Shown piece after piece: positions 1 to 64,000 of a DNA stretch of 64,000 nucleotides (position 1 is its first letter; every line of letters starts with the position of its first letter). This DNA is from Anthoceros angustus. Its lineage: Eukaryota; Plantae; Anthocerotophyta. Under the pieces are notes generated by a model. That model was given only the letters and a program-made list of their open reading frames with translations. It did not search any database and had not been told where the DNA came from. The stretch is from NCBI GenBank assembly GCA_010909165.1, contig VJWM01000107.1, positions 434,001 through 498,000 on the forward strand. Direction: 5' to 3'. The position numbers and the translations under genes were made by a program.

Positions 1-2
1 TG

Positions 3-1203
3 GGGCTGGCTTACAGTCAGGTAGTGTCGGATGCAACAGCGTTCTGGAACTTCGTGCGGGCCTGGTCTGAGATATGCCGGAAACAGGGGCTGTCTGCGCT
101 GCCCAAGCACAGGCGGTATCTGCTCAAGGTTACCGACCTCAGCACCGAGATAGACTCGGCTGAATTCCATCCCACCCTGTACACCTTCGCTGACCCCTGG
201 AAAGCCAAGATGAAGAGGAATGGCAGGACTGGTGCCGTGAGGGACTACCCACCTTCGTCCCCGCTGTTGCTTCAGGAGCGGCAAGTGCATCGTATGTTCG
301 TCTTCTCAGCTGACACCATCCAGAAGCTGAAGGACCTTGCCAAGTCCTCCAAGTCCGGCTCCGAGGCTGGGGCTGGGGCTGGGGCTAACAAGTTGAAGCG
401 GCCTGAATCTGAGGCCTTCAGGAACGCTACGGCTACCAGGGGACAATTCACATCCTTAGAGGTAGGTTTACCAAAACTGCCTCGTAACCACTTCTCGCTC
501 CCATCCTGTCAAACTTGCACCTACTGGATTGCTCAAATTTGCGTCTGACAATGTAGGTGTTAGGAGCACACCTTTGGCGGTGCACCACCAGGGCTCGCAA
601 TCCCCATAGGCATTCAGAAACCAAGTTCGTGATTGAGTCAGACTGCAGAAGAAGGCTTCCTTTTTTGCCAGATTCCTATTTCGGGAATGCGGTTTGCTGC
701 ACAGCAGCTGTGACCACGGTCAAGGAGCTGGTGGAGAGCCCTCTGTACTTCTCTGCCAAGCTGATCCACAAGGTGAGTGGCTGGCACCGAGCAGTGAACT
801 CCGTAGAGCCTTCTTCTCAAGACCTAACTGTCATGGTCATTGACAGTTCAGTGTTCCGTTTATGGTGCAGGCCAGGAGAAAGTCTGTCTCGGAGCAGTAT
901 ATCCGCGTACTAGTTCACTACTCGGAGCAGCATGGCAACCTGCGACCAGTGGATTTGGATCCAACCAGACAGTGTCTCACAACAGCCATCCAGAACTCGT
1001 CAAAGCATCCCATCTACGAATGTGATTTCGGGTGGGGTAGGCCGTTCAGGGTTAGATCCGGCAACATGGATGAGCAGGGTGCGTATGCCATATTTCCTGG
1101 GAACCCGAAGCTCCCAAAAGGCAGCGTGGAGGTGGCCATAGTGCTCCCGGCAGGAGACATGGCCCGCCTGGAGCAGGATCCCTCCTTCCTGCTCCAACCT
1201 TGA
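3..1203 (+). CDS. BAHD acyltransferase family protein (5' part outside window); exons about <3-461, 557-772, 871-1203
   Basis: C-terminal YECDFGWGRP (DFGWG motif), YFGNAV and FTSLEVLGAHLWR segments, and DATAFWNF after the HXXXD position. GT-AG introns at 462-556 and 773-870 keep the frame. Confidence 0.9.
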
Positions 1204-1808
1204 CGTAATTGGTTCCTGTACCATAACCTGCTGGCCAGACCACGCTTGTGGTGCTGGATCCAGCCAAGCTTGTACTCCCAACCAAGTTTTGGGCCCACCC
1301 ATCGACGGCTTGCTGTACATTGCGCTGAGGTATCAAGGGCTTGTTTTTCCAAGCACCAACTGTCAGCTCATGCGAAAAGCAAATTCACCGACGGAAAGGA
1401 TGTAAAAGTAGAATCTACACTAGTCTAATGTATCGGAATCCAAAGGTGGTGGGTTAGTGGTGGGTAGTAGTCTCATGTTAGATGGACAGAGACCAATCTG
1501 CTGTGCCAGAATACTTAGGAAGCTGATAGGGCATCTGAGGTTTTTACAGATCAAATGTCAGCAGGAGTCCAGTTGAGACAGCTGCAGCCTCGAGATTAGT
1601 TGGGTCAATCGGAGAAGCAGCCGCAAGTGAGTGAGATGCACGAAGGTCACCCTGGCAGTGTCGGGTGCCATTTGAGAGCAAGGCCCCTCAAGAAGCCGGG
1701 CAGAGCGCATTGCGTGATCATGTGGAGCACATTTGTGAAGGGCGGCACCAAAGGCATCAACAAGTTAGAAAGCGAGAGATTAAACAGGCGCAATTGTGTG
1801 CGACAACG

Positions 1809-2350
1809 ATGGCGCAGAGATTCGAAGGCGACTGGCACTGATCCTCACTTGGCTGCTGCTTTCAGCTGTTCGCCACCTTCGCCTCGGCCTGTACCTCGGC
1901 TCAACTCAACTCAACTCAACTCAGTGGCTCGACCCGGTTGCTTTCCTCTATCTCCACTCTGGGTCGCCCCAATGCTAACCTAGCTCCTGTCATCTTGAGA
2001 ACTTGCTCGCCTCTATCTCCACTCTGGGTCGCCCCAACAGCAACCGTGTCAAGGAACCAGTCTGCCCTCAGTCTCTCAAGCACATATGTGGGTGTTGAAC
2101 ATGTCTGGGCGGGAACAAATTTAAATTTGTGGGCACCATAAATCTTGCTGCTTTACACAGCTTTACTTCCTTGAGGGTGGACCTCCGGATAGGAGGATTG
2201 AACATGTTTAGTGACCGCTCTCTTCGACAGGTTGGAGACCGAGATTCCCGATTATCTGGCTGCTCCGAAGGACCTCCAAGCGCTATTCACGTGAGCTATT
2301 ATGGTATCTGATGGCATCCCACAATCCTTCCGCTCCCCGCTCCCTTGTAA
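1809..2350 (+). pseudogene. Deleted, degenerate copy of the secreted LRR gene at 7374-8540
   Basis: 1809-1897 matches the signal-peptide region of 7374-7470 and about 2095-2350 matches about 8195-8470 with frameshifts. The middle is replaced by filler containing (CTCAA)4 and a direct repeat of about 28 bp. Confidence 0.8.
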
Positions 2351-3139
2351 GTTTGGTGGACTTCCAACAAAGCCGAGAGAGATGTGGAAGATGCATGTCA
2401 CATCTAAAGAGCTGAAGTGCCCAATAACACCTAAGACATATCACATGTGATAGATCCGATTTATTTAACGGTTAAATATATCATAAATAAAATTAATATA
2501 TCCTATTAAATAAATAAATATTTTCTAGCAGTATCTACTATATTTTTTATTTAAATATCTATAAAATACATATGTACAAAGGTAATATGTTTGTGTAGAG
2601 TATCTTAAGATTCCAAAAGAACAAGTAACTAGATGAAATTGGACATTGACTCCACCCTAATGATCACTTAGTTAGGTCGGTCACTTCATCCCTCGAAATC
2701 GAAAACTTAAATCATAAATCTTAAAAGCAAGAAACATGATGAAATCGAATATCAATAAATCCAATTATAATAAACTAACTCTTACTTCTAGAAATCCAAT
2801 CGTAACATTCTAACTATCACTTCTAGAACTTCAGTTGTAACATTACAACTATCACTTATTTATAGTCCAATTGTAATAGGTCACCACAACAATGCATAGA
2901 TTCTTCCATGTTCTGGGTAATGACATTATAGGGTGTCTTAGGTGACTTAAGATTTACGTACAGCATAATTCCTTGATCTTAGTGTGAGTAGGTATATTGG
3001 CACCCCGTCAATGTGTTGATACACCAATGATATACCAACGCATTCATATTGTCCCTCGATAAAGACTTTGGATGCCTACTTCTATACATGCAGCACTCAT
3101 ACCTCATTGTGTGGATGGTCGTTAGATATTTGAGATGCG

Positions 3140-3338
3140 TCAGACTTTTGTATGGGGTATATATTGTATGAAATTCTACCAAGCCCAAGCCCACCATACG
3201 GAGAGGTAGAGTTGCAAAAAGTGTTGTCGCTGTTCCAGGTCAGACTTTTGTATGGGGTATATATTGTATGAAATTCTACCAAGCCCAAGCCCACCATACG
3301 GAGAGGTAGAGTTGCAAAAAGTGTTGTCGCTGTTCCAG
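3140..3338. repeat. 100-bp tandem duplication (2 copies)
   Basis: tcagacttttgtatgggg...ctgttccag at 3140 and 3240, essentially identical. Confidence 0.9.
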
Positions 3339-3838
3339 CTTGCAATCAGATATGATTTGACCGAGATTGCACATGTTGTGATAAAGAAAAGAATTGGAAT
3401 AAACTATATTGGACTGTCAATCCTATGTTGCAACAACTTCTTCTTTGTAACAAATTTCAAAATCTGAAGCAAGTTGATCTTTCTCAAGTTATTGAAATAA
3501 TTTACAAGTGTATTATAAGATACTTTTAGCAGTCAAGATAGTGATCGAAGATAAGATAGTGCTTTAAGGGTGCATATTCACGCTGGATTTTAGGTTATTG
3601 AATAATATAGTTTTTAGTGCACGCTCTTCACACTTGTGGTTGAGTATTTGGTGTAGTTTTTATTAGATATCAATATTTTATAATGTGTCTTTGTAGCTTC
3701 TGATTTTCTCTAGTATTAATACTTGATAGTTTCATAGAAATAACTTCATGAACTCTTCACATAGTTGCCATTGCTATTTGTGTGTTATATTGGCTTGCAT
3801 AACCTCATGAAGAAAGTTCTAACTTTTTAATGATAAAT

Positions 3839-4288
3839 TCACTCTTCAAGTGGCCCGTTGAATGAAAATCTTAAATAACAATCAATTGCACTATATTCAG
3901 CTTCACTTGCTCGGGGACAAAGTTGGTCGAGGATGTTTTTCAAAGTTTGAAGACATACTAGACAATTTGCACTATCATCTATTCTGCATGCATTTACATT
4001 GTTATAACAATTGACACTCCCCCAAAAAAAGGCAGGCAAAGGAGGTGGATAGTTCTCATAATAATATGGCATTCCTGTAGGGTAGTTGCTAAATGCTTTG
4101 TGTATCATGCCAGCCAATTCGGTATCTTTTATTGCCATTCTTGGATCGCCAACTGCAAAGTCTGGACCGCAATAGTGGTGAAGTTCCTCAGTATTTGGTG
4201 TAACTATAATCACTGCTTCTGATAATGAGGATAAAAATATAACCAAAATTAATATATAACTAAGTTGGGATGTTTTAGGCAATGCCAT
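3839..4288 (-). CDS. Secreted single-domain DUF26/Gnk2-like (ginkbilobin-2/salt-stress antifungal) cysteine-rich protein
   Basis: Hydrophobic signal peptide. The segment FWGSVNC...CLVCLQTLKNILDQLCP..AEYSAIDCYLRFS resembles the Gnk2 C-terminal pattern. Intronless 149-aa ORF. Confidence 0.75.
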   Translation of the reverse strand: MALPKTSQLSYILILVIFLSSLSEAVIIVTPNTEELHHYCGPDFAVGDPRMAIKDTELAGMIHKAFSNYPTGMPYYYENYPPPLPAFFWGSVNCYNNVNACRIDDSANCLVCLQTLKNILDQLCPRASEAEYSAIDCYLRFSFNGPLEE

Positions 4289-5049
4289 ATTTTATAAACA
4301 CTTATTCATAGAAATCATGAATCTCTTCGATATACATATGTATACTCTTCTTGGACATCTCCACCAGTTCAACAAACTTATTTATTTATCATATATCACA
4401 CAAGAAAGCCGGAACCGATTAGAGCTAGCCCCGTTCTTAGGCCTTTACCCGGTCCTTAAATAATGTGCCTATTCTCTCAACTTAGGATTACAAGTAGCCT
4501 GTTTTTAATTATTTTTACTTGGATGAAATTTTGCATCGGAAAAGAAAGCATGGACATGCTTGTGTCACGGCTATGGCGGTTTGTGGGATTGGGGATGGCA
4601 GCCGAGGCAGCAGCAGTAAGGTTGTGCGAAGTGTCACCCCTCCGACCCAAGATGGTTCCCGATGTTGGTCGCTGGCCGGGGAAACGCGGATTACGGGGCC
4701 GAAGATGCCCACTCGGTGACGGAATGGCTGGCGAACGTTCGGGGAAAAGAGGAAATAGATGAGCGCCAAATGCCTTCAGTATGGCCGATGTCGCAAGCAG
4801 CTCTTTCATAGGTGTCCGTTTCTGCTCTGCTGTGCCAGGGGAGTGACGCATTGCTAGGCCCGGCAACTGCAGAATGACGGTAGCTATGCGGATGTGCAAC
4901 TGGAAAGCAGGTGCGTGGTGGCAACGGAACCGGCACCCGCGCTGTGTGGTACCTTCCACTTGCTGATGAGGGGCGTAGTCCCCTCCGCAAGGTTCTGTTC
5001 TGCCGCAAGCCTGATATCCCTCTGGAGGCGGTGGAACGTGAACGACACG

Positions 5050-6190
5050 ATGCAATACTTCATACAGGCAACTTGTCATATGATCTCATGTTCCTTATCT
5101 CCGCTTGAGCAGGCACGGGAAGCTGTTCCCTCACAAACTCGGCAGTGAGGCTGTCCCTTGGCACTACCAACCTGTAGATCAAATAGAAAGGTTTCCTGAG
5201 CATTGTCTGATCCAAGGACTGTCTAAGACAGACGAAAGAAATAATACACAAACACCCAGTTCATCATCGCCAGTGCAAGTGCATTTTACCTACAATTGGC
5301 ATCTGCCATCATGTGCCGCTCCCAAGGAAGGTAGATAACAGTTCCACTGGTTACAAAAGTTTCTGGAAATGTAACAGTTTCCACTGCACCCAAGAGCAAC
5401 ATTGACACGGCCTAAGACAACAAAAATCGACAGCAAAAGTTATAGAACTCACGTTTTGCAGTTCGTATGAAAGCAAAGCCTTGCGCGTCTCATGCCTTTG
5501 TTGGCTTGCCAAAAGCCAAGCCAGAGCCAACGGGAAGGCGTCTCTAACTGCAATGAGGACTTCATCTGAGTTCTTGTCCATCCAATCCACAACTATGCGC
5601 CACTTACCAGATACCACACAGAACAACTGCTTTCAGGGAGAAAACATCTCAAGGACAGAACAAGACAAAAAAAGCAGCTCCCCTGTTCTTGACCTGAAAT
5701 GATCCTGTTGGGTAATACCTGCTGCAAAGTGAGTGAGAACAGCCCTGCTCGCAAGTCACCTATCAGGTGCAGAACATCTTGGTAGATAAAGCCTCCGCTG
5801 GGCATCTTCTTGCATGGCCGGAGAGTGCTGAAGCCACAGTGAACATAAAATTTTCCCATACCAACCAATGGGAGGGCCTCAATCTCCAGTACCACTCCTT
5901 GCGAACCAGCCAGTGCCTGCAAACAAGGTTGAAGGCAAGCTGAAAATAAGGCTATAATACAAATGAACATCACTAAAATAATTCCCTGGCAAGATTCTTT
6001 TAATGTCCTCTCTTTGCCACGCCCAACTGCCACTGCCACTGCATCTGCATATTGCACTTGAGTCACTACCGTCTTCTACATATCCCCATTGTGCAGCTTT
6101 CATGTGTCCTTGTGGCATTGCGTTTCCATCCCAATGCCTAAAGCCTGACAAACTCCCCGCCAAGGACAGTGATGCGGAGTGGTAACAGAC
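5050..6190 (-). pseudogene. Truncated copy of the LpxB-related (TIGR03492-like) gene
   Basis: Remnants LPLVGMG..PSGGFIY, IAV.DAFPLALAW and LVVPRDSLTAEF. The SNGHGED exon segment and the equivalents of exons 6-9 are deleted relative to 11328-13813. Confidence 0.85.
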
Positions 6191-6325
6191 GATGGACTGC
6201 ATCGATCATCATCATCCAGCTGATGCAAGCTACTAGCAGCTCTCATTGGGCCGACAGTCATCCAACTTGGTGTACGTTGCTTTATCACTTCTCATTCTGG
6301 TACCTTTATCACTCAAGATTGAACC
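6191..6325 (-). pseudogene. Duplicated 3' end of the SWSAP1-like gene, partly inverted
   Basis: 6256-6325 is collinear with about 13888-13960. 6191-6247 is the reverse complement of about 13826-13878. Confidence 0.75.
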
Positions 6326-6785
6326 CTCTATTCTTGTCTGCCAAGCTGATCCCCAAGGGGAAAGGCTGGCACCGAGCATGAACTCTATCCTTCTTCCCAA
6401 TACCTGTTTTCATCATTGACTGAGTTCTGATCCGTTTATGATGCAGGTCAGGAGAGAGTCTGTCTCAGAGCAGTACATCCGGATACTACTTCACTACTCG
6501 GAGCAGCATTGCAACCTAGCGCCAGTACTAGTGGATTTAGATTCCGCCAGGCGGGGTCTCACAACAGCCATCCAGAACCCATCAAAGCATCCCATCTACG
6601 AGTGTGATTTCGGGTGGGGTAGGCCGTTCAGGGTTAAACCCGGCAACATAGATGAGCAGGGAGCACATGCCTTATTCCCTGGGAACCCGAAGCTCCTCAA
6701 GGGCAGCGTGGAGATGGCCATTGTGCTCCCGGCAGGAGACATGGCCCACCTCGAGCAGCATCCCTCCGTCCTGCTCCATCCTTGA
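6326..6785 (+). pseudogene. 5'-truncated BAHD duplicate (end of exon 2, intron, last exon)
   Basis: Matches about 740-1203. The last exon is still an open frame with YECDFGWGRP, but the upstream exons are absent. Confidence 0.85.
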
Positions 6786-7258
6786 CTTCATTGGTTCATG
6801 TACCATAACCTGCTGGCCACCACTCTTGTGGTGCTGGATCCAGCCGAGGTTCTACTCCCAAGATTTGGACCCATCTGGACCCATGTTTTCCGCCGCGCTG
6901 TCCTCTCCCATACTATACATAGCATACCCAGGAAGCTGCAGAGCTTGACATTTGCGAACAGTTCATGCCAAAGGAAGCAACGTCGGAAAGGACGTCAAAT
7001 GTAAGAGTGTTTTGGAATCCAAAAGTGGTGGGTTTTCGTAGTCTCATGTTAGATGCATTCTGCTGTGCAAGAGGACGAATTGCCGCTAAAGTGGTGTTGA
7101 GAAGTTCATGACGCTGGTAATGCAGCTAAGGTTTTCCCAACTCACATGTCAGCAGATAGATTCCAGTTCAGACAGCTGCAGCCCCCGGGTGACTTGGGTC
7201 AATCGCAGAAGCCAGCCGCAAATGGGTGAGATGCGCAGAAAGGTCTCCCTGGCTGTGG

Positions 7259-7268
7259 GGTATTTAAG
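7259..7268 (+). promoter_or_regulatory. Candidate TATA box (TATTTAAG) of the LRR gene
   Basis: About 110 bp upstream of the ATG at 7374. The homologous site upstream of the pseudogene copy reads CATTTGAG (about 1669). Confidence 0.35.
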
Positions 7269-7373
7269 AGCAAGGCCCACAAGGATGAAGCCGGATAGAG
7301 CAACGACTGGCAGGGCAGCAACAATCGAGAAAGCAAGAGCCTACAAAGGCTCTGCCATTTGTGCGCGACAACG

Positions 7374-8540
7374 ATGGCGCAAGCGATAGCAGGGATTCGA
7401 AGGCGACAGGCACTGGCCATCACTTGGCTGCTGCTGCAGCTATTTGTCACACTCACCTCCGCCTGCACCTCGGGCGACCGGGCCGCATTGCTGGCCTTCA
7501 AGGCGGGCACCAACCGGGAGAAGGACTTCACCGGCATCCTCGACTCGTGGGTGGAAGGCGGCAACTGCTGCAAATTCTACGGCGTGGGCTGCAACTCGCA
7601 GGGCCGGGTGGTGAGTCTCACCATCGTGGTCCCCCCGATCGGGTCCGAGTGCGACGGCGAGGACGTGCTGTGCCCCAACCTGCAGCGCGCGGACGGCGTG
7701 ACCAACCTGGTGGGCACCACCCTCGCCAAGCTCCCCGCGCTGGAGGTGCTCCACCTCGGGAACGTGGACTTCCTGGAGGACGCCACGCCCACCGGCCTGA
7801 GCAAGCTCAAGAAGCTCAGAATCCTGCGCCTGGAGGACGGCAGGCTCGCGGGCCCGGTGGCCGATGACTTCGGCAGGATCACATCCCTCACATCCCTCAG
7901 CCTCCGGGGGAACCCCTCCATCGTCGGCCCGCTGCCCGCCTCCCTTTGCCAGCTCGCCCACCTGGAGACCCTCGATCTGTCCGGGTACCCCACTTTCTTC
8001 GGCTTCCTCAACGGCTCCCTCCCGGCCTGCATCGGCCACCTCCGCCACCTGCAGCACCTCCGTGTGCCGTACAACCACCTCACCGGCCGGCTGCCCGCCT
8101 CGCTCTCCGGACTCCGCAAGCTGAAGGAGCTGAATGTGAGCGGGAACGAGTTCCGCGGTCCCCTGCCCGTGCTGCCCATTCCCAGCCTGCGGGTGCTCAA
8201 CCTGGACGGGAACAATTTTGTGGGCACCATTCCGCCGCTCTACGGCAGCCTCACCTCCCTGGTGGACTTGCGGCTGGGAGGATTGAACGTGCCTGGCGAG
8301 GTGACGGGCCTGACCAGCCAGCTGCGGGGCCAGATTCCCAAGCAATTGGGTAACCTGAAGAAGATCCAGGTGCTCCGCATCCGGGCCACCAAAATCCACG
8401 GCGTCATCCCACCGTCCTTCAGCAGCCTCTTTAATCTGGTGGACCTGGAGCTGGATCACAACCGGCTCACGGCCCCCGTCCCCGACTTCACCAAGCTCCC
8501 CAATCTCGACACGCTCGACCTTCTAGGCAATCTGTTTTGA
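7374..8540 (+). CDS. Secreted leucine-rich repeat protein (PGIP-like, LRRNT plus about 10 LRRs, no TM or kinase domain)
   Basis: Signal peptide, CTSGDRAALLAFK...W...CC.FYGVGC LRRNT cap and repeated LxxLxLxxNxLxGxIP units. Intronless and GC-rich. Confidence 0.92.
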   Translation: MAQAIAGIRRRQALAITWLLLQLFVTLTSACTSGDRAALLAFKAGTNREKDFTGILDSWVEGGNCCKFYGVGCNSQGRVVSLTIVVPPIGSECDGEDVLCPNLQRADGVTNLVGTTLAKLPALEVLHLGNVDFLEDATPTGLSKLKKLRILRLEDGRLAGPVADDFGRITSLTSLSLRGNPSIVGPLPASLCQLAHLETLDLSGYPTFFGFLNGSLPACIGHLRHLQHLRVPYNHLTGRLPASLSGLRKLKELNVSGNEFRGPLPVLPIPSLRVLNLDGNNFVGTIPPLYGSLTSLVDLRLGGLNVPGEVTGLTSQLRGQIPKQLGNLKKIQVLRIRATKIHGVIPPSFSSLFNLVDLELDHNRLTAPVPDFTKLPNLDTLDLLGNLF

Positions 8541-8840
8541 GGTGTATCACAGTCGAATGGCGATGAAGTAGCGAATGTTAAACAGAGCTCTGTTATTATC
8601 TAGGAACTAATGTATTTTTTTTAAGAGCTACAAACATCTCTAATTATTTTATGGTTCATCCAAGACAAAATAGGTAATGCACTTGAAAAAGGAGGATTCA
8701 GTTTAAAGAACTGAAATGCATTGGAATCTTTCTAGCTCCTAACATCATTTTTTCTACCGCGAACTTGCTCGCTTCTATTTTCATTATGGGTCACCACAAG
8801 GAGGTGATTATGTTAGAGAACAAGCTGGCCCCCCTCTAGT

Positions 8841-8988
8841 CTGTAGGCGCTGAACAAGTCCGGGCGGGAACGTTTTTAAATCTATGGGCACTATTGATCC
8901 TATAGGCAATCTCCTCTGTAGGCGCTGAACAAGTCCGGGCGGGAACGTTTTTAAATCTATGGGCACTATTGATCCTATAGGAAATCTC
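8841..8988. repeat. 75-bp tandem duplication
   Basis: ctgtaggcgctgaacaagtccgggcggg...cctatagg at 8841 and 8916. Confidence 0.9.
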
Positions 8989-10009
8989 ACATCCGCATTA
9001 GGTGGATCTACAAGTACTAGGACGTGCTTGGTCACTTTCACAAATTGGAGAATGAGATTGTCAATTATGTGGAAGCTCTCCAGGAGGTCCATGTTCCCTC
9101 TATTCAAACTACCAAGGTCTATGATAACATCCCACATCCTGTAGTTCCCTCCTACATATAGAGGAGAGTATTAAAGACCTTGCATGATACAACAAGAAAA
9201 CAAACAACCAAGGTGAGAGAGATGTGGAATTATAATGTTACATATGAGATCTAAATAGCTGAAATGTCCAATAGCACCTATGTCATATGACATGTCAACA
9301 CAAGTAATATGATCCTATTTAGTATATGGTCAGATGCAGTATTGGATAAATCATGAATAAGCTGATATGTGTTTTTTTATAATTGACGAATATATTTTTT
9401 ATTTTTTATCAATATCTACTATCATTTTGTACCTAAATATCAATAGTATATATTTAAATATATATGTACAAAGTCAACAAGCATGAATAAAATATCTTAA
9501 GATTCCAAAAGACCTGAACACGAACATGAGCTTCATGATGATGAAATGAATTTTCGATAATAGTCACTTGGTTGGGTTTACTGTCACTTCTTGAAACCTA
9601 ATTGTAATATTCCTCGGTCACCTCAACAATATGTAGGGCCTCCCATCTTCAAAACTATGACATTGTAGGGTGACTTGATACCTAACATACCTCCTTGATC
9701 TCAATTTGACCCTTGGGATCTTCTCTAAGTTCTCATATGGTAGATCGTTTTATTCCATTTTTATGTATAAAAAATATTTCTCTCTATTTTGATATTTTCT
9801 CTAGCACCTTAGAAAACTACATGAAATGCAAGTGGAATATTGCCTTGAACATAAGTCAATCTTATCGACAAGAAACATTGAGATATGTCAACAAAATAGA
9901 ATTAACATAATAGTTTCATAGAACGAACTTCATGAGCTCTTTAGCTATTGATGAGTTATATTGGGCTTGTATAACTCGTGAAGAAAGTTCTACCTTTTTT
10001 GAGATACAT

Positions 10010-10489
10010 TTATTCTTCAAGTGGTCCATTGAATGAAAATCTTAAATAACAATCAACTGCACTGTATTCGGCTTCACTTGCTCGTGGACAAATCTGGTCA
10101 AGACGTATTCTTAAAGTTTCGAGACATTGTTCACAAGCTATACTACTATCCATTGTGCATCCATTCCTATAACAGTTAATACTCCCCCAAAAATAGGTAG
10201 GCAAAGGAGATGGGTAGTTCTCATAATAATATGGCATTTCTTTAGGGAATCTGCTGAATCCTTTGTCTATCAATCCATATAATTCCGTAGCTTTTATCGA
10301 CATTCTTAAATCACCAGCTTCAAAGTCAGGACCACAATAATGACTACGTTCAGTAGTAATAGGTGCAAAGGTAAAACTTGCTTTACTTATTTTTGATAAT
10401 AAAGATAAAAATATAATAAAAGTTAACATATAACTAAATTGAAATATCCTAGACAATATCATATCTACAGAAAGAATAATACATACCAT
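10010..10489 (-). CDS. Secreted single-domain DUF26/Gnk2-like protein (paralog of 3839-4288)
   Basis: Signal peptide, HYCGPDF, FWGSINC...CEQCLETL...ICPRASEAEYSAVDCYLRFSFNGPLEE. Confidence 0.75.
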   Translation of the reverse strand: MVCIILSVDMILSRIFQFSYMLTFIIFLSLLSKISKASFTFAPITTERSHYCGPDFEAGDLRMSIKATELYGLIDKGFSRFPKEMPYYYENYPSPLPTYFWGSINCYRNGCTMDSSIACEQCLETLRIRLDQICPRASEAEYSAVDCYLRFSFNGPLEE

Positions 10490-11327
10490 AATAATTATAA
10501 GTCTCTTACATATATACTCTTCTCCAACATCATCAGTTCACCAAACTTATTTGTTCATCATGCGCCACGAAAGAAAGCCAGAACCGATCCGACCTAGGCT
10601 GATTTATGTCCTTTACCCGGTCCTTGAATGGTGTGCCTGGTAGGTTTATCGACATAGGATTACAAGTAGCCTACTTTTAATTATTTTGACTTGGATGCAT
10701 TTTTCATCGGAAAAGAGAGCACGAACTCGCGCATGCTTGTGTCAGGGCAATGGCGATGTGGAGGGCAATCGATTCCTGATTTGGAAGCGTCAGTAATGTG
10801 CGGGTACAGGAAAGCGGTGACGCCGATGGCGCCAGCAAGAGATCTGGGATGGCAGCTGGTGCAGCAGTGGTGAGCTTCTGCGAAGTATCACCGACCCGAC
10901 ATGGTTCCAGATGTAAGCCGCTGGCCAGGAAGATGCGTATAACAGGGCCGGGGAGGCGGATAGCGAGGACAGGAAGGCCGGCGAGTCTTCGGGATGAAAA
11001 AGGTAGTAGATGAGCAACCAATGTGGCCGGTGTCGGAAGCAGCCTCATTGGTTTCCGTTTCTGCTCTGCTGTGTCAGGGGAGTGACGCATTTGATAGGCC
11101 CGTCAGCTGCAGAATGACGGTCGCTGTGGCGGACGTGCAACTGGAAAGCAGGTGCGTTGGTGGCACCGGCACCGGTACCCGCGCTGCCTGATACATTAAC
11201 TCGACTTCGCCTTGCTGATGCGGGGCGTGGCCCCCTCTGCAAGAATTCTGTTCAACATCAAGCCGGACATTCCTCTGGAGGCGGTGGTAGAGAGCCTCCA
11301 GTCGACCTGAAGCGCCTGACGTCTCTT

Positions 11328-13813
11328 CTATGTCCCCGAGATCAGCTCTATCCAGAGATGCCGAGCTATCCTCCCAGCAGCCCCGCTTGATCCCATGCGT
11401 CGAAAGCCGTTTTCTCGTACCACCTCAAGCTCACTCGCTGCATGCATCATCCTGTGCAACCTGGCGGCGAGTTCTGTTGGATATGAGCACAGTATTATCT
11501 GCATGGCAACAACGCATATCAGAGCTCTGTGCCATCCACAAGCCTGCTGTCCCTCCCTTGCAACACATACCGATTTTCCCAAGAGTCGTGACTGTGCCTC
11601 TGCAAAGGCATAAGAGAACTGAGGGCCTTTGCCAGGGATGGTGAAGACAGGTCTCCCGAGCCCGACCTGCAACAGACAGTCCGCTTTTAAGATTACGATG
11701 TTGAAGGGAGATGAGCACACGAGTGAGGCAACATGTTCTTACCAGTTGCTCCGTGGCAGTTCCAGCCATGGCGATCCCAGCGTCTGACCAATGTGCACAA
11801 TCACTGAAACCTCCTCTCAGCAGAAACACCACAGCATTTCCTTTGGTGTAAGGAAGGATGGAGTCGGTCCTGTTTGCCGGCCAGGTGCGTGACATGCCTT
11901 CGCTGCTTCTTGCCCCTCGCAGCCAACCCCGGTCTGCAAGCGCCTTCACAAACTCTTGAGGTTCAAGAGAGGGCACGATAGGTGCCACAAAGTGGACACG
12001 ACCTGGTGCGAACTTTGTCACCACCGCATCCACTACTTCCAGCAAGACACGCCAGTTCGCATGCACCTGCACAACGTCAGGAGACTCAATATGGTTGACA
12101 TCACATCGTCATCGTTACAGGGAAAGACCTGCAACAGCTGGCTGGAGTATGATGCACAACCTCAGGTTCTCTGGAGCCAGGAAGAAGGGCAAGACGTCGG
12201 GCAGAATTGTCTTGGGAGAGAAAACTGAGAATCCCTGTTGGTTGTAGCCCATCCATCATGGGATTCCCCAAGGCTTGTACCTGCGTTCCACTAGATTAAC
12301 TGGGTGGAACCTGCAAGACAATACCATACTTCATACAGGAGACTTATGACATAATCTCATTTTCTTTACCTTCGCATGAGCAGGCACGGGAAGCTGTTGC
12401 CTCAAAAACTCGGCCGTGAGGCTGTCCCTTGGCACTACCAACCTGTAGATCAAATAACAAGCTTTCCTGAGAATTGTCTGATCCAAAGACAGACGAACGA
12501 AATCCTACACAATATTAATCACCAACTTGCTCATCGCCAGTGCAACGGCATTTTACCTACAATTGGCATCTGCCATCATGTGCCGCTCCCAAGGGAGGTA
12601 GATACTTCCTGGAAATATGACAGTTTCCACTGCACCCACGAGCAACACTGACACGGCCTAAGGCACCAAAAATTGACAACAAAACTTATTTATGACAGTG
12701 ATCACAAAAGTAGAACACACCACCTGTGGGCTTCAGTGCCTCCCCATCCTCGCGTCGTACATAAAACTCACTTTTTGCAGTTCCTATGAAAGCAAAGCCT
12801 TTGCACATCTTATGACTTTTTTGTCTTGACACAAGCCAAGCCAGTGCCAACGGGAAGACATCTCCAACTGCAATAAGGGCTCCATCTGAGTTCTTCTCCA
12901 CCCAATCCACAACTGTGCGCCACTTACCAGATACCACGCAGAACAACTACTTTCAGGAAGAAAACATTAAAAAGACCGAACCAAGACAGTGAAAGGAGCT
13001 CCCCCCTTCTTGACCTGCAATGACTGTCTTGAACAAATGAATGGGTGATACCTGCTGCAAAGTGAGTGAGAACAGCCCTGCTCGCAAGTCACCTATCAGC
13101 TGCAGAACATCCATATAGATAAAGCCTCCGCTAGGCATGTTCTTGGATGGCCCGATAGTGCTGAACCCACCGCGAATGTATGAGCTTCCCAGACCAACCA
13201 ATGGAAGGGCCTCAATCTCCAGTACTGCTCCTTGGGAAGCAGCTAGTGCCTGAAAACAAGGTTGAAGACGAGCTGAAAATAAGGACACAATACAAATGAC
13301 CCTCAGATACATGATTCTTTTACAGGGTCCTTTTCAGAAAGGTGGTTCAGATACATGATTCCTAGGGATTCATACAAATGACCCTCAGATACATGATTCT
13401 TTTACAGGGTCCTTTTCTGAAAGGTGGTTCTTTTACAGGGTCACTACCTGAAGCTCCTCAAGAACCCTCGTAGCAATAACATCTTCACCATGCCCGTTAC
13501 TCAGACACAGCACCTTTTTTAATGCCCTCTCTTTGCCATGCCCAACTGGCACTGCATCTGCATATTGCACTTGCTCAGGGGAGTCACGACCTCCTTCTAC
13601 ATATCCCCATTGTGCAGCTTTCAATTGTCCTTGTGGCATTGCGTTCCCATGCCAATGCTTAAAGCCTGACAAACTCCCCACTAAGGACAATGATGCGGAG
13701 TGATAACAGATCACGTTCGTTGCTGAACAGTGGTACACCAGGCTTGACAACACGGCTTCTTTTCCACAAGCTGCAGATATCCATGGTAAATTCACAACCG
13801 CAGATTCAAGCAT
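11328..13813 (-). CDS. Lipid-A-disaccharide synthase (LpxB)-related protein, cyanobacterial TIGR03492-like family; 9 exons, N-terminal extension of about 100 aa
   Basis: Motifs in order: VLCLSNGHGED, LPLVG.G, PSGGF, AVGDVFPL, GTAKSEFY, IYLPWER, VVPRDSLT, LGNPMMDGL, LLPGSREPE, IAMAGTATEQLVGLGRPVFTIPGKGPQFSYAFAEAQSRLLG, GFRRMGSSGAAGRIA. All introns can be placed at GT..AG with frame preserved, e.g. exon 1 13813-13448, exon 2 13249-13052, last exon ending at TAG 11328. The start could instead be the ATG at 13639. Confidence 0.85.
13290..13430. repeat. Intronic tandem duplication (about 59-bp core, period 82)
   Basis: atacaaatgaccctcagatacatgattcttttacagggtcc repeated at 13290 and 13372. Confidence 0.8.
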
Positions 13814-13848
13814 GGTTGCAACTCAATGAGGGCTGCTAGTAGCTTGGA

Positions 13849-15334
13849 TCAGCTGGATGATGATGATCGATGCAGTCCATCAAACTTCAGAAAGTCATCC
13901 AACTTGGTGTACGTTGCTTCATCAGTGCTCATTTTGATACCTCGATCGCTCAAGATTGAACAAGCAAACTTTGTTCGTCCCAAGGCTGAAACAGAGCAAC
14001 CACCTTTCAGTCAACTGCTCCTGCCCCACAAAACATTCAAATACTGATTTGAGCTCCTACACAAAAAAACTCACGCTTGACATTGCACTGGACGGAAAGC
14101 CATCTTCGAAGTAGATACAAATACCGTGTCCCACCAGCATGACTGTCTGAAACTACGAGGTGGCATTTCTTGGTTGGAGGCAACTTCTGACTGCACAGGC
14201 AAGATGTGGACCATCAAGCATAACGAAAAATCTGCGTATGCCAACAAGATAGAACAGCACTTGCAGTAGTGATCAACACCCTCTGTATACCAAGCACTGG
14301 CCGCAAAGTACCTGGCCACCTCACAACGCGGTTATGTCCGGGAAATAGAGAGAAATGGCAACTAAATCTACTCCAAACCGAGTATCTTACTTGGCATGAT
14401 CGATTGCATTACAGCACAGAGCTAAAATTTTAACCACCGCTGTCTCCTGGACTTTCTTTTGGTCGTACTTCCTGCAGACAGGTGTTCCATGTAAGGAACA
14501 GACTTGACAAACTTCAATCTAAACACCGATGCAACACCAACTTCACCCGTACTCATACACCTTTCCAGGACGAGGTCACAGAAATTGTCGATGATTACTG
14601 CCTGGGGCAGAGTGCTCTGCAGGTGAAATGCTGCGAAATACTTGCATAGCTCATCCTCGTCATCCACATATCTGCAAGTGAAGAACATTTTTCGATTTAA
14701 GCCACCACATACATTTTCAACATCAGAAGAGGCATAAACATCCAATCCTATCTTGGAGTGACTGATCACTTACTTGAAATGGATCCTCTCAAAAACATTA
14801 GACGTCGGGTCTACTCCCTGCAGCCGAGAAGTGTGTCTGATTGTCTCAATAACCTTAAGTTGGTGACTGGCCTAGTACTTCTATACTCATCGACTGATCA
14901 TGGAATGGAGCCCAAGAAATTGTAAAATTAAAGGGCAACATAACTGTGAAATTGAACCATGCAGCATGAATCACCCTCCACGTGTTTCAACACCAACATG
15001 ATACCTGGGAGACAACTGGCGGGTCAGACTCCAACTGCTTCCGATTGCAGATGAAAATCACAGTAGATGTCTTCTCCAAAGCAGTGTTGTAAGCAAACTG
15101 CAAAAGAAGGGACGTCTTGCCACTGCAATCGCATCCCATCCCCATCCAACACGCAACATTTCGTAAGCACAGCTCCTACGGCCGCAGAGAACTTAAAAGG
15201 CCATGTATGGACCGGCAGTACCAGCTAGCAGGTCCGGAAAGCAGTATCCGCTGGGGCACTTTCACCACTAAACCACCCCCTGCCGATCTCTGTTCAGAAG
15301 GAACAAAGAAGAAGCTCTCCAGGCAGATTGGCAT
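13849..15334 (-). CDS. SWSAP1: SWSAP1-like RecA-fold ATPase (Shu-complex component), multi-exon
   Basis: Spliced ILLSGPAS-GKTSLLLQFAYN (Walker A), FICNRKQLESDPP, ERIHFKYVDDEDELCKYFAAFHL..PQAVIIDNF, ILALCCNAIDHA, LYLLRRWL. The last exon and stop position are less certain. Confidence 0.65.
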
Positions 15335-15516
15335 TACAATTCGGTTCGGACCTAATGGCACTTCAGCTCAGCTTGTTGGAACCCAGACCTGAATTCGTAC
15401 ACCTATGCATGAGGCGAAGCACATGCTTGCACATCGATACCCGGTGGTCGTTAATGCGTATTCACGTTCGCTATTGCGGGAACGAAGGCCACGTCATCAT
15501 CCCCAAGGATCCACCA

Positions 15517-16338
15517 CGGATGGGATGGACGGAAACCTACGACCAATGTGCGGCCCTTCCATGCTAGAAGAAGAAGTATTATAGTCTACTTGGACGGATG
15601 GGATGGACGGAAACCTAAGATCAATGTGCGGCCCTTCCATGCTAGAAGAAGAAGAAGAACGTATTATAGTCTACTTGGACGGAATTTTCCTGTCATGGTA
15701 CTTGTACTTAACAAGCTACTTGCAAGGGCATCCACTCCCTTTCGACACCCCATCTAAGTATCGATCTAAGTTTCCACTCCCTTTAGGTTCCCTTTCGGCT
15801 CCTTTCAGCACCCCATCTAAGTATCGATCTAAGCTTCCACTTTCTTTAGGCACCCCATCTAAGTACCGATCTAAGCATCCACTCCCTTTAGGCACCCCAT
15901 ATAAGTACCGATCTAAGCGCAGGATGCTTAATAACGGCGTTCTTGGCACCCCATATAAGTACCGATTTAAGCGCAGGATGCTTAATAACGGCGTTCTTTA
16001 TATCCACTCCCTTTAGGCACCCCATATAAGTACCGATCTAAGCGCAGGATGCTTAATAACGGCGTTCTTGGCACCCCATATAAGTACCGATCTAAGCGCA
16101 GGATGCTTAATAACGGCGTTCTTTATATCCATTTGGCCTAATAAGTACCGATTTAAGCGCAGGATGCTTAATAACGGCGTTCTTTATATCCACTCCCTTT
16201 AGGCACCCCATATAAGTACCGATCTAAGCGCAGGATGCTTAATAACGGCGTTCTTGGCACCCCATATAAGTACCGATCTAAGCGCAGGATGCTTAATAAC
16301 GGCGTTCTTTATATCCATTTGGCCTAAGCCATTTGGAC
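15517..16338 (-). repeat. Modular tandem array derived from a dispersed repeat of about 210 bp; includes a 2x 79-bp duplication (15517-15680) and about 10 copies of a ggcaccccatataagtaccgatctaagc module
   Basis: Direct visual repeats. The single-unit version occurs in the opposite orientation at 37802-38010 and 60200-60420. Confidence 0.9.
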
Positions 16339-16528
16339 GTGTAAGTCACGTAATATTACAAATCCTATAGGAGAAACAGACAAAGGTGCGTGTTCATGGC
16401 TACACCATACTACAAGATGCCAATGGCGCTGCTTTCTTAGACGGAGACCTGCGAAGTACATATGGACCTTGCAGGAAAACCCGCACAAAACTTGTGGGTG
16501 ACGTGAAAGGAACTACCATTTACATACG

Positions 16529-17668
16529 TTAATCTGTTTTTACGGCTCGTTTTTTGGGGTCAATTTTCACATCTCGTCTCTTTTGATAGTTCTTGGAGAA
16601 GTTACCCATATGCCACCTCCAGGCAAGGACGGCGAGAGCGCTTCCCACAAGCGTGATGATGAGACCGGTGGGATCGTTGAGGTCGTGGGAGAATTCAATC
16701 TCCTGAATGGCAAACTCATCCCTGGACAATCCCCTGAACATATCGCCCGCGAAACTCTGCAGCAAGAAGGTGCGGCTATCGCGGATGGCCGCACTGGTGG
16801 TGAAGCTGGAGACATTGAGCTGAACCTGATCCACTACTGATGCAGAAGCCCAGTCCGTTTGGGTGGCAAGCAGCCACGCGGTTTCTCGGGACACCACAAC
16901 CAGAAGGCCGTCCTCCCGAAACCTCATACCGTCTCCGGCAGGCAGAGGCACGTCAGTAGGCAGCTTCGAGGTGTGCAGATCGCTGAGCTCCACTTTGAAG
17001 AGAGAGCCCGAATTGGACTGCACCACGACGAGAAAGCCGTGGTGATGGTAGGCGATGCCGTTGAGGCCCAAGGTTTCCACTGGCCCTTCCACAATGATAG
17101 GCTGTGAGGTGAAGACAGCTGGTCGGACGAACACGGAGGCCTTGGACTCCGTGTCCACCTTCCAGATGAAGTTGGCCCTGGTGTTGGTAATGTAGAGGTT
17201 GCCGTCGTCATCCACTGCCACATCGTTGGCCACAGATTCTTCCCCTTCCGCAATGCCCACCGTGTGCAGCAGGGCATAGACTGTCCGCTCCTTCGAGTCC
17301 AGATCGTAGGCTGCCACGGCGTGGAAGGGCGGCCTCTGCGGGTTCATGTTGTTCACCACAGCCACTACACGCTTCCGCTTGGAATCCACGTTCACTCCCA
17401 GCACAGCGAACTTGCCTGCGTAGTCCTCGTCGCACACAAATGTCTCGACATGGGAGGCGGCGTCCCCGGAGACGGCAGTGAGGCATCCCGTAGTTGTGGA
17501 CCCTAAGAGAAACCTGTTGTGCTCTACATCCCAGTCGAAGCTCTCGGGAAAGAGCTGCGGCGACGTGAAGCTGAGCACCGCCTTCACGTTGTTGCTGCCA
17601 CAAACTCCCCTGCACAAGAACAACGCCAAGCACAAGAGCAGCAAGCAGGAGAGCCTTCCCGCAGCCAT
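16529..17668 (-). CDS. Secreted or type-I membrane six-bladed beta-propeller (SMP-30/gluconolactonase/calcium-dependent phosphotriesterase-like)
   Basis: Signal peptide, LFPESFDWD, ANDVAVDDDGNLYIT, GLNGI, GDGM propeller motifs, C-terminal TM helix and basic tail. Intronless ORF. Confidence 0.85.
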   Translation of the reverse strand: MAAGRLSCLLLLCLALFLCRGVCGSNNVKAVLSFTSPQLFPESFDWDVEHNRFLLGSTTTGCLTAVSGDAASHVETFVCDEDYAGKFAVLGVNVDSKRKRVVAVVNNMNPQRPPFHAVAAYDLDSKERTVYALLHTVGIAEGEESVANDVAVDDDGNLYITNTRANFIWKVDTESKASVFVRPAVFTSQPIIVEGPVETLGLNGIAYHHHGFLVVVQSNSGSLFKVELSDLHTSKLPTDVPLPAGDGMRFREDGLLVVVSRETAWLLATQTDWASASVVDQVQLNVSSFTTSAAIRDSRTFLLQSFAGDMFRGLSRDEFAIQEIEFSHDLNDPTGLIITLVGSALAVLAWRWHMGNFSKNYQKRRDVKIDPKKRAVKTD

Positions 17669-17961
17669 GGCGAGCAAACAACACAGTTCTCTCCGCTTCT
17701 CAACCTAAAGCGTCTTGCAGGCAGCTGCATTCCGGCTTCCGATCTGGTTTCTGCGCTATGTCGTTTCCTCCTTCCCGCCTCACTTTTAGGTTTCCTCGGA
17801 TACGCAGGACCGACGCCCGAGGCGCCGCGAAGTGATCTGAGCAAGCTGCAATGGACTAGGGCGAGGGTGTTAGGTTGCGAAGTCTGAAGGGAACTGGAAT
17901 CCGGCCGCGTGTCATGGTGACGGGATTCATTTGAACGCGGACGCCGCTTGTTATCGAGAGG

Positions 17962-19115
17962 ATGAAGGCGGCAGTATATGAACAGCTGCGAGAGGCTCTG
18001 CTCCAGAAAGGCCCCCATGTGCTTGAAGCTGCTGGTAGGTCGTATCCGGATGTGGAGTTCGACACTGTTATGGCCATCTATGCCCAGGAGAACTCCCGTC
18101 GTCTGAGAACGCAGCACCACAAGTTCCGATCGGTTCAGAATGTCCAGCAGTACATTACCAGGTATGGTCCATAGCTTCTCCTTGCCTGCCGTTTAGCCAT
18201 GCTGTCTCGCCGTTTGTGGCGTAATTGCTGACGGTGTGTGCGCAGGTATGCGTCTGGTGAAGATATACTGGAGATATGTGAGGCCTATGACATGCCGCCT
18301 TGCGTGCTGGCGAGGATTTTGCTGGAGAACATGGTGGGCATGAGCAAGCAGCAGGTCAGTGCTTGCTTGAAGGATCCTACTCACCTACCAGAGTTGCAAG
18401 TTCCTGTCAAAGTTCATGGACAGCAAACGGCTCAGGTTTCCCTGGCTAGGCTGCGCAAGGACTTATACCGCTGCATTGACGCTGATTTTGTTAGCTCTCC
18501 TTCTGTTGAGATGATTCGACGAGTAACTGGACTGGAGTAAGTTTTGTGACGCTCGTGCTTGTGAGCCTGGTTCGGAAAGCTGCACATTGCCGCTGGGTTA
18601 GGAATGGCAGATGGCGGGCTCAGGGTTCTTTCTGACCAGTTGGTAGAGCTGACCTAGTTGTGGTGGTTTGCAGATACGAGACCCTCCTTTATGAACAGCT
18701 TCAAGGACTTGGTATCCCTTTCCAGTCAGAAGATGCGCTTCGAGTAGCTGGTTTCAGCAAGACGCCGGATGTGAAGCTGGAGGTCCCCATTGGCGTGAAT
18801 GGCCGCACTGTGAACTGGATTGACAGCAAGGCCTCCTTTGGGGATGAGTACAATCACAGGGGCCAGGGTATGGACCAATTCCAAAGGTATGCCTACTGCA
18901 ACGTCCTACTGTCCTTCCTACTGCAAAGCTGGCAGTGGCCTGACACCTTCTCGCTGTGCAGCTATGTGAACCGTTTTGGACCTGGGATGGTCATATACTG
19001 GTTCGGATTCATAGACGAACTTGATGATCACCGGGATATTCTTCTGATGGATCGTTTCCCCAAGGAAAGCGAGATCTTCTGCTTGCCGGCACTGCTTGTG
19101 CCACTCAGGCCGTAG
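17962..19115 (+). CDS. CDIN1: CDAN1-interacting nuclease 1 (C15orf41, TPD domain) homolog; exons 17962-18161, 18246-18536, 18674-18886, 18962-19115
   Basis: PD-(D/E)XK-type KTPDVKL..P...WIDSKASFGD and YVNRFGPGMVIYWFGF motifs; canonical frame-preserving introns. Confidence 0.85.
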
Positions 19116-21203
19116 AAGGACCCTTACAGGATGTACGTACCTTTCACTACTCCTCTGCTCTTTCCTGCCCATTCTTTCATCACAGGTCGTCTAGTGGGAC
19201 TGCAGGGTGGCTCTGCCACACGCAGTCAGCCTGATGGTGGCGCTTGTCCTGTGTACATACGTAGGTTGCTGAATTTTCAACCAAGGTCTAAGTCTCGTAA
19301 GTGTACTACATCCTGCTCCCGCTTTCGAGTGTTTGACTGGACTACCGGCGACTCTCACGACCAACCAAGCACATCATGGTCTGTGCCCGTTCCCTGTACT
19401 CTGTGGCAGGAGGTCATGCAATTGTCATCCATCTCACGCCTCGCATCGCCAGATAGGACAGACCCAGGGCCATCGATTAAGTTGTGAGGGCTGAGAGCAA
19501 GATCAGGAATGTGCTTAAGCTGCCTGTCCTCTGCTTCATGGCCCTCACATGCGGCCCGTTACAGGCTTTCTGTCGTGCTGGGCTGCAGAGCTGTCGCCGT
19601 TCCAGAGACGAACGGCAGGCCCGCCGCATCACGGGCCGCATAGAATGCCGCCCCATACCCTGCAGCTGGTACGCGCCTTCTGCAGCCAAGCCTGGCGCGT
19701 GCCTGCTGCGAATAAGGCCGATAGCGTCTGATGAGGGTTGTAGATGTACACACATGCATACCAGCTTGCTGTCCGAAGCCTGACTTCCTGACGGTACCAT
19801 GCTGGACGGCATGTTAACAGGCAGCAGACTGGAGTTTTCAAGTCTTTCTCTTGCCATCCTTAGCGCAACGATGCGTCATTTCTTTCGTGCCAACTTGTTT
19901 TTCAAGTCATCAGTTGTACGTTGATGTCCTCCCGGCTGGAACTCAGTCCTGCTGTCTGTGGCAGCTACCAGCTTGCCGGGACCACAGCCCAGCATGATTA
20001 TCCGGCTGAGGGAGCGGTTTGGCGGGTTTCAGAGTTGGTGAACTGCTTATCTCGCGGATTTGGCGATCTTTCTCGGACTACCAAGCAGCCTGATCAAGCA
20101 CAACTGTGTAGCCAGCTGACAAAACTTCTCTCTCTCCGACCATGTGCCTAGTTGCATGATAGGAATCGTGCTCGTCTGCGCTTTATCCCCCCGCTCTTTC
20201 CGGCTGCCCCTCTCTGATTGTAACATTCTGCCACCCGAGATGAGGCTCGTCCTCTCCTCCTCCTCTTCCTGGCATTGCTGTCTTGCTTGCCCCAAGAATT
20301 CAAATGCTGGGCGGCTCCTCTGTCCACACTGCACAGCAGCGCCAGGCCGCTCGCACTAGCTGAGATACTCCTGGATTCATTGGCCGGCGGGAGCGAGCTA
20401 GGCCAGGTACAGCCCTTTCCGTCTGTTCCTCTTGTCTTTGCACCCGCCTCGTTGGCACTGGGTGGCAATTTCGCATCGTGATCCTCAAGCATTTTCCAAT
20501 TGTAGTGCTTGCTTTTGTGCGGTGTCATGTTTCTGCGATTCCGGATAGGAGGATGTGATCATCGGAGGTGGTCTGTGTGTCGAAAATTGTTGTGACTTCC
20601 CGCCCTCTCGAGCTAGAATAGACTCGAGATAGGAATGTTGTGAACAGCTACTGTCGTTGCTTTCTTTCTTTCATTCCTAGAGTACCTACGGCTCGGACAA
20701 GATGCGGCGGGCGTGATTGCTTTTAGTGGCACGCGCGAGTCCTGAGTCTCGCGCCTCGTGATTCTCGAGTAGTGAGCGAGTCGTGAGTCGTGAGTCGAGA
20801 GTCGAGAGTCGAGAGTCGAGAGGCGTGAGTTTTCTTTCAACTTAGGTCTTGTTTTTTTTGTTCCCATAATCCAGGAGCTGAGTTCCCTCCGGGTTGTTTG
20901 TACCATCGCTGATTGCAGCGTGGGTTTCTCCCGCGGTTTGTTGGAGGTCTGAGGAAACGGGGCTCGATTCGTTCCGGGGGTCGGTGCAGCTCAGCACTCT
21001 GATCTGCAGACAATTGCCTCGGGATCTGGGATTGGTTTGCACTTCAAAGAGCATGTCCTTCGTAGTTGCTCAGAGACTGAGATTTCTGCTTGGGGCAGTA
21101 GTATGTCAGGGTCGCGTTTTTGCCAGTGGTGTCGTAGTGTGACACTATTGCTGGGTTCCGACCTTCGATTGGGCAAGCTTCCCAGTGAGGCTGGGGGGAA
21201 GTG

Positions 21204-22417
21204 ATGGTTCAGAAGAATTGGTGGGGACTGGCGAAGCCTTCCTTCTTGAGTAATGAGTGGGATTCAGACGAGGGTCTGGAGACTGACCTAGAGGTTGGAC
21301 AGAGGCGCCCACGGAGGGGACGACAACCCCTGGCAAGAATGATCCAGTTTCTGAGAGTGCGCCTGAGGCACCACTATAAGCTCCATCCTGGTCTCCTCAG
21401 CTGCGTAGGCCTTGCACTGGGTTTCTTCTTGTTTTCAGTTGTTGTGAGCTTCCGAAGATATACGGGCATCCAGGGTTCGGAACCGCGAGCACCATTGAAT
21501 GCACTCGAGTCTTCTCCATATAAGAGCCTTCGAAACCTTGTAATGGTTGCAGGGCATGCTGTGTACACTGGTTCGCACTGCGAGGAAGTCGAGGCGGAAA
21601 ACTCCTGGTTCCTGGAACCCTATCAGAAGCATCCGGGCCAGGCATCTACCTTTGTGTCGCACATAAAGGCTGGAGTAGAGATTGCGGCTGAAGATCCCAA
21701 AGCCTTGTTGTTGTTCAGTGGAGGGGAAACCAGGAAGGATGCAGGACCCCGTAGTGAAGCTCAGAGTTACTGGAATGTAGCTGAATCGAAGAATTGGTTT
21801 GGTAAGCGACAAAGCTTTGTCTCGCTGGTTGCCTTTCTTTTGTCTTGGGACTACGTGTAAGTTCGTTAATGTTGGTTCATCGCAGAAGCAACCGGAGATG
21901 TGCGAGGTAGAGCACTAACCGAAGAACATGCTAGAGATAGTTTCGAGAATCTGCTGTTCAGCATTTGCCGCTTCAAAGAGCTGACTGGCTCGTACCCGCA
22001 CAATATTACGGTTCGTATTGTCAATGTGCTTGTGTGCTCGTGGGGGATGGCATTTGCTCGGTAAAATACGTTCTCATTCTTGCTTGATACTGCTCTCAGG
22101 TGGTTAGTTATGACTTCAAATCCGAGAGATTCACGGATCTGCATCGAGAGGCCATAAGGTTTCCTCAGCATCGTTTCTTTTTCGTGGGTACACCTGCAGC
22201 ACCATCCGCAGCTGATGCAGCTGCGTTAGGGGAAGCCAAGGTGCTAACCTTGTTTCGAGATGACCCCTATGGCTGTGCATATCCTTTGAGTGGGAAGCGA
22301 TTAGGTCGTGACCCTTTTGCAAGGAAGGTCCCATATCCGGCTGGCTGCCCTGAGCTAGCAGAGATATTTGTCTACTGTGGTAGCGCTTTTTATAGTCCGC
22401 TTCCATGGGATCCTTGA
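21204..22417 (+). CDS. DUF218-like (YdcF-fold) membrane-anchored protein; exons 21204-21801, 21886-22010, 22100-22417
   Basis: N-terminal TM segment; LVMVAGHAVY, LLLFSGGETR..AGPRSEAQSYW, EEHARDSFENLLFSICRF, VVSYDFKSERF motifs. Confidence 0.8.
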
Positions 22418-22669
22418 TCCAACTCTAGTCATTCCGTTCACATCTATCAAAGTTTCTGAGCTACATGTCCAAGTTCTTTTAGAGCCATTTTTTTTTTAAT
22501 TCATGCTTGAATCTTCTGTCAGGTCTACTCATGAGGTGAGCCATCCCCTCCCCCTGTACCTGGGTGCTTGTTCAATCCTCAATTTTTTGCCGCTTGATTG
22601 AACGGAGGATGGTCTTCTGTCACAGTCATGACTGACAGCTGTATTCCGTCAATAGGAGGTTCATATTCT

Positions 22670-24770
22670 ATGCATCGTGTTGGGCTCCGGGCCCTGTGTC
22701 TTGTGGTCAGCATAGTTCTGACATGGCCCAGTGTCTGGGGCCTTTCCACTCAATTTTCGTTTTCTTCATTCCATGATGGGTCGCCTGACATAATATGCCT
22801 TGGGAATGCAACGATTGTGAATGGGGTAGTAGAGCTAACAGACCAGGGTAGGGCCGCACTTAGCACTGGCCGGGCTTTGTACAGCAAATCGGTGCAGTTG
22901 CTCGACCCCGCTTCAAATCAGACAGCTTCCTTCAGTACAGTCTTTACCTTTGCCATGTTGTTCCCACCCAATGCTACTATATTCCGGGAAGGTTTGGCCC
23001 TTGTCTTTGTTCCCGACAATGACAGTTTGGGGGACTCGGGAGCTCAGCTAGGAGTGTACGATAGTTCCGATGTGGTCTCATCCAGCCACACACTTGCTGT
23101 GATATTCGACACTTACACCACAGCTGGTGTGGACGACAACCATGTTGGCGTGACTGTGACCAACATCTCTTCCTTGTTCTCCATAGACTTGGGTGATGCT
23201 TCTATCAGCTTCCGCAATGGCTCTGTTATTACGGCATGGCTTGACTACGATGGCAGCAACAGTCACTTAGAGATTCGGTTGGGATATGATGCAGCTGAGA
23301 GGCCCACCAATGCGATCCTTTCCTGCATCCTTGAACTCTCGAGTGTGTTCAATCCTTTCATGTTTGTAGGATTTTCGGCCTCCGACATCAACTCAGGTGC
23401 TCGCCACATTATATCTTCCTGGAACTTCACAAGCTCGGGCATACAAGCAGCTCCCTCGTCTTCCCCTGGTATCATACGAACGAGCTTTGTGGCCGGATTT
23501 TCCATCTTGGTGGTTGTTTCCGTGTTGGCTTGTATTTCAGTCTTCTGGCTGCGGCAAAAGCAGAAGGCGATTTCCCTCTTCAGAAGAGCAGAGCTATACG
23601 AGCGAGAAGTGTTATACGGTCCTCGAAAATTCAGCTATAAGGAGTTGAGCAAAGCAACGATGGCGTTCAGTGACAAGGAAAAGGTTGGGTACGGCGGAAT
23701 GGGCAATGTGTACCGAGGGGTACTCCCAGACTGTGGCTATCTGGTTGCAGTGAAACGAATCCGGGAGGTCTGTAACATGGGACAGAGGGAAGTGCTAGCC
23801 CAGGTGGATTATCTGGGTCAAGTGCGGCATCGAAATCTGGTTCAGTTGCAAGGATGGTGTTACGATAAAGGAGAGCTCCTGCTAGTGTACGAGTTCATGC
23901 CGAATGGCAGCCTAGATAAGGTTCTGTTCGATCGCAAAGGGGACGTCTTGACCTGGATCCACCGCTTCAAGATCGTGTCAGGAGTGGCTGCAGGTTTGGA
24001 ACACCTGCACGAGGAGGTAACTAAAAGCCCATGAAAGGGAAAAGGTTTGAGCTTCCACAATCTATTTTCCAGTGAGCAGTGGCCTAAGTTTGCCTCTTTG
24101 TTGGATGACACAGATGGTGGTGCATCGTGATATCAAAGCCAGTAACGTGATGTTGGACAACACTTTCACGTCCAGACTGGGTGACTTCGGCATTGCCCAA
24201 GTAATACGGTACTACAATAACAGGCAGAACACCGTTGTTGCTGGCACGTTCGGATATCTGGCACCAGAGATCATTCAGACCGGAAAGGCCTCCGACAAGA
24301 CCGATGTGTTCAGCTTTGGGGCACTGACTCTGGAGGTGGCTTGTGGGCGTCGCGTTCTGGAAATGTCAGCACCAGCAGACAAATCAGTCCTGATAGACTG
24401 GGTGTGGGGAATGCATCTCAAAGGCTCCGTTCTGGAAGCAGCTGATCCTCGACTCAAGGGCACCTACGATGTTCAAGAAATGACCATTCTGCTGCACCTG
24501 GGCCTGTTGTGCACTCAGTCCAACCCCTCCCGCCGGCCATCCATGAAACTAGTAGGGGAGATTTTATCCGGCCAGGCACCTCTCCCCACAGTTCCAACCT
24601 TCAAGGCAGAGGCAGGCGACGTCCCCGTCTCTGGAGAGACCATCGCAGACCTCATTCGTGAAGGCCCCGCAACTGGCTACAGTCCTGACGTGGTTTTGAA
24701 CATGTCTCCCTCAGGACGCGGCCCCTGCGGAGACAAGACTGTGGAGGTCTTCGAAAACGTTCTCATCTGA
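22670..24770 (+). CDS. L-type lectin receptor-like kinase (LecRK); one intron at 24017-24113
   Basis: Signal peptide, legume-lectin domain (GRALY, GLALVF, DNHVG, WLDYDG), TM helix, kinase with VAVK, HRDIKASN, DFG and GYLAPE. Confidence 0.9.
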
Positions 24771-25275
24771 TGTGCAGCTTCCTTCAGGCCAACTACAGGT
24801 AGGTGAGGAGGACAATGCAGACGACACTCTGCCACAACAGCTCTCAACCTACATATATGTAGGATAGGCAAACAATATTCTAAGCTCCTAGAAATCTCTG
24901 ATATACATACAACAAGAAACCCCTGTCGCTACAAAAATAGTTTTGAGCCCTGTCTGCTGCGCACTAGGCAGTATCCTCCACGATGTTGCTCCGGGAAGAG
25001 ACAGGGCTCATGAATCAATTCAGTACGAATATGTTTAGCATAATGGTGGACCTTTGTCTGGGCCTGCAAGCAGCAGCAGCAGCAGAGAAAACAAGCATAA
25101 GCTACAGACACGCATGGAAGAGCGAAACCATAACTACCGCTGAAGAAGAAGCTGAGAAAACTGAAGAAGCTTACCGAAATCTGTACAGCACAGGTGGAGG
25201 CAGGAAGAAGGTGGCGAGGTCTGGAAGCTCGCTCGCTCGCTCACTCACTCGAAGAGACACGAGTGAGAGCGCGCG

Positions 25276-27626
25276 TCAGTCCTCCAGGGGAAGAGTGTGG
25301 CCGGAGAAGGAACTGGACAAGGAAGCGGACTGCGAGAAGTCGAGCTGGGCGATGATGTCCTGCATGGTGACGGGCGGGTGCAGCATTGCAGAGTACTGTG
25401 GCGTGGGCTTGGAGCTGGGCAGCGCCGGCAGCGACGCGTCCCCGGCCAGCACCTGCAGCACCTGCCGCATGGATGGCCTTTGCACGGGATCAGGGTGCGA
25501 GCAGGCCAGCCCGACCTGCAACAGCGTCGTCATCTCCACAGGATCGAAGCTCCCCTGCAGCCTCAAGTCCGCGGCCTCCAGCAACCTCCCCTGCTTGTTG
25601 AGCGCCCAAACCCAATCCACCAGCACCACCTCCGCCACAGGATACTCCCTCTCCACAGGCCGCCTCCCGCACGCCACCTCCAGCGCCACAGCCCCGAAGC
25701 TGAACACATCCGTCTTGTCCGTGGCCTTCCCGGTGTGCGTCGACTCGGGGGCCAGGTACCCGAACGTCCCCACAATCACCGTCGTCTCGGGCTGCCGGGA
25801 GTGCTCGCTCGCCCGCGCCAGCCCGAAATCCCCCAGCCTCGCATTGAACCCCCCGTCCAGCATCACATTGCTGGCCTTCACGTCCCGGTGCACCACGCGC
25901 TGATCCCACCCCTCGTGGAGGTACGCCAGCGCCGCCGCCACGCCACTCACGATCCGGTACCTCCTCTCCCAGCTCAACACGAAGCTGCCGCCGCAAGAAG
26001 GCCCGGGCCCTGCTGCCCCGCTGCCCCTGCCACCGGCGGCGGGCGCTTGCTCTCCCGCCGCCGCCACGTCCAGAGCAGGCCCTCCCTGGCGGCGCCGCCG
26101 GCGGAGGAGGAGCCCCCGGAGTCGCTGCTGGAGTGGCCCCGCGCGTTGGAGCCCAGGTCGGAGAAGAGCAGCTTGTCCAGGCTCCCGTTGGGCATGTAGT
26201 CGTAGACGAGCAGGAGCTGGCCCTTGGCGCTGCACCAGCCGCGGAGGGGCACCAGGTTGCGGTGCCGGAGCCGGGAGATGATGGAGAGCTCGGCGGTGAA
26301 CTCCCGCCTTCCCGTCCGGTTTGCCGCGGAAATCCGCTTCACTGCCACCACGGTCCCGCAGTCCGGGAGCACGCCCATGTACACCGTCCCGGATCCCCCC
26401 GATCCCAGAAGCTTCCTCGCGCTGAAGTTCTTGGTGGCCAGGCTCAGCTCCTTGAGGCTGAACTTCCGCGGCCCGTTCACCATCTCCGAGTCCGAATTCT
26501 GCCCAGCGGCAGCCCCCGCCTCCTTCGCCCTCCGCCGGAACAAGAGCAGGAAGCAGATTCCCAAAGCCGTCGCCAGCACTGCTCCGAGCGAGGACGAGAA
26601 GGCCACCACGAACGGCTTCCTGCAGAGGAAGGATCCGCAGCCTGAGCTGCTCCTTCCCGATCCTCCGATCCCAGGCCCGGGGGCGGAAGCTGGGGAGATG
26701 GATATGCTGTCGGGAGGGATTTGGTGCCCTGGAGGAAGGGTGGCTGTGAGAGGGGATTGTGCTGGGACCGGGAGTGGGCCTGGGGCGGGGTAATCCGGGA
26801 GGCCGGAGGAGGAGAAGGTCCAGGAGAAGATGGTGTGGATTTCGATCAGGCCTCCGGTTGCGGCCGCGAATCCCACATACATGAACTCGTTGAGGAAGAG
26901 GGAGAGGTCGAGCGGGAGGGAGAGGATCGGGGAGGATGGCTTCACGGGGGGGACGGAGTTGTTGATGCTCACTTGGAGGCTCTTGGCGTTGCCGTCGTAG
27001 TCCACCCACACCTTGATGTTGTTCCCGTTGAGGAGCCCCATCCCGATGGCCGACATGTTGGCTGTGGCGATGGAGCGCATGTCGTTGAGGTCGATCCCGA
27101 CGTGGTTCCCGTCCGGGTCGAAGATGGGACCCCCGTTCTGGAACGTGTCCAGCTCCACCGCCAGCGTCCTGCTCCCGGGCTGCCCGTCCGAGGTGGAGTT
27201 GAGCACGCCCAGCCAGCCCCCGTAGCTCCCGAGCGTGCTGTTATCGGGCACCAGCACGAACGCCAGCCCGTCCCCGTGCACCTCGCTGGTGTTGGTGATC
27301 CGGAACTCGAAGCTGGTGTGGAAGGAGGCCACCCGGCCCGACGCCCGGTCGAACACCCGCACCGGGTCCCTGTACAGCGCCCGCCCCACCGAGCTCTCCA
27401 GCTGCCGGATCACCGAGTCCTGCGTCAGCTCCAGGTTCTTGTCCCCGTTGATGAACGCGTCCCCGAGCAGCACCAGGTCCGCGGACGAGAACTCCGACGC
27501 CCCAATTCCGAAGCTCACATTCTGCCCCTCTCCCTTCCCCACCCACAACCAGAGCAGCAGCATCCACACAACCCACAAACCCCATCCCCATCCCTCCTGC
27601 ACGGCCCCTGCATTCCCCGCCCCCAT
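25276..27626 (-). CDS. L-type lectin receptor-like kinase with a low-complexity kinase insert and an apparent frameshift near 25990-26160 (possible pseudogene or assembly error)
   Basis: ORF 25974-27626 gives signal peptide, lectin domain, TM and kinase N-lobe. The C-lobe ([25 protein letters not shown]) is in a different frame (ORF 25276-27009). Confidence 0.85.
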
Positions 27627-29826
27627 CCTTCCTCAACTCCTCAACGCCCCCATGCCCTGACCGGAAACTCGATTCCGAGACGCGAATCCTGCTCCTCCCT
27701 ACCCCCGCCCGCTCAGAAGCAACCCTCGTGGCCGCACAGGCACCGAGAGGGAAGAAGACCGCGCAGAACGGGGAGAACTTTCCAACCTTCCTTCCTTCCT
27801 TCCTGCCGCGGTCACTGACACAATTTCAAATTCCGGGACGCTCCCCGCCTTCCTTCCCTTTCCCGGCCATTCCGCAGCGGCGCGTGCGGGCGAGGAGCGT
27901 GGTCATCCTCCCGCCGCGGCGCCATCCATTCGCGAGCAGGGCTTTTGGGACGCGAGCAGAGAGCAGAGAGCAGAGAGCAGATCGAGGCCGACGGGGAGGA
28001 GAGGCTGGCGCGATCAGCGGCAGGTGGCGACCTGATCTTTCTCCAACCTCCAGGGCCTTCTTCGTTTCGGGCGTGCGGGCAGCAGTGAAGGGGTCTGACA
28101 AATGGCGTGGAGCATGGGCGTGTGACGGGACCAGTTGCTCAGTTGCTGTCGCGTCGCCAACGTTCCATGGTGCCGTTGCCGGGACAGCGCGCCGGGGCCC
28201 GCCGCACGGCTAAACTGGCGAATCTAATTCCCGGTTTAATGCGCATCGTACCCTCTTAATCCGGGCAGCTATCCGGGCGCGTCCGGCGCCCGCCCATTAT
28301 GCTAAATCGGAGGCCATACGTGTGCACCCACGGAGCATGTGCGGCGCCACCTGGAGTTCCCAGCGGAATGCAATGCCGTTGGGCGCGAGAGTGCCGTTGC
28401 TTGGGACTTTTGGCTCTTCGGTCGCGGACACGGAACACCTAATATAATAAGCTTGCGCTCGAGCTTTCGACATTTATAGCGCGGATGGCGGTCAAAGTGC
28501 CATGTTTTGAACTAGGAGGGATCCACCAGAAAGTTTCATCTTTTTTTTCCCCTTGTTTTTTGGCCAAGCTGGGCTCCAGCTCAGCCATGTGCATGAGCTG
28601 GAGATACACCTTGGCCTATCTATGGCTTCTCATAGACTTCTTCTTCTTCTTCTTCTATTTATGCTTTACATGACCCAATAGGACTTGCACCATTCCCCAA
28701 TGATCCACCCACAAACCCTTCCTAACTCGCTGGAGTTCCAACTCCTCTCCAGTAGATTGGCCATCTGGGCTCCAGGCCGCCACGTGATTGGATCCAATTA
28801 GCTCGGTGCGGCTAGCTGGAGATCCTGCTTGGTGGATTTGGCAGACCTGATTGTCCAATCAAGTTTAGTGATCGATCAGATCGATCTTCGCAGCAAGCAA
28901 TTAGAGAGTCGCAGGCTAGTGTGAGCAGTGTGAAAACGTTTAGATAAGCTGCAGGCTGTCGACGTATGTAGAAACGGAGGGTCATGACCGATGTTGAGCA
29001 ATTATGTATCTTCAAGAGACTCCTCGTACCTGTGCTTAAAGAAGCAGTACCATTGTACATTTCACAATCCACAAAAAAGAGATTCTAAGTCACAGACCTT
29101 CATGTTCCTCATTTCCTCACATGGTATTAGACTGTCGAAATGATCCATGACCACATAAGCTTGTGATGCCTTGACGTAACCATTTTTGTAAACAAACGCA
29201 TTATAACTTCTCAGCACATATCAACAAATTTAAAATGCAGAAAACACATTTGCATAAACAACTCGTCTATCTACGACCTATCTACGAGTTGACCTAAATT
29301 ACAAAAACTTGTGCAAATTACAGCAAGCTCCACAAATTACAACAACCCATGCAAATTTCAGCAGTCTGCAGTTAGGGATCATGAACACACATTTAGAATT
29401 AAGAAGGTATATCAACTACGTGGGTGTCATCGTCAAAAGCATCATAAATAGGCTGGACCTTTTGAGTTTTCCTTTCCTTCTACCCTTCTAGGATGACATC
29501 TTCAAGTCTTCCTGTAACACAAGCAAGAAGCTATTATATAGAAAAACTACCTCGCCTACATTATGCTACATGGTCAAGAAGGGTGGAACCTCTTCTCAAA
29601 ACGATAAGACATCACAATGTCAAGTGCAACATATTAGCGGCAAAAAATTGCTTACTTCTTGACAACTTTTTCCGCCTTTGCTACAAGTTTCATACTCTTA
29701 GATCATTAGCTACTTGACTCCGGAGAAAATCCAGGGCATGAATTCTCTCCAAATTTGGGTAAGGAGATTGCACACCCTCCAAAATTTTCTGTTTTTTAGC
29801 AAACCTAGGTTTCATATATAAAGTCT

Positions 29827-30110
29827 ATGGCGTGGATTATCTTCTGGACTTCGGAGCCAGAGCACAGGACTTTTTTAAGTCCTATGCCAAAGCTTACCAT
29901 GTGCGCAGGCACAGTGCAGGGTTGTCCCTCTCAGACTTCACAACATACTTCCGACAGCGGGTTTCAGTTGTCCTTCAACGGGCGCTCTCAATGGCGATCC
30001 TCCACAAGGCTACGACAATAGGTGATGCATCTTCCTCTACCTCCGTGGTTTGCAGGCCGTTTATTCTTCCTGCATATGACATTGTGGGTGCAGTAGGTGA
30101 CTTTAGATAG
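29827..30110 (+). mobile_element. 5'-truncated 3' end of an RLE-type (CRE/NeSL/R2-like) non-LTR retrotransposon
   Basis: FRQRVSVVLQRALSMAIL matches the C-terminus of restriction-like endonuclease LINEs and resembles 37060-37330. Confidence 0.7.
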
Positions 30111-32419
30111 GGAGCTCAGTTGCTCCTCTCCACCTCGACCCCCGGGTCCCCTTTGATTGTCAAGCCCATGCCAGCTGGACCCCTAGCTGGCCGAGGTGGA
30201 GCTAGGGTTCCAGCTCAGTACACGAGCTGAGTCACTAGCTTTCCCATCGATACCCGATGGCCATTAAGGCTGCGGGTATGACCTATAAGGCCACGTCATC
30301 ACGGAGCACAACCTCTTTCGGGTTGTAGGATGGGACATCCATCCCTCGTCAATCGTGTGCGCTTGACCCCGCACCATTCCTAACCATACGATCCTCGTTC
30401 CCTAGATGCTTCATGTTGCAAGGACTTCAAGAAGTCCCTCAAAATCTGCGTGTCTTCAAAGGACATGGGTGGATGATGTGCGACTGTTGCTGCTTACAAA
30501 CAGGCTTGGAAAGCTTGCCCCACGTCGCTACTGCTGCTGACTCAAGCCCGAGTTCCTGCACAGGCTGTCTCTTTGCCCGTTACAGGCTGCTTCGAAATCG
30601 TTGCATTAAGAGAAACTGTGGCTAACCCAACTGAAGTCCACAATTGAAGACACTATAGTGGTCGTTTCACAAGTTTGGAAGTCAGACTAGTGGCCTGTTT
30701 CAATTGAACACTATAGTTTCCAAGTCCACATTTGAAGGCCACTACTGTATTTGCGATGTAAGGTGTCAAGGTTTACAATGCCTGCTACAAGTGAAAATTA
30801 TTATTGTTTTTATTTATAAAATACCAATTCTAAATTGATAACCCATATTTACAGTCAAATCCATGACATGAGAGATATTATAACAATTATTTTTAAAAAT
30901 AATTTCATCATCAAGAAAGTGAATGTAAAACAGCAGATAATATTTACAACAACCGCTAGAGTAGAGAGGTGGGGGCAAACTTACCGAGCCGAAGCTTGGT
31001 AATTAGCTTGATGGAGAATTAACCAAAGAAAAGATTGCACCTTAATTAGGTAGCGGCCTATTATATGCCAAAAAGCTTGAGATGTTGTTCTCCATCGCAG
31101 AAGAGAGCCTGCAAAATATCAAAGCCTATTAAGCTTCATAGCCGGGTGATCACTCGAAGAGCTAGAGATGTACCCATCTTGACACAAAAATTGTGCAGAG
31201 GAAGATTAAGTGAACCTCATGTCCAATCTCAATCTGACAAGCACAAAACCTTCAAGCAGGATGGGTTTGCAACTATGCCTACCGCACTTAAGCCAAGAGT
31301 ATTTTCTGCAAGGACACCAAGATTAACAGCGTCTAGTGGTAGAATTGATCAATTTTCGTTATTGTGTGCAAGTTTAAATTGGTACGTTAGAGATTGAAAT
31401 GTCAAAAGAGAATTTTCTATGGGTGGGATCCATGGAGGCTGCAAGGCATTGAAACACCACTTAGGAGCAGTGCAATTATATGTCTTCTAGAAAACTAACT
31501 TCAAATCTAAATTTGAGTCGACCATCCATTTGAAAAAGAACAATATGTATCCTTGTGGATTTTCTTTGGTGACCCTGGAGAATGTCTCCAATTAAATTTT
31601 GGCACAATTGATCCACAAGTCAATGTGACCATGAATAAAGCCATTGCATGACAAACAAAACCCCTTGCGGAGATCTAATATCCGCACCACCTCAGATACC
31701 TACAGGGTGACACCTGGAGATGATTGCCCATAATACACAAATTGGGGATGATTGTCTATAATTAGTAACTACGTGCCACAATCCTTTATGATTAGTGACA
31801 CTATCCCGCATTCTCGAATATATATATTTCTAGTCAACTCATGAATACTAAAGAAGTTCTTTGTAATTATATATATACGTTATTTATTTTTCATATTTAA
31901 ATTATATCTTATCATCATATTTTAATGAAGTAAAACTTTAATCAAAATGTGATTTAGGTTACAGAGAAGGTTGAAGATGTACTCAAATACTTAATTTTGA
32001 GAAACTGAATTTCTGTATAGAATACTAATTTAGTTGTAATATTTTCACTCTTTAGCATTTAGAAGCCACCTGGATATAAGAATTTTGTGTTGGAAAAAAA
32101 TTGACTTTTTAGTACAGCCCTGTGACTCAAAAATAGCTTTCTAACTAACCTCTTTTTCTGCACTGTTGCTAAAACTTGTCCTTTCTCAGCATATATGTTA
32201 ATTTCTCCGACACATTTTTGTTATAAAAAATACTTCTCTATCTTCTCATAAGATTTTAGAATCTTGTTTTATTAGCAACATGTACCATCTGTATTCCAGC
32301 TTTGAGGAAGTTGTCCTAAATAAAATGTATTTCCCTATACATGCATGTGCATTGCTAGAGTTAAATAAAAAATAAAGAAAAATCATAAAATACAAAACTA
32401 TGATAATATAAACAAGAAT

Positions 32420-32947
32420 TTATACCATTCCTAGTTGTTGTTTAATAGTCTTCTCAAGACAATTTGGATTTGTTGTAGGAGCATAACGAGCAATGACGTG
32501 ACCATTTGTGTCTACCAAGAACTTGGTGAAGTTCCACTTAATATAGTTCCCTAACCAAGATGATCCATTTCCTGATTTTAAAAATTTGTAAAGGGGAGCA
32601 GTATTAGGTCCATTCACTTCAATTTTACCAAAGACCGGATATTGAGCCTTAAATTTTGTGCAAATCAAACTTGCAGTTTCTTCATTTGATGACGGAGAAC
32701 CACTAGCAAATTGATTAGTTGGAAATGCAAGAATTTCTAAACCTAAAATCTTAAATTTATCATAAATTGCAGCTAATCCTTTGTAATTAGAATCAGCTAA
32801 GCCACATTGAGCAGCCACATTAACTACTAGTATTAATTTTCCCCTATATATATTAAGATCAACATTATTTCCTTGATTATCAACTACGGTATAGTCATAC
32901 ATAGTGGGTGGCGGCCCTGTGCCTATTGAGGACTCACAACCACCCAT
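32420..32947 (-). CDS. GPX: Glutathione peroxidase family protein (Cys-type, phospholipid-hydroperoxide-like), intronless
   Basis: VVNVAAQCGL, LEILAFPTNQF, KIEVNG..TAPLYKFLK and IKWNFTKFLVD motifs; N-terminal MGGCES. Confidence 0.92.
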   Translation of the reverse strand: MGGCESSIGTGPPPTMYDYTVVDNQGNNVDLNIYRGKLILVVNVAAQCGLADSNYKGLAAIYDKFKILGLEILAFPTNQFASGSPSSNEETASLICTKFKAQYPVFGKIEVNGPNTAPLYKFLKSGNGSSWLGNYIKWNFTKFLVDTNGHVIARYAPTTNPNCLEKTIKQQLGMV

Positions 32948-35479
32948 AAGTTCAAATTCAAAATCCTTTTTGGTTAATGTTTTATATGCTACAATAAGTA
33001 AATCAGAAGTACATGATCACCCCCTTCAAATTACAAATGGATAATTGAGATAATTCTTTGATTAATAATTAGAATAAATTTGAAAAAAAATTAAAATAAT
33101 GAACACAATTGCATCTCCCTAGTTTAAAATATTAAATATATCATTATTTAAAACTTTAATAATATACCTGTGTGAGAAACATTAGGTTCATATTTGGTAT
33201 TTGTTGATTTAGCATCAATTTTTCAATGCCTGTTTAGAGAGAATGCTAGCTTTGAAGCAGCTAAGCAGAGAAATAGAAGTGATCATTTTAAGTGAAACTG
33301 TTTATTACGTTATTTTCTTTAATTTATTTTTGATTTAAGTAAAACTGTCCACTTCTTTATTTACCTTTACTTTATTATTATTTTAAGTGAAACGGTCTGT
33401 TACTTTACTTATTTTTTACATGTTGTGCTACTTGCCCAAGCTTTGGGCTTTTTTAGTGATTTCATACTTGATGTGTATTTAAAAGCTTAGCATAAATAAT
33501 GAGCGGAAAAGTAGTGGGATCGGAATGAAGAGAGAAAGTACTGCTTTTATAGAGCTCTTCCGGGCATGCAACACTCTTACAGCCCTTCTATTGAATCTTA
33601 AATTTTCTTACTTTTTAATTTTTTTTAATTTTTATTTTTGAAATCAATCATGAAAATTCAATTGGGACACCTCTCTAAATGGGACCTCTAGAGCCGTTCG
33701 CCAATAGTTTCAATTAGGGAGGGTGGACGGTAGTTATGAAGAGGATTATTACCCAAAATAAGTCTTCTTAAGAGTAGTGACGGCTCTTGGACAGTACTTT
33801 CTGTGGTGTAAAAAAAATAGCATAAATTATATGAAAACCCTCTAAATCCACGGTTTCATGGCCAAAATTGCACACGCCAATGCAGCTTAATGGATAGTTT
33901 GATTTGGGCATGAGACGGTTTGTTGGAATCGCCACAACTCGGGCTATCTTGTCCTAATTTTCCATTATTTAAGTTGTTCACACGACAGAGAAATCTAGCC
34001 AAAACCACTCGTGCACATGTGCTGGAAGCAACTGAATTTAAAAACAGGAATTATGCATGTTGCTTGCAACATTTATGGTATGGGAATTAGCTTATGCATA
34101 GGTTGTCCGGTGGATTAACGGCGCTTGCCACTACTAGTAGCAAATGGGTTTTTATATTTTGTTAACGAACAACGTTCTTTTCTAACTCTTCATTAAGTAA
34201 TATCTTCTTGGGACTTGTGACCATGACCCATGAAGACTATTCATTTCTCGTGTGTATTTTGAAAGTCATTTTACTTATTCACACAAGGATGCTCATATAT
34301 ATGAAAAAAGGCTTGTCTTTATAATGTATGAATCATGCTTAGTGCGGTGTGTGGAGTGGGAGGAGGAGCACGAGGGTGTGCGGAGCGGGAGAAGAGCGAT
34401 CTGTAGGAGTAGGAGTGCAGTGCGGGAGGAGCGAGTCTGTGGCTCGCCGCCGGGCGCGGTGCCCAATTGGGCAGCGGCGGTTGAGGCGCGCGCGGTAATC
34501 GCCTCGGTTTGGTGGTGTGGCGGGGCGTGATTAGGAGGGGCTGCCTTCCTTGCCCCTATCCCCGCAGCCCTGCCCGGGCGTGGCGTGGCATGGAGGCCCG
34601 GTCCTTGGCGGGCGCCAGCTCTACGGCCGGCCTAGGGGCGCAATGGGGCTAAGTTTTAGCGCGGCGAGGCCCAATTTTGGCGTGGGGGGGCGAGAGGGGG
34701 GGCAGTTCAACGCGGCGAGGCCCGATTTTGGCGCTCCGTGAAGGCAGGGCCTGGGTTTAGGGTTTTGGCCCCAAATGACCTCCAAACTTTGGGGCGCCAC
34801 CGCTGTTTCATGGAGCACCGCCGGACCCGCCTACGGGCTCGAGGTGGCTCATCTTCGGCTTCCTAGCGTGCCTGCTGACGGGCCGCGGGCGGACGGGTGG
34901 TGTGGGATTGATGTACGATATGTTCGGCTGTGCCCCAGGATTTTAGGGTTTCTACAAGGAGTAGCGGGTGCGGGCGTTTGTGCGATGGGTTGTCGGGGGT
35001 TCCGGTGGGTTGTGAGCTCTCTGGGCGGGGGCCTTTGGCCAGCCTATTGGGGCTCCCCGTATGGAGTGCACGCTCCGTATGTCCGGCAAAGGCCGGGGAC
35101 GTTTTTGTCCCCAGCCCCCGGTGTCTCCTCGACCCTAACACCCCAGGGTAGTCGTTCGCAGGTTGATCCTTGCTTTCTGTTCTGCTACCTGTCCTGTGCA
35201 CCTTTGGTTCTAGCTTCTATTGGTTGTTTCTTTTTGCGCTCTCCTCAATTGTGCAGTCCACCCCTCCTGTGACCGTCAAGGACACTCCCTGTCCGGTCTG
35301 CACTTAGCTTTGCTGTGGGGTTAAGGGGGTGAAATGTCACATTGGGCACAAGCACAAGGACTTCGATTGTACAACGTGGGAGGCTTAGGTGAGGCTTGCT
35401 TCTTCCTGGGTAGGGTTGTGGAATACGCCAAGGCTACCCGTGCCCTTCCCCCGGAGCCGGTGGTGCCAGCCTTCAAGGA

Positions 35480-37330
35480 GACCATTGTTGCTCTCCACAC
35501 CCTTCATCCGGCCCCTGTTGACCTCATTCCATAGGACATCCTGGATTTCATTGCTGAGGAGCCCTTTCGTCTTGACAAGGCGATCTTCGCCAGGGCCCTT
35601 ACCACTGCCCTGCAACTTTCTTCGGGTAGTTTGTCGGGGACAGTTTACGACCACCTTCGGGATTCTTTCGCTCCTGAGGATCCTTCTAGCGGATTTCCGG
35701 AGCTTTCCATTTTGGCAGTGGTCGTGGTGAGGGGCGAGACCCCCACTAGATCTTTCAAATATTGGGTGCCAGCAGGTTACTGGCTATGGAGAAGCCCACG
35801 TCTGGGGTGCACCCTATCGCTGCCGGGGATCCTGTGTTCTTGCGGCTCATAAGTCGCAGCCTTGCTATTCAACTCCGGGAGCAATTCCAAGCAAGTCTTT
35901 GCCCCCACCAATTTGGGATTGCCACTTCGTGGGGCTGTGAGTTGGCGGCCTTCAGTGTGGAGGCGGTTCTTAAGTCACATCCAAATTGAGTTGTGTCACG
36001 CCCGTGTGGCACTAATCTTAGCGCTTGGGTTTAGTGTTTGCTTAATTAACATAAGCACTTGAGATTAATTAATATTAATTACTTAGTTAAAGATAAGAGC
36101 AAGTAATATGCTTTAGGATATGTCTTGCATATTATAGTGTATTCTTAAGATATTTTCGGCATATGCTAATAGCATATATATTTTAGGAATATGCCGATGC
36201 CAAGGGCTAGTATATATAGACCCTTTCACAGAGGACAAGCTAAGATCCTCATAGCTTGTCCTCTTGATATGCAATGCAAGAGTGTTGTGAGGAGGCCAAA
36301 GCTATGACTCCGAGAGCGATGTGTAAGGAATTTGCGTATTGTTCTGGAGGGGAGAGTGTGTTTGTGTCACGATGTGCGAGCTACTCTCTCCTATTGTTAC
36401 AAGCTATGATCTCTTGTGTACGCTAGATAGGCGTGCTAGGATTGATAAGCTTACTAGGCAAGTTAGGCGATGTTAGGCCATGCAAGGTTTAGTGTGCTGG
36501 GCGTGCTAGGTGTGCTAGGCGATGCTAGGCCATGCTAGGCTTAGTGTGCTATGATTTCTAGGCATGCTGAGGTGATGCTAGGCTATGCTTAACTTATTAG
36601 GCGAGTAGGCAAGGGACCCTTTGAAGCCAAGGTGGAGCTTGAAGAGTATGCCCAATGTTTGGGGCAAGAGGGAGTCCCTTGAAGAGGCCTAAGTCTCGAG
36701 GCTTGAAGCCAAGAGAGGGGACCAAGGCCAAAGGAGAGGCCCAAATCCCAAGGCTTGAGGCTTGGAAAGGGGACCAAGGCCAGAGGAGAGGCCCAAGTCT
36801 CAAGGCTTGAGGCTAAGAGAGAGGACCCAAGGCACAAGGAGAGGCCCAAGCCCCAAGGCCTGAGGCCAAGAAGAAGAAGCCCACGTCCCAAAGAGAGGAA
36901 TGAGACCTTCCAAGGGAGCTTGGCCTTTTAAGGCCAACCAGCCAAGGGATAAAGAAGAGTAAAATACTCTAGGGCACTTGGAAGCTGGATTTCAGGGTGA
37001 TAAGGAAGGAGACAATAATATTTGGTAAATTACATAAGTACACACCTATGCAGGAGGCCATGCCTTCATCTCCCTTGCCATCGAGACTCTTGGGGCTATG
37101 GGCAAGGGTTTTTCAAGGCTCATAAAGGATTACTAAAGCCTACCACGGTCAGAGGAACGGTGTAGGTCTCCCCCTTTCCTCTGTAGTTGCGTTCTTTCGA
37201 TAACGCATATCCATCGCGCTAAAGAGGGCGTTGGCCAACGCTATTTACAGGATGACAACGAGCGCATGAGACGCGGCTTCATTAGGGTATATGGCTCTTT
37301 CCATCTCTTCGTCTTTATAACGTCTCCAGG
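35480..37330 (+). mobile_element. Degenerate RLE-type LINE: RT N-terminal remnant (about 35480-35993) and endonuclease C-terminal remnant (about 36965-37330), split by an insertion
   Basis: ASRLLAMEKP..GVHPIAAG..LRLISR..PHQFGI..GCE..HPN, then GHAFISLAIETLGAMG...RISIALKRALANAI, with stops and frameshifts. Confidence 0.75.
35994..36960. mobile_element. LTR-like insertion (probable Ty3/Gypsy LTR fragment) nested in the LINE
   Basis: Starts TGTCACGCCC exactly where the RT homology stops and contains internal short repeats (gtgctagg units; ggcccaag/aaggcttgagg units). No clean terminal CA or target-site duplication was found. Confidence 0.5.
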
Positions 37331-37801
37331 ATCTTTATAATGTATGCCCACTTTGATTTATACTTTCCTGCGCTGCGCAGAGTTAACTATGCTTAAAACC
37401 ATATTTCCATCAATAGCTCCAAGATTGTGGCCCGTTTCCACTAATGGATGGCTGCAAAATACTTTAGTGACTTGCTTATTGCGCATCCTAGATCGAATTT
37501 CATAGCAAAGATTATGTAACAACTACGTACGTATATCAATTATTATGTATCTTACATTTTCATAATGAAAGAATGAAGAGCAATAACGAAGATAAGCTGG
37601 CAATCGAGAGTTTTCAATGCCTATCCTGAGTCTACTCATCTTCAACAATCAACCAAATAGATGACGGGTTTATCCCATCTCTGTGTAGTAAATGAAGCAT
37701 TTCCAATTTGTTCTAAATAAAGTTAACTCGAAAACTCATTTGGGAAGTAGTTAAGTTGACAAGCAATAAAAGTGGAAAGTTCTTGTTTTTAGAGCAAGCT
37801 T

Positions 37802-38010
37802 GTCCAAATGCCTTAGGCGAAATAGACACACATTTACAAGAACGTGTTTGTTAAGCATCTTGCACTTCGATCGCTGCGTAAATGGGATGTGTAGAGGGAG
37901 TGCAAGCCTTGGTGCTAATAACTTAGGTAAGCCATGGTACAAATTCTGAAGTACCAAGTCCCATGATAGGAAAAATTTCACCCTTGTGGACTATAATATA
38001 TTTCTTCTCT
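37802..38010 (+). repeat. Diverged copy of the dispersed repeat of about 210 bp
   Basis: gtccaaatgccttaggcgaaatagacacacattt...aagtaccaagtcccatgatagg...gtggactataat aligns throughout with 60200-60420. Confidence 0.8.
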
Positions 38011-38216
38011 TTATATTAAAACATTGCAACTTAATATTTTTGGAGCATAATTGGATCTATATGTATATGACAGAGTAGTTTCCTAGATGAGATATCTTTC
38101 TAGCTATATAAGTGGGGCTGGTTGATGTAATACTTTCTCACATAACCCATTGACTGTACATGAATAATTTTTTTTATCGGTTCCAACAAAACAAATATAA
38201 CACATACAATTAGGGT

Positions 38217-38486
38217 ATGTCTCATTCAGATCAAGAAGATTGTTGTATATGTCTTCATTCCATTGAAATGTTCAAGTTCACTAAATTAAGATCATGTAGA
38301 CATCGAATTCACACATATTGTCTCGCTCAGTGGGTTACGCGTGGTAATACCACATGTCCTCTTTGTAGAGGAGCATTAGATGTACCACGGCTGAATCATG
38401 ACTATGCACTTGAAGAATTTCAAACATTATGGAATAAGATTATGCGTTTTGTGCGAAGATTTGATATGCATTTAAACAATTTTTAA
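38217..38486 (+). CDS. Small intronless RING-H2 zinc-finger protein (putative E3 ubiquitin ligase)
   Basis: CCIC...CRHRIHTYC..W......CPLC gives the C3H2C3 pattern; TATA-like ctatataag at about 38104. Confidence 0.75.
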   Translation: MSHSDQEDCCICLHSIEMFKFTKLRSCRHRIHTYCLAQWVTRGNTTCPLCRGALDVPRLNHDYALEEFQTLWNKIMRFVRRFDMHLNNF

Positions 38487-38690
38487 TACTATGGATTAAG
38501 ATTATGCGCTTTGTGCGAAGATTTCATATGTATTTGAACAATTTCTAATCCTATGGAATAAGATTATGCGCTTTGTGCAAAGATTTCATATGTATTTGAA
38601 CAATTTCTAATCCTATGGAATAAGATTATGCGCTATGTGCGAAGATTTCATATGTATTTGATCAATTTCTAATCCTTTGAAATAAGATCA
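38429..38690. repeat. 62-bp tandem repeat (about 4.3 copies) starting inside the 3' end of the RING ORF
   Basis: atggaataagattatgcgctttgtgcgaagattt... units begin at 38429, 38491, 38553 and 38615, with a partial unit at 38677. Confidence 0.92.
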
Positions 38691-39470
38691 TGCCCTGGTC
38701 TCCGCAATGTGTGGGCCTAAGTCGCCATTTGTTAGTACTATACGAATTTTGATATGCTTTTGAAATATGTATAAAATCTTTGAATGCCCTCGTCTCCGCG
38801 GTGTGCGGACCTACGGAACCACCATTTTTTAGTGCTATACGGGTTTAGTCCATATCAAAATTTCAGTACTGGACCTGAACGTAAAGTTTGAAATATCTAT
38901 AAAGTTTTCGAGCGCCTTTGAAATATCTACATGTATGTAGTCTCTCAATGCCTTTGAAATATGTATGAATTTAAAGTCTCTGCATTCCCTCGTCTCTGCG
39001 GTGTGTGGAGCCGCTAGTTGTTAGTGCGCCGCCCATGTGGTTTGTAAAACTAGGGTTGCCGGCTGACCGAGATATCTCCCAACTGCGGTATGCTAACAAG
39101 GTATGTCCCATGCGGTTTGCAGACCAGATTGCCAGCTTGCCAGCTTGCCTGCTGGACACTCGAAAGCCCCTAAGCCTAGGATGGCTCCCATTACATCCAT
39201 GATTTGCCCGAACTGCTTTAGATGCGAAAGAAGAACCGGAGGAGGGGCAGCGTGCATATAAGGTGACCTAGGCATCTGCTAAAGCATGAAGAGAGAGTAA
39301 GCGATCCTAGGGCAAGAACATCTGCATGATTAGGGTTATCATAAACACAGACAAACTGCCTCCTAACTGTGAACTCCTGAAGCAGAGTTTAGAGGAAAGC
39401 TGGAGTCGGGTTGTCCGTGACCATTTGCACGTTTGAGGTGGAAACTCAGACTGGTCAATGCGGATGCTAT

Positions 39471-40670
39471 CTAAACAGCTTTGTTGGCATTCCACATGGA
39501 GTAAAGCCACGGTAACTGAGTGAGGTGCATGGCTAAGTAGAGAGTCCAAAGCGCTGCCAGAAGCCGCAAAGTGACTGCTAGGAACACTCCGCCGAACAAT
39601 ACATACACCATCTCCACACCTCGTACTAATTGCACAAACCTGTAGCCCGTATACAGAATCGGGACAAGTGGGAAGACCGGCAGATGGTCATTGTACAGGA
39701 GCCTTTCATAGGCAACCTGAACAAAGATGAGGGCCAGATATGGCACCAGAATACAAACAGCCATACCAAAGGTCCCAAGAAATACTGAGAGCAATAAGGC
39801 AGCGATCGCAACTGCAACTCCGAGATAGCTTAAACAGTTCTGCACATGAGGAAGCCCCTTGGGATAGCCTGTATACTCCCACGGTCCAATCCAAGGTGCA
39901 GGCCCCCCGGGCACCATCTGATGGTGGCCGGCCTTGTTGGCAAGGACCAGGAACAGGTCAGCCGACAAGACAAACAGGAGGTCGGTTGCCAGTGACGCAA
40001 TCAGACCCATGACGTATGAACTTGCAACCAGGTCCGTCAGCGGAAGCACAGCAGGTGTCAAAAATAAGGCAGTTGTTGCCAGCAGTGGCCCGGCCAACCA
40101 TGCGTATCCTGCTTGCTTTGTGACGAAATATGCTAGCTTGGTTCTCACCGAGCTTTGCCTCTTAGGTCTAGGTCTGCCCTCAGTTCCCCTGTCAGTGGAA
40201 ACAGGGACTTCCTCCCCTCTGTCACTTCTTGAGCTCAATCCCGTATGACTTGCAGAGTTCCGCTCAAAGGCAGCCGGTTTGCGACCGCCGCTATCCCTCT
40301 GTCCTGCCCTGGACGACGGGGATCTGTCTTCAGAGGCTTCAGCTGCTCTAATGGCCGTTTGCATATTCCTTCCACGGGAAGAGTGCACATATTTGCCGTT
40401 TCTGTTCCCAACGACGCCACTTTCCCCTCCGAAGCACGCTGCTGCTACATGATCTAGGCATGCACAGCCAACACGAAGGGTGGGTCTGCTCTTCTCCAAC
40501 ACCGATGAGAATTTTGCAGTCGCAGAAAGCCTTCGTTCAGTGTTGGAAATGGATTGCAAACTAGAACACACACACCAGCCGAACGGGAAGCTGGCAAACA
40601 GTCTCGACATAGAAGAAGCCAACGGAGGTCTAGACGCTACCCGTGCATTGCTGACACACATGAAATCCAT
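39471..40670 (-). CDS. Putative plastid-targeted multi-pass membrane protein of unknown function
   Basis: Single long ORF (399 aa from ATG 40670); Ser/Ala/Arg-rich transit-peptide-like N-terminus and several hydrophobic helices (WLAGP, PVFPLVP..Y...YRFVQL). Confidence 0.75.
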   Translation of the reverse strand: MDFMCVSNARVASRPPLASSMSRLFASFPFGWCVCSSLQSISNTERRLSATAKFSSVLEKSRPTLRVGCACLDHVAAACFGGESGVVGNRNGKYVHSSRGRNMQTAIRAAEASEDRSPSSRAGQRDSGGRKPAAFERNSASHTGLSSRSDRGEEVPVSTDRGTEGRPRPKRQSSVRTKLAYFVTKQAGYAWLAGPLLATTALFLTPAVLPLTDLVASSYVMGLIASLATDLLFVLSADLFLVLANKAGHHQMVPGGPAPWIGPWEYTGYPKGLPHVQNCLSYLGVAVAIAALLLSVFLGTFGMAVCILVPYLALIFVQVAYERLLYNDHLPVFPLVPILYTGYRFVQLVRGVEMVYVLFGGVFLAVTLRLLAALWTLYLAMHLTQLPWLYSMWNANKAV

Positions 40671-41254
40671 GATTGCAACCACACGCTTCAACAACACCAC
40701 CGTTACCACTACAGCATCTCCAACCCCACAACCTTCCAGGGAGGGTACGATGCAGCTATGAGAGGCCCGGCCTGTCAACCATGGGATGCCAAGTGGACGC
40801 CATGCGGCTGCTCCCCATGTGGCAGCACCCTGTGATTATGGGACATAGAATATCCAGCTGTGCAAGCACAAGGACCAGGAGAAATACCTACTGCGAGCGC
40901 AAGAATGTACATACCTGCATGCATATTCTGTATTTATCATCCTGCATATACGTGTAGTTACCGCACTCCGCGGACCGAGAGAGCCGTCCATTTTATTATC
41001 GCCTTCCCTTTTTGTCTTCTTTTTTTCTCAGAATATATACTTATCGTAGTGACTCGCTTGCAAATCGGCTGCGATTCCAGGTAAAAACAGGCTCACTGAG
41101 CCTTCCACTATGTACATTCGCTGTGAACTGCCCAACTGGGCGGTACAAGACTGGGCAAAACAAGTTGGCACTTCTCTTTGAATAAAAAGCACCGAAGCGA
41201 GCGAGTGGCACATCAATTGGGGGGTCACAGATCTCGGGCCTATCTCAGCTGACC

Positions 41255-41860
41255 TTGGACAGCAATAATCTGTCGGGTACGATTCCCTCTTTTCTAAGAA
41301 AAATGCCTCTGCGTCGCTCGTATCTTCAAATCAACCACTTCGCCGGGAGCATCCCACCCAGATTTCAGCAGGTTGTACACCTCAGGGACCTTTGTCTATC
41401 CTCAAATAATCTTTCCAGATTTAAACATCCCGAATACGTTCATGAACATGACGGAGCTAGCGCTGCAGGAACTCTACTTGAAGAATACTTGTTGGTTTGA
41501 GAATACTTCACCATTCCCACAATGGGTTGAACGGGTCGATTCCCGGGAGTTCTGGCAAGCTGCACTCGTTGAGTACATGGATTTAAGCGACAACCTGCTG
41601 TCTGGAAACAACATTCCCAGCACTCTCTCAAGTCTGGTTTCATTGAGTCAGTTCATCGTTGCCGCGAATAATCTTTCTGGTCCAATTCCGACCGGAAATC
41701 AGTTCAGCATTAGGTTATCTCATCGTATCTCCCAGGAAATCCAGCGCTCTGTGGTGCTCCACCGCTGCCTTGCCCATTTCCTGAAGGAGTCCAGGACATG
41801 AGATAGTCACTAGGTACATGGGTTCCACAGAAGTCCTCCTTGATTTTGTTGGGTGTACGT
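41255..41860 (+). pseudogene. Fragmented LRR receptor-like protein pseudogene
   Basis: LDSNNLSGTIP, NHFAGSIP, MDLSDNLLSG.IP..L, AANNLSGPIPTGNQF and GNPALCG.P remnants spread over different frames with stops. Confidence 0.75.
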
Positions 41861-42142
41861 GGATAGTGAGAAGACTCAAGAAGCATCCGTGAATCTTCAC
41901 GACGCCTTCGGAAAAGGGAGCTTGCACGACTGACGTTTTAACTCTTTTAATTTCTGGACAAAAGAAACAAGCACAATCGATCTCTTTCATTTTCTAAATT
42001 GATTTAAGTCCTTTAAAAGTGTGTACACTGCAATGTGCAACTTGAGGCTTCGTCTCTTTCATGTTTATGTATGTTCATTCCCAGTACAAACTGCGCATCG
42101 GATCCGCCGGCTCGCTCACCAGTGAGTGATGCAGAGCTTCGA

Positions 42143-42592
42143 TCAAGTATCACAGCTGCAAATGGCGTTGCAGTTGTACGAGGGGATTTCCTGAGCCAAC
42201 TCCACCTGCGACTCCGACAATTCGGTTCCGAGTCCCAGCGACTGTCCTGAGGCAGGTGAAGTTGCGGACGGATCAGGCACATACGGAGTCGAACCCGCGC
42301 CTTCCTCAGGCGGGGAAGGAGGCGGGATGATATAGAGATCCGGAGGCGGCGGCGTGCTGCCGTCCGGGCCAGGAGGATACTTGCATTCACAGTTCCCAAT
42401 TGCACAGTAAAAGCTGAAGCCGCAAGGCCCGTCGCAGACCGCCCCCCACGCAAGGCGAGTGTCGCTTGCCGATACCGCCAGGCGCGGAACCACTTTCGAT
42501 CTCAGCTCAGCAGGCCTGGCGCCTGCAGCGCTCTGCACCACACCCACCGTGAGGAGGAAGAGAAGTGAGAAGCCATGACCGTACCTCCCCAT
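42143..42592 (-). CDS. Small secreted Cys-rich/Pro-rich protein of unknown family
   Basis: Signal peptide ending ...QSAAGARP, a C-x3-C-x5-C-x4-C-x-C cluster, a PPPP tract and a C-terminal CNAICSC. Confidence 0.65.
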   Translation of the reverse strand: MGRYGHGFSLLFLLTVGVVQSAAGARPAELRSKVVPRLAVSASDTRLAWGAVCDGPCGFSFYCAIGNCECKYPPGPDGSTPPPPDLYIIPPPSPPEEGAGSTPYVPDPSATSPASGQSLGLGTELSESQVELAQEIPSYNCNAICSCDT

Positions 42593-43812
42593 CTCGTACG
42601 TTGCCTGCGTACAACCTACGTTTCTGGTGCAGATTTCAGTGCCTCTGTATTAATATATGTTAAGGGAATCTGAAGCTAGTATGGAAGGTTGTGCTGGCTG
42701 TTGAACGATTTGCTTCTGAAATAGATGCTGCGTGGCTGCCTTTTGGGTACAGCGCACGATGTTGTTGCTGTTTTGTTATTCCTTCTCAAGCTCCCTACTC
42801 CAGGACGAGGGATTCCATTACCATGACTGTTCTTAGTAACCTGGAATCGGAAGGGACAAGCATGGGGTTAAGAGCGCAGAACACGTCATAGGGCGACCTG
42901 GGGATGATGAATTAAAGAAAAGAATTGACTATGTTGACTACCGATTACACAGAAAGAAACTGAGAACATCTCCCCTGGCCAGAGGAAATACTGGGCACTG
43001 CGGCTTGGAATTCCCCATTTCATCATTTCCGGGACTTCCTGCTTTGCGCATCAAGAAAACATGAGCTGAAAACCTGGCAGCTAATGATCTACTGCTACGC
43101 TGCAGTTGTGAACATACATCAGAACTTGACCAAAGAAGAGATCCAAACGATAGAATAGGTCCCATCCGACCAGAACAAAGAGATGGTGATGAACGAGGAT
43201 GATGCCGTATGCCTTGAAATCTGCAGAGCTCTCAGTCCTCAGTCCAGGCAAATGAAAATTTGACTACCACACGGGCATGTGGGAGAGGTCATGGCCCTGC
43301 TTGCGACCTAGAAACACCATCTTCATGTCCTTGGAAACCTTGAAGGTCCTTAGCAAAGGAAGGTCTTCGATGTCAGGATGAATTCTTCACTACAATGTTA
43401 CTTTACAAAGAAAGATTAATAATATTAATACCTACGTTTTACTTTACAAGGGAGGATTAATAATATTAGCTACCTCCGTTTATAGGTATGAATATTCCCT
43501 AGTTTACTATGTATGAACGATTTGTTCAATGCACCTGTGGGCGATGCACCAGTTTGGTGGAGCTGAAGAACACCTTCTGCACCCCTATGTAATTCCCAGC
43601 TGCTTCCGTTGGGATCTCAACGACGGGCGGAAAGAAGAAGACGGAAAGAACTGCTTGGGCTCGTTTCCGCATCACGTGTCAGGTCTGAGAAAGGTGCTTT
43701 GTGTTTGTTCGATCGGACTCCGCTTTGGTGAACAGTCGCCGCATAGAGAGCTGGAAGACGAAGGGAGGATATGGAGGCAAAGTTGTTAAGGATGTGAGTT
43801 GCGGCAGCAGGG

Positions 43813-45575
43813 ATGGCAGCAATGCAGGGAGCAGGATCAGGCGCGCAGATGCAACCCTACGGCCAGGCGCCGTCACCGGTGTACAACAGAGTGGCAACGC
43901 CACCAACTGGAGCGGCAGGCCAAGGCATGGCAGCCCCCAGCAAGAAGAGGGGGCGGCCAACACCTGCAGCGGCTGTGGCGTCCACTGCAGCAGTGACTAA
44001 CAACGCCTACAAGGCTCAGGAGCTGGCTCCAGCTGCCCGCAGGAAGAAGCGCAAGGTGCAGGAAAAGCAGCTGCCAGAACGCATAGCAGCGCTGCTGCCG
44101 GAGTCCGCTATCTACACGCAGCTGCTGGAGTTCGAGGCTCGGGTGGACGCTGCTCTCACCCGCAAGAAGCTGGACATTCAGGAGGCTGTGAGGTAAAGGC
44201 TTGTCCGGTTGGAGCTACCCTTGTGCTATGTGCTCTGAAGCGTCTTTTGGCTTGGCAGTTCCAACTTGGCTGTGCTGCATGATTGATATGTTGGTGGTGG
44301 GTTGTTTGTGCGTGGAGTCTACATAGAAACCCGCCTCGAATGCAACGCACTCTTAGGATGTATATTTTCAATACCTACCACAACCAAGTGAATGATCACG
44401 CACAGAATTTGCCAGGGGGTAGACCGCAGGATGGACCGTCTTGGAATCTTAGAATTATGGGACGGCTTCTGGACGAAGCTGGGTTAGATTCTCAGACGGC
44501 TGCAAACCTGCCAAAGTTCTCTTCCTTTTTCAAGAAGATCTCAGTCAACTTGGATCCACTCTTGTACCCGGACAATCACACCATTATCTGGGATGGAGCA
44601 CGGACCAACAACTCTGTGGAGGGTTTTGAGATCAAGAGGAAGGGGGACAAGGAGTTCAATGTTAAGATTAAGCTAGAGCTCAGTTATAGTCCCGAAAGGT
44701 TCAAACTGTCGCAGAGTCTTGCTGAGCTTCTCGGGGTGGAGGTGGACACCAGGCCCAGGATCATAGCTGCACTATGGCAGTACATCAAGGGCAAAAAACT
44801 CCAGAATCCCTCTGACCCAACGGTCATCAACTGTGATCCACCATTGCGCAAGATTCTTGAGGACGATTCCATCAAGTTTGCTTATGTTGCCCAGAAACTG
44901 CATCCGCATCTTTCAACACCTCAACCCATTCAGCTTGAGCATCGCATCAAAGTCAGTGGCAGGAACCCTGCAGGTAACAAGTTTGTCCTGATCTTTGTAT
45001 CCTCAGGGGGAGGTAGTGTGTCCCTGCAGTTTTGGTTGGGCATAGATTTAGGTCATTGGCTATGTTGTGGCGCTCTTACTGACAGCCCGTTTTTCTTCTT
45101 TAGGGCAATCTTGCTACGATGTTTCAGTGGATGTTCCGGCTCCTCTGCAAAAGGAGATGAACAACTTTCTTGCAAACATTGAAAAGCACAGGGACATTGA
45201 CAACTACGACGACATCATCTGTGCCTCAATAAGGAAAATCAATGAGCACAGGAAGCGGAGAGCTTTCTTTCTTGGTTTCAGCAACTCCCCTGTGGATTTT
45301 ATCAACGGTTTAATTGCATCCCAAAGTAGAGATCTGAAAATGGTCAGTGGTCAACCAAACCGAAATGCCGAAAAGGAGCGTCGGTCGGACTTCTACAATC
45401 AGCCCTGGTATGTATCAGCTCCAGACTTTCACGCCTGCCTTGCCATATTTAACTCTCTGCTTTGAGATGGACCACTCACAATATTTCCTGTTTGTGTTGC
45501 AGGGTGGAAGATGCTGTCATTCGCTACCTAAATCGACGGCCAGTGAAGGGTGCCGATGGTCTTGGAAACTCTTGA
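43813..45575 (+). CDS. SWP73: SWI/SNF complex subunit SNF12/BAF60 (SWP73/CHC1 homolog); exons 43813-44192, 44327-44973, 45104-45407, 45503-45575
   Basis: LLPESAIYTQLLEFEARVDAAL.RKK, LRMYIFNT, SWIB domain (LWQYIK.KKLQNPSDP..INCD) and FYNQPWVEDAVIRYL. Confidence 0.95.
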
Positions 45576-46095
45576 TGTGGGATCAGCATTTCGATGGAGA
45601 CAAGCTGGCTGTCCGAAATCCTTACTGTTATGCTCGAATCTTGTCCTGTACCGATAAGTTCATAAATATGACCAGTACAATTCGGCAAACAGGCAGCGTC
45701 GAATCTGCGCCTGCCAAGTTAGAGATCACCATTGGTCTTTTTCTGCGGATGCTGAGGTTAGCGCATAGTGTGTAAGTTGTACGGTGAGGTTGTACAGTTG
45801 AGTCAGTTGACGCCCATGGCCTTTACTCAAAGTCCTCACACTTCTCCGAGTTTTCCGAGCCCCAAATCAGCATTTATGTACATACGCCACATTGCCTCCA
45901 CAATGGCATGTGCGTACAGGCAACGTTGTGTTTCATTGTTTACTTCCTAGCTTCCTCTGAAGGTGTTCCCAGGATGACACACTTAATCATCCAGTTCTAT
46001 GCTCGAGCTGCCGAGCTACTTGTAACAGTATTAAGCACATGGATAGGCAAAAGCTTGTGCGTGACCCAAGTCCAGGAACTTCCCAGTCAGTGACG

Positions 46096-48445
<2,350 letters not shown>

Positions 48446-48708
48446 CTCGGTGAGTCAAGCCGGTGCGAGAGCTGGTGGAAGATGCGATGGGAGCACACGC
48501 AAATAATGCACCTCTGGAACCAGTTCTGTTATTCCGGTCTTGAGAAAAAGCGGGTCATCATGCTTTATGTACGAGTATCACCTAGACTGAAGATTCTATT
48601 CGGTGAAGAGAATTGCAATTTGTGTTTGTATCGCTTCCCACGGTGGAGCGAATTTGGAGTAACAGTGAAGAAAAAATAGAATAGTCTTACTCCGAGAAGT
48701 CTTTTCTC

Positions 48709-49425
48709 TCAGAGCTGAAATGGCACAGAATAGTGCACGAAACTAGCTTGGCAGATGCCCAGAATGCAGCCAGTCACTACATCCAGCAGGTAATGTCTAC
48801 CGAGTAGAACTCTTGAAGTTGCCGTCAGTAGAGCCCAAGCCGACAGTGTCCCAGTGAAGACCAAAGCAAGGACTGTAGCAAGCGAGGTCTGCCAGATGGG
48901 TTGAGCGGCCTGGGTGTTGGCGGAAAAGGTGAGAGATGTCGAAATAATGTGCTTCCACAAAGGAAGGTGCAGCCAGCAGTAGGTGGCAATGAGGAAGACT
49001 CTGGTGGAGTGACCACTGGGAAATGACCAATGGTCTACTGAGGCCACAACGAACATTCCCTTGGGATTGTACACTGGACGTGGCCTTCGAACCAAGAGCT
49101 TTAGGGAACCAACCACCGCCAGGTCGAGGAGGAACCCTAGGAAAAGATTGCGACTGAAGATCTTGAGGCTAAGATGCACAGCAAAGGGAGCCAGCCAGAT
49201 GGCTATAGTGACCGGGATCCAGAATCTGCCATCTCCAGAGTGCTCCAGAAGCTGAAGGTAGTAGCGATTCCATTTCAGGCCCTTCTGGTACAGTGAGCAG
49301 GACAGTGCTGTGTCGTGGTCCAGGATAGACGTCAGAAATGGAGGTGCCGGTTCATCCGAGTCAAGCTTGGGAGTTGTGGAGGGACTCGTGGGAGACAGGG
49401 AGGAGATGGCCTCGCAGTTGATCAT
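48709..49425 (-). CDS. PAP2-family lipid phosphate phosphatase (LPP-beta/PLPP6-like), intronless
   Basis: LLEHSGDGRFW, K..VRRPRP (C1), SFPSGH (C2) and SRVLLGRHY..DV (C3). Confidence 0.92.
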   Translation of the reverse strand: MINCEAISSLSPTSPSTTPKLDSDEPAPPFLTSILDHDTALSCSLYQKGLKWNRYYLQLLEHSGDGRFWIPVTIAIWLAPFAVHLSLKIFSRNLFLGFLLDLAVVGSLKLLVRRPRPVYNPKGMFVVASVDHWSFPSGHSTRVFLIATYCWLHLPLWKHIISTSLTFSANTQAAQPIWQTSLATVLALVFTGTLSAWALLTATSRVLLGRHYLLDVVTGCILGICQASFVHYSVPFQL

Positions 49426-50185
49426 CTTAACCTAGAAGAATTGCCGCTCCAAGACGATGAACAACCCTGCAGATCGCATGACAAGAAGAGTCAGCCAGCC
49501 CTGACTGCAGCTGCATGCACATCGCCAAGAGCCATACGCTCGGATCGTACCTGTGCAGACCGGGAGGGTAGCAGGATGGCCTTGCCGCCAGGACTCTCCT
49601 TCCCACAGCACAGAGCGGGCGTGCGAGAAATGGAGGCGAAGAGCCGTGGGGTTCTCCGTGAACGGGATCCGTTGGGACGGACGGAGAAAGCGGGGGCCGC
49701 AACGCTTGGCCTAAGCCCAAGGGACGCGACTACTGTCGACGGAGGCTGCCACCGCTCTCCTTGAAGCTGGAGATCGCGAGAGCGCAGGAAGGCTCTCCTT
49801 AGGCGCGCAATTCCTCCCACTGTCTCCCGTCTTAGCAGTCTGTTCTTGCTTCCGGAGAGCAGGCAGGTATAGCAAGATCACACACCACATTCCCGCCCCG
49901 GCTTAAGCAACCTGCAACGTTTTTTCCAGCACCATCAGACCCAGAATTAGCCAGTTGCAACGATAGCAAGAATCCTCGCACTGGACCGCACAGACCCGAC
50001 ATACCCGACACCGGGTCTCCCTCAGCTGCCTCAACCAGGGCAGACATCCTATCCTGCCATCCCTCCGCATCTGCCTGCTTAAATCGGCGCCATACGTCTT
50101 GCCTCCCACAGCACCATGCATTCATCGGAGGTGCAGAACTTGCCTGACGGGTACTGGACGCCTTGGCAGCCAGGACTGCCCAAGC

Positions 50186-50572
50186 ATGGGGGAGAGGCAT
50201 GCTAGAGCAGGCGAGGGCCCATGGAAGTCTCGAAGGCGGGGGGAGAGAGAGCAGGAAACGGCGCAGCGGTACGCTACACAGGGCGGGCGTCGCAGAGGCG
50301 CTGGCAGTAGCCAGAAGGAGAAGCGCCGGAGGTGCAGGAGCCGCAGCAGAGATCCCAGGCCGTCCAGGAAGGAAATCGAGCGAGCAGGTGCTGCCGCTGC
50401 CGATGTGGGCAGTAGCAAGGAAGACAGGCAGCGCCGGAGCTTGCCCACTGTGAGCAGCAACAAGAGGAAGAGAGCCGAGGGGTCCGAGTCGCCGCAGAGG
50501 CGGGGGCGATCCAGGAGCCGGGCTCCGGTCGTGAACACCACCCAGCCAGCCCCTGCTGCTTCTCTAGCATGA
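50186..50572 (+). CDS. Arg/Ser-rich low-complexity ORF, possibly an upstream exon or uORF of the 50932 gene
   Basis: 128-aa ORF with RSRSR repeats and an NLS-like NKRKR; no recognisable domain. Confidence 0.3.
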   Translation: MGERHARAGEGPWKSRRRGEREQETAQRYATQGGRRRGAGSSQKEKRRRCRSRSRDPRPSRKEIERAGAAAADVGSSKEDRQRRSLPTVSSNKRKRAEGSESPQRRGRSRSRAPVVNTTQPAPAASLA

Positions 50573-50931
50573 GAGGGTGAGGTGGAGCAGGGTCGCAGCA
50601 AGGACGGACATTTCTGGAGTCTCCTGTCTCTTGTGGGTACCTGGTAGGGCTGGGGAATCGTCATAGGCTTTCCCGAGAACTTGTGACAACATCTGGAACA
50701 TGCTAGAGCTGCGCACAGTCTCATCACCTTAATGACTAACCAGACCTTTGTTTGTAAAGGTGCTATTGCCTATATCGTGCTTTCTCACCATCGCCTTCAC
50801 CTCCAGATTCTCCACAACCCAATTCCCATAAACCAATCGACCTTCAACTTTCCTTGTGTTCATTGGGAAAGATACAGAGCTCTCTACATCTGCTGTTGAG
50901 CACGACACTTTAGCTAAGACAAGGAAGCAAG

Positions 50932-51864
50932 ATGTATGCGGTAGGAGACAGCCGGCAGAAGGCATGTCAGGAGAGCGGGCGATACTTCTCTTCGGACTCC
51001 AACTTCGCCTTGCCCAAGAAGCTGACGCAGTGTACAGTGTGCAGTCACTTCGGGCTGAGCACAACTGCCAAGTTCTGCAATGTGTGCAGCCAGTATGGAA
51101 TCATACGGAAGAACGATGGCCCCAGGATTGTGAGGGAGCCTCAGACGACGGATGTTCCTCTCTTCTGCAAGGAGTGCAGTCAGTACGTGCTATCGTCGTC
51201 TGGGCGATTCTGCCTGGCTTGCAGCCAGCATGATGGCTATGGCGTCCTGCCTGCAGACGATGACTACGCTTCAGACCCTCCCAGACTCCGCACCAGAGGC
51301 TGCTTCAGGAATGAGGAAGACTACGCCAGGTTTCTCGAGACATGCAGCAACAAGCGCACTCAGGAGGCCGATGCCGCTGATGACTTCACTCCCAAGGGGC
51401 ATGCCTGGGGTGGAGACCATGTGTATGAGGTAGGCAATGGCAGAAGCCGTGGACGTGACGACGGGTATGAAGTGTCACAGAGCCGAGGCCGTGTGGCTGA
51501 TAGATCCCCCCAAAGCAGGGGACGGTACAACATGTATGGGGATCCGAGTGGGCAGGAGAGGGGAGGAAGCAAATCAAGAGGCAACCGTGATGGCTCGGGA
51601 GGTTATGGAGGAGTGCAGGATGCTATGGCCAGAATGGTAGCCTGCTATGGGGCCAAAACCAGTCACCTGGCCAGAAGAACTGGCCGAGAGCTTCCTCGGG
51701 GTCGATCCCCATCACGGTCACCTCGAACTGGCAGATTTGGAATGAGTAAAATGCAAATGCCCACTTCTGCCCATTCAATGAACACCTGTGCCGATCACGG
51801 TTTGGCTATACCTGTTGCTCCCTGCTTGCGCGCATGTACTGCCCATGGCTTGCCGTTGGGCTGA
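50932..51864 (+). CDS. Orphan protein with four CxxC pairs (double zinc-ribbon-like) and an RS/RG-rich disordered C-terminus
   Basis: 310-aa ORF with CTVC..CNVC and CKEC..CLAC, followed by an RGR/SR-rich tail. Confidence 0.6.
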   Translation: MYAVGDSRQKACQESGRYFSSDSNFALPKKLTQCTVCSHFGLSTTAKFCNVCSQYGIIRKNDGPRIVREPQTTDVPLFCKECSQYVLSSSGRFCLACSQHDGYGVLPADDDYASDPPRLRTRGCFRNEEDYARFLETCSNKRTQEADAADDFTPKGHAWGGDHVYEVGNGRSRGRDDGYEVSQSRGRVADRSPQSRGRYNMYGDPSGQERGGSKSRGNRDGSGGYGGVQDAMARMVACYGAKTSHLARRTGRELPRGRSPSRSPRTGRFGMSKMQMPTSAHSMNTCADHGLAIPVAPCLRACTAHGLPLG

Positions 51865-52264
51865 TTCATGCTGATGGTTCGTTTGAGGATGTACCTTGAG
51901 TGAGTATCATAACGAGAGTCCTCAAAAAGCACATGAAAGTCACAGCTCACAGCTTTGGATGCGAAGCACAAAGAAAGCCTTCCACCTAAGTGAGAGAGCA
52001 AACCATTTCGATAATTGCACGCCCCTTTAATCCTTTAATCAGGAGCCAACAACCAAAACCATACGAGGTGACGGAATATTTGCACAGGAAAATCGATTGC
52101 GCAATACAGTCAAAACTGTGCAACCAAGATACAAAGCCTCCAAAGCCACACGTAACTCTTGAAAGTAGGTATGAGGCGAAGCCAGCAGCCGGACAAAGGT
52201 TGTGCACAAGGACGTACTGATGCCTGCAATCTCATTGATCAATCTTCGCCCATTTACCGCAAGC

Positions 52265-55200
52265 TCAGTACTTGATTGACTTGAACATACAAGATCGCCT
52301 GTCATCTACTGCGGAGCTTAGATGCAAGGAGGAAGGCATTTCAGAATATTTCCTTGCACTAAGCTCTGTTTCTATCAATAAAATCAGCTGCTTGTGGCCA
52401 CATTGCTTCCTTAACAGAACCTTTCGGAAGGCTGTCCAGCCCAACCATTCCATCTCCTGCAGAGGGAATGAAAAGCATGGCAGGAAACTGGAGATGCGGC
52501 CCATGGCATGCATGCGCTGCTTCACGAGTCGATGCATGTACCTACAGAATTGACAGTTGGACCTCATGTAAGTTTCATACTATATCGTCGGAAAACATAT
52601 ACAACAACAGCATGCAAGAAAGGAAATGACCTGATTGTTGTCCAAATAGCCTTGAACAAGAATGTAGGATTGCAAGCACCAACTCGAGGCATTGCACGCA
52701 CATAGGCGTGAAACTTCATTGCACACAGCAGGAACGCTTGATATGCATTCAACCTCACTGTAGCCGGTGAGTTGATGTTCAAATCGTAGAACAGCGGATG
52801 ACATTTTGGTCTCATAAACTGACACAGTTTGATCACTAGATGGTTTCCTTGATTGTTCTCCACCACTACTGTCAATGAAGATGCAATGTGCTCTCCACAA
52901 TATCTGTCAAAACATCCGCTGGTTTATCACCACTGGAACAGGACGACCTAGAAACCTTGTAGAAATTTGAAATCCAGCTCCACAACCATACGGACAGCAA
53001 CCAGCAACACCACGACACCTCATGCATACCTGGTATAATCAGCTTGGATTTCAAGCGTGTAACAGTTGACAAGTAGTCCACACCATCGCATGAAACGTGC
53101 TCCATCTTCAGTCTGATAGACATCCATAGGAATGAACTGCTCATTGCAATACATGTCAAAGCTCACCGCAGTTTTCCTCTTGTTTGCATGGCATCCATAC
53201 TCCTCAAATCCATTGTGCATTTTATCCACATACAAGGAAACCTGCGCTTGAGAGGTAGAGATGAACAGAGAATCATCAATAAGCCGAAGTAACAAAAAAT
53301 TGGCTGCATTTGTAGCCACAGCAGGCACAAAATCTGGTCCAGTATTTGCCACATCTGTCAACATCACCTTGCTCTGACAAATGTTTCTACCTCCACCACA
53401 GCCAGACTCCACCAAAGCAGAGTCAGCACCTTTCTCTAAAGAACACTTGACCAGATTGTCTAGAGAGGGCGCCATCAAGGAACTTTCCCTTTCACCCTCA
53501 GAGGGAAATGGGTGCTCTGTAACATGCCCATTGCAATTTGGCTCCAAAAACTTCTGGAGACAGGGTAGAAGACAATGTCGGTCCAGATGGCCATAAAATA
53601 GGCAACAAAGTAGAGACGACACCACACTCCCTTGTGGGATTCCCACTGTCTGCACATAAAATTTAGATCCAACCTGTAAGATATTTTTTCTCACGTGATC
53701 ATCCAGCATGGCAAGGATCCTTTCTCGGCATAAAGTAGCAAAGAAAACCTGCCACAAAACACGTGAACTTCCTCAACATCTTCAAGTTTATCTGGAAAAG
53801 TCAGAAAACAAAGAAGGAAACAGGCCTACCTGGTCTGCATAAATACTATTTTGAGATTTGCTCGTCAAAGATGAAGCGAAATCAATGAAGTTCTGATGCT
53901 CTCCCCAGGTAGTGCAAGCCCTTTCATGGCAGACTCTCACACCACCAACTGTTGGAACAACCGAAACGTAACGGCGCACCGTATACTGTTTTTGTTGTAA
54001 AAACTTGCTCACTATGTCACATAGCTTTGGCTGCTGGATTGTATCAAAAGCTTTTGCAACATCACATATCCCAAAAAATAAACGCGGCAGCCCATGTCCC
54101 GAGCTTTTCAGTTGCATAACAAAAGGGACGAGCTTCATGTAGGTGTCATTGTAGCCAAAGACAGAACATCCTAGATCCTCAGCATGCGACACCTGCTCAG
54201 ATTTTAGACAGCTGTGAACATCTCGAAGGACTGTATTGACAGGCTTGAAAACGAGTTGGAATTTTCTCCCCAGATGCCGGGAAAGATTCTGTCCACTCCT
54301 GGAGCCATTAGTTTCTCTCTCATGAATGGGTTGTCCTACCTGGCCGAATACCTCCTTGAAGGTAAGGGGCTCTTTTTGAATATCAGACCTGACTGTACAG
54401 CGCGATGGAGCTCCAAGGTTTAATATTGGCCTCACCCCGTTCTCTTTGGGTAGAAACCTGATTTTTGAAAACCCAAGGATCTTTTTCTTCAGTGTGGAAG
54501 CCAGACAGCTGGGACTGACCACCTTGAAGCTGGTGTCAACAAGGTCCTTCAAAGCTGTAGACTTTATCCTCGCCCACACTGGCTTCCGATAATAGAATAC
54601 ATCTCTTCTATGGTTCTCATTCTCTGTGACGTAGAAGTGTGCACGAAGGAGAGGTCCCACAAAGCGAGTAAAATACCAAGAGCACCATAGTTCTACGGTC
54701 CTCCTTGTTGGTGCCTTCAGGAAAGGCTTCTGTGTACCGTGTTGAACACCTTCATGCCAGCCAAACCCTTGCATTCCAAGCCTGAAGAAGAAGTGTGTTA
54801 AAGAGAACTTTTCATGTCTTCGAAGAGAGATGAACCTGGCAAGGCTTCTCCGGAGAGCTCTCCTACTCTTATTGCAGCCAAGCAGTTGTGCAGGAATAAC
54901 TCTTCGAGACACAGCCCAGATGAAGGCTACCACCTGTGTGTGAGAGCAAAAGCTTGCGATGAGCTCCTCCTGAGAAAGTTGACAGTTCTTTTGCTCTCCA
55001 GAGTCTTCATTATTCGCGTTAACCTCCCCACCGACCATAGTCTCCAACAGGGGAGAGCCACAGGTTGAAGTGCTGACAGGTCTACTTGTGCTGTCTTGAT
55101 GTAGTCCACCTGTTACTTTGTCACATGCCATTTGCTGGGCACCTGTCACCTCTTCCTCCCTTAGATCAGAGTCTTCAATGTCTGTGCTTACAGCACTTGT

Positions 55201-58200
55201 TGGATTATGTGAGCTCGGCCTAGATAATTGATTGGTTTTTGGGTGATGGACAAATTGCTGCTGGGCACTTGTCACCTCGTCCTCCCTTAAATCACAGTCT
55301 TCAATGTCTGTGCTTACAGGGTCGGTACTGACACTCCCAAGCGTATCAACGCCAGATGTTGGATTATTTGAGACTAGCACGGCCATTTGAGCACAATAAC
55401 TTGAGTCTATGAAAGACCATCCTCCACCATCAGCTGATTGATTGCAAGCTTGCTTGCTGTGAATATTCACACAAGTATCTCTATGCCCTGCTTCCTTCTT
55501 CATTGACGTGTCCTGAACCAGCCTGAACCATATAAGTACTCACTGATCTCATATTATTTCACTCCATTGGAAGACAGATTCATGGGGGGGCCACATCCTT
55601 AGAGGAAAGTACCTGGCTCTTCGAGATCAGAACCTCGGCCGCAGAAGAAAAAGCAGGAGGGTCTGCCACCTTGTGAACGGGTCTCCTTGGGAGTGGGCAG
55701 TGTCTATCAAGTAATAGAGCATACCGACACTTCCTTGAGTTCTGCAACATCCTTTTCAGGAGACCTCGGATTGGAGAAGCAGTCCTGAACCACACCAGTA
55801 CCAACCACTGGGCTGTGAGCCTTTGAGATCACAATAAGTACGTATGAATTTTCTTTCAAAACAAGATTGAAAAACACAGCCATAGTAGCATGATATTTAC
55901 AACGATCCTCTCCGTTCACTTTGTCCAGTCTCTGTTACTACTAATGAAGGTAGTTCATCCTGTCGCCCAAAGATTGCCTGGAAGAGCTGCAAAGCACCTT
56001 CATTGTTTGGTCGTACGGCATTAAGAATGTCTGGCAAGATGTCAAGCTTGCACACCCAGAAAGCACCTATGGCTGGAAGACTTTATGAAGCATAATCAAA
56101 TTGAAATTCAAACTAGATTAGGATACGCTTCAGCGGTAGACCAGCATGGTGAGCAAAAGCAGAACTGTAGAAAATACTGGAGCGGTCAACTTTGTTGCGA
56201 AATTTGTTGGCCTGGTTAGTGGTTCGCACTGAAGGACTGGACAAGTTACATGAGTGGTCCCTTCTGCTATTCACAGGCTCACTTTGCTTGCACCCCCAGC
56301 TTTCTGGACAACAATCAAGAGGAATAGAACAACTGAAGTACATAGGGTTTGTACCCTCGGTTCCTTCCATATGGTGGCCAACCCTGTCCAGGGTCTGTAA
56401 CGATTTGCAGTCACTTCTTGTTGTGACCAGAGATGGAACACTCCCAGACAATAGCAGCTGACCCACTTCCACATCAGCTGCAGTTGAATTGGCTTTTGAC
56501 TGGGTGATTCCTTCTTTCGACAACTGTGACAGTAGACATAATTATCACCATTTCAGACAACAATGCATTGACCTGTTGACCCAATCACATGCTGAAAACG
56601 GAACCATCAATATGTTGCGAGTAAAAGAAAGAAGGCACCTGCAGACAACAATGCATTGACCTGTTGACCCAATCACATGCTGAAAACGGAACCATCAATA
56701 TGTTGTGAGTGAAAGGAAGAAGGCACATGAGAGGACATACCTGGTCAGATATACTTTGCTCCAACTTTGCTGCTTTTCGTCGCTGCCAGCTCGAAGGTCG
56801 TGTGCGCTTTTTCGATCTGGTTAACACAGCCCCAGTAGATACCACTGCACCTGTGGAAGTGCCAGATCTTTGCACATACCTCTTGTGGTAAAGTTCTGGT
56901 CTGCTTCCCTCGCACTGCCCTGCTACCTTACCAGACAGGGATTCCATCTTACAATGCTCCGCAGTTTCAGCACTTCCTGAAAAGGACAGAGACTCCAATT
57001 CAATGTCTTCACTGCCACATTCCCAAACATTCGTCCCCTGCACAATTCCTGTCATTCTTTTGTCCATATGTGTACAATGAGTTGAACCAGAATTGACCTC
57101 ATTAGGCTTTGGAGCTTCTCCTTCGCCAGCTTTGTGCAGTGTTCCCAAACAGTCTCTCTTTGCCCAGGCCCTCGCACGCTTTGGTGCTTGCCCAGCAGGC
57201 CCAGCAGACACATCATCACCAGCATCTCCACTCATCCTCTTTCTTTTCACTCCTCGCTGGGTCCTACCATCAACGCTGCATCGTGTAGAGTCTTTTGGTA
57301 GCCTTTTTAATCTTTCACTCCTCAACAGGGACGGCTGACCAGGTTTGAGCTTTGGTGGCACCTTCGAGGAAACTGCATAGATCGCAGGCCCCGTAACTTG
57401 AAGGAAGCAGTTACCAGGAAGGGAGATGAAAAGGGACGCATTTGAAAGGAGGTACAGCATGATCATATCCCCTACCTGTTATTAAATGCGTGAGGCACCT
57501 CAGAAACTTGATCCACATTCCAACTCTAAACTGCACGATCCTATGTCCATGGGCAATATTGCCTACTCGGCATCTATCTCTTTCAGAAACTGGAAGCAAC
57601 ACAGGAGCGCAGAATGGGAAAGTACCCGAGACAGGAGTGTGAGCCAGGGCTCAGACGTCAGAATGTCAACAGTTGTGTTTCTAAACACACATTCCAGGCC
57701 TCGAGGAGCATCCAGTTTCGTGTGGGCAGCACCTCCAGCTCGAAGCTGCAGAGGAAAATGAACCCGTGAGTAAGCCATAGTAATACAAGTCACAGACATC
57801 AAACGGAAGTGGCGAAGTAGCCACCTTGCGGTAACCAGCACAAAGCACATGATCTGGTCTGTCTCTCTGCCGAAACTGCAGCTCTATAACCCTATCCACG
57901 ACCTGCAATCCACCAAACGCCAACCAAGTGCAAATTAGGAACGTGGACCATCCCGAATCCTCCGATGACAACAACGGGCTCTTTGCCCAAATTCTTGCGA
58001 ACGTGGACACGACGAGAGTGCATGACGCCGGAATCGCCCATCAGACTGAAATTGAACTGCTCCCCACAACCACCCAAAATTGGAAGATTTCATCTGTGAG
58101 GCGGAATTCACCTCTCGTTGCGTCCACCTTTGACGAAAATCAATCCTGCCCAGATGTGGTGCGCCTTCCCCAAGAATTCCGTAAGTATTATGCAGGAGAT

Positions 58201-58546
58201 TCAAGTAATCAGCGGAGTCTCCTCCCACCACCAATGCAGACGAAACTTGTTGGGCTGTGGACATCTCGGGCTCCTGTACTAGCTCCAAGTCCGACAGGGG
58301 GAGGCTTGAGGTAGCTGACCTAAAGTCTTGGAGCAGGTCTGAATAGAAGGACCATTCACTGTCGCTTGCATCCTCCAGTCTGTCTGGATGAACATCCCCT
58401 GCCGCAATGGCAGGCAGAGCTGGACGGGGGGCAACTAGGCGGAGTATGAGAGTTTTGAGAGTACAGAGCTCGGGACCGTAGACTGTGGACAGCACCGTGG
58501 GTGGCCTGGCACGCTTAGCGCGACCACGGCTCCGGGCGGAAGGCAT
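52265..58546 (-). CDS. TERT: Telomerase reverse transcriptase, about 11 exons
   Basis: TEN domain (VLCAGY, WLTLLSRVGD.IMLYLL), CP motif (YALLLDRHCP), QFP, T motif (FYVTE..YYRKPVW), motif 1/2 (IRFLPKENGVRPILN), A (DVAKAFDTI), B' (GIPQGSVVSSLLC), C (LLRLIDD), E (WCGLL), and CTE ending ..FKSIKY*. Confidence 0.97.
56554..56729. repeat. 88-bp tandem duplication inside a TERT intron
   Basis: cagacaacaatgcattgacctgttgacccaatcacatgctg... at 56554 and 56642, with a few substitutions. Confidence 0.9.
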
Positions 58547-60199
58547 TGTCTGAACTGATCACTCTACTGCGACGCTCACCTCCAGACTCATCTCAGCTCA
58601 TCGCTCATCGGCTTTTACGCGCGGGGGAGTGGCTACACTAGTCACCAGTCGGTGTTGCACCATGTCTTCCTCCAACGGAAAGGCCTGTGACATCCATACG
58701 ACAGTTACGGTTCCTGGGCTTATTTCAGTTATGACCAGTTTTTCAATTTTCTATTTTTAGATTCTCCGTGAAGAACATCGTAGTTAAGCGACTCCGGCAC
58801 TACGTTCAGATGGGGTGCTTGGCATTTAAACTCTACACGTTTTCTTCCAATCCTCCCCACAAATGAAGAATAATTGCATAGGCAGTATAAATTTGAGAAA
58901 GAAAACCATACGGTACAGGATTAAGAATGATGCTTAATATTGAAAGAAGGTTTCACCCTTTGAGTCTCGCTAAGGAGACCAGCACATCCAAGCGTGCTGT
59001 TGCTATATCAATCTCATATGCTAGTCCAACCTATGGATTTTATGTCCATAGTCTCTTTGCTTATTGATAATGTTGTGGCATTCCTATTGCGTGAGCTAGT
59101 AATTTTCTTGGGTTATTGATGTGTATCCATTTCTCAAGTTGTGTAACCCCGAGAAAAGACCGAATCTCACATTACATATCATGAAGTTAGAAATTGTCTT
59201 TCAGAGACTTTATCCTGGACATGTCCCATGCAGGTCCACTACTGAGAAAAAGCAGACCAAAATAACTTTTCAAAAACAAGCAACAAGTCTAGTCATCACG
59301 GTAATTAATACGATTAAAATGTTACAAAATCTAACATGGATGTATATATCACTGAAAATAATATAGTATATTTGTCACCGATGGTGAATTGAAAGAGTCT
59401 TATCCTCTATACGTCACAAAACGAGCAAGTAAGTGGCATTCACACCCATCTATTGAAATTGGAACACCAAAAGAAACAATACAAGTTCCTCCATATCATG
59501 TAAATTTTTAAAATTTGGACCACTTCTTGATTTGTGCGTGCCATCTCCATGAATCTTCTTTGTATTGTTTCAATTTTATTAGATATCCTTAAAATCGATA
59601 AGAGCTCTTTGGTTTTTTTAGGAGTTAAGGATGGCATAAAGATAGCTGCAATGTTCACAACAGTCTCATACAATGTAGCCTTGTAATATAGCCTAACATT
59701 ACCACTGGAAGGATTTGTGACATGTATTTGCTTGATCCTTCGAGTATATGTACCTATGCGGAAGATTATACTTTAATAGAGACCCGCTGCTCCAACCATT
59801 CGCTCTCGTTTTCATATCGGTAAACATATAATGTTAATAATTCAGCAACACCGCCTACAAAGTGTTACAAAGGGAATCAAAGACTCTTAGAAAGTAGCAA
59901 CACGCATCTAGGCAACATGTGACACAAAAGCATCCAGATTCACAAGCTCGCAGCAAACCAGGACTGCCAGCATTATATGACTGCTTTTTGCAATAATTTA
60001 AGATAATTAAAAAGAATAATTGACACTATAAGGGCATCGGAAACGTGGGAGCCACATGTGACAAATGGGGAGATTGATTCGTGGTCTCCTCTTGAACATA
60101 ATATAGTAGGGAGCCGGCGGCTTATTTATGTGCACAAGTTTCGACACTTTCCACAATTGAAAACAACGGCAGCCGTCCGTAGGCAGGGTCGGCTACTCT

Positions 60200-60420
60200 G
60201 TCCAAATGGCCTAGGCCAAATGGACACACATTTATAAGAACGCCGTGATTAAGCATCCTGAGCTTGGATCGGTACTTAGATGGGGTGCCTATAGGGAGTG
60301 GATGCCCTTGGTGCAAGTAGCTTAGGCACACCATGATACAAGTTGTTAAGTACCAAGTCCCATGACGGAAATCCGTCCTTAGTGGACTTAAATAAAATTC
60401 TTCTTCCTCTTCTTCTATCG
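60200..60420 (+). repeat. Single-unit copy of the dispersed repeat of about 210 bp (hairpin-capped 5' end, TTC-rich 3' end)
   Basis: The reverse complement matches modules of 15660-16338; the sequence is collinear with 37802-38010. Confidence 0.85.
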
Positions 60421-60829
60421 GTCTATCGGTCTCGGCATTTTCGAACTACTCCCAGTTTCTCACCGTACAGAAACCGGCACTTTTCGGGACTCTCGGTCTC
60501 AGCTGTATTAAAACCCTTTCCACATTATAAATATTTACCCGGGGAAAAATGAGGACCAGGGTCGGGGATCGGCACCGTCAACTTCACTGACCGCGCCTGG
60601 AGGGCATTGCAGGTATGTAGTGCTTGGGCCCGTTCACGTTCACCAGGCAAAAGACAATGTAACTTATAGCTTATCCCCGCTTTGGAGGACTCTATAGACT
60701 TCTCCTTCACCTTCATGTCCTTCGTCCCATACCTGACCAGATTTTCCTCCCACAGGGGAAGGTAGGTGAGTTGTCAAACCGTGCATGACTCTTTCCATCA
60801 AAAACAACGGCACATGGCTCCGGATTAGA

Positions 60830-63800
60830 TTACTGATCACGATTGCTGCGCCGGGATACACTATCTGGGGTTCTAGATCTAGAGCTGGATCCATCGGGTG
60901 TCTGCGAAGCTGCTCTATCAGGAGTTCTCATCATCGAGTGGGGAGGAGGGGGTGGCTTCAGTACTGAATCGGGCATCCTTCGTCCGGTACTGTGCTTGGT
61001 GCACTTAGGCTTGAACCAACCGGGAGCGCCCTGTGCGCCACAGTAGTAAGGGGAGCAGTTGGTGAAAACAGAGTTTGTGCATTGAACGGAGTAGACACTA
61101 CTTATATGAGAGCAATCGCTCACCTGCAGGACAACGGGAGAGTTGCCAAACACCTTGTTGTAGTTCTCCTCACGGTTGACGATCTCAAGCTTCAGAGTCC
61201 TGGCCTCGTCTGTTTGGGTTGCATGCATCGCGCTTAGAAGAAAAATGGTACGATCACCGGGGCCTCTTAAGATCATGGAGAAACAAATTTACCATAAAGC
61301 TTTTGATACTCTGTATCCTTCTTAGCGCAAGTCTTCTGAAGGTCGGCTATTCGCCTTAAATCAGCAGGGTTTGACTCCTTGCTATAAAACCTTTCCTGGA
61401 ACATCGACAAATGGTAACGTCAGTAACAAATCTGATTCACTTGGAGAAAGGTAAAGGAGGAATGATAAGTGGGGAATGTCAGGCTAGTGGATGTATGGTA
61501 GGACCGTCAACTGACCTGTAGCTTCTCGAGTTCGACTTGGACCTTCTGCAGGCTGTCATTCAAGGAAGCCTGCACCCAGCAATTGGCTGGTATCATATCC
61601 ACATGACAACCTCTACATCATGGACCTCGGTATCAAATCGGGGAATTGGGCACCTTGCTGCTCTCAAACTCTTGCTGAATGCTTGCAATCTCTGCATTAT
61701 GCCGATCTTGGCAAGCATCGAACTCTGCTGCTTGTTGTGATTGCAATTCATCAGTCCTCAATCTAAAGTCTCTCTGCAGCTTTGATATCTGCTCTTTCGA
61801 GCTGCGAACGTATTCTCAAATAATTAGAAGGCTGATTTCAGGTGCATAAAGCTTTGCATGACAGAATATCCGGCATAAAGCGTGGGCTCATCATTGAGAA
61901 AGTAGCTCTGCTGATACCGACTTCTCAGCTAGCTCTTGGTTCATGTGCTGAGCAGAAGTGAGTTGCTCCATCAGCAATTTATTCTCAGCATCCATGCGTG
62001 AAACTCTTAGGTCCTGCGGCACATTTCACATGATCATCTCAGTGTGAGGCCCTCTATGTGTCCATTGGGTTGCAAGTAGCCAGCTAATGAGACCACACCT
62101 GCTGAGCCGCTGACTTCTCTAGATCAGCAATTTGAGTTTGGAACTGGTTAACAATCCGCTTGTTCTCCGCTACAATCTGAGAGCAGCAGCACGGCAGGAC
62201 GAAATTATACACAAGGAACTAGAGCACAGTTTTCAAAAGGATGGGTGGGGCATGCGATTAGTCACCGGCTGAGGATTGTACCTTATCTTTCTCTAATGCA
62301 TACCATCTCCTCTGCGTTTGCCGAAGCTCGGCCAGGTCAGTCTCATGTTTTTGGTTGTCCTGCATTTCCTTCATTTCGAACCTGTGCCTCCACTCATTTT
62401 GGAGCTGGGCCATTTCCAGCTCGTGCTTCTCAGCTAGCTCCTGGATCTGCAAGGAGTGTTCGCGACGTTGAAGCTCCAAGTCTCGCCAGGCTTTCTGGGA
62501 AACTTCTGTAACCGCTGCTGACATGGCTTCAGCTGCTGATAAAGCATCAACATGGTCTTTGTTCTCCTCCTCTGATTTCTTAGAGAGCATCTGCACTGAA
62601 GCCAGAAAGACTTAATGAAACCCGAATGCAACATCTTGTTGGCTTCCCGTCTGGAAATAGATTATACGAAGTCACGACCAGCCAGCCTCTTCTCAAATTC
62701 AAAGGAGAACTAGCCTTCTGCACGATCCGCTTTGTACTCTGGTTTCATGAAAACTACCTCCAATTCAAGTTGGTGAGCCAAAACCAAAGCTTTATGTTCC
62801 TCGGCAGCAGCACAAAGAGAGGCCTTTTGCTCAAGTATGATTCTTTCATGCTGTTGGGCCAAACGCTTCATCTCCGCGTGAAGCTCCGCTGTTTCTCTAT
62901 CGAAAAGACACCGCAGGGTATCTTGAAACTTTGCCTTTCGGTCTTCCTGAATAGTCGAAAACAAGGGTCGCATGACGAAAGCAGTGTTAGTACGACCAAA
63001 GACGACGGCCTTACACACCAAGGACAAGACTTCCAGTTTCCTATGGGTCTACCAGCATAACTGCTGCACCATCGTACCTCTTCCATCTTCGACTTCTTGC
63101 GAACCTCAGACAGGTCTGCCTACAAGCACGAACTATTTGCATCAGCACGGCGCACTGTATGGTGATTAGAGTACGTGAGAACAACATTGCAAAACGTGCA
63201 TTATGATCACTACAATAATGAGTAGCACAGATATCTATGATTCTTGCTGATACACTACTGTAGGTATCAACAGCACTTTGCAAGAGCATGCATCCCACCT
63301 CGTACGTTTGGATTGTCAACTCAAGTTTTTTCTCATGCTCCAGCTGCATACCGAGTAACTTCTCCTTCAGTCTGTAACACTCCAACCCATCCTCTGCAAC
63401 ATTTAGGTCTCAGAACTATCCAAAGAGTGACATCGATGGCCAACACTAGCCAGTTTTGTTCAATTTGGTCTTGCTAGCTGCGCGGAGAATAATAGGAGTT
63501 GATGGGCTTTACTCTTTGATCTCAGAGATGAGAGATTCTTCTTGCTTCGAAGACAGCGCAGCAGATTGGACATGTTGATCAAGCTCTACTCTGACGTTCT
63601 CAATGACAGCTGCTTGCTCTAGTGTTTTAGATTCATACTACACACATTAACAGGACACAATTCATAAATCTTCAGCAGGTTGTGGTATCAATGTGCATAA
63701 AAAACCTACTCCTATTTAGGGAATAACCTGAATTTGTAATTCACGAAGACTTTGCTGCAGCAGTTCACACTTTCTTTGCGAGTCCTTCAGTTGTCGTGTA

Positions 63801-64000
63801 AGAGCTGAACACATCTATGGACAAAATGGCAAATCAGACAATGTCAAAGTAGCCGTGGTTGGATCATCTGCAAAGCATGCTGCGCTTACCTGTTTGGATT
63901 CTTGTGCCTGCTTAATTGCCTGCTTCTGCAGAGCTTGAAAATCAATTCCTAGACGGCTTCCTACGCTCTCAAGACTGTCAAGATTTTCTTGGAGCTTACT
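60830..64000 (-). CDS. Long coiled-coil protein with a FAM184-like C-terminus (5' part outside window); multi-exon
   Basis: Multiple E/Q/K/L-rich heptad exons and the C-terminal motif LKLEIVNREENYNKVFGNSPVV, which resembles the FAM184 ELVNRETNFNKVF motif as I recall it. Ends in a Pro/Ser-rich tail at 60830. Confidence 0.6.

Follow-up and report, generated by a model that had tools for sequence, protein, structure and literature searches.

The window, a stretch of 64,000 nucleotides of Anthoceros angustus DNA, carries an LpxB-related gene on its minus strand (13813-11328), with an ATG at 13813 and a TAG stop codon at 11330-11328. Nine exons splice in frame to encode a protein of 539-547 aa, the range reflecting the choice of acceptor for exon 3. 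All eight introns are GT..AG and measure between 72 and 198 nt. The nine-exon structure had been proposed from the letters of the DNA without database searches (the sequence-only reading), and our coordinates reproduce it exactly, with no internal stop. The gene lies among plant genes, including LRR genes, lectin receptor kinases, TERT, SWIB, and U6 snRNA. A second, decayed copy also lies in the window: a tandem duplicate at about 5021-6324 on the minus strand, with 74-87% nucleotide identity to the main gene, within a duplicated block that pairs 10003-13961 with 3832-6324. In this pseudogene, exons 6-9, the SNGHGED segment, and the region of the ATG are missing, in-frame stops occur, and invariant residues are altered; its exon-2-like ORF (5593-6066) still matches the NCBIfam model TIGR03492 with 57.9 bits.

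Exon 1 (13448-13813; 122 codons) encodes an N-terminal extension followed by the first conserved block, LCLSNGHGED. Its final 21 residues match positions 1-21 of the TIGR03492 profile, its donor is CAG/GT, and the position of intron 1 is common to Marchantia, Ceratodon, and Klebsormidium. Exon 2 (13052-13249; 66 codons; LPLVG and MPSGGFIYMD) scores 65.9 bits over profile positions 27-83, and the introns on either side keep their position and phase in homologs. Exon 3 (12724-12946; AVGD and GTAKSEFY) scores 35.8 bits over positions 80-133. Exons 4 (12557-12629; YLPWER; phase 1 to 2) and 5 (12370-12442; VVPRDSLT), of 73 nt each, are too short to be scored alone; the intron positions of exon 4 are common to Marchantia and Ceratodon. 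Exon 6 (12161-12280; 40 codons; GNPMMDGL and LLPGSREPE) scores 33 bits over positions 183-218, and exon 7 (11743-12066; 108 codons), which holds a variable insert and AMAGTATEQL, scores 60.1 bits over positions 220-311. Exon 8 (11571-11666; 32 codons; VGLG...GPQFSYAFAEAQSRLLG) scores 53.2 bits over positions 312-343 and has introns at both ends in common with Marchantia, Ceratodon, and Klebsormidium, and exon 9 (11328-11498; 56 codons plus the TAG stop) scores 27.5 bits over positions 346-393. All of these exons are on the minus strand. Exon 3 has two in-frame acceptors. The upstream acceptor, 12946, has the better pyrimidine tract and gives an uninterrupted CDS of 1644 nt (547 aa), whereas 12922 removes eight residues to give 539 aa and is favored by the homolog alignment and by the HMM score (484 versus 471 bits). 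These data confirm, as a model built from sequence, an intact nine-exon plant nuclear gene with an ambiguous exon 3 acceptor.

All nine motif blocks listed by the sequence-only reading were located in the spliced protein: SNGHGED, PSGGF, GTAKS, YLPWER, PRDSLT, GNPMMDGL, LLPGSREPE, AMAGTATEQLVGLG (which straddles the exon 7/8 junction), and GPQFSYAFAEAQSRLLG. In a profile scan of each exon, seven exon translations matched TIGR03492 collinearly, with E values from 1e-4 to 3e-18; scored exon by exon and summed in this way, the match of the window protein reaches about 297 bits, relative to a curated cutoff of 219.2 bits. Against a family HMM built from bacterial sequences only, the spliced protein matched as one domain, scoring 471-484 bits (E of about 1e-145 to 1e-149), and the 484-bit match spans positions 18-434 of the 447 in the model. 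The collinear exon matches together with the single-domain match to the bacteria-only HMM rule out chance. In a 64-sequence alignment, the protein retains 57 of 57 invariant family columns and 62 of 66 near-invariant ones, the four differences being conservative. Of the NCBIfam models, TIGR03492 is the only one matched by the streptophyte orthologs examined, and all 15 match it (Cryptomeria, 375.4 bits). We are therefore highly confident that the gene encodes a predicted member of the TIGR03492 (lipid-A-disaccharide synthase-related) family with every invariant residue in place. The family had been described as essentially cyanobacterial, with Deinococcus as a further source, and our searches bear out the first part: they returned more than 2500 relatives, overwhelmingly cyanobacterial. 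At least 549 bacterial species genomes hold a member, and the best 80 loci from these are nearly all titled cyanobacteria, the few other labels resembling binning errors. A literature search of the available library found no paper on the TIGR03492 family in plants or cyanobacteria.

Orthologs are present in public annotation of Mesostigma, Chlorokybus, Klebsormidium (KFL_001520180), Chara, liverworts (Marchantia MPTK1_6g13300), mosses (Physcomitrium LOC112293419, Ceratodon M758_1G116400), and the conifer Cryptomeria japonica (LOC131029577), with 40-52.5% identity to the window protein. Public protein data for at least 12 streptophyte species include them, labeled as uncharacterized. Sequence searches showed none in angiosperms, ferns, lycophytes, chlorophytes, red algae, or glaucophytes. 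A phmmer search with exon 7 against 1.84 billion representatives gave 42 matches and says little about absence from other eukaryotes, because conservation of the protein is lowest in this exon. A query alignment headed by an 842-aa Chara protein found no further eukaryote while still returning bacterial proteins. Full-length ortholog products occur free of introns on Logan contigs of 1.9-2.5 kb, shorter than the genomic loci of 3.4-5.3 kb, which supports expression of the orthologs. Because Cryptomeria has an ortholog, with which two intron-free Logan contigs group, the gene is not confined to seed-free plants, and the earlier description in those terms needs widening. The plant orthologs encoded on three metagenome contigs (L085-L087) share about 70% identity with the window protein across residues 410-495 and have an intron layout that differs from that of the window gene.

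In a tree built without an outgroup and without early-branching cyanobacteria, all eukaryotic copies form one clade (support 100/100) that roughly tracks the species tree, and the embryophytes within it form a clade with support of 97/91. The window gene groups with neither the liverworts, the mosses, nor the conifer; a hornwort-like lineage is suggested by weak tree support (80/37) and by the lack of the window protein in annotated sets. The closest relatives of the eukaryotic clade are cyanobacterial. Intron positions and phases are common to the window gene and its orthologs, eight of eight with Marchantia and with Ceratodon and six of eight with Klebsormidium. The fully supported eukaryotic clade and these common introns argue for a single ancient acquisition and no recent transfer from Nostoc; the data indicate one ancient event of cyanobacterial derivation, by EGT or by HGT in the stem streptophytes. 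Because intron positions are kept from Klebsormidium to land plants, we consider it nearly certain, on comparisons of sequence, that the gene entered the nucleus once, before streptophytes diversified, and has been inherited vertically since. The sequence-only reading had allowed for either an endosymbiotic gene or an older transfer from a cyanobacterium, the latter to be recognized by nesting within Nostocales. The old cyanobacterial-derived gene stands; the nesting falls away, as the Nostocales form a clade (100/100) that contains no eukaryotic copy. If the origin was endosymbiotic, several losses would be needed, since chlorophytes, red algae, and glaucophytes apparently lack the gene.

An extension of some 100 residues ahead of the first motif block, also noted by the sequence-only reading, is present (13514-13813, minus strand). 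It has no family match, and its first 50 residues are 22% S+T and 4% D+E. Basic residues make up only 2% of the first 50, an unusual composition for certain transit peptides. Extra N-terminal residues number 48-326 in 14 of 14 eukaryotic orthologs; among 212 bacterial proteins the median is 2. The sequence of these extensions is not conserved among the orthologs, and the corresponding Ceratodon segment is modeled with a pLDDT below 50. From these features we infer that the N-terminal 50-140 residues, being nonconserved, acid-poor, and disordered, are a putative organellar presequence, most likely plastid. For the Ceratodon ortholog, which has 52.5% identity to the window protein, AlphaFold gave a model (pLDDT 83.8, pTM 0.82) of two Rossmann-like halves with residues 1-61 disordered. 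When this model was searched against the PDB with Foldseek, the top 50 of at least 500 matches (E <= 0.001) were all GT-B enzymes, with E values of about 1e-11 to 1e-9. With the Ceratodon ortholog as a proxy, the window protein is predicted to adopt the two-domain GT-B fold. In cyanobacteria, 80 loci revealed no operon, and the only recurrent neighbor was a divergent upstream gene for an Omp85/POTRA protein; it occurs in 17 of 66 loci, and these represent at least five orders. The Omp85 pairing hints at the envelope and is missing from about three quarters of the loci.

In the mechanism that we propose, the product would be a streptophyte GT-B glycosyltransferase of the TIGR03492 family, distantly related to the lipid-A disaccharide synthase LpxB, and the mature enzyme would act at the envelope membrane. 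Its C-terminal domain (GSRxPE and GTATEQ blocks) would bind a nucleotide-activated sugar donor, as in LpxB-type GT-B enzymes, and its N-terminal domain (SNGHGED, PSGGF, and VGD blocks) would hold the lipid-anchored acceptor that receives the sugar. The enzyme might thereby continue, inside plastids, an uncharacterized cyanobacterial step in envelope or outer-membrane glycolipid synthesis. The GT-B fold of the ortholog behind a disordered N-terminal presequence makes a role in plastid-envelope glycolipid synthesis plausible, and we put it forward tentatively, as a possibility that falls somewhat short of probable. Taken as a whole, the explanation that combines a functional gene, its family, a single origin, and a plastid-envelope glycolipid step appears moderately probable. 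Rather unlikely, though worth stating, is the broader proposal that TIGR03492 enzymes make an undescribed cyanobacterial envelope or outer-membrane glycolipid, or a lipid-linked glycan, whose synthesis was carried into plastids and persists in streptophyte algae, bryophytes, and some conifers. If true, plastids would possess a second "bacterial envelope relic" pathway besides peptidoglycan.

Several alternative readings bear on these proposals. The decay of the neighboring duplicate raises the question of whether the window copy is itself a nonfunctional relic, be it a silent gene or an incipient unitary pseudogene. That duplicate is clearly dead, but the deletions, stops, and lost motifs found in it show what relaxed constraint looks like 5 kb away, whereas the main copy has an intact nine-exon frame, canonical splice sites, and a full set of invariant residues; a relic is very improbable. 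It is only marginally easier to credit that the gene is the plant's canonical LpxB (GT19), acting in a mitochondrial lipid-A-like pathway of the kind that, with LpxB, is known from Arabidopsis. Some orthologs carry the automatic UniRef name "Lipid-A-disaccharide synthase," the Pfam LpxB model PF02684 gives weak matches to 10 of the 15 (E values no better than 3e-5), and LpxB was the sole family with any similarity in a PDB sequence search (E 0.18-0.83). However, PF02684 has no match at E <= 1 to the window exon pieces, and Cryptomeria scores 14.5 bits, under the gathering score of 22.6 bits. The NCBIfam LpxB models match none of the 15 orthologs at E <= 0.01, leaving TIGR03492 as their only match in that collection. 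An hhalign comparison with E. coli LpxB gave a probability of 26% over 79 columns, on the GNPMMD...LLPGSRxPE segment, and similarity to that enzyme at the sequence level is detectable in exon 6 and nowhere else. Moreover, angiosperms possess canonical LpxB, and no TIGR03492 ortholog was found in them. By its sequence, the window protein is distinct from canonical LpxB, as had been suggested from the sequence-only reading.

A recent transfer from a Nostoc-type cyanobacterium living with the plant as a symbiont or associate, or contamination of the assembly by bacterial DNA, would be compatible with the 42-46% identity to cyanobacterial proteins and with an AU test that does not reject a position of the eukaryotes as sister to Nostocales (p = 0.35; the cyanobacterial backbone of the tree is unresolved). 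Against it stand eight spliceosomal introns, all common to a liverwort and a moss and six to Klebsormidium, a eukaryotic clade that tracks streptophyte phylogeny and is excluded from the Nostocales crown, the location of the gene among plant genes, and its GC3 of 0.50, inside the range of five neighboring ORFs (0.45-0.88). We regard such a transfer or contamination as exceedingly unlikely. A further reading assigns the enzyme to plastid peptidoglycan, as a member or decorator of that pathway or of a cell-wall remnant. MurG has a GT-B fold, the fold predicted here. The plastid peptidoglycan toolkit is found in streptophyte algae, bryophytes, and some gymnosperms and is mostly incomplete in angiosperms (PMC10784329), and the distribution of the gene resembles it, a Cupressaceae conifer included (PMC10784329, PMC12681378). 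This match is a correlation only, however, and mur, pbp, and ddl genes are never recurrent neighbors in the 80 cyanobacterial loci; glaucophytes and prasinophytes keep peptidoglycan genes but are absent among the family matches. We judge a peptidoglycan role improbable and retain an envelope glycolipid step as the preferred, if tentative, function. At one Nostoc locus, an amidase/glucosaminidase gene lies about 6 kb away, in an arrangement that is not conserved.

The TIGR03492 family is among the most widespread cyanobacterial proteins without an assigned function, and the plant copies, in which no invariant residue has been lost, point to an activity that repaid retention in nuclear genomes throughout the diversification of streptophytes. 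Its retention in streptophytes makes it a tractable candidate for a plastid-envelope glycoconjugate enzyme, and orthologs are carried by Marchantia and Physcomitrium, in which knock-outs are routine, and by model cyanobacteria. With no flowering-plant copy in our searches, the gene would also be a clean marker for cyanobacterial legacies that angiosperms discarded.

Comparison with known systems places the gene among several relatives. E. coli LpxB (PDB 5W8S/5W8X; PF02684; CAZy GT19) has the same GT-B architecture, and its sole detectable sequence link to the family is the GxxMxD...LLPGSRxxE segment; the N-terminal G-x-G-D/E and C-terminal GTATxE blocks presumably correspond between the two as well. 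It differs in that the similarity lies below family thresholds, a different equivalog model applies, and LpxB is outside the top 50 of the at least 500 structural matches to the Ceratodon model. Cyanobacterial TIGR03492 proteins, for example, Halothece PCC 7418 PCC7418_2721 and Nostoc sp. HK-01 NIES2109_30710, match the model over its full length and have the motif blocks and invariant residues in common with the plant protein. Unlike them, the plant gene is nuclear, with nine exons and an N-terminal extension, and its loop between GTAKS and YLPWER is shorter. The streptophyte orthologs fall in one clade with the window protein and have in common with it the exon-intron plan, the N-terminal extension, and the TIGR03492 match; Marchantia has one additional intron and Ceratodon two. 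The plastid peptidoglycan set (MurA-G, MraY, PBP, and Ddl) consists of families that are not homologous to TIGR03492 and have no genomic link to it, and it is also present in glaucophytes and some chlorophytes, in which the TIGR03492 gene was not seen. Like the gene described here, however, the peptidoglycan set is of cyanobacterial descent, is nuclear-encoded with presequences (putative in our case), and has been kept in streptophyte algae, bryophytes, and some conifers.

On the minus strand, nine open stretches and eight GT..AG introns (72–198 nt) between 13813 and 11328 join into a single frame of 1644 nt, encoding 547 amino acids. An in-frame stop precedes the ATG at 13813 and the TAG occupies 11330–11328, in exact agreement with the limits 11328–13813 assigned by the sequence-only reading. 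Exon 3 has two in-frame candidate starts, 12946 and 12922. The upstream acceptor, 12946, has the better pyrimidine tract; the eight extra residues that it adds have no counterpart in homologs, and the 12922 model has an HMM score higher by 12 bits. Intron 1 consists mostly of a 75 nt direct repeat (13290–13364 and 13372–13446; 89% identical, 82 nt spacing).

Seven exon translations match the NCBIfam model TIGR03492 collinearly (E 1e-4 to 3e-18), with scores that sum, over the seven separate exon pieces, to ~297 bits (cutoff 219.2). Exons 4 and 5 were too short for separate scoring; both are bounded at positions where independent annotation of other species also places introns. Against an HMM of bacterial members only, the spliced protein scored 471–484 bits as one domain (positions 18–434/447). 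Of the columns in a 64-sequence alignment of the family, it retains all 57 that are invariant and 62 of the 66 that are near-invariant. Every motif block originally listed is present, preceded as described by an extension of ~100 residues, with the first block, SNGHGED, at residues 105–111. These results confirm, far above chance, a nine-exon TIGR03492-type gene, and the central claim of an intact, intron-containing plant member of this family stands.

An identity as canonical lipid-A disaccharide synthase (LpxB; Pfam PF02684) was rejected. No exon piece of the gene matches PF02684; 10 of 15 orthologs match it weakly (best E 3e-5; the Cryptomeria ortholog, the only one with a score given, reaches 14.5 bits against a gathering score of 22.6), and none of the 15 matches any NCBIfam model besides TIGR03492. 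These profile results bear out the earlier distinction from LpxB. The sole solved structure with sequence similarity is that of E. coli LpxB, the similarity being confined to the GNPMMD...LLPGSRxPE segment.

Relatives were gathered with an exon 7 query against 1.84 billion representatives, followed by three word searches. More than 2500 were found, nearly all cyanobacterial, in line with the sequence-only reading, and bearing the names "TIGR03492 family" or "lipid-A-disaccharide synthase-related protein". In a scan covering a single genome for each bacterial species, at least 549 genomes carried a relative, and the best 80 loci are almost all titled cyanobacteria. Metagenome-assembled genomes labeled Actinomycetota (L036) and Candidatus Gracilibacteria (L038) carry typical cyanobacterial copies that fall inside cyanobacterial tree clades; such noncyanobacterial labels are probably binning errors rather than real occurrences outside cyanobacteria.

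Eukaryotic members are streptophytes without exception: the algae Mesostigma, Chlorokybus, Klebsormidium, and Chara; the liverworts Marchantia, two Riccia species, and Calypogeia; the mosses Ceratodon, Physcomitrium, and two Sphagnum species; and the conifer Cryptomeria japonica, with which two intron-free Logan contigs group. The conifer ortholog makes the proposed restriction to seed-free plants wrong. A streptophyte-only profile separates streptophytes (≥615 bits) from all others (≤519 bits) by a clean gap. Among the best 8000 candidates, the number to which scoring by the word filter is limited, there was no angiosperm, fern, lycophyte, chlorophyte, red alga, or glaucophyte; a lack of orthologs in those lineages is thus suggested at most. 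The window protein shares 40 to 52.5% identity with the named streptophyte orthologs and 42 to 46% with cyanobacterial proteins, and its own sequence is absent from the collection searched. Full-length ortholog products occur as intron-free Logan contigs of 1.9 to 2.5 kb, shorter than the genomic loci (3.4–5.3 kb, 6–10 introns), which indicates that orthologs are transcribed and spliced in other species. Public protein sets already contain the plant orthologs, uncharacterized and in some cases automatically named "lipid-A-disaccharide synthase", and our literature search turned up no reference to the family, to its accession, or to the plant locus names. The window gene therefore adds a new lineage to a family that is known, though unstudied, and does not represent a novel type of gene.

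Three contigs of 2.7 to 3.2 kb (41–42% GC) from JGI metagenomes 3300057185, 3300056990, and 3300056988 (L085, L086, and L087), labeled "TIGR03492 family", are plant genomic fragments of such a gene, ~70% identical to window residues 410 to 495. Residues 410 to 495 or 410 to 545 are contiguous in them, so they seem to lack the two 3′ introns whose conservation extends from Klebsormidium to land plants.

In a maximum-likelihood tree (53 rows, LG+C20, without early-branching cyanobacteria and outgroup), eukaryotic copies form a single clade (100/100). Within it, embryophytes group together (97/91), the conifer group, liverworts, and mosses are each recovered, and the window protein takes a weakly supported place (80/37) as sister to the liverworts and mosses together, which would be where a hornwort falls. 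The phylogenetic check suggested earlier, in which nesting inside Nostocales would signal horizontal transfer, gave a Nostocales clade (100/100) that leaves out the eukaryotes, so such nesting is not seen. The cyanobacterial backbone lacks resolution, and an AU test did not reject eukaryotes as sister to Nostocales (p = 0.35). Independent support comes from intron positions, mapped with the publicly available models for the Marchantia, Ceratodon, and Klebsormidium genes, which have 9, 10, and 6 introns, respectively. All eight window introns match Marchantia and Ceratodon in alignment position and phase, and six of the eight match Klebsormidium, which places an intron-bearing nuclear gene before the divergence of Klebsormidium and land plants. 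A recent acquisition from a symbiont is excluded, as is contamination. The gene may go back either to an endosymbiotic transfer, followed by losses in other Archaeplastida, or to a horizontal transfer that reached the stem lineage of streptophytes.

The gene lies in a tandemly duplicated minus-strand block (main 10003–13961, copy 3832–6324; 74–87% identity). The second gene copy (5021–6324), on the same strand ~5 kb downstream of the main gene, is dead: the region of the start codon, the segment with SNGHGED, and exons 6 to 9 are all missing, and the copy contains stops and has lost invariant residues. It illustrates loss of constraint in the A. angustus genome and, by contrast, favors maintenance of the main copy by selection. 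For the missing ATG region there is a 58 nt inverted piece at 6191–6248, and the duplicate also lacks much of the stretch with the intron 1 repeat (main 13306–13516). Directly downstream of the gene, both block copies carry a small minus-strand ORF (10010–10489, 159 aa; 3842–4291, 150 aa) scoring 19.7 and 21.4 bits, respectively, against Pfam Stress-antifung (DUF26/Gnk2-like), just below the cutoff of 25.

The window is land-plant nuclear DNA. It holds an LRR protein ORF (7359–8540; GC3 0.88), two convergent L-type lectin receptor kinase ORFs with Lectin_legB and kinase domains (22598–24034, plus; 25974–27626, minus) that differ strongly in GC3 (0.55 versus 0.88), a SWIB/MDM2-domain ORF (44283–45182, plus), a telomerase reverse transcriptase (TERT) exon with a telomerase RNA-binding-domain ORF (53788–55503, minus), and a U6 spliceosomal RNA gene (59509–59599, minus; at 45.8 bits it narrowly exceeds the gathering score). 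GC3 of the TIGR03492-like gene is 0.50.

For the Ceratodon ortholog, which shares 52.5% identity with the window protein, the AlphaFold model (pLDDT 83.8, pTM 0.82) is confident from residue 62 on and has two Rossmann-like halves. A Foldseek search of the PDB returned GT-B enzymes only among the best 50 of at least 500 matches (E ~1e-11 to 1e-9), including UDP-GlcNAc 2-epimerases, GtfD, CalG, PglA, YojK, and UGT51. With this ortholog as proxy, the window protein is thus a GT-B enzyme of an LpxB-related clade, its family-invariant residues intact. By analogy with LpxB, the C-terminal half, with its GSRxPE and GTATEQ blocks, would bind a nucleotide-activated sugar, which would then pass, at a membrane surface, to a lipid-anchored acceptor held by the N-terminal half. 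All 14 eukaryotic orthologs examined carry 48 to 326 extra N-terminal residues; across 212 bacterial proteins the median is 2. The extensions are unconserved, acid-poor, and disordered in the Ceratodon model, which fits a putative organellar presequence, most simply plastid. The proposed function, a plastid-targeted enzyme of an envelope glycolipid or cell-wall-like pathway, is a reasonable hypothesis.

Comparison of 80 loci found no conserved operon around the cyanobacterial gene. The sole recurrent neighbor, seen in at least five orders and in 17 of the 66 loci whose flanks were long enough, is an Omp85/POTRA outer-membrane gene that lies directly upstream and is transcribed in the opposite direction, away from the TIGR03492 gene. 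Loci with this pairing are L009, L013, L019, L039, L044, L056, and 12 others, from Nostocales, Oscillatoriales, Leptolyngbyales, Coleofasciculales, and Nodosilineales. Gaps are mostly 59 to 650 nt; at L081 there is instead a 58 nt overlap of the called ORFs. The pairing is a weak hint of a role in envelope or outer-membrane biogenesis and resembles the bamA-lpx cluster of E. coli. As a correlation only, the reported phyletic pattern of plastid peptidoglycan genes, also retained in a Cupressaceae conifer (PMC10784329), resembles that of the TIGR03492-type gene.
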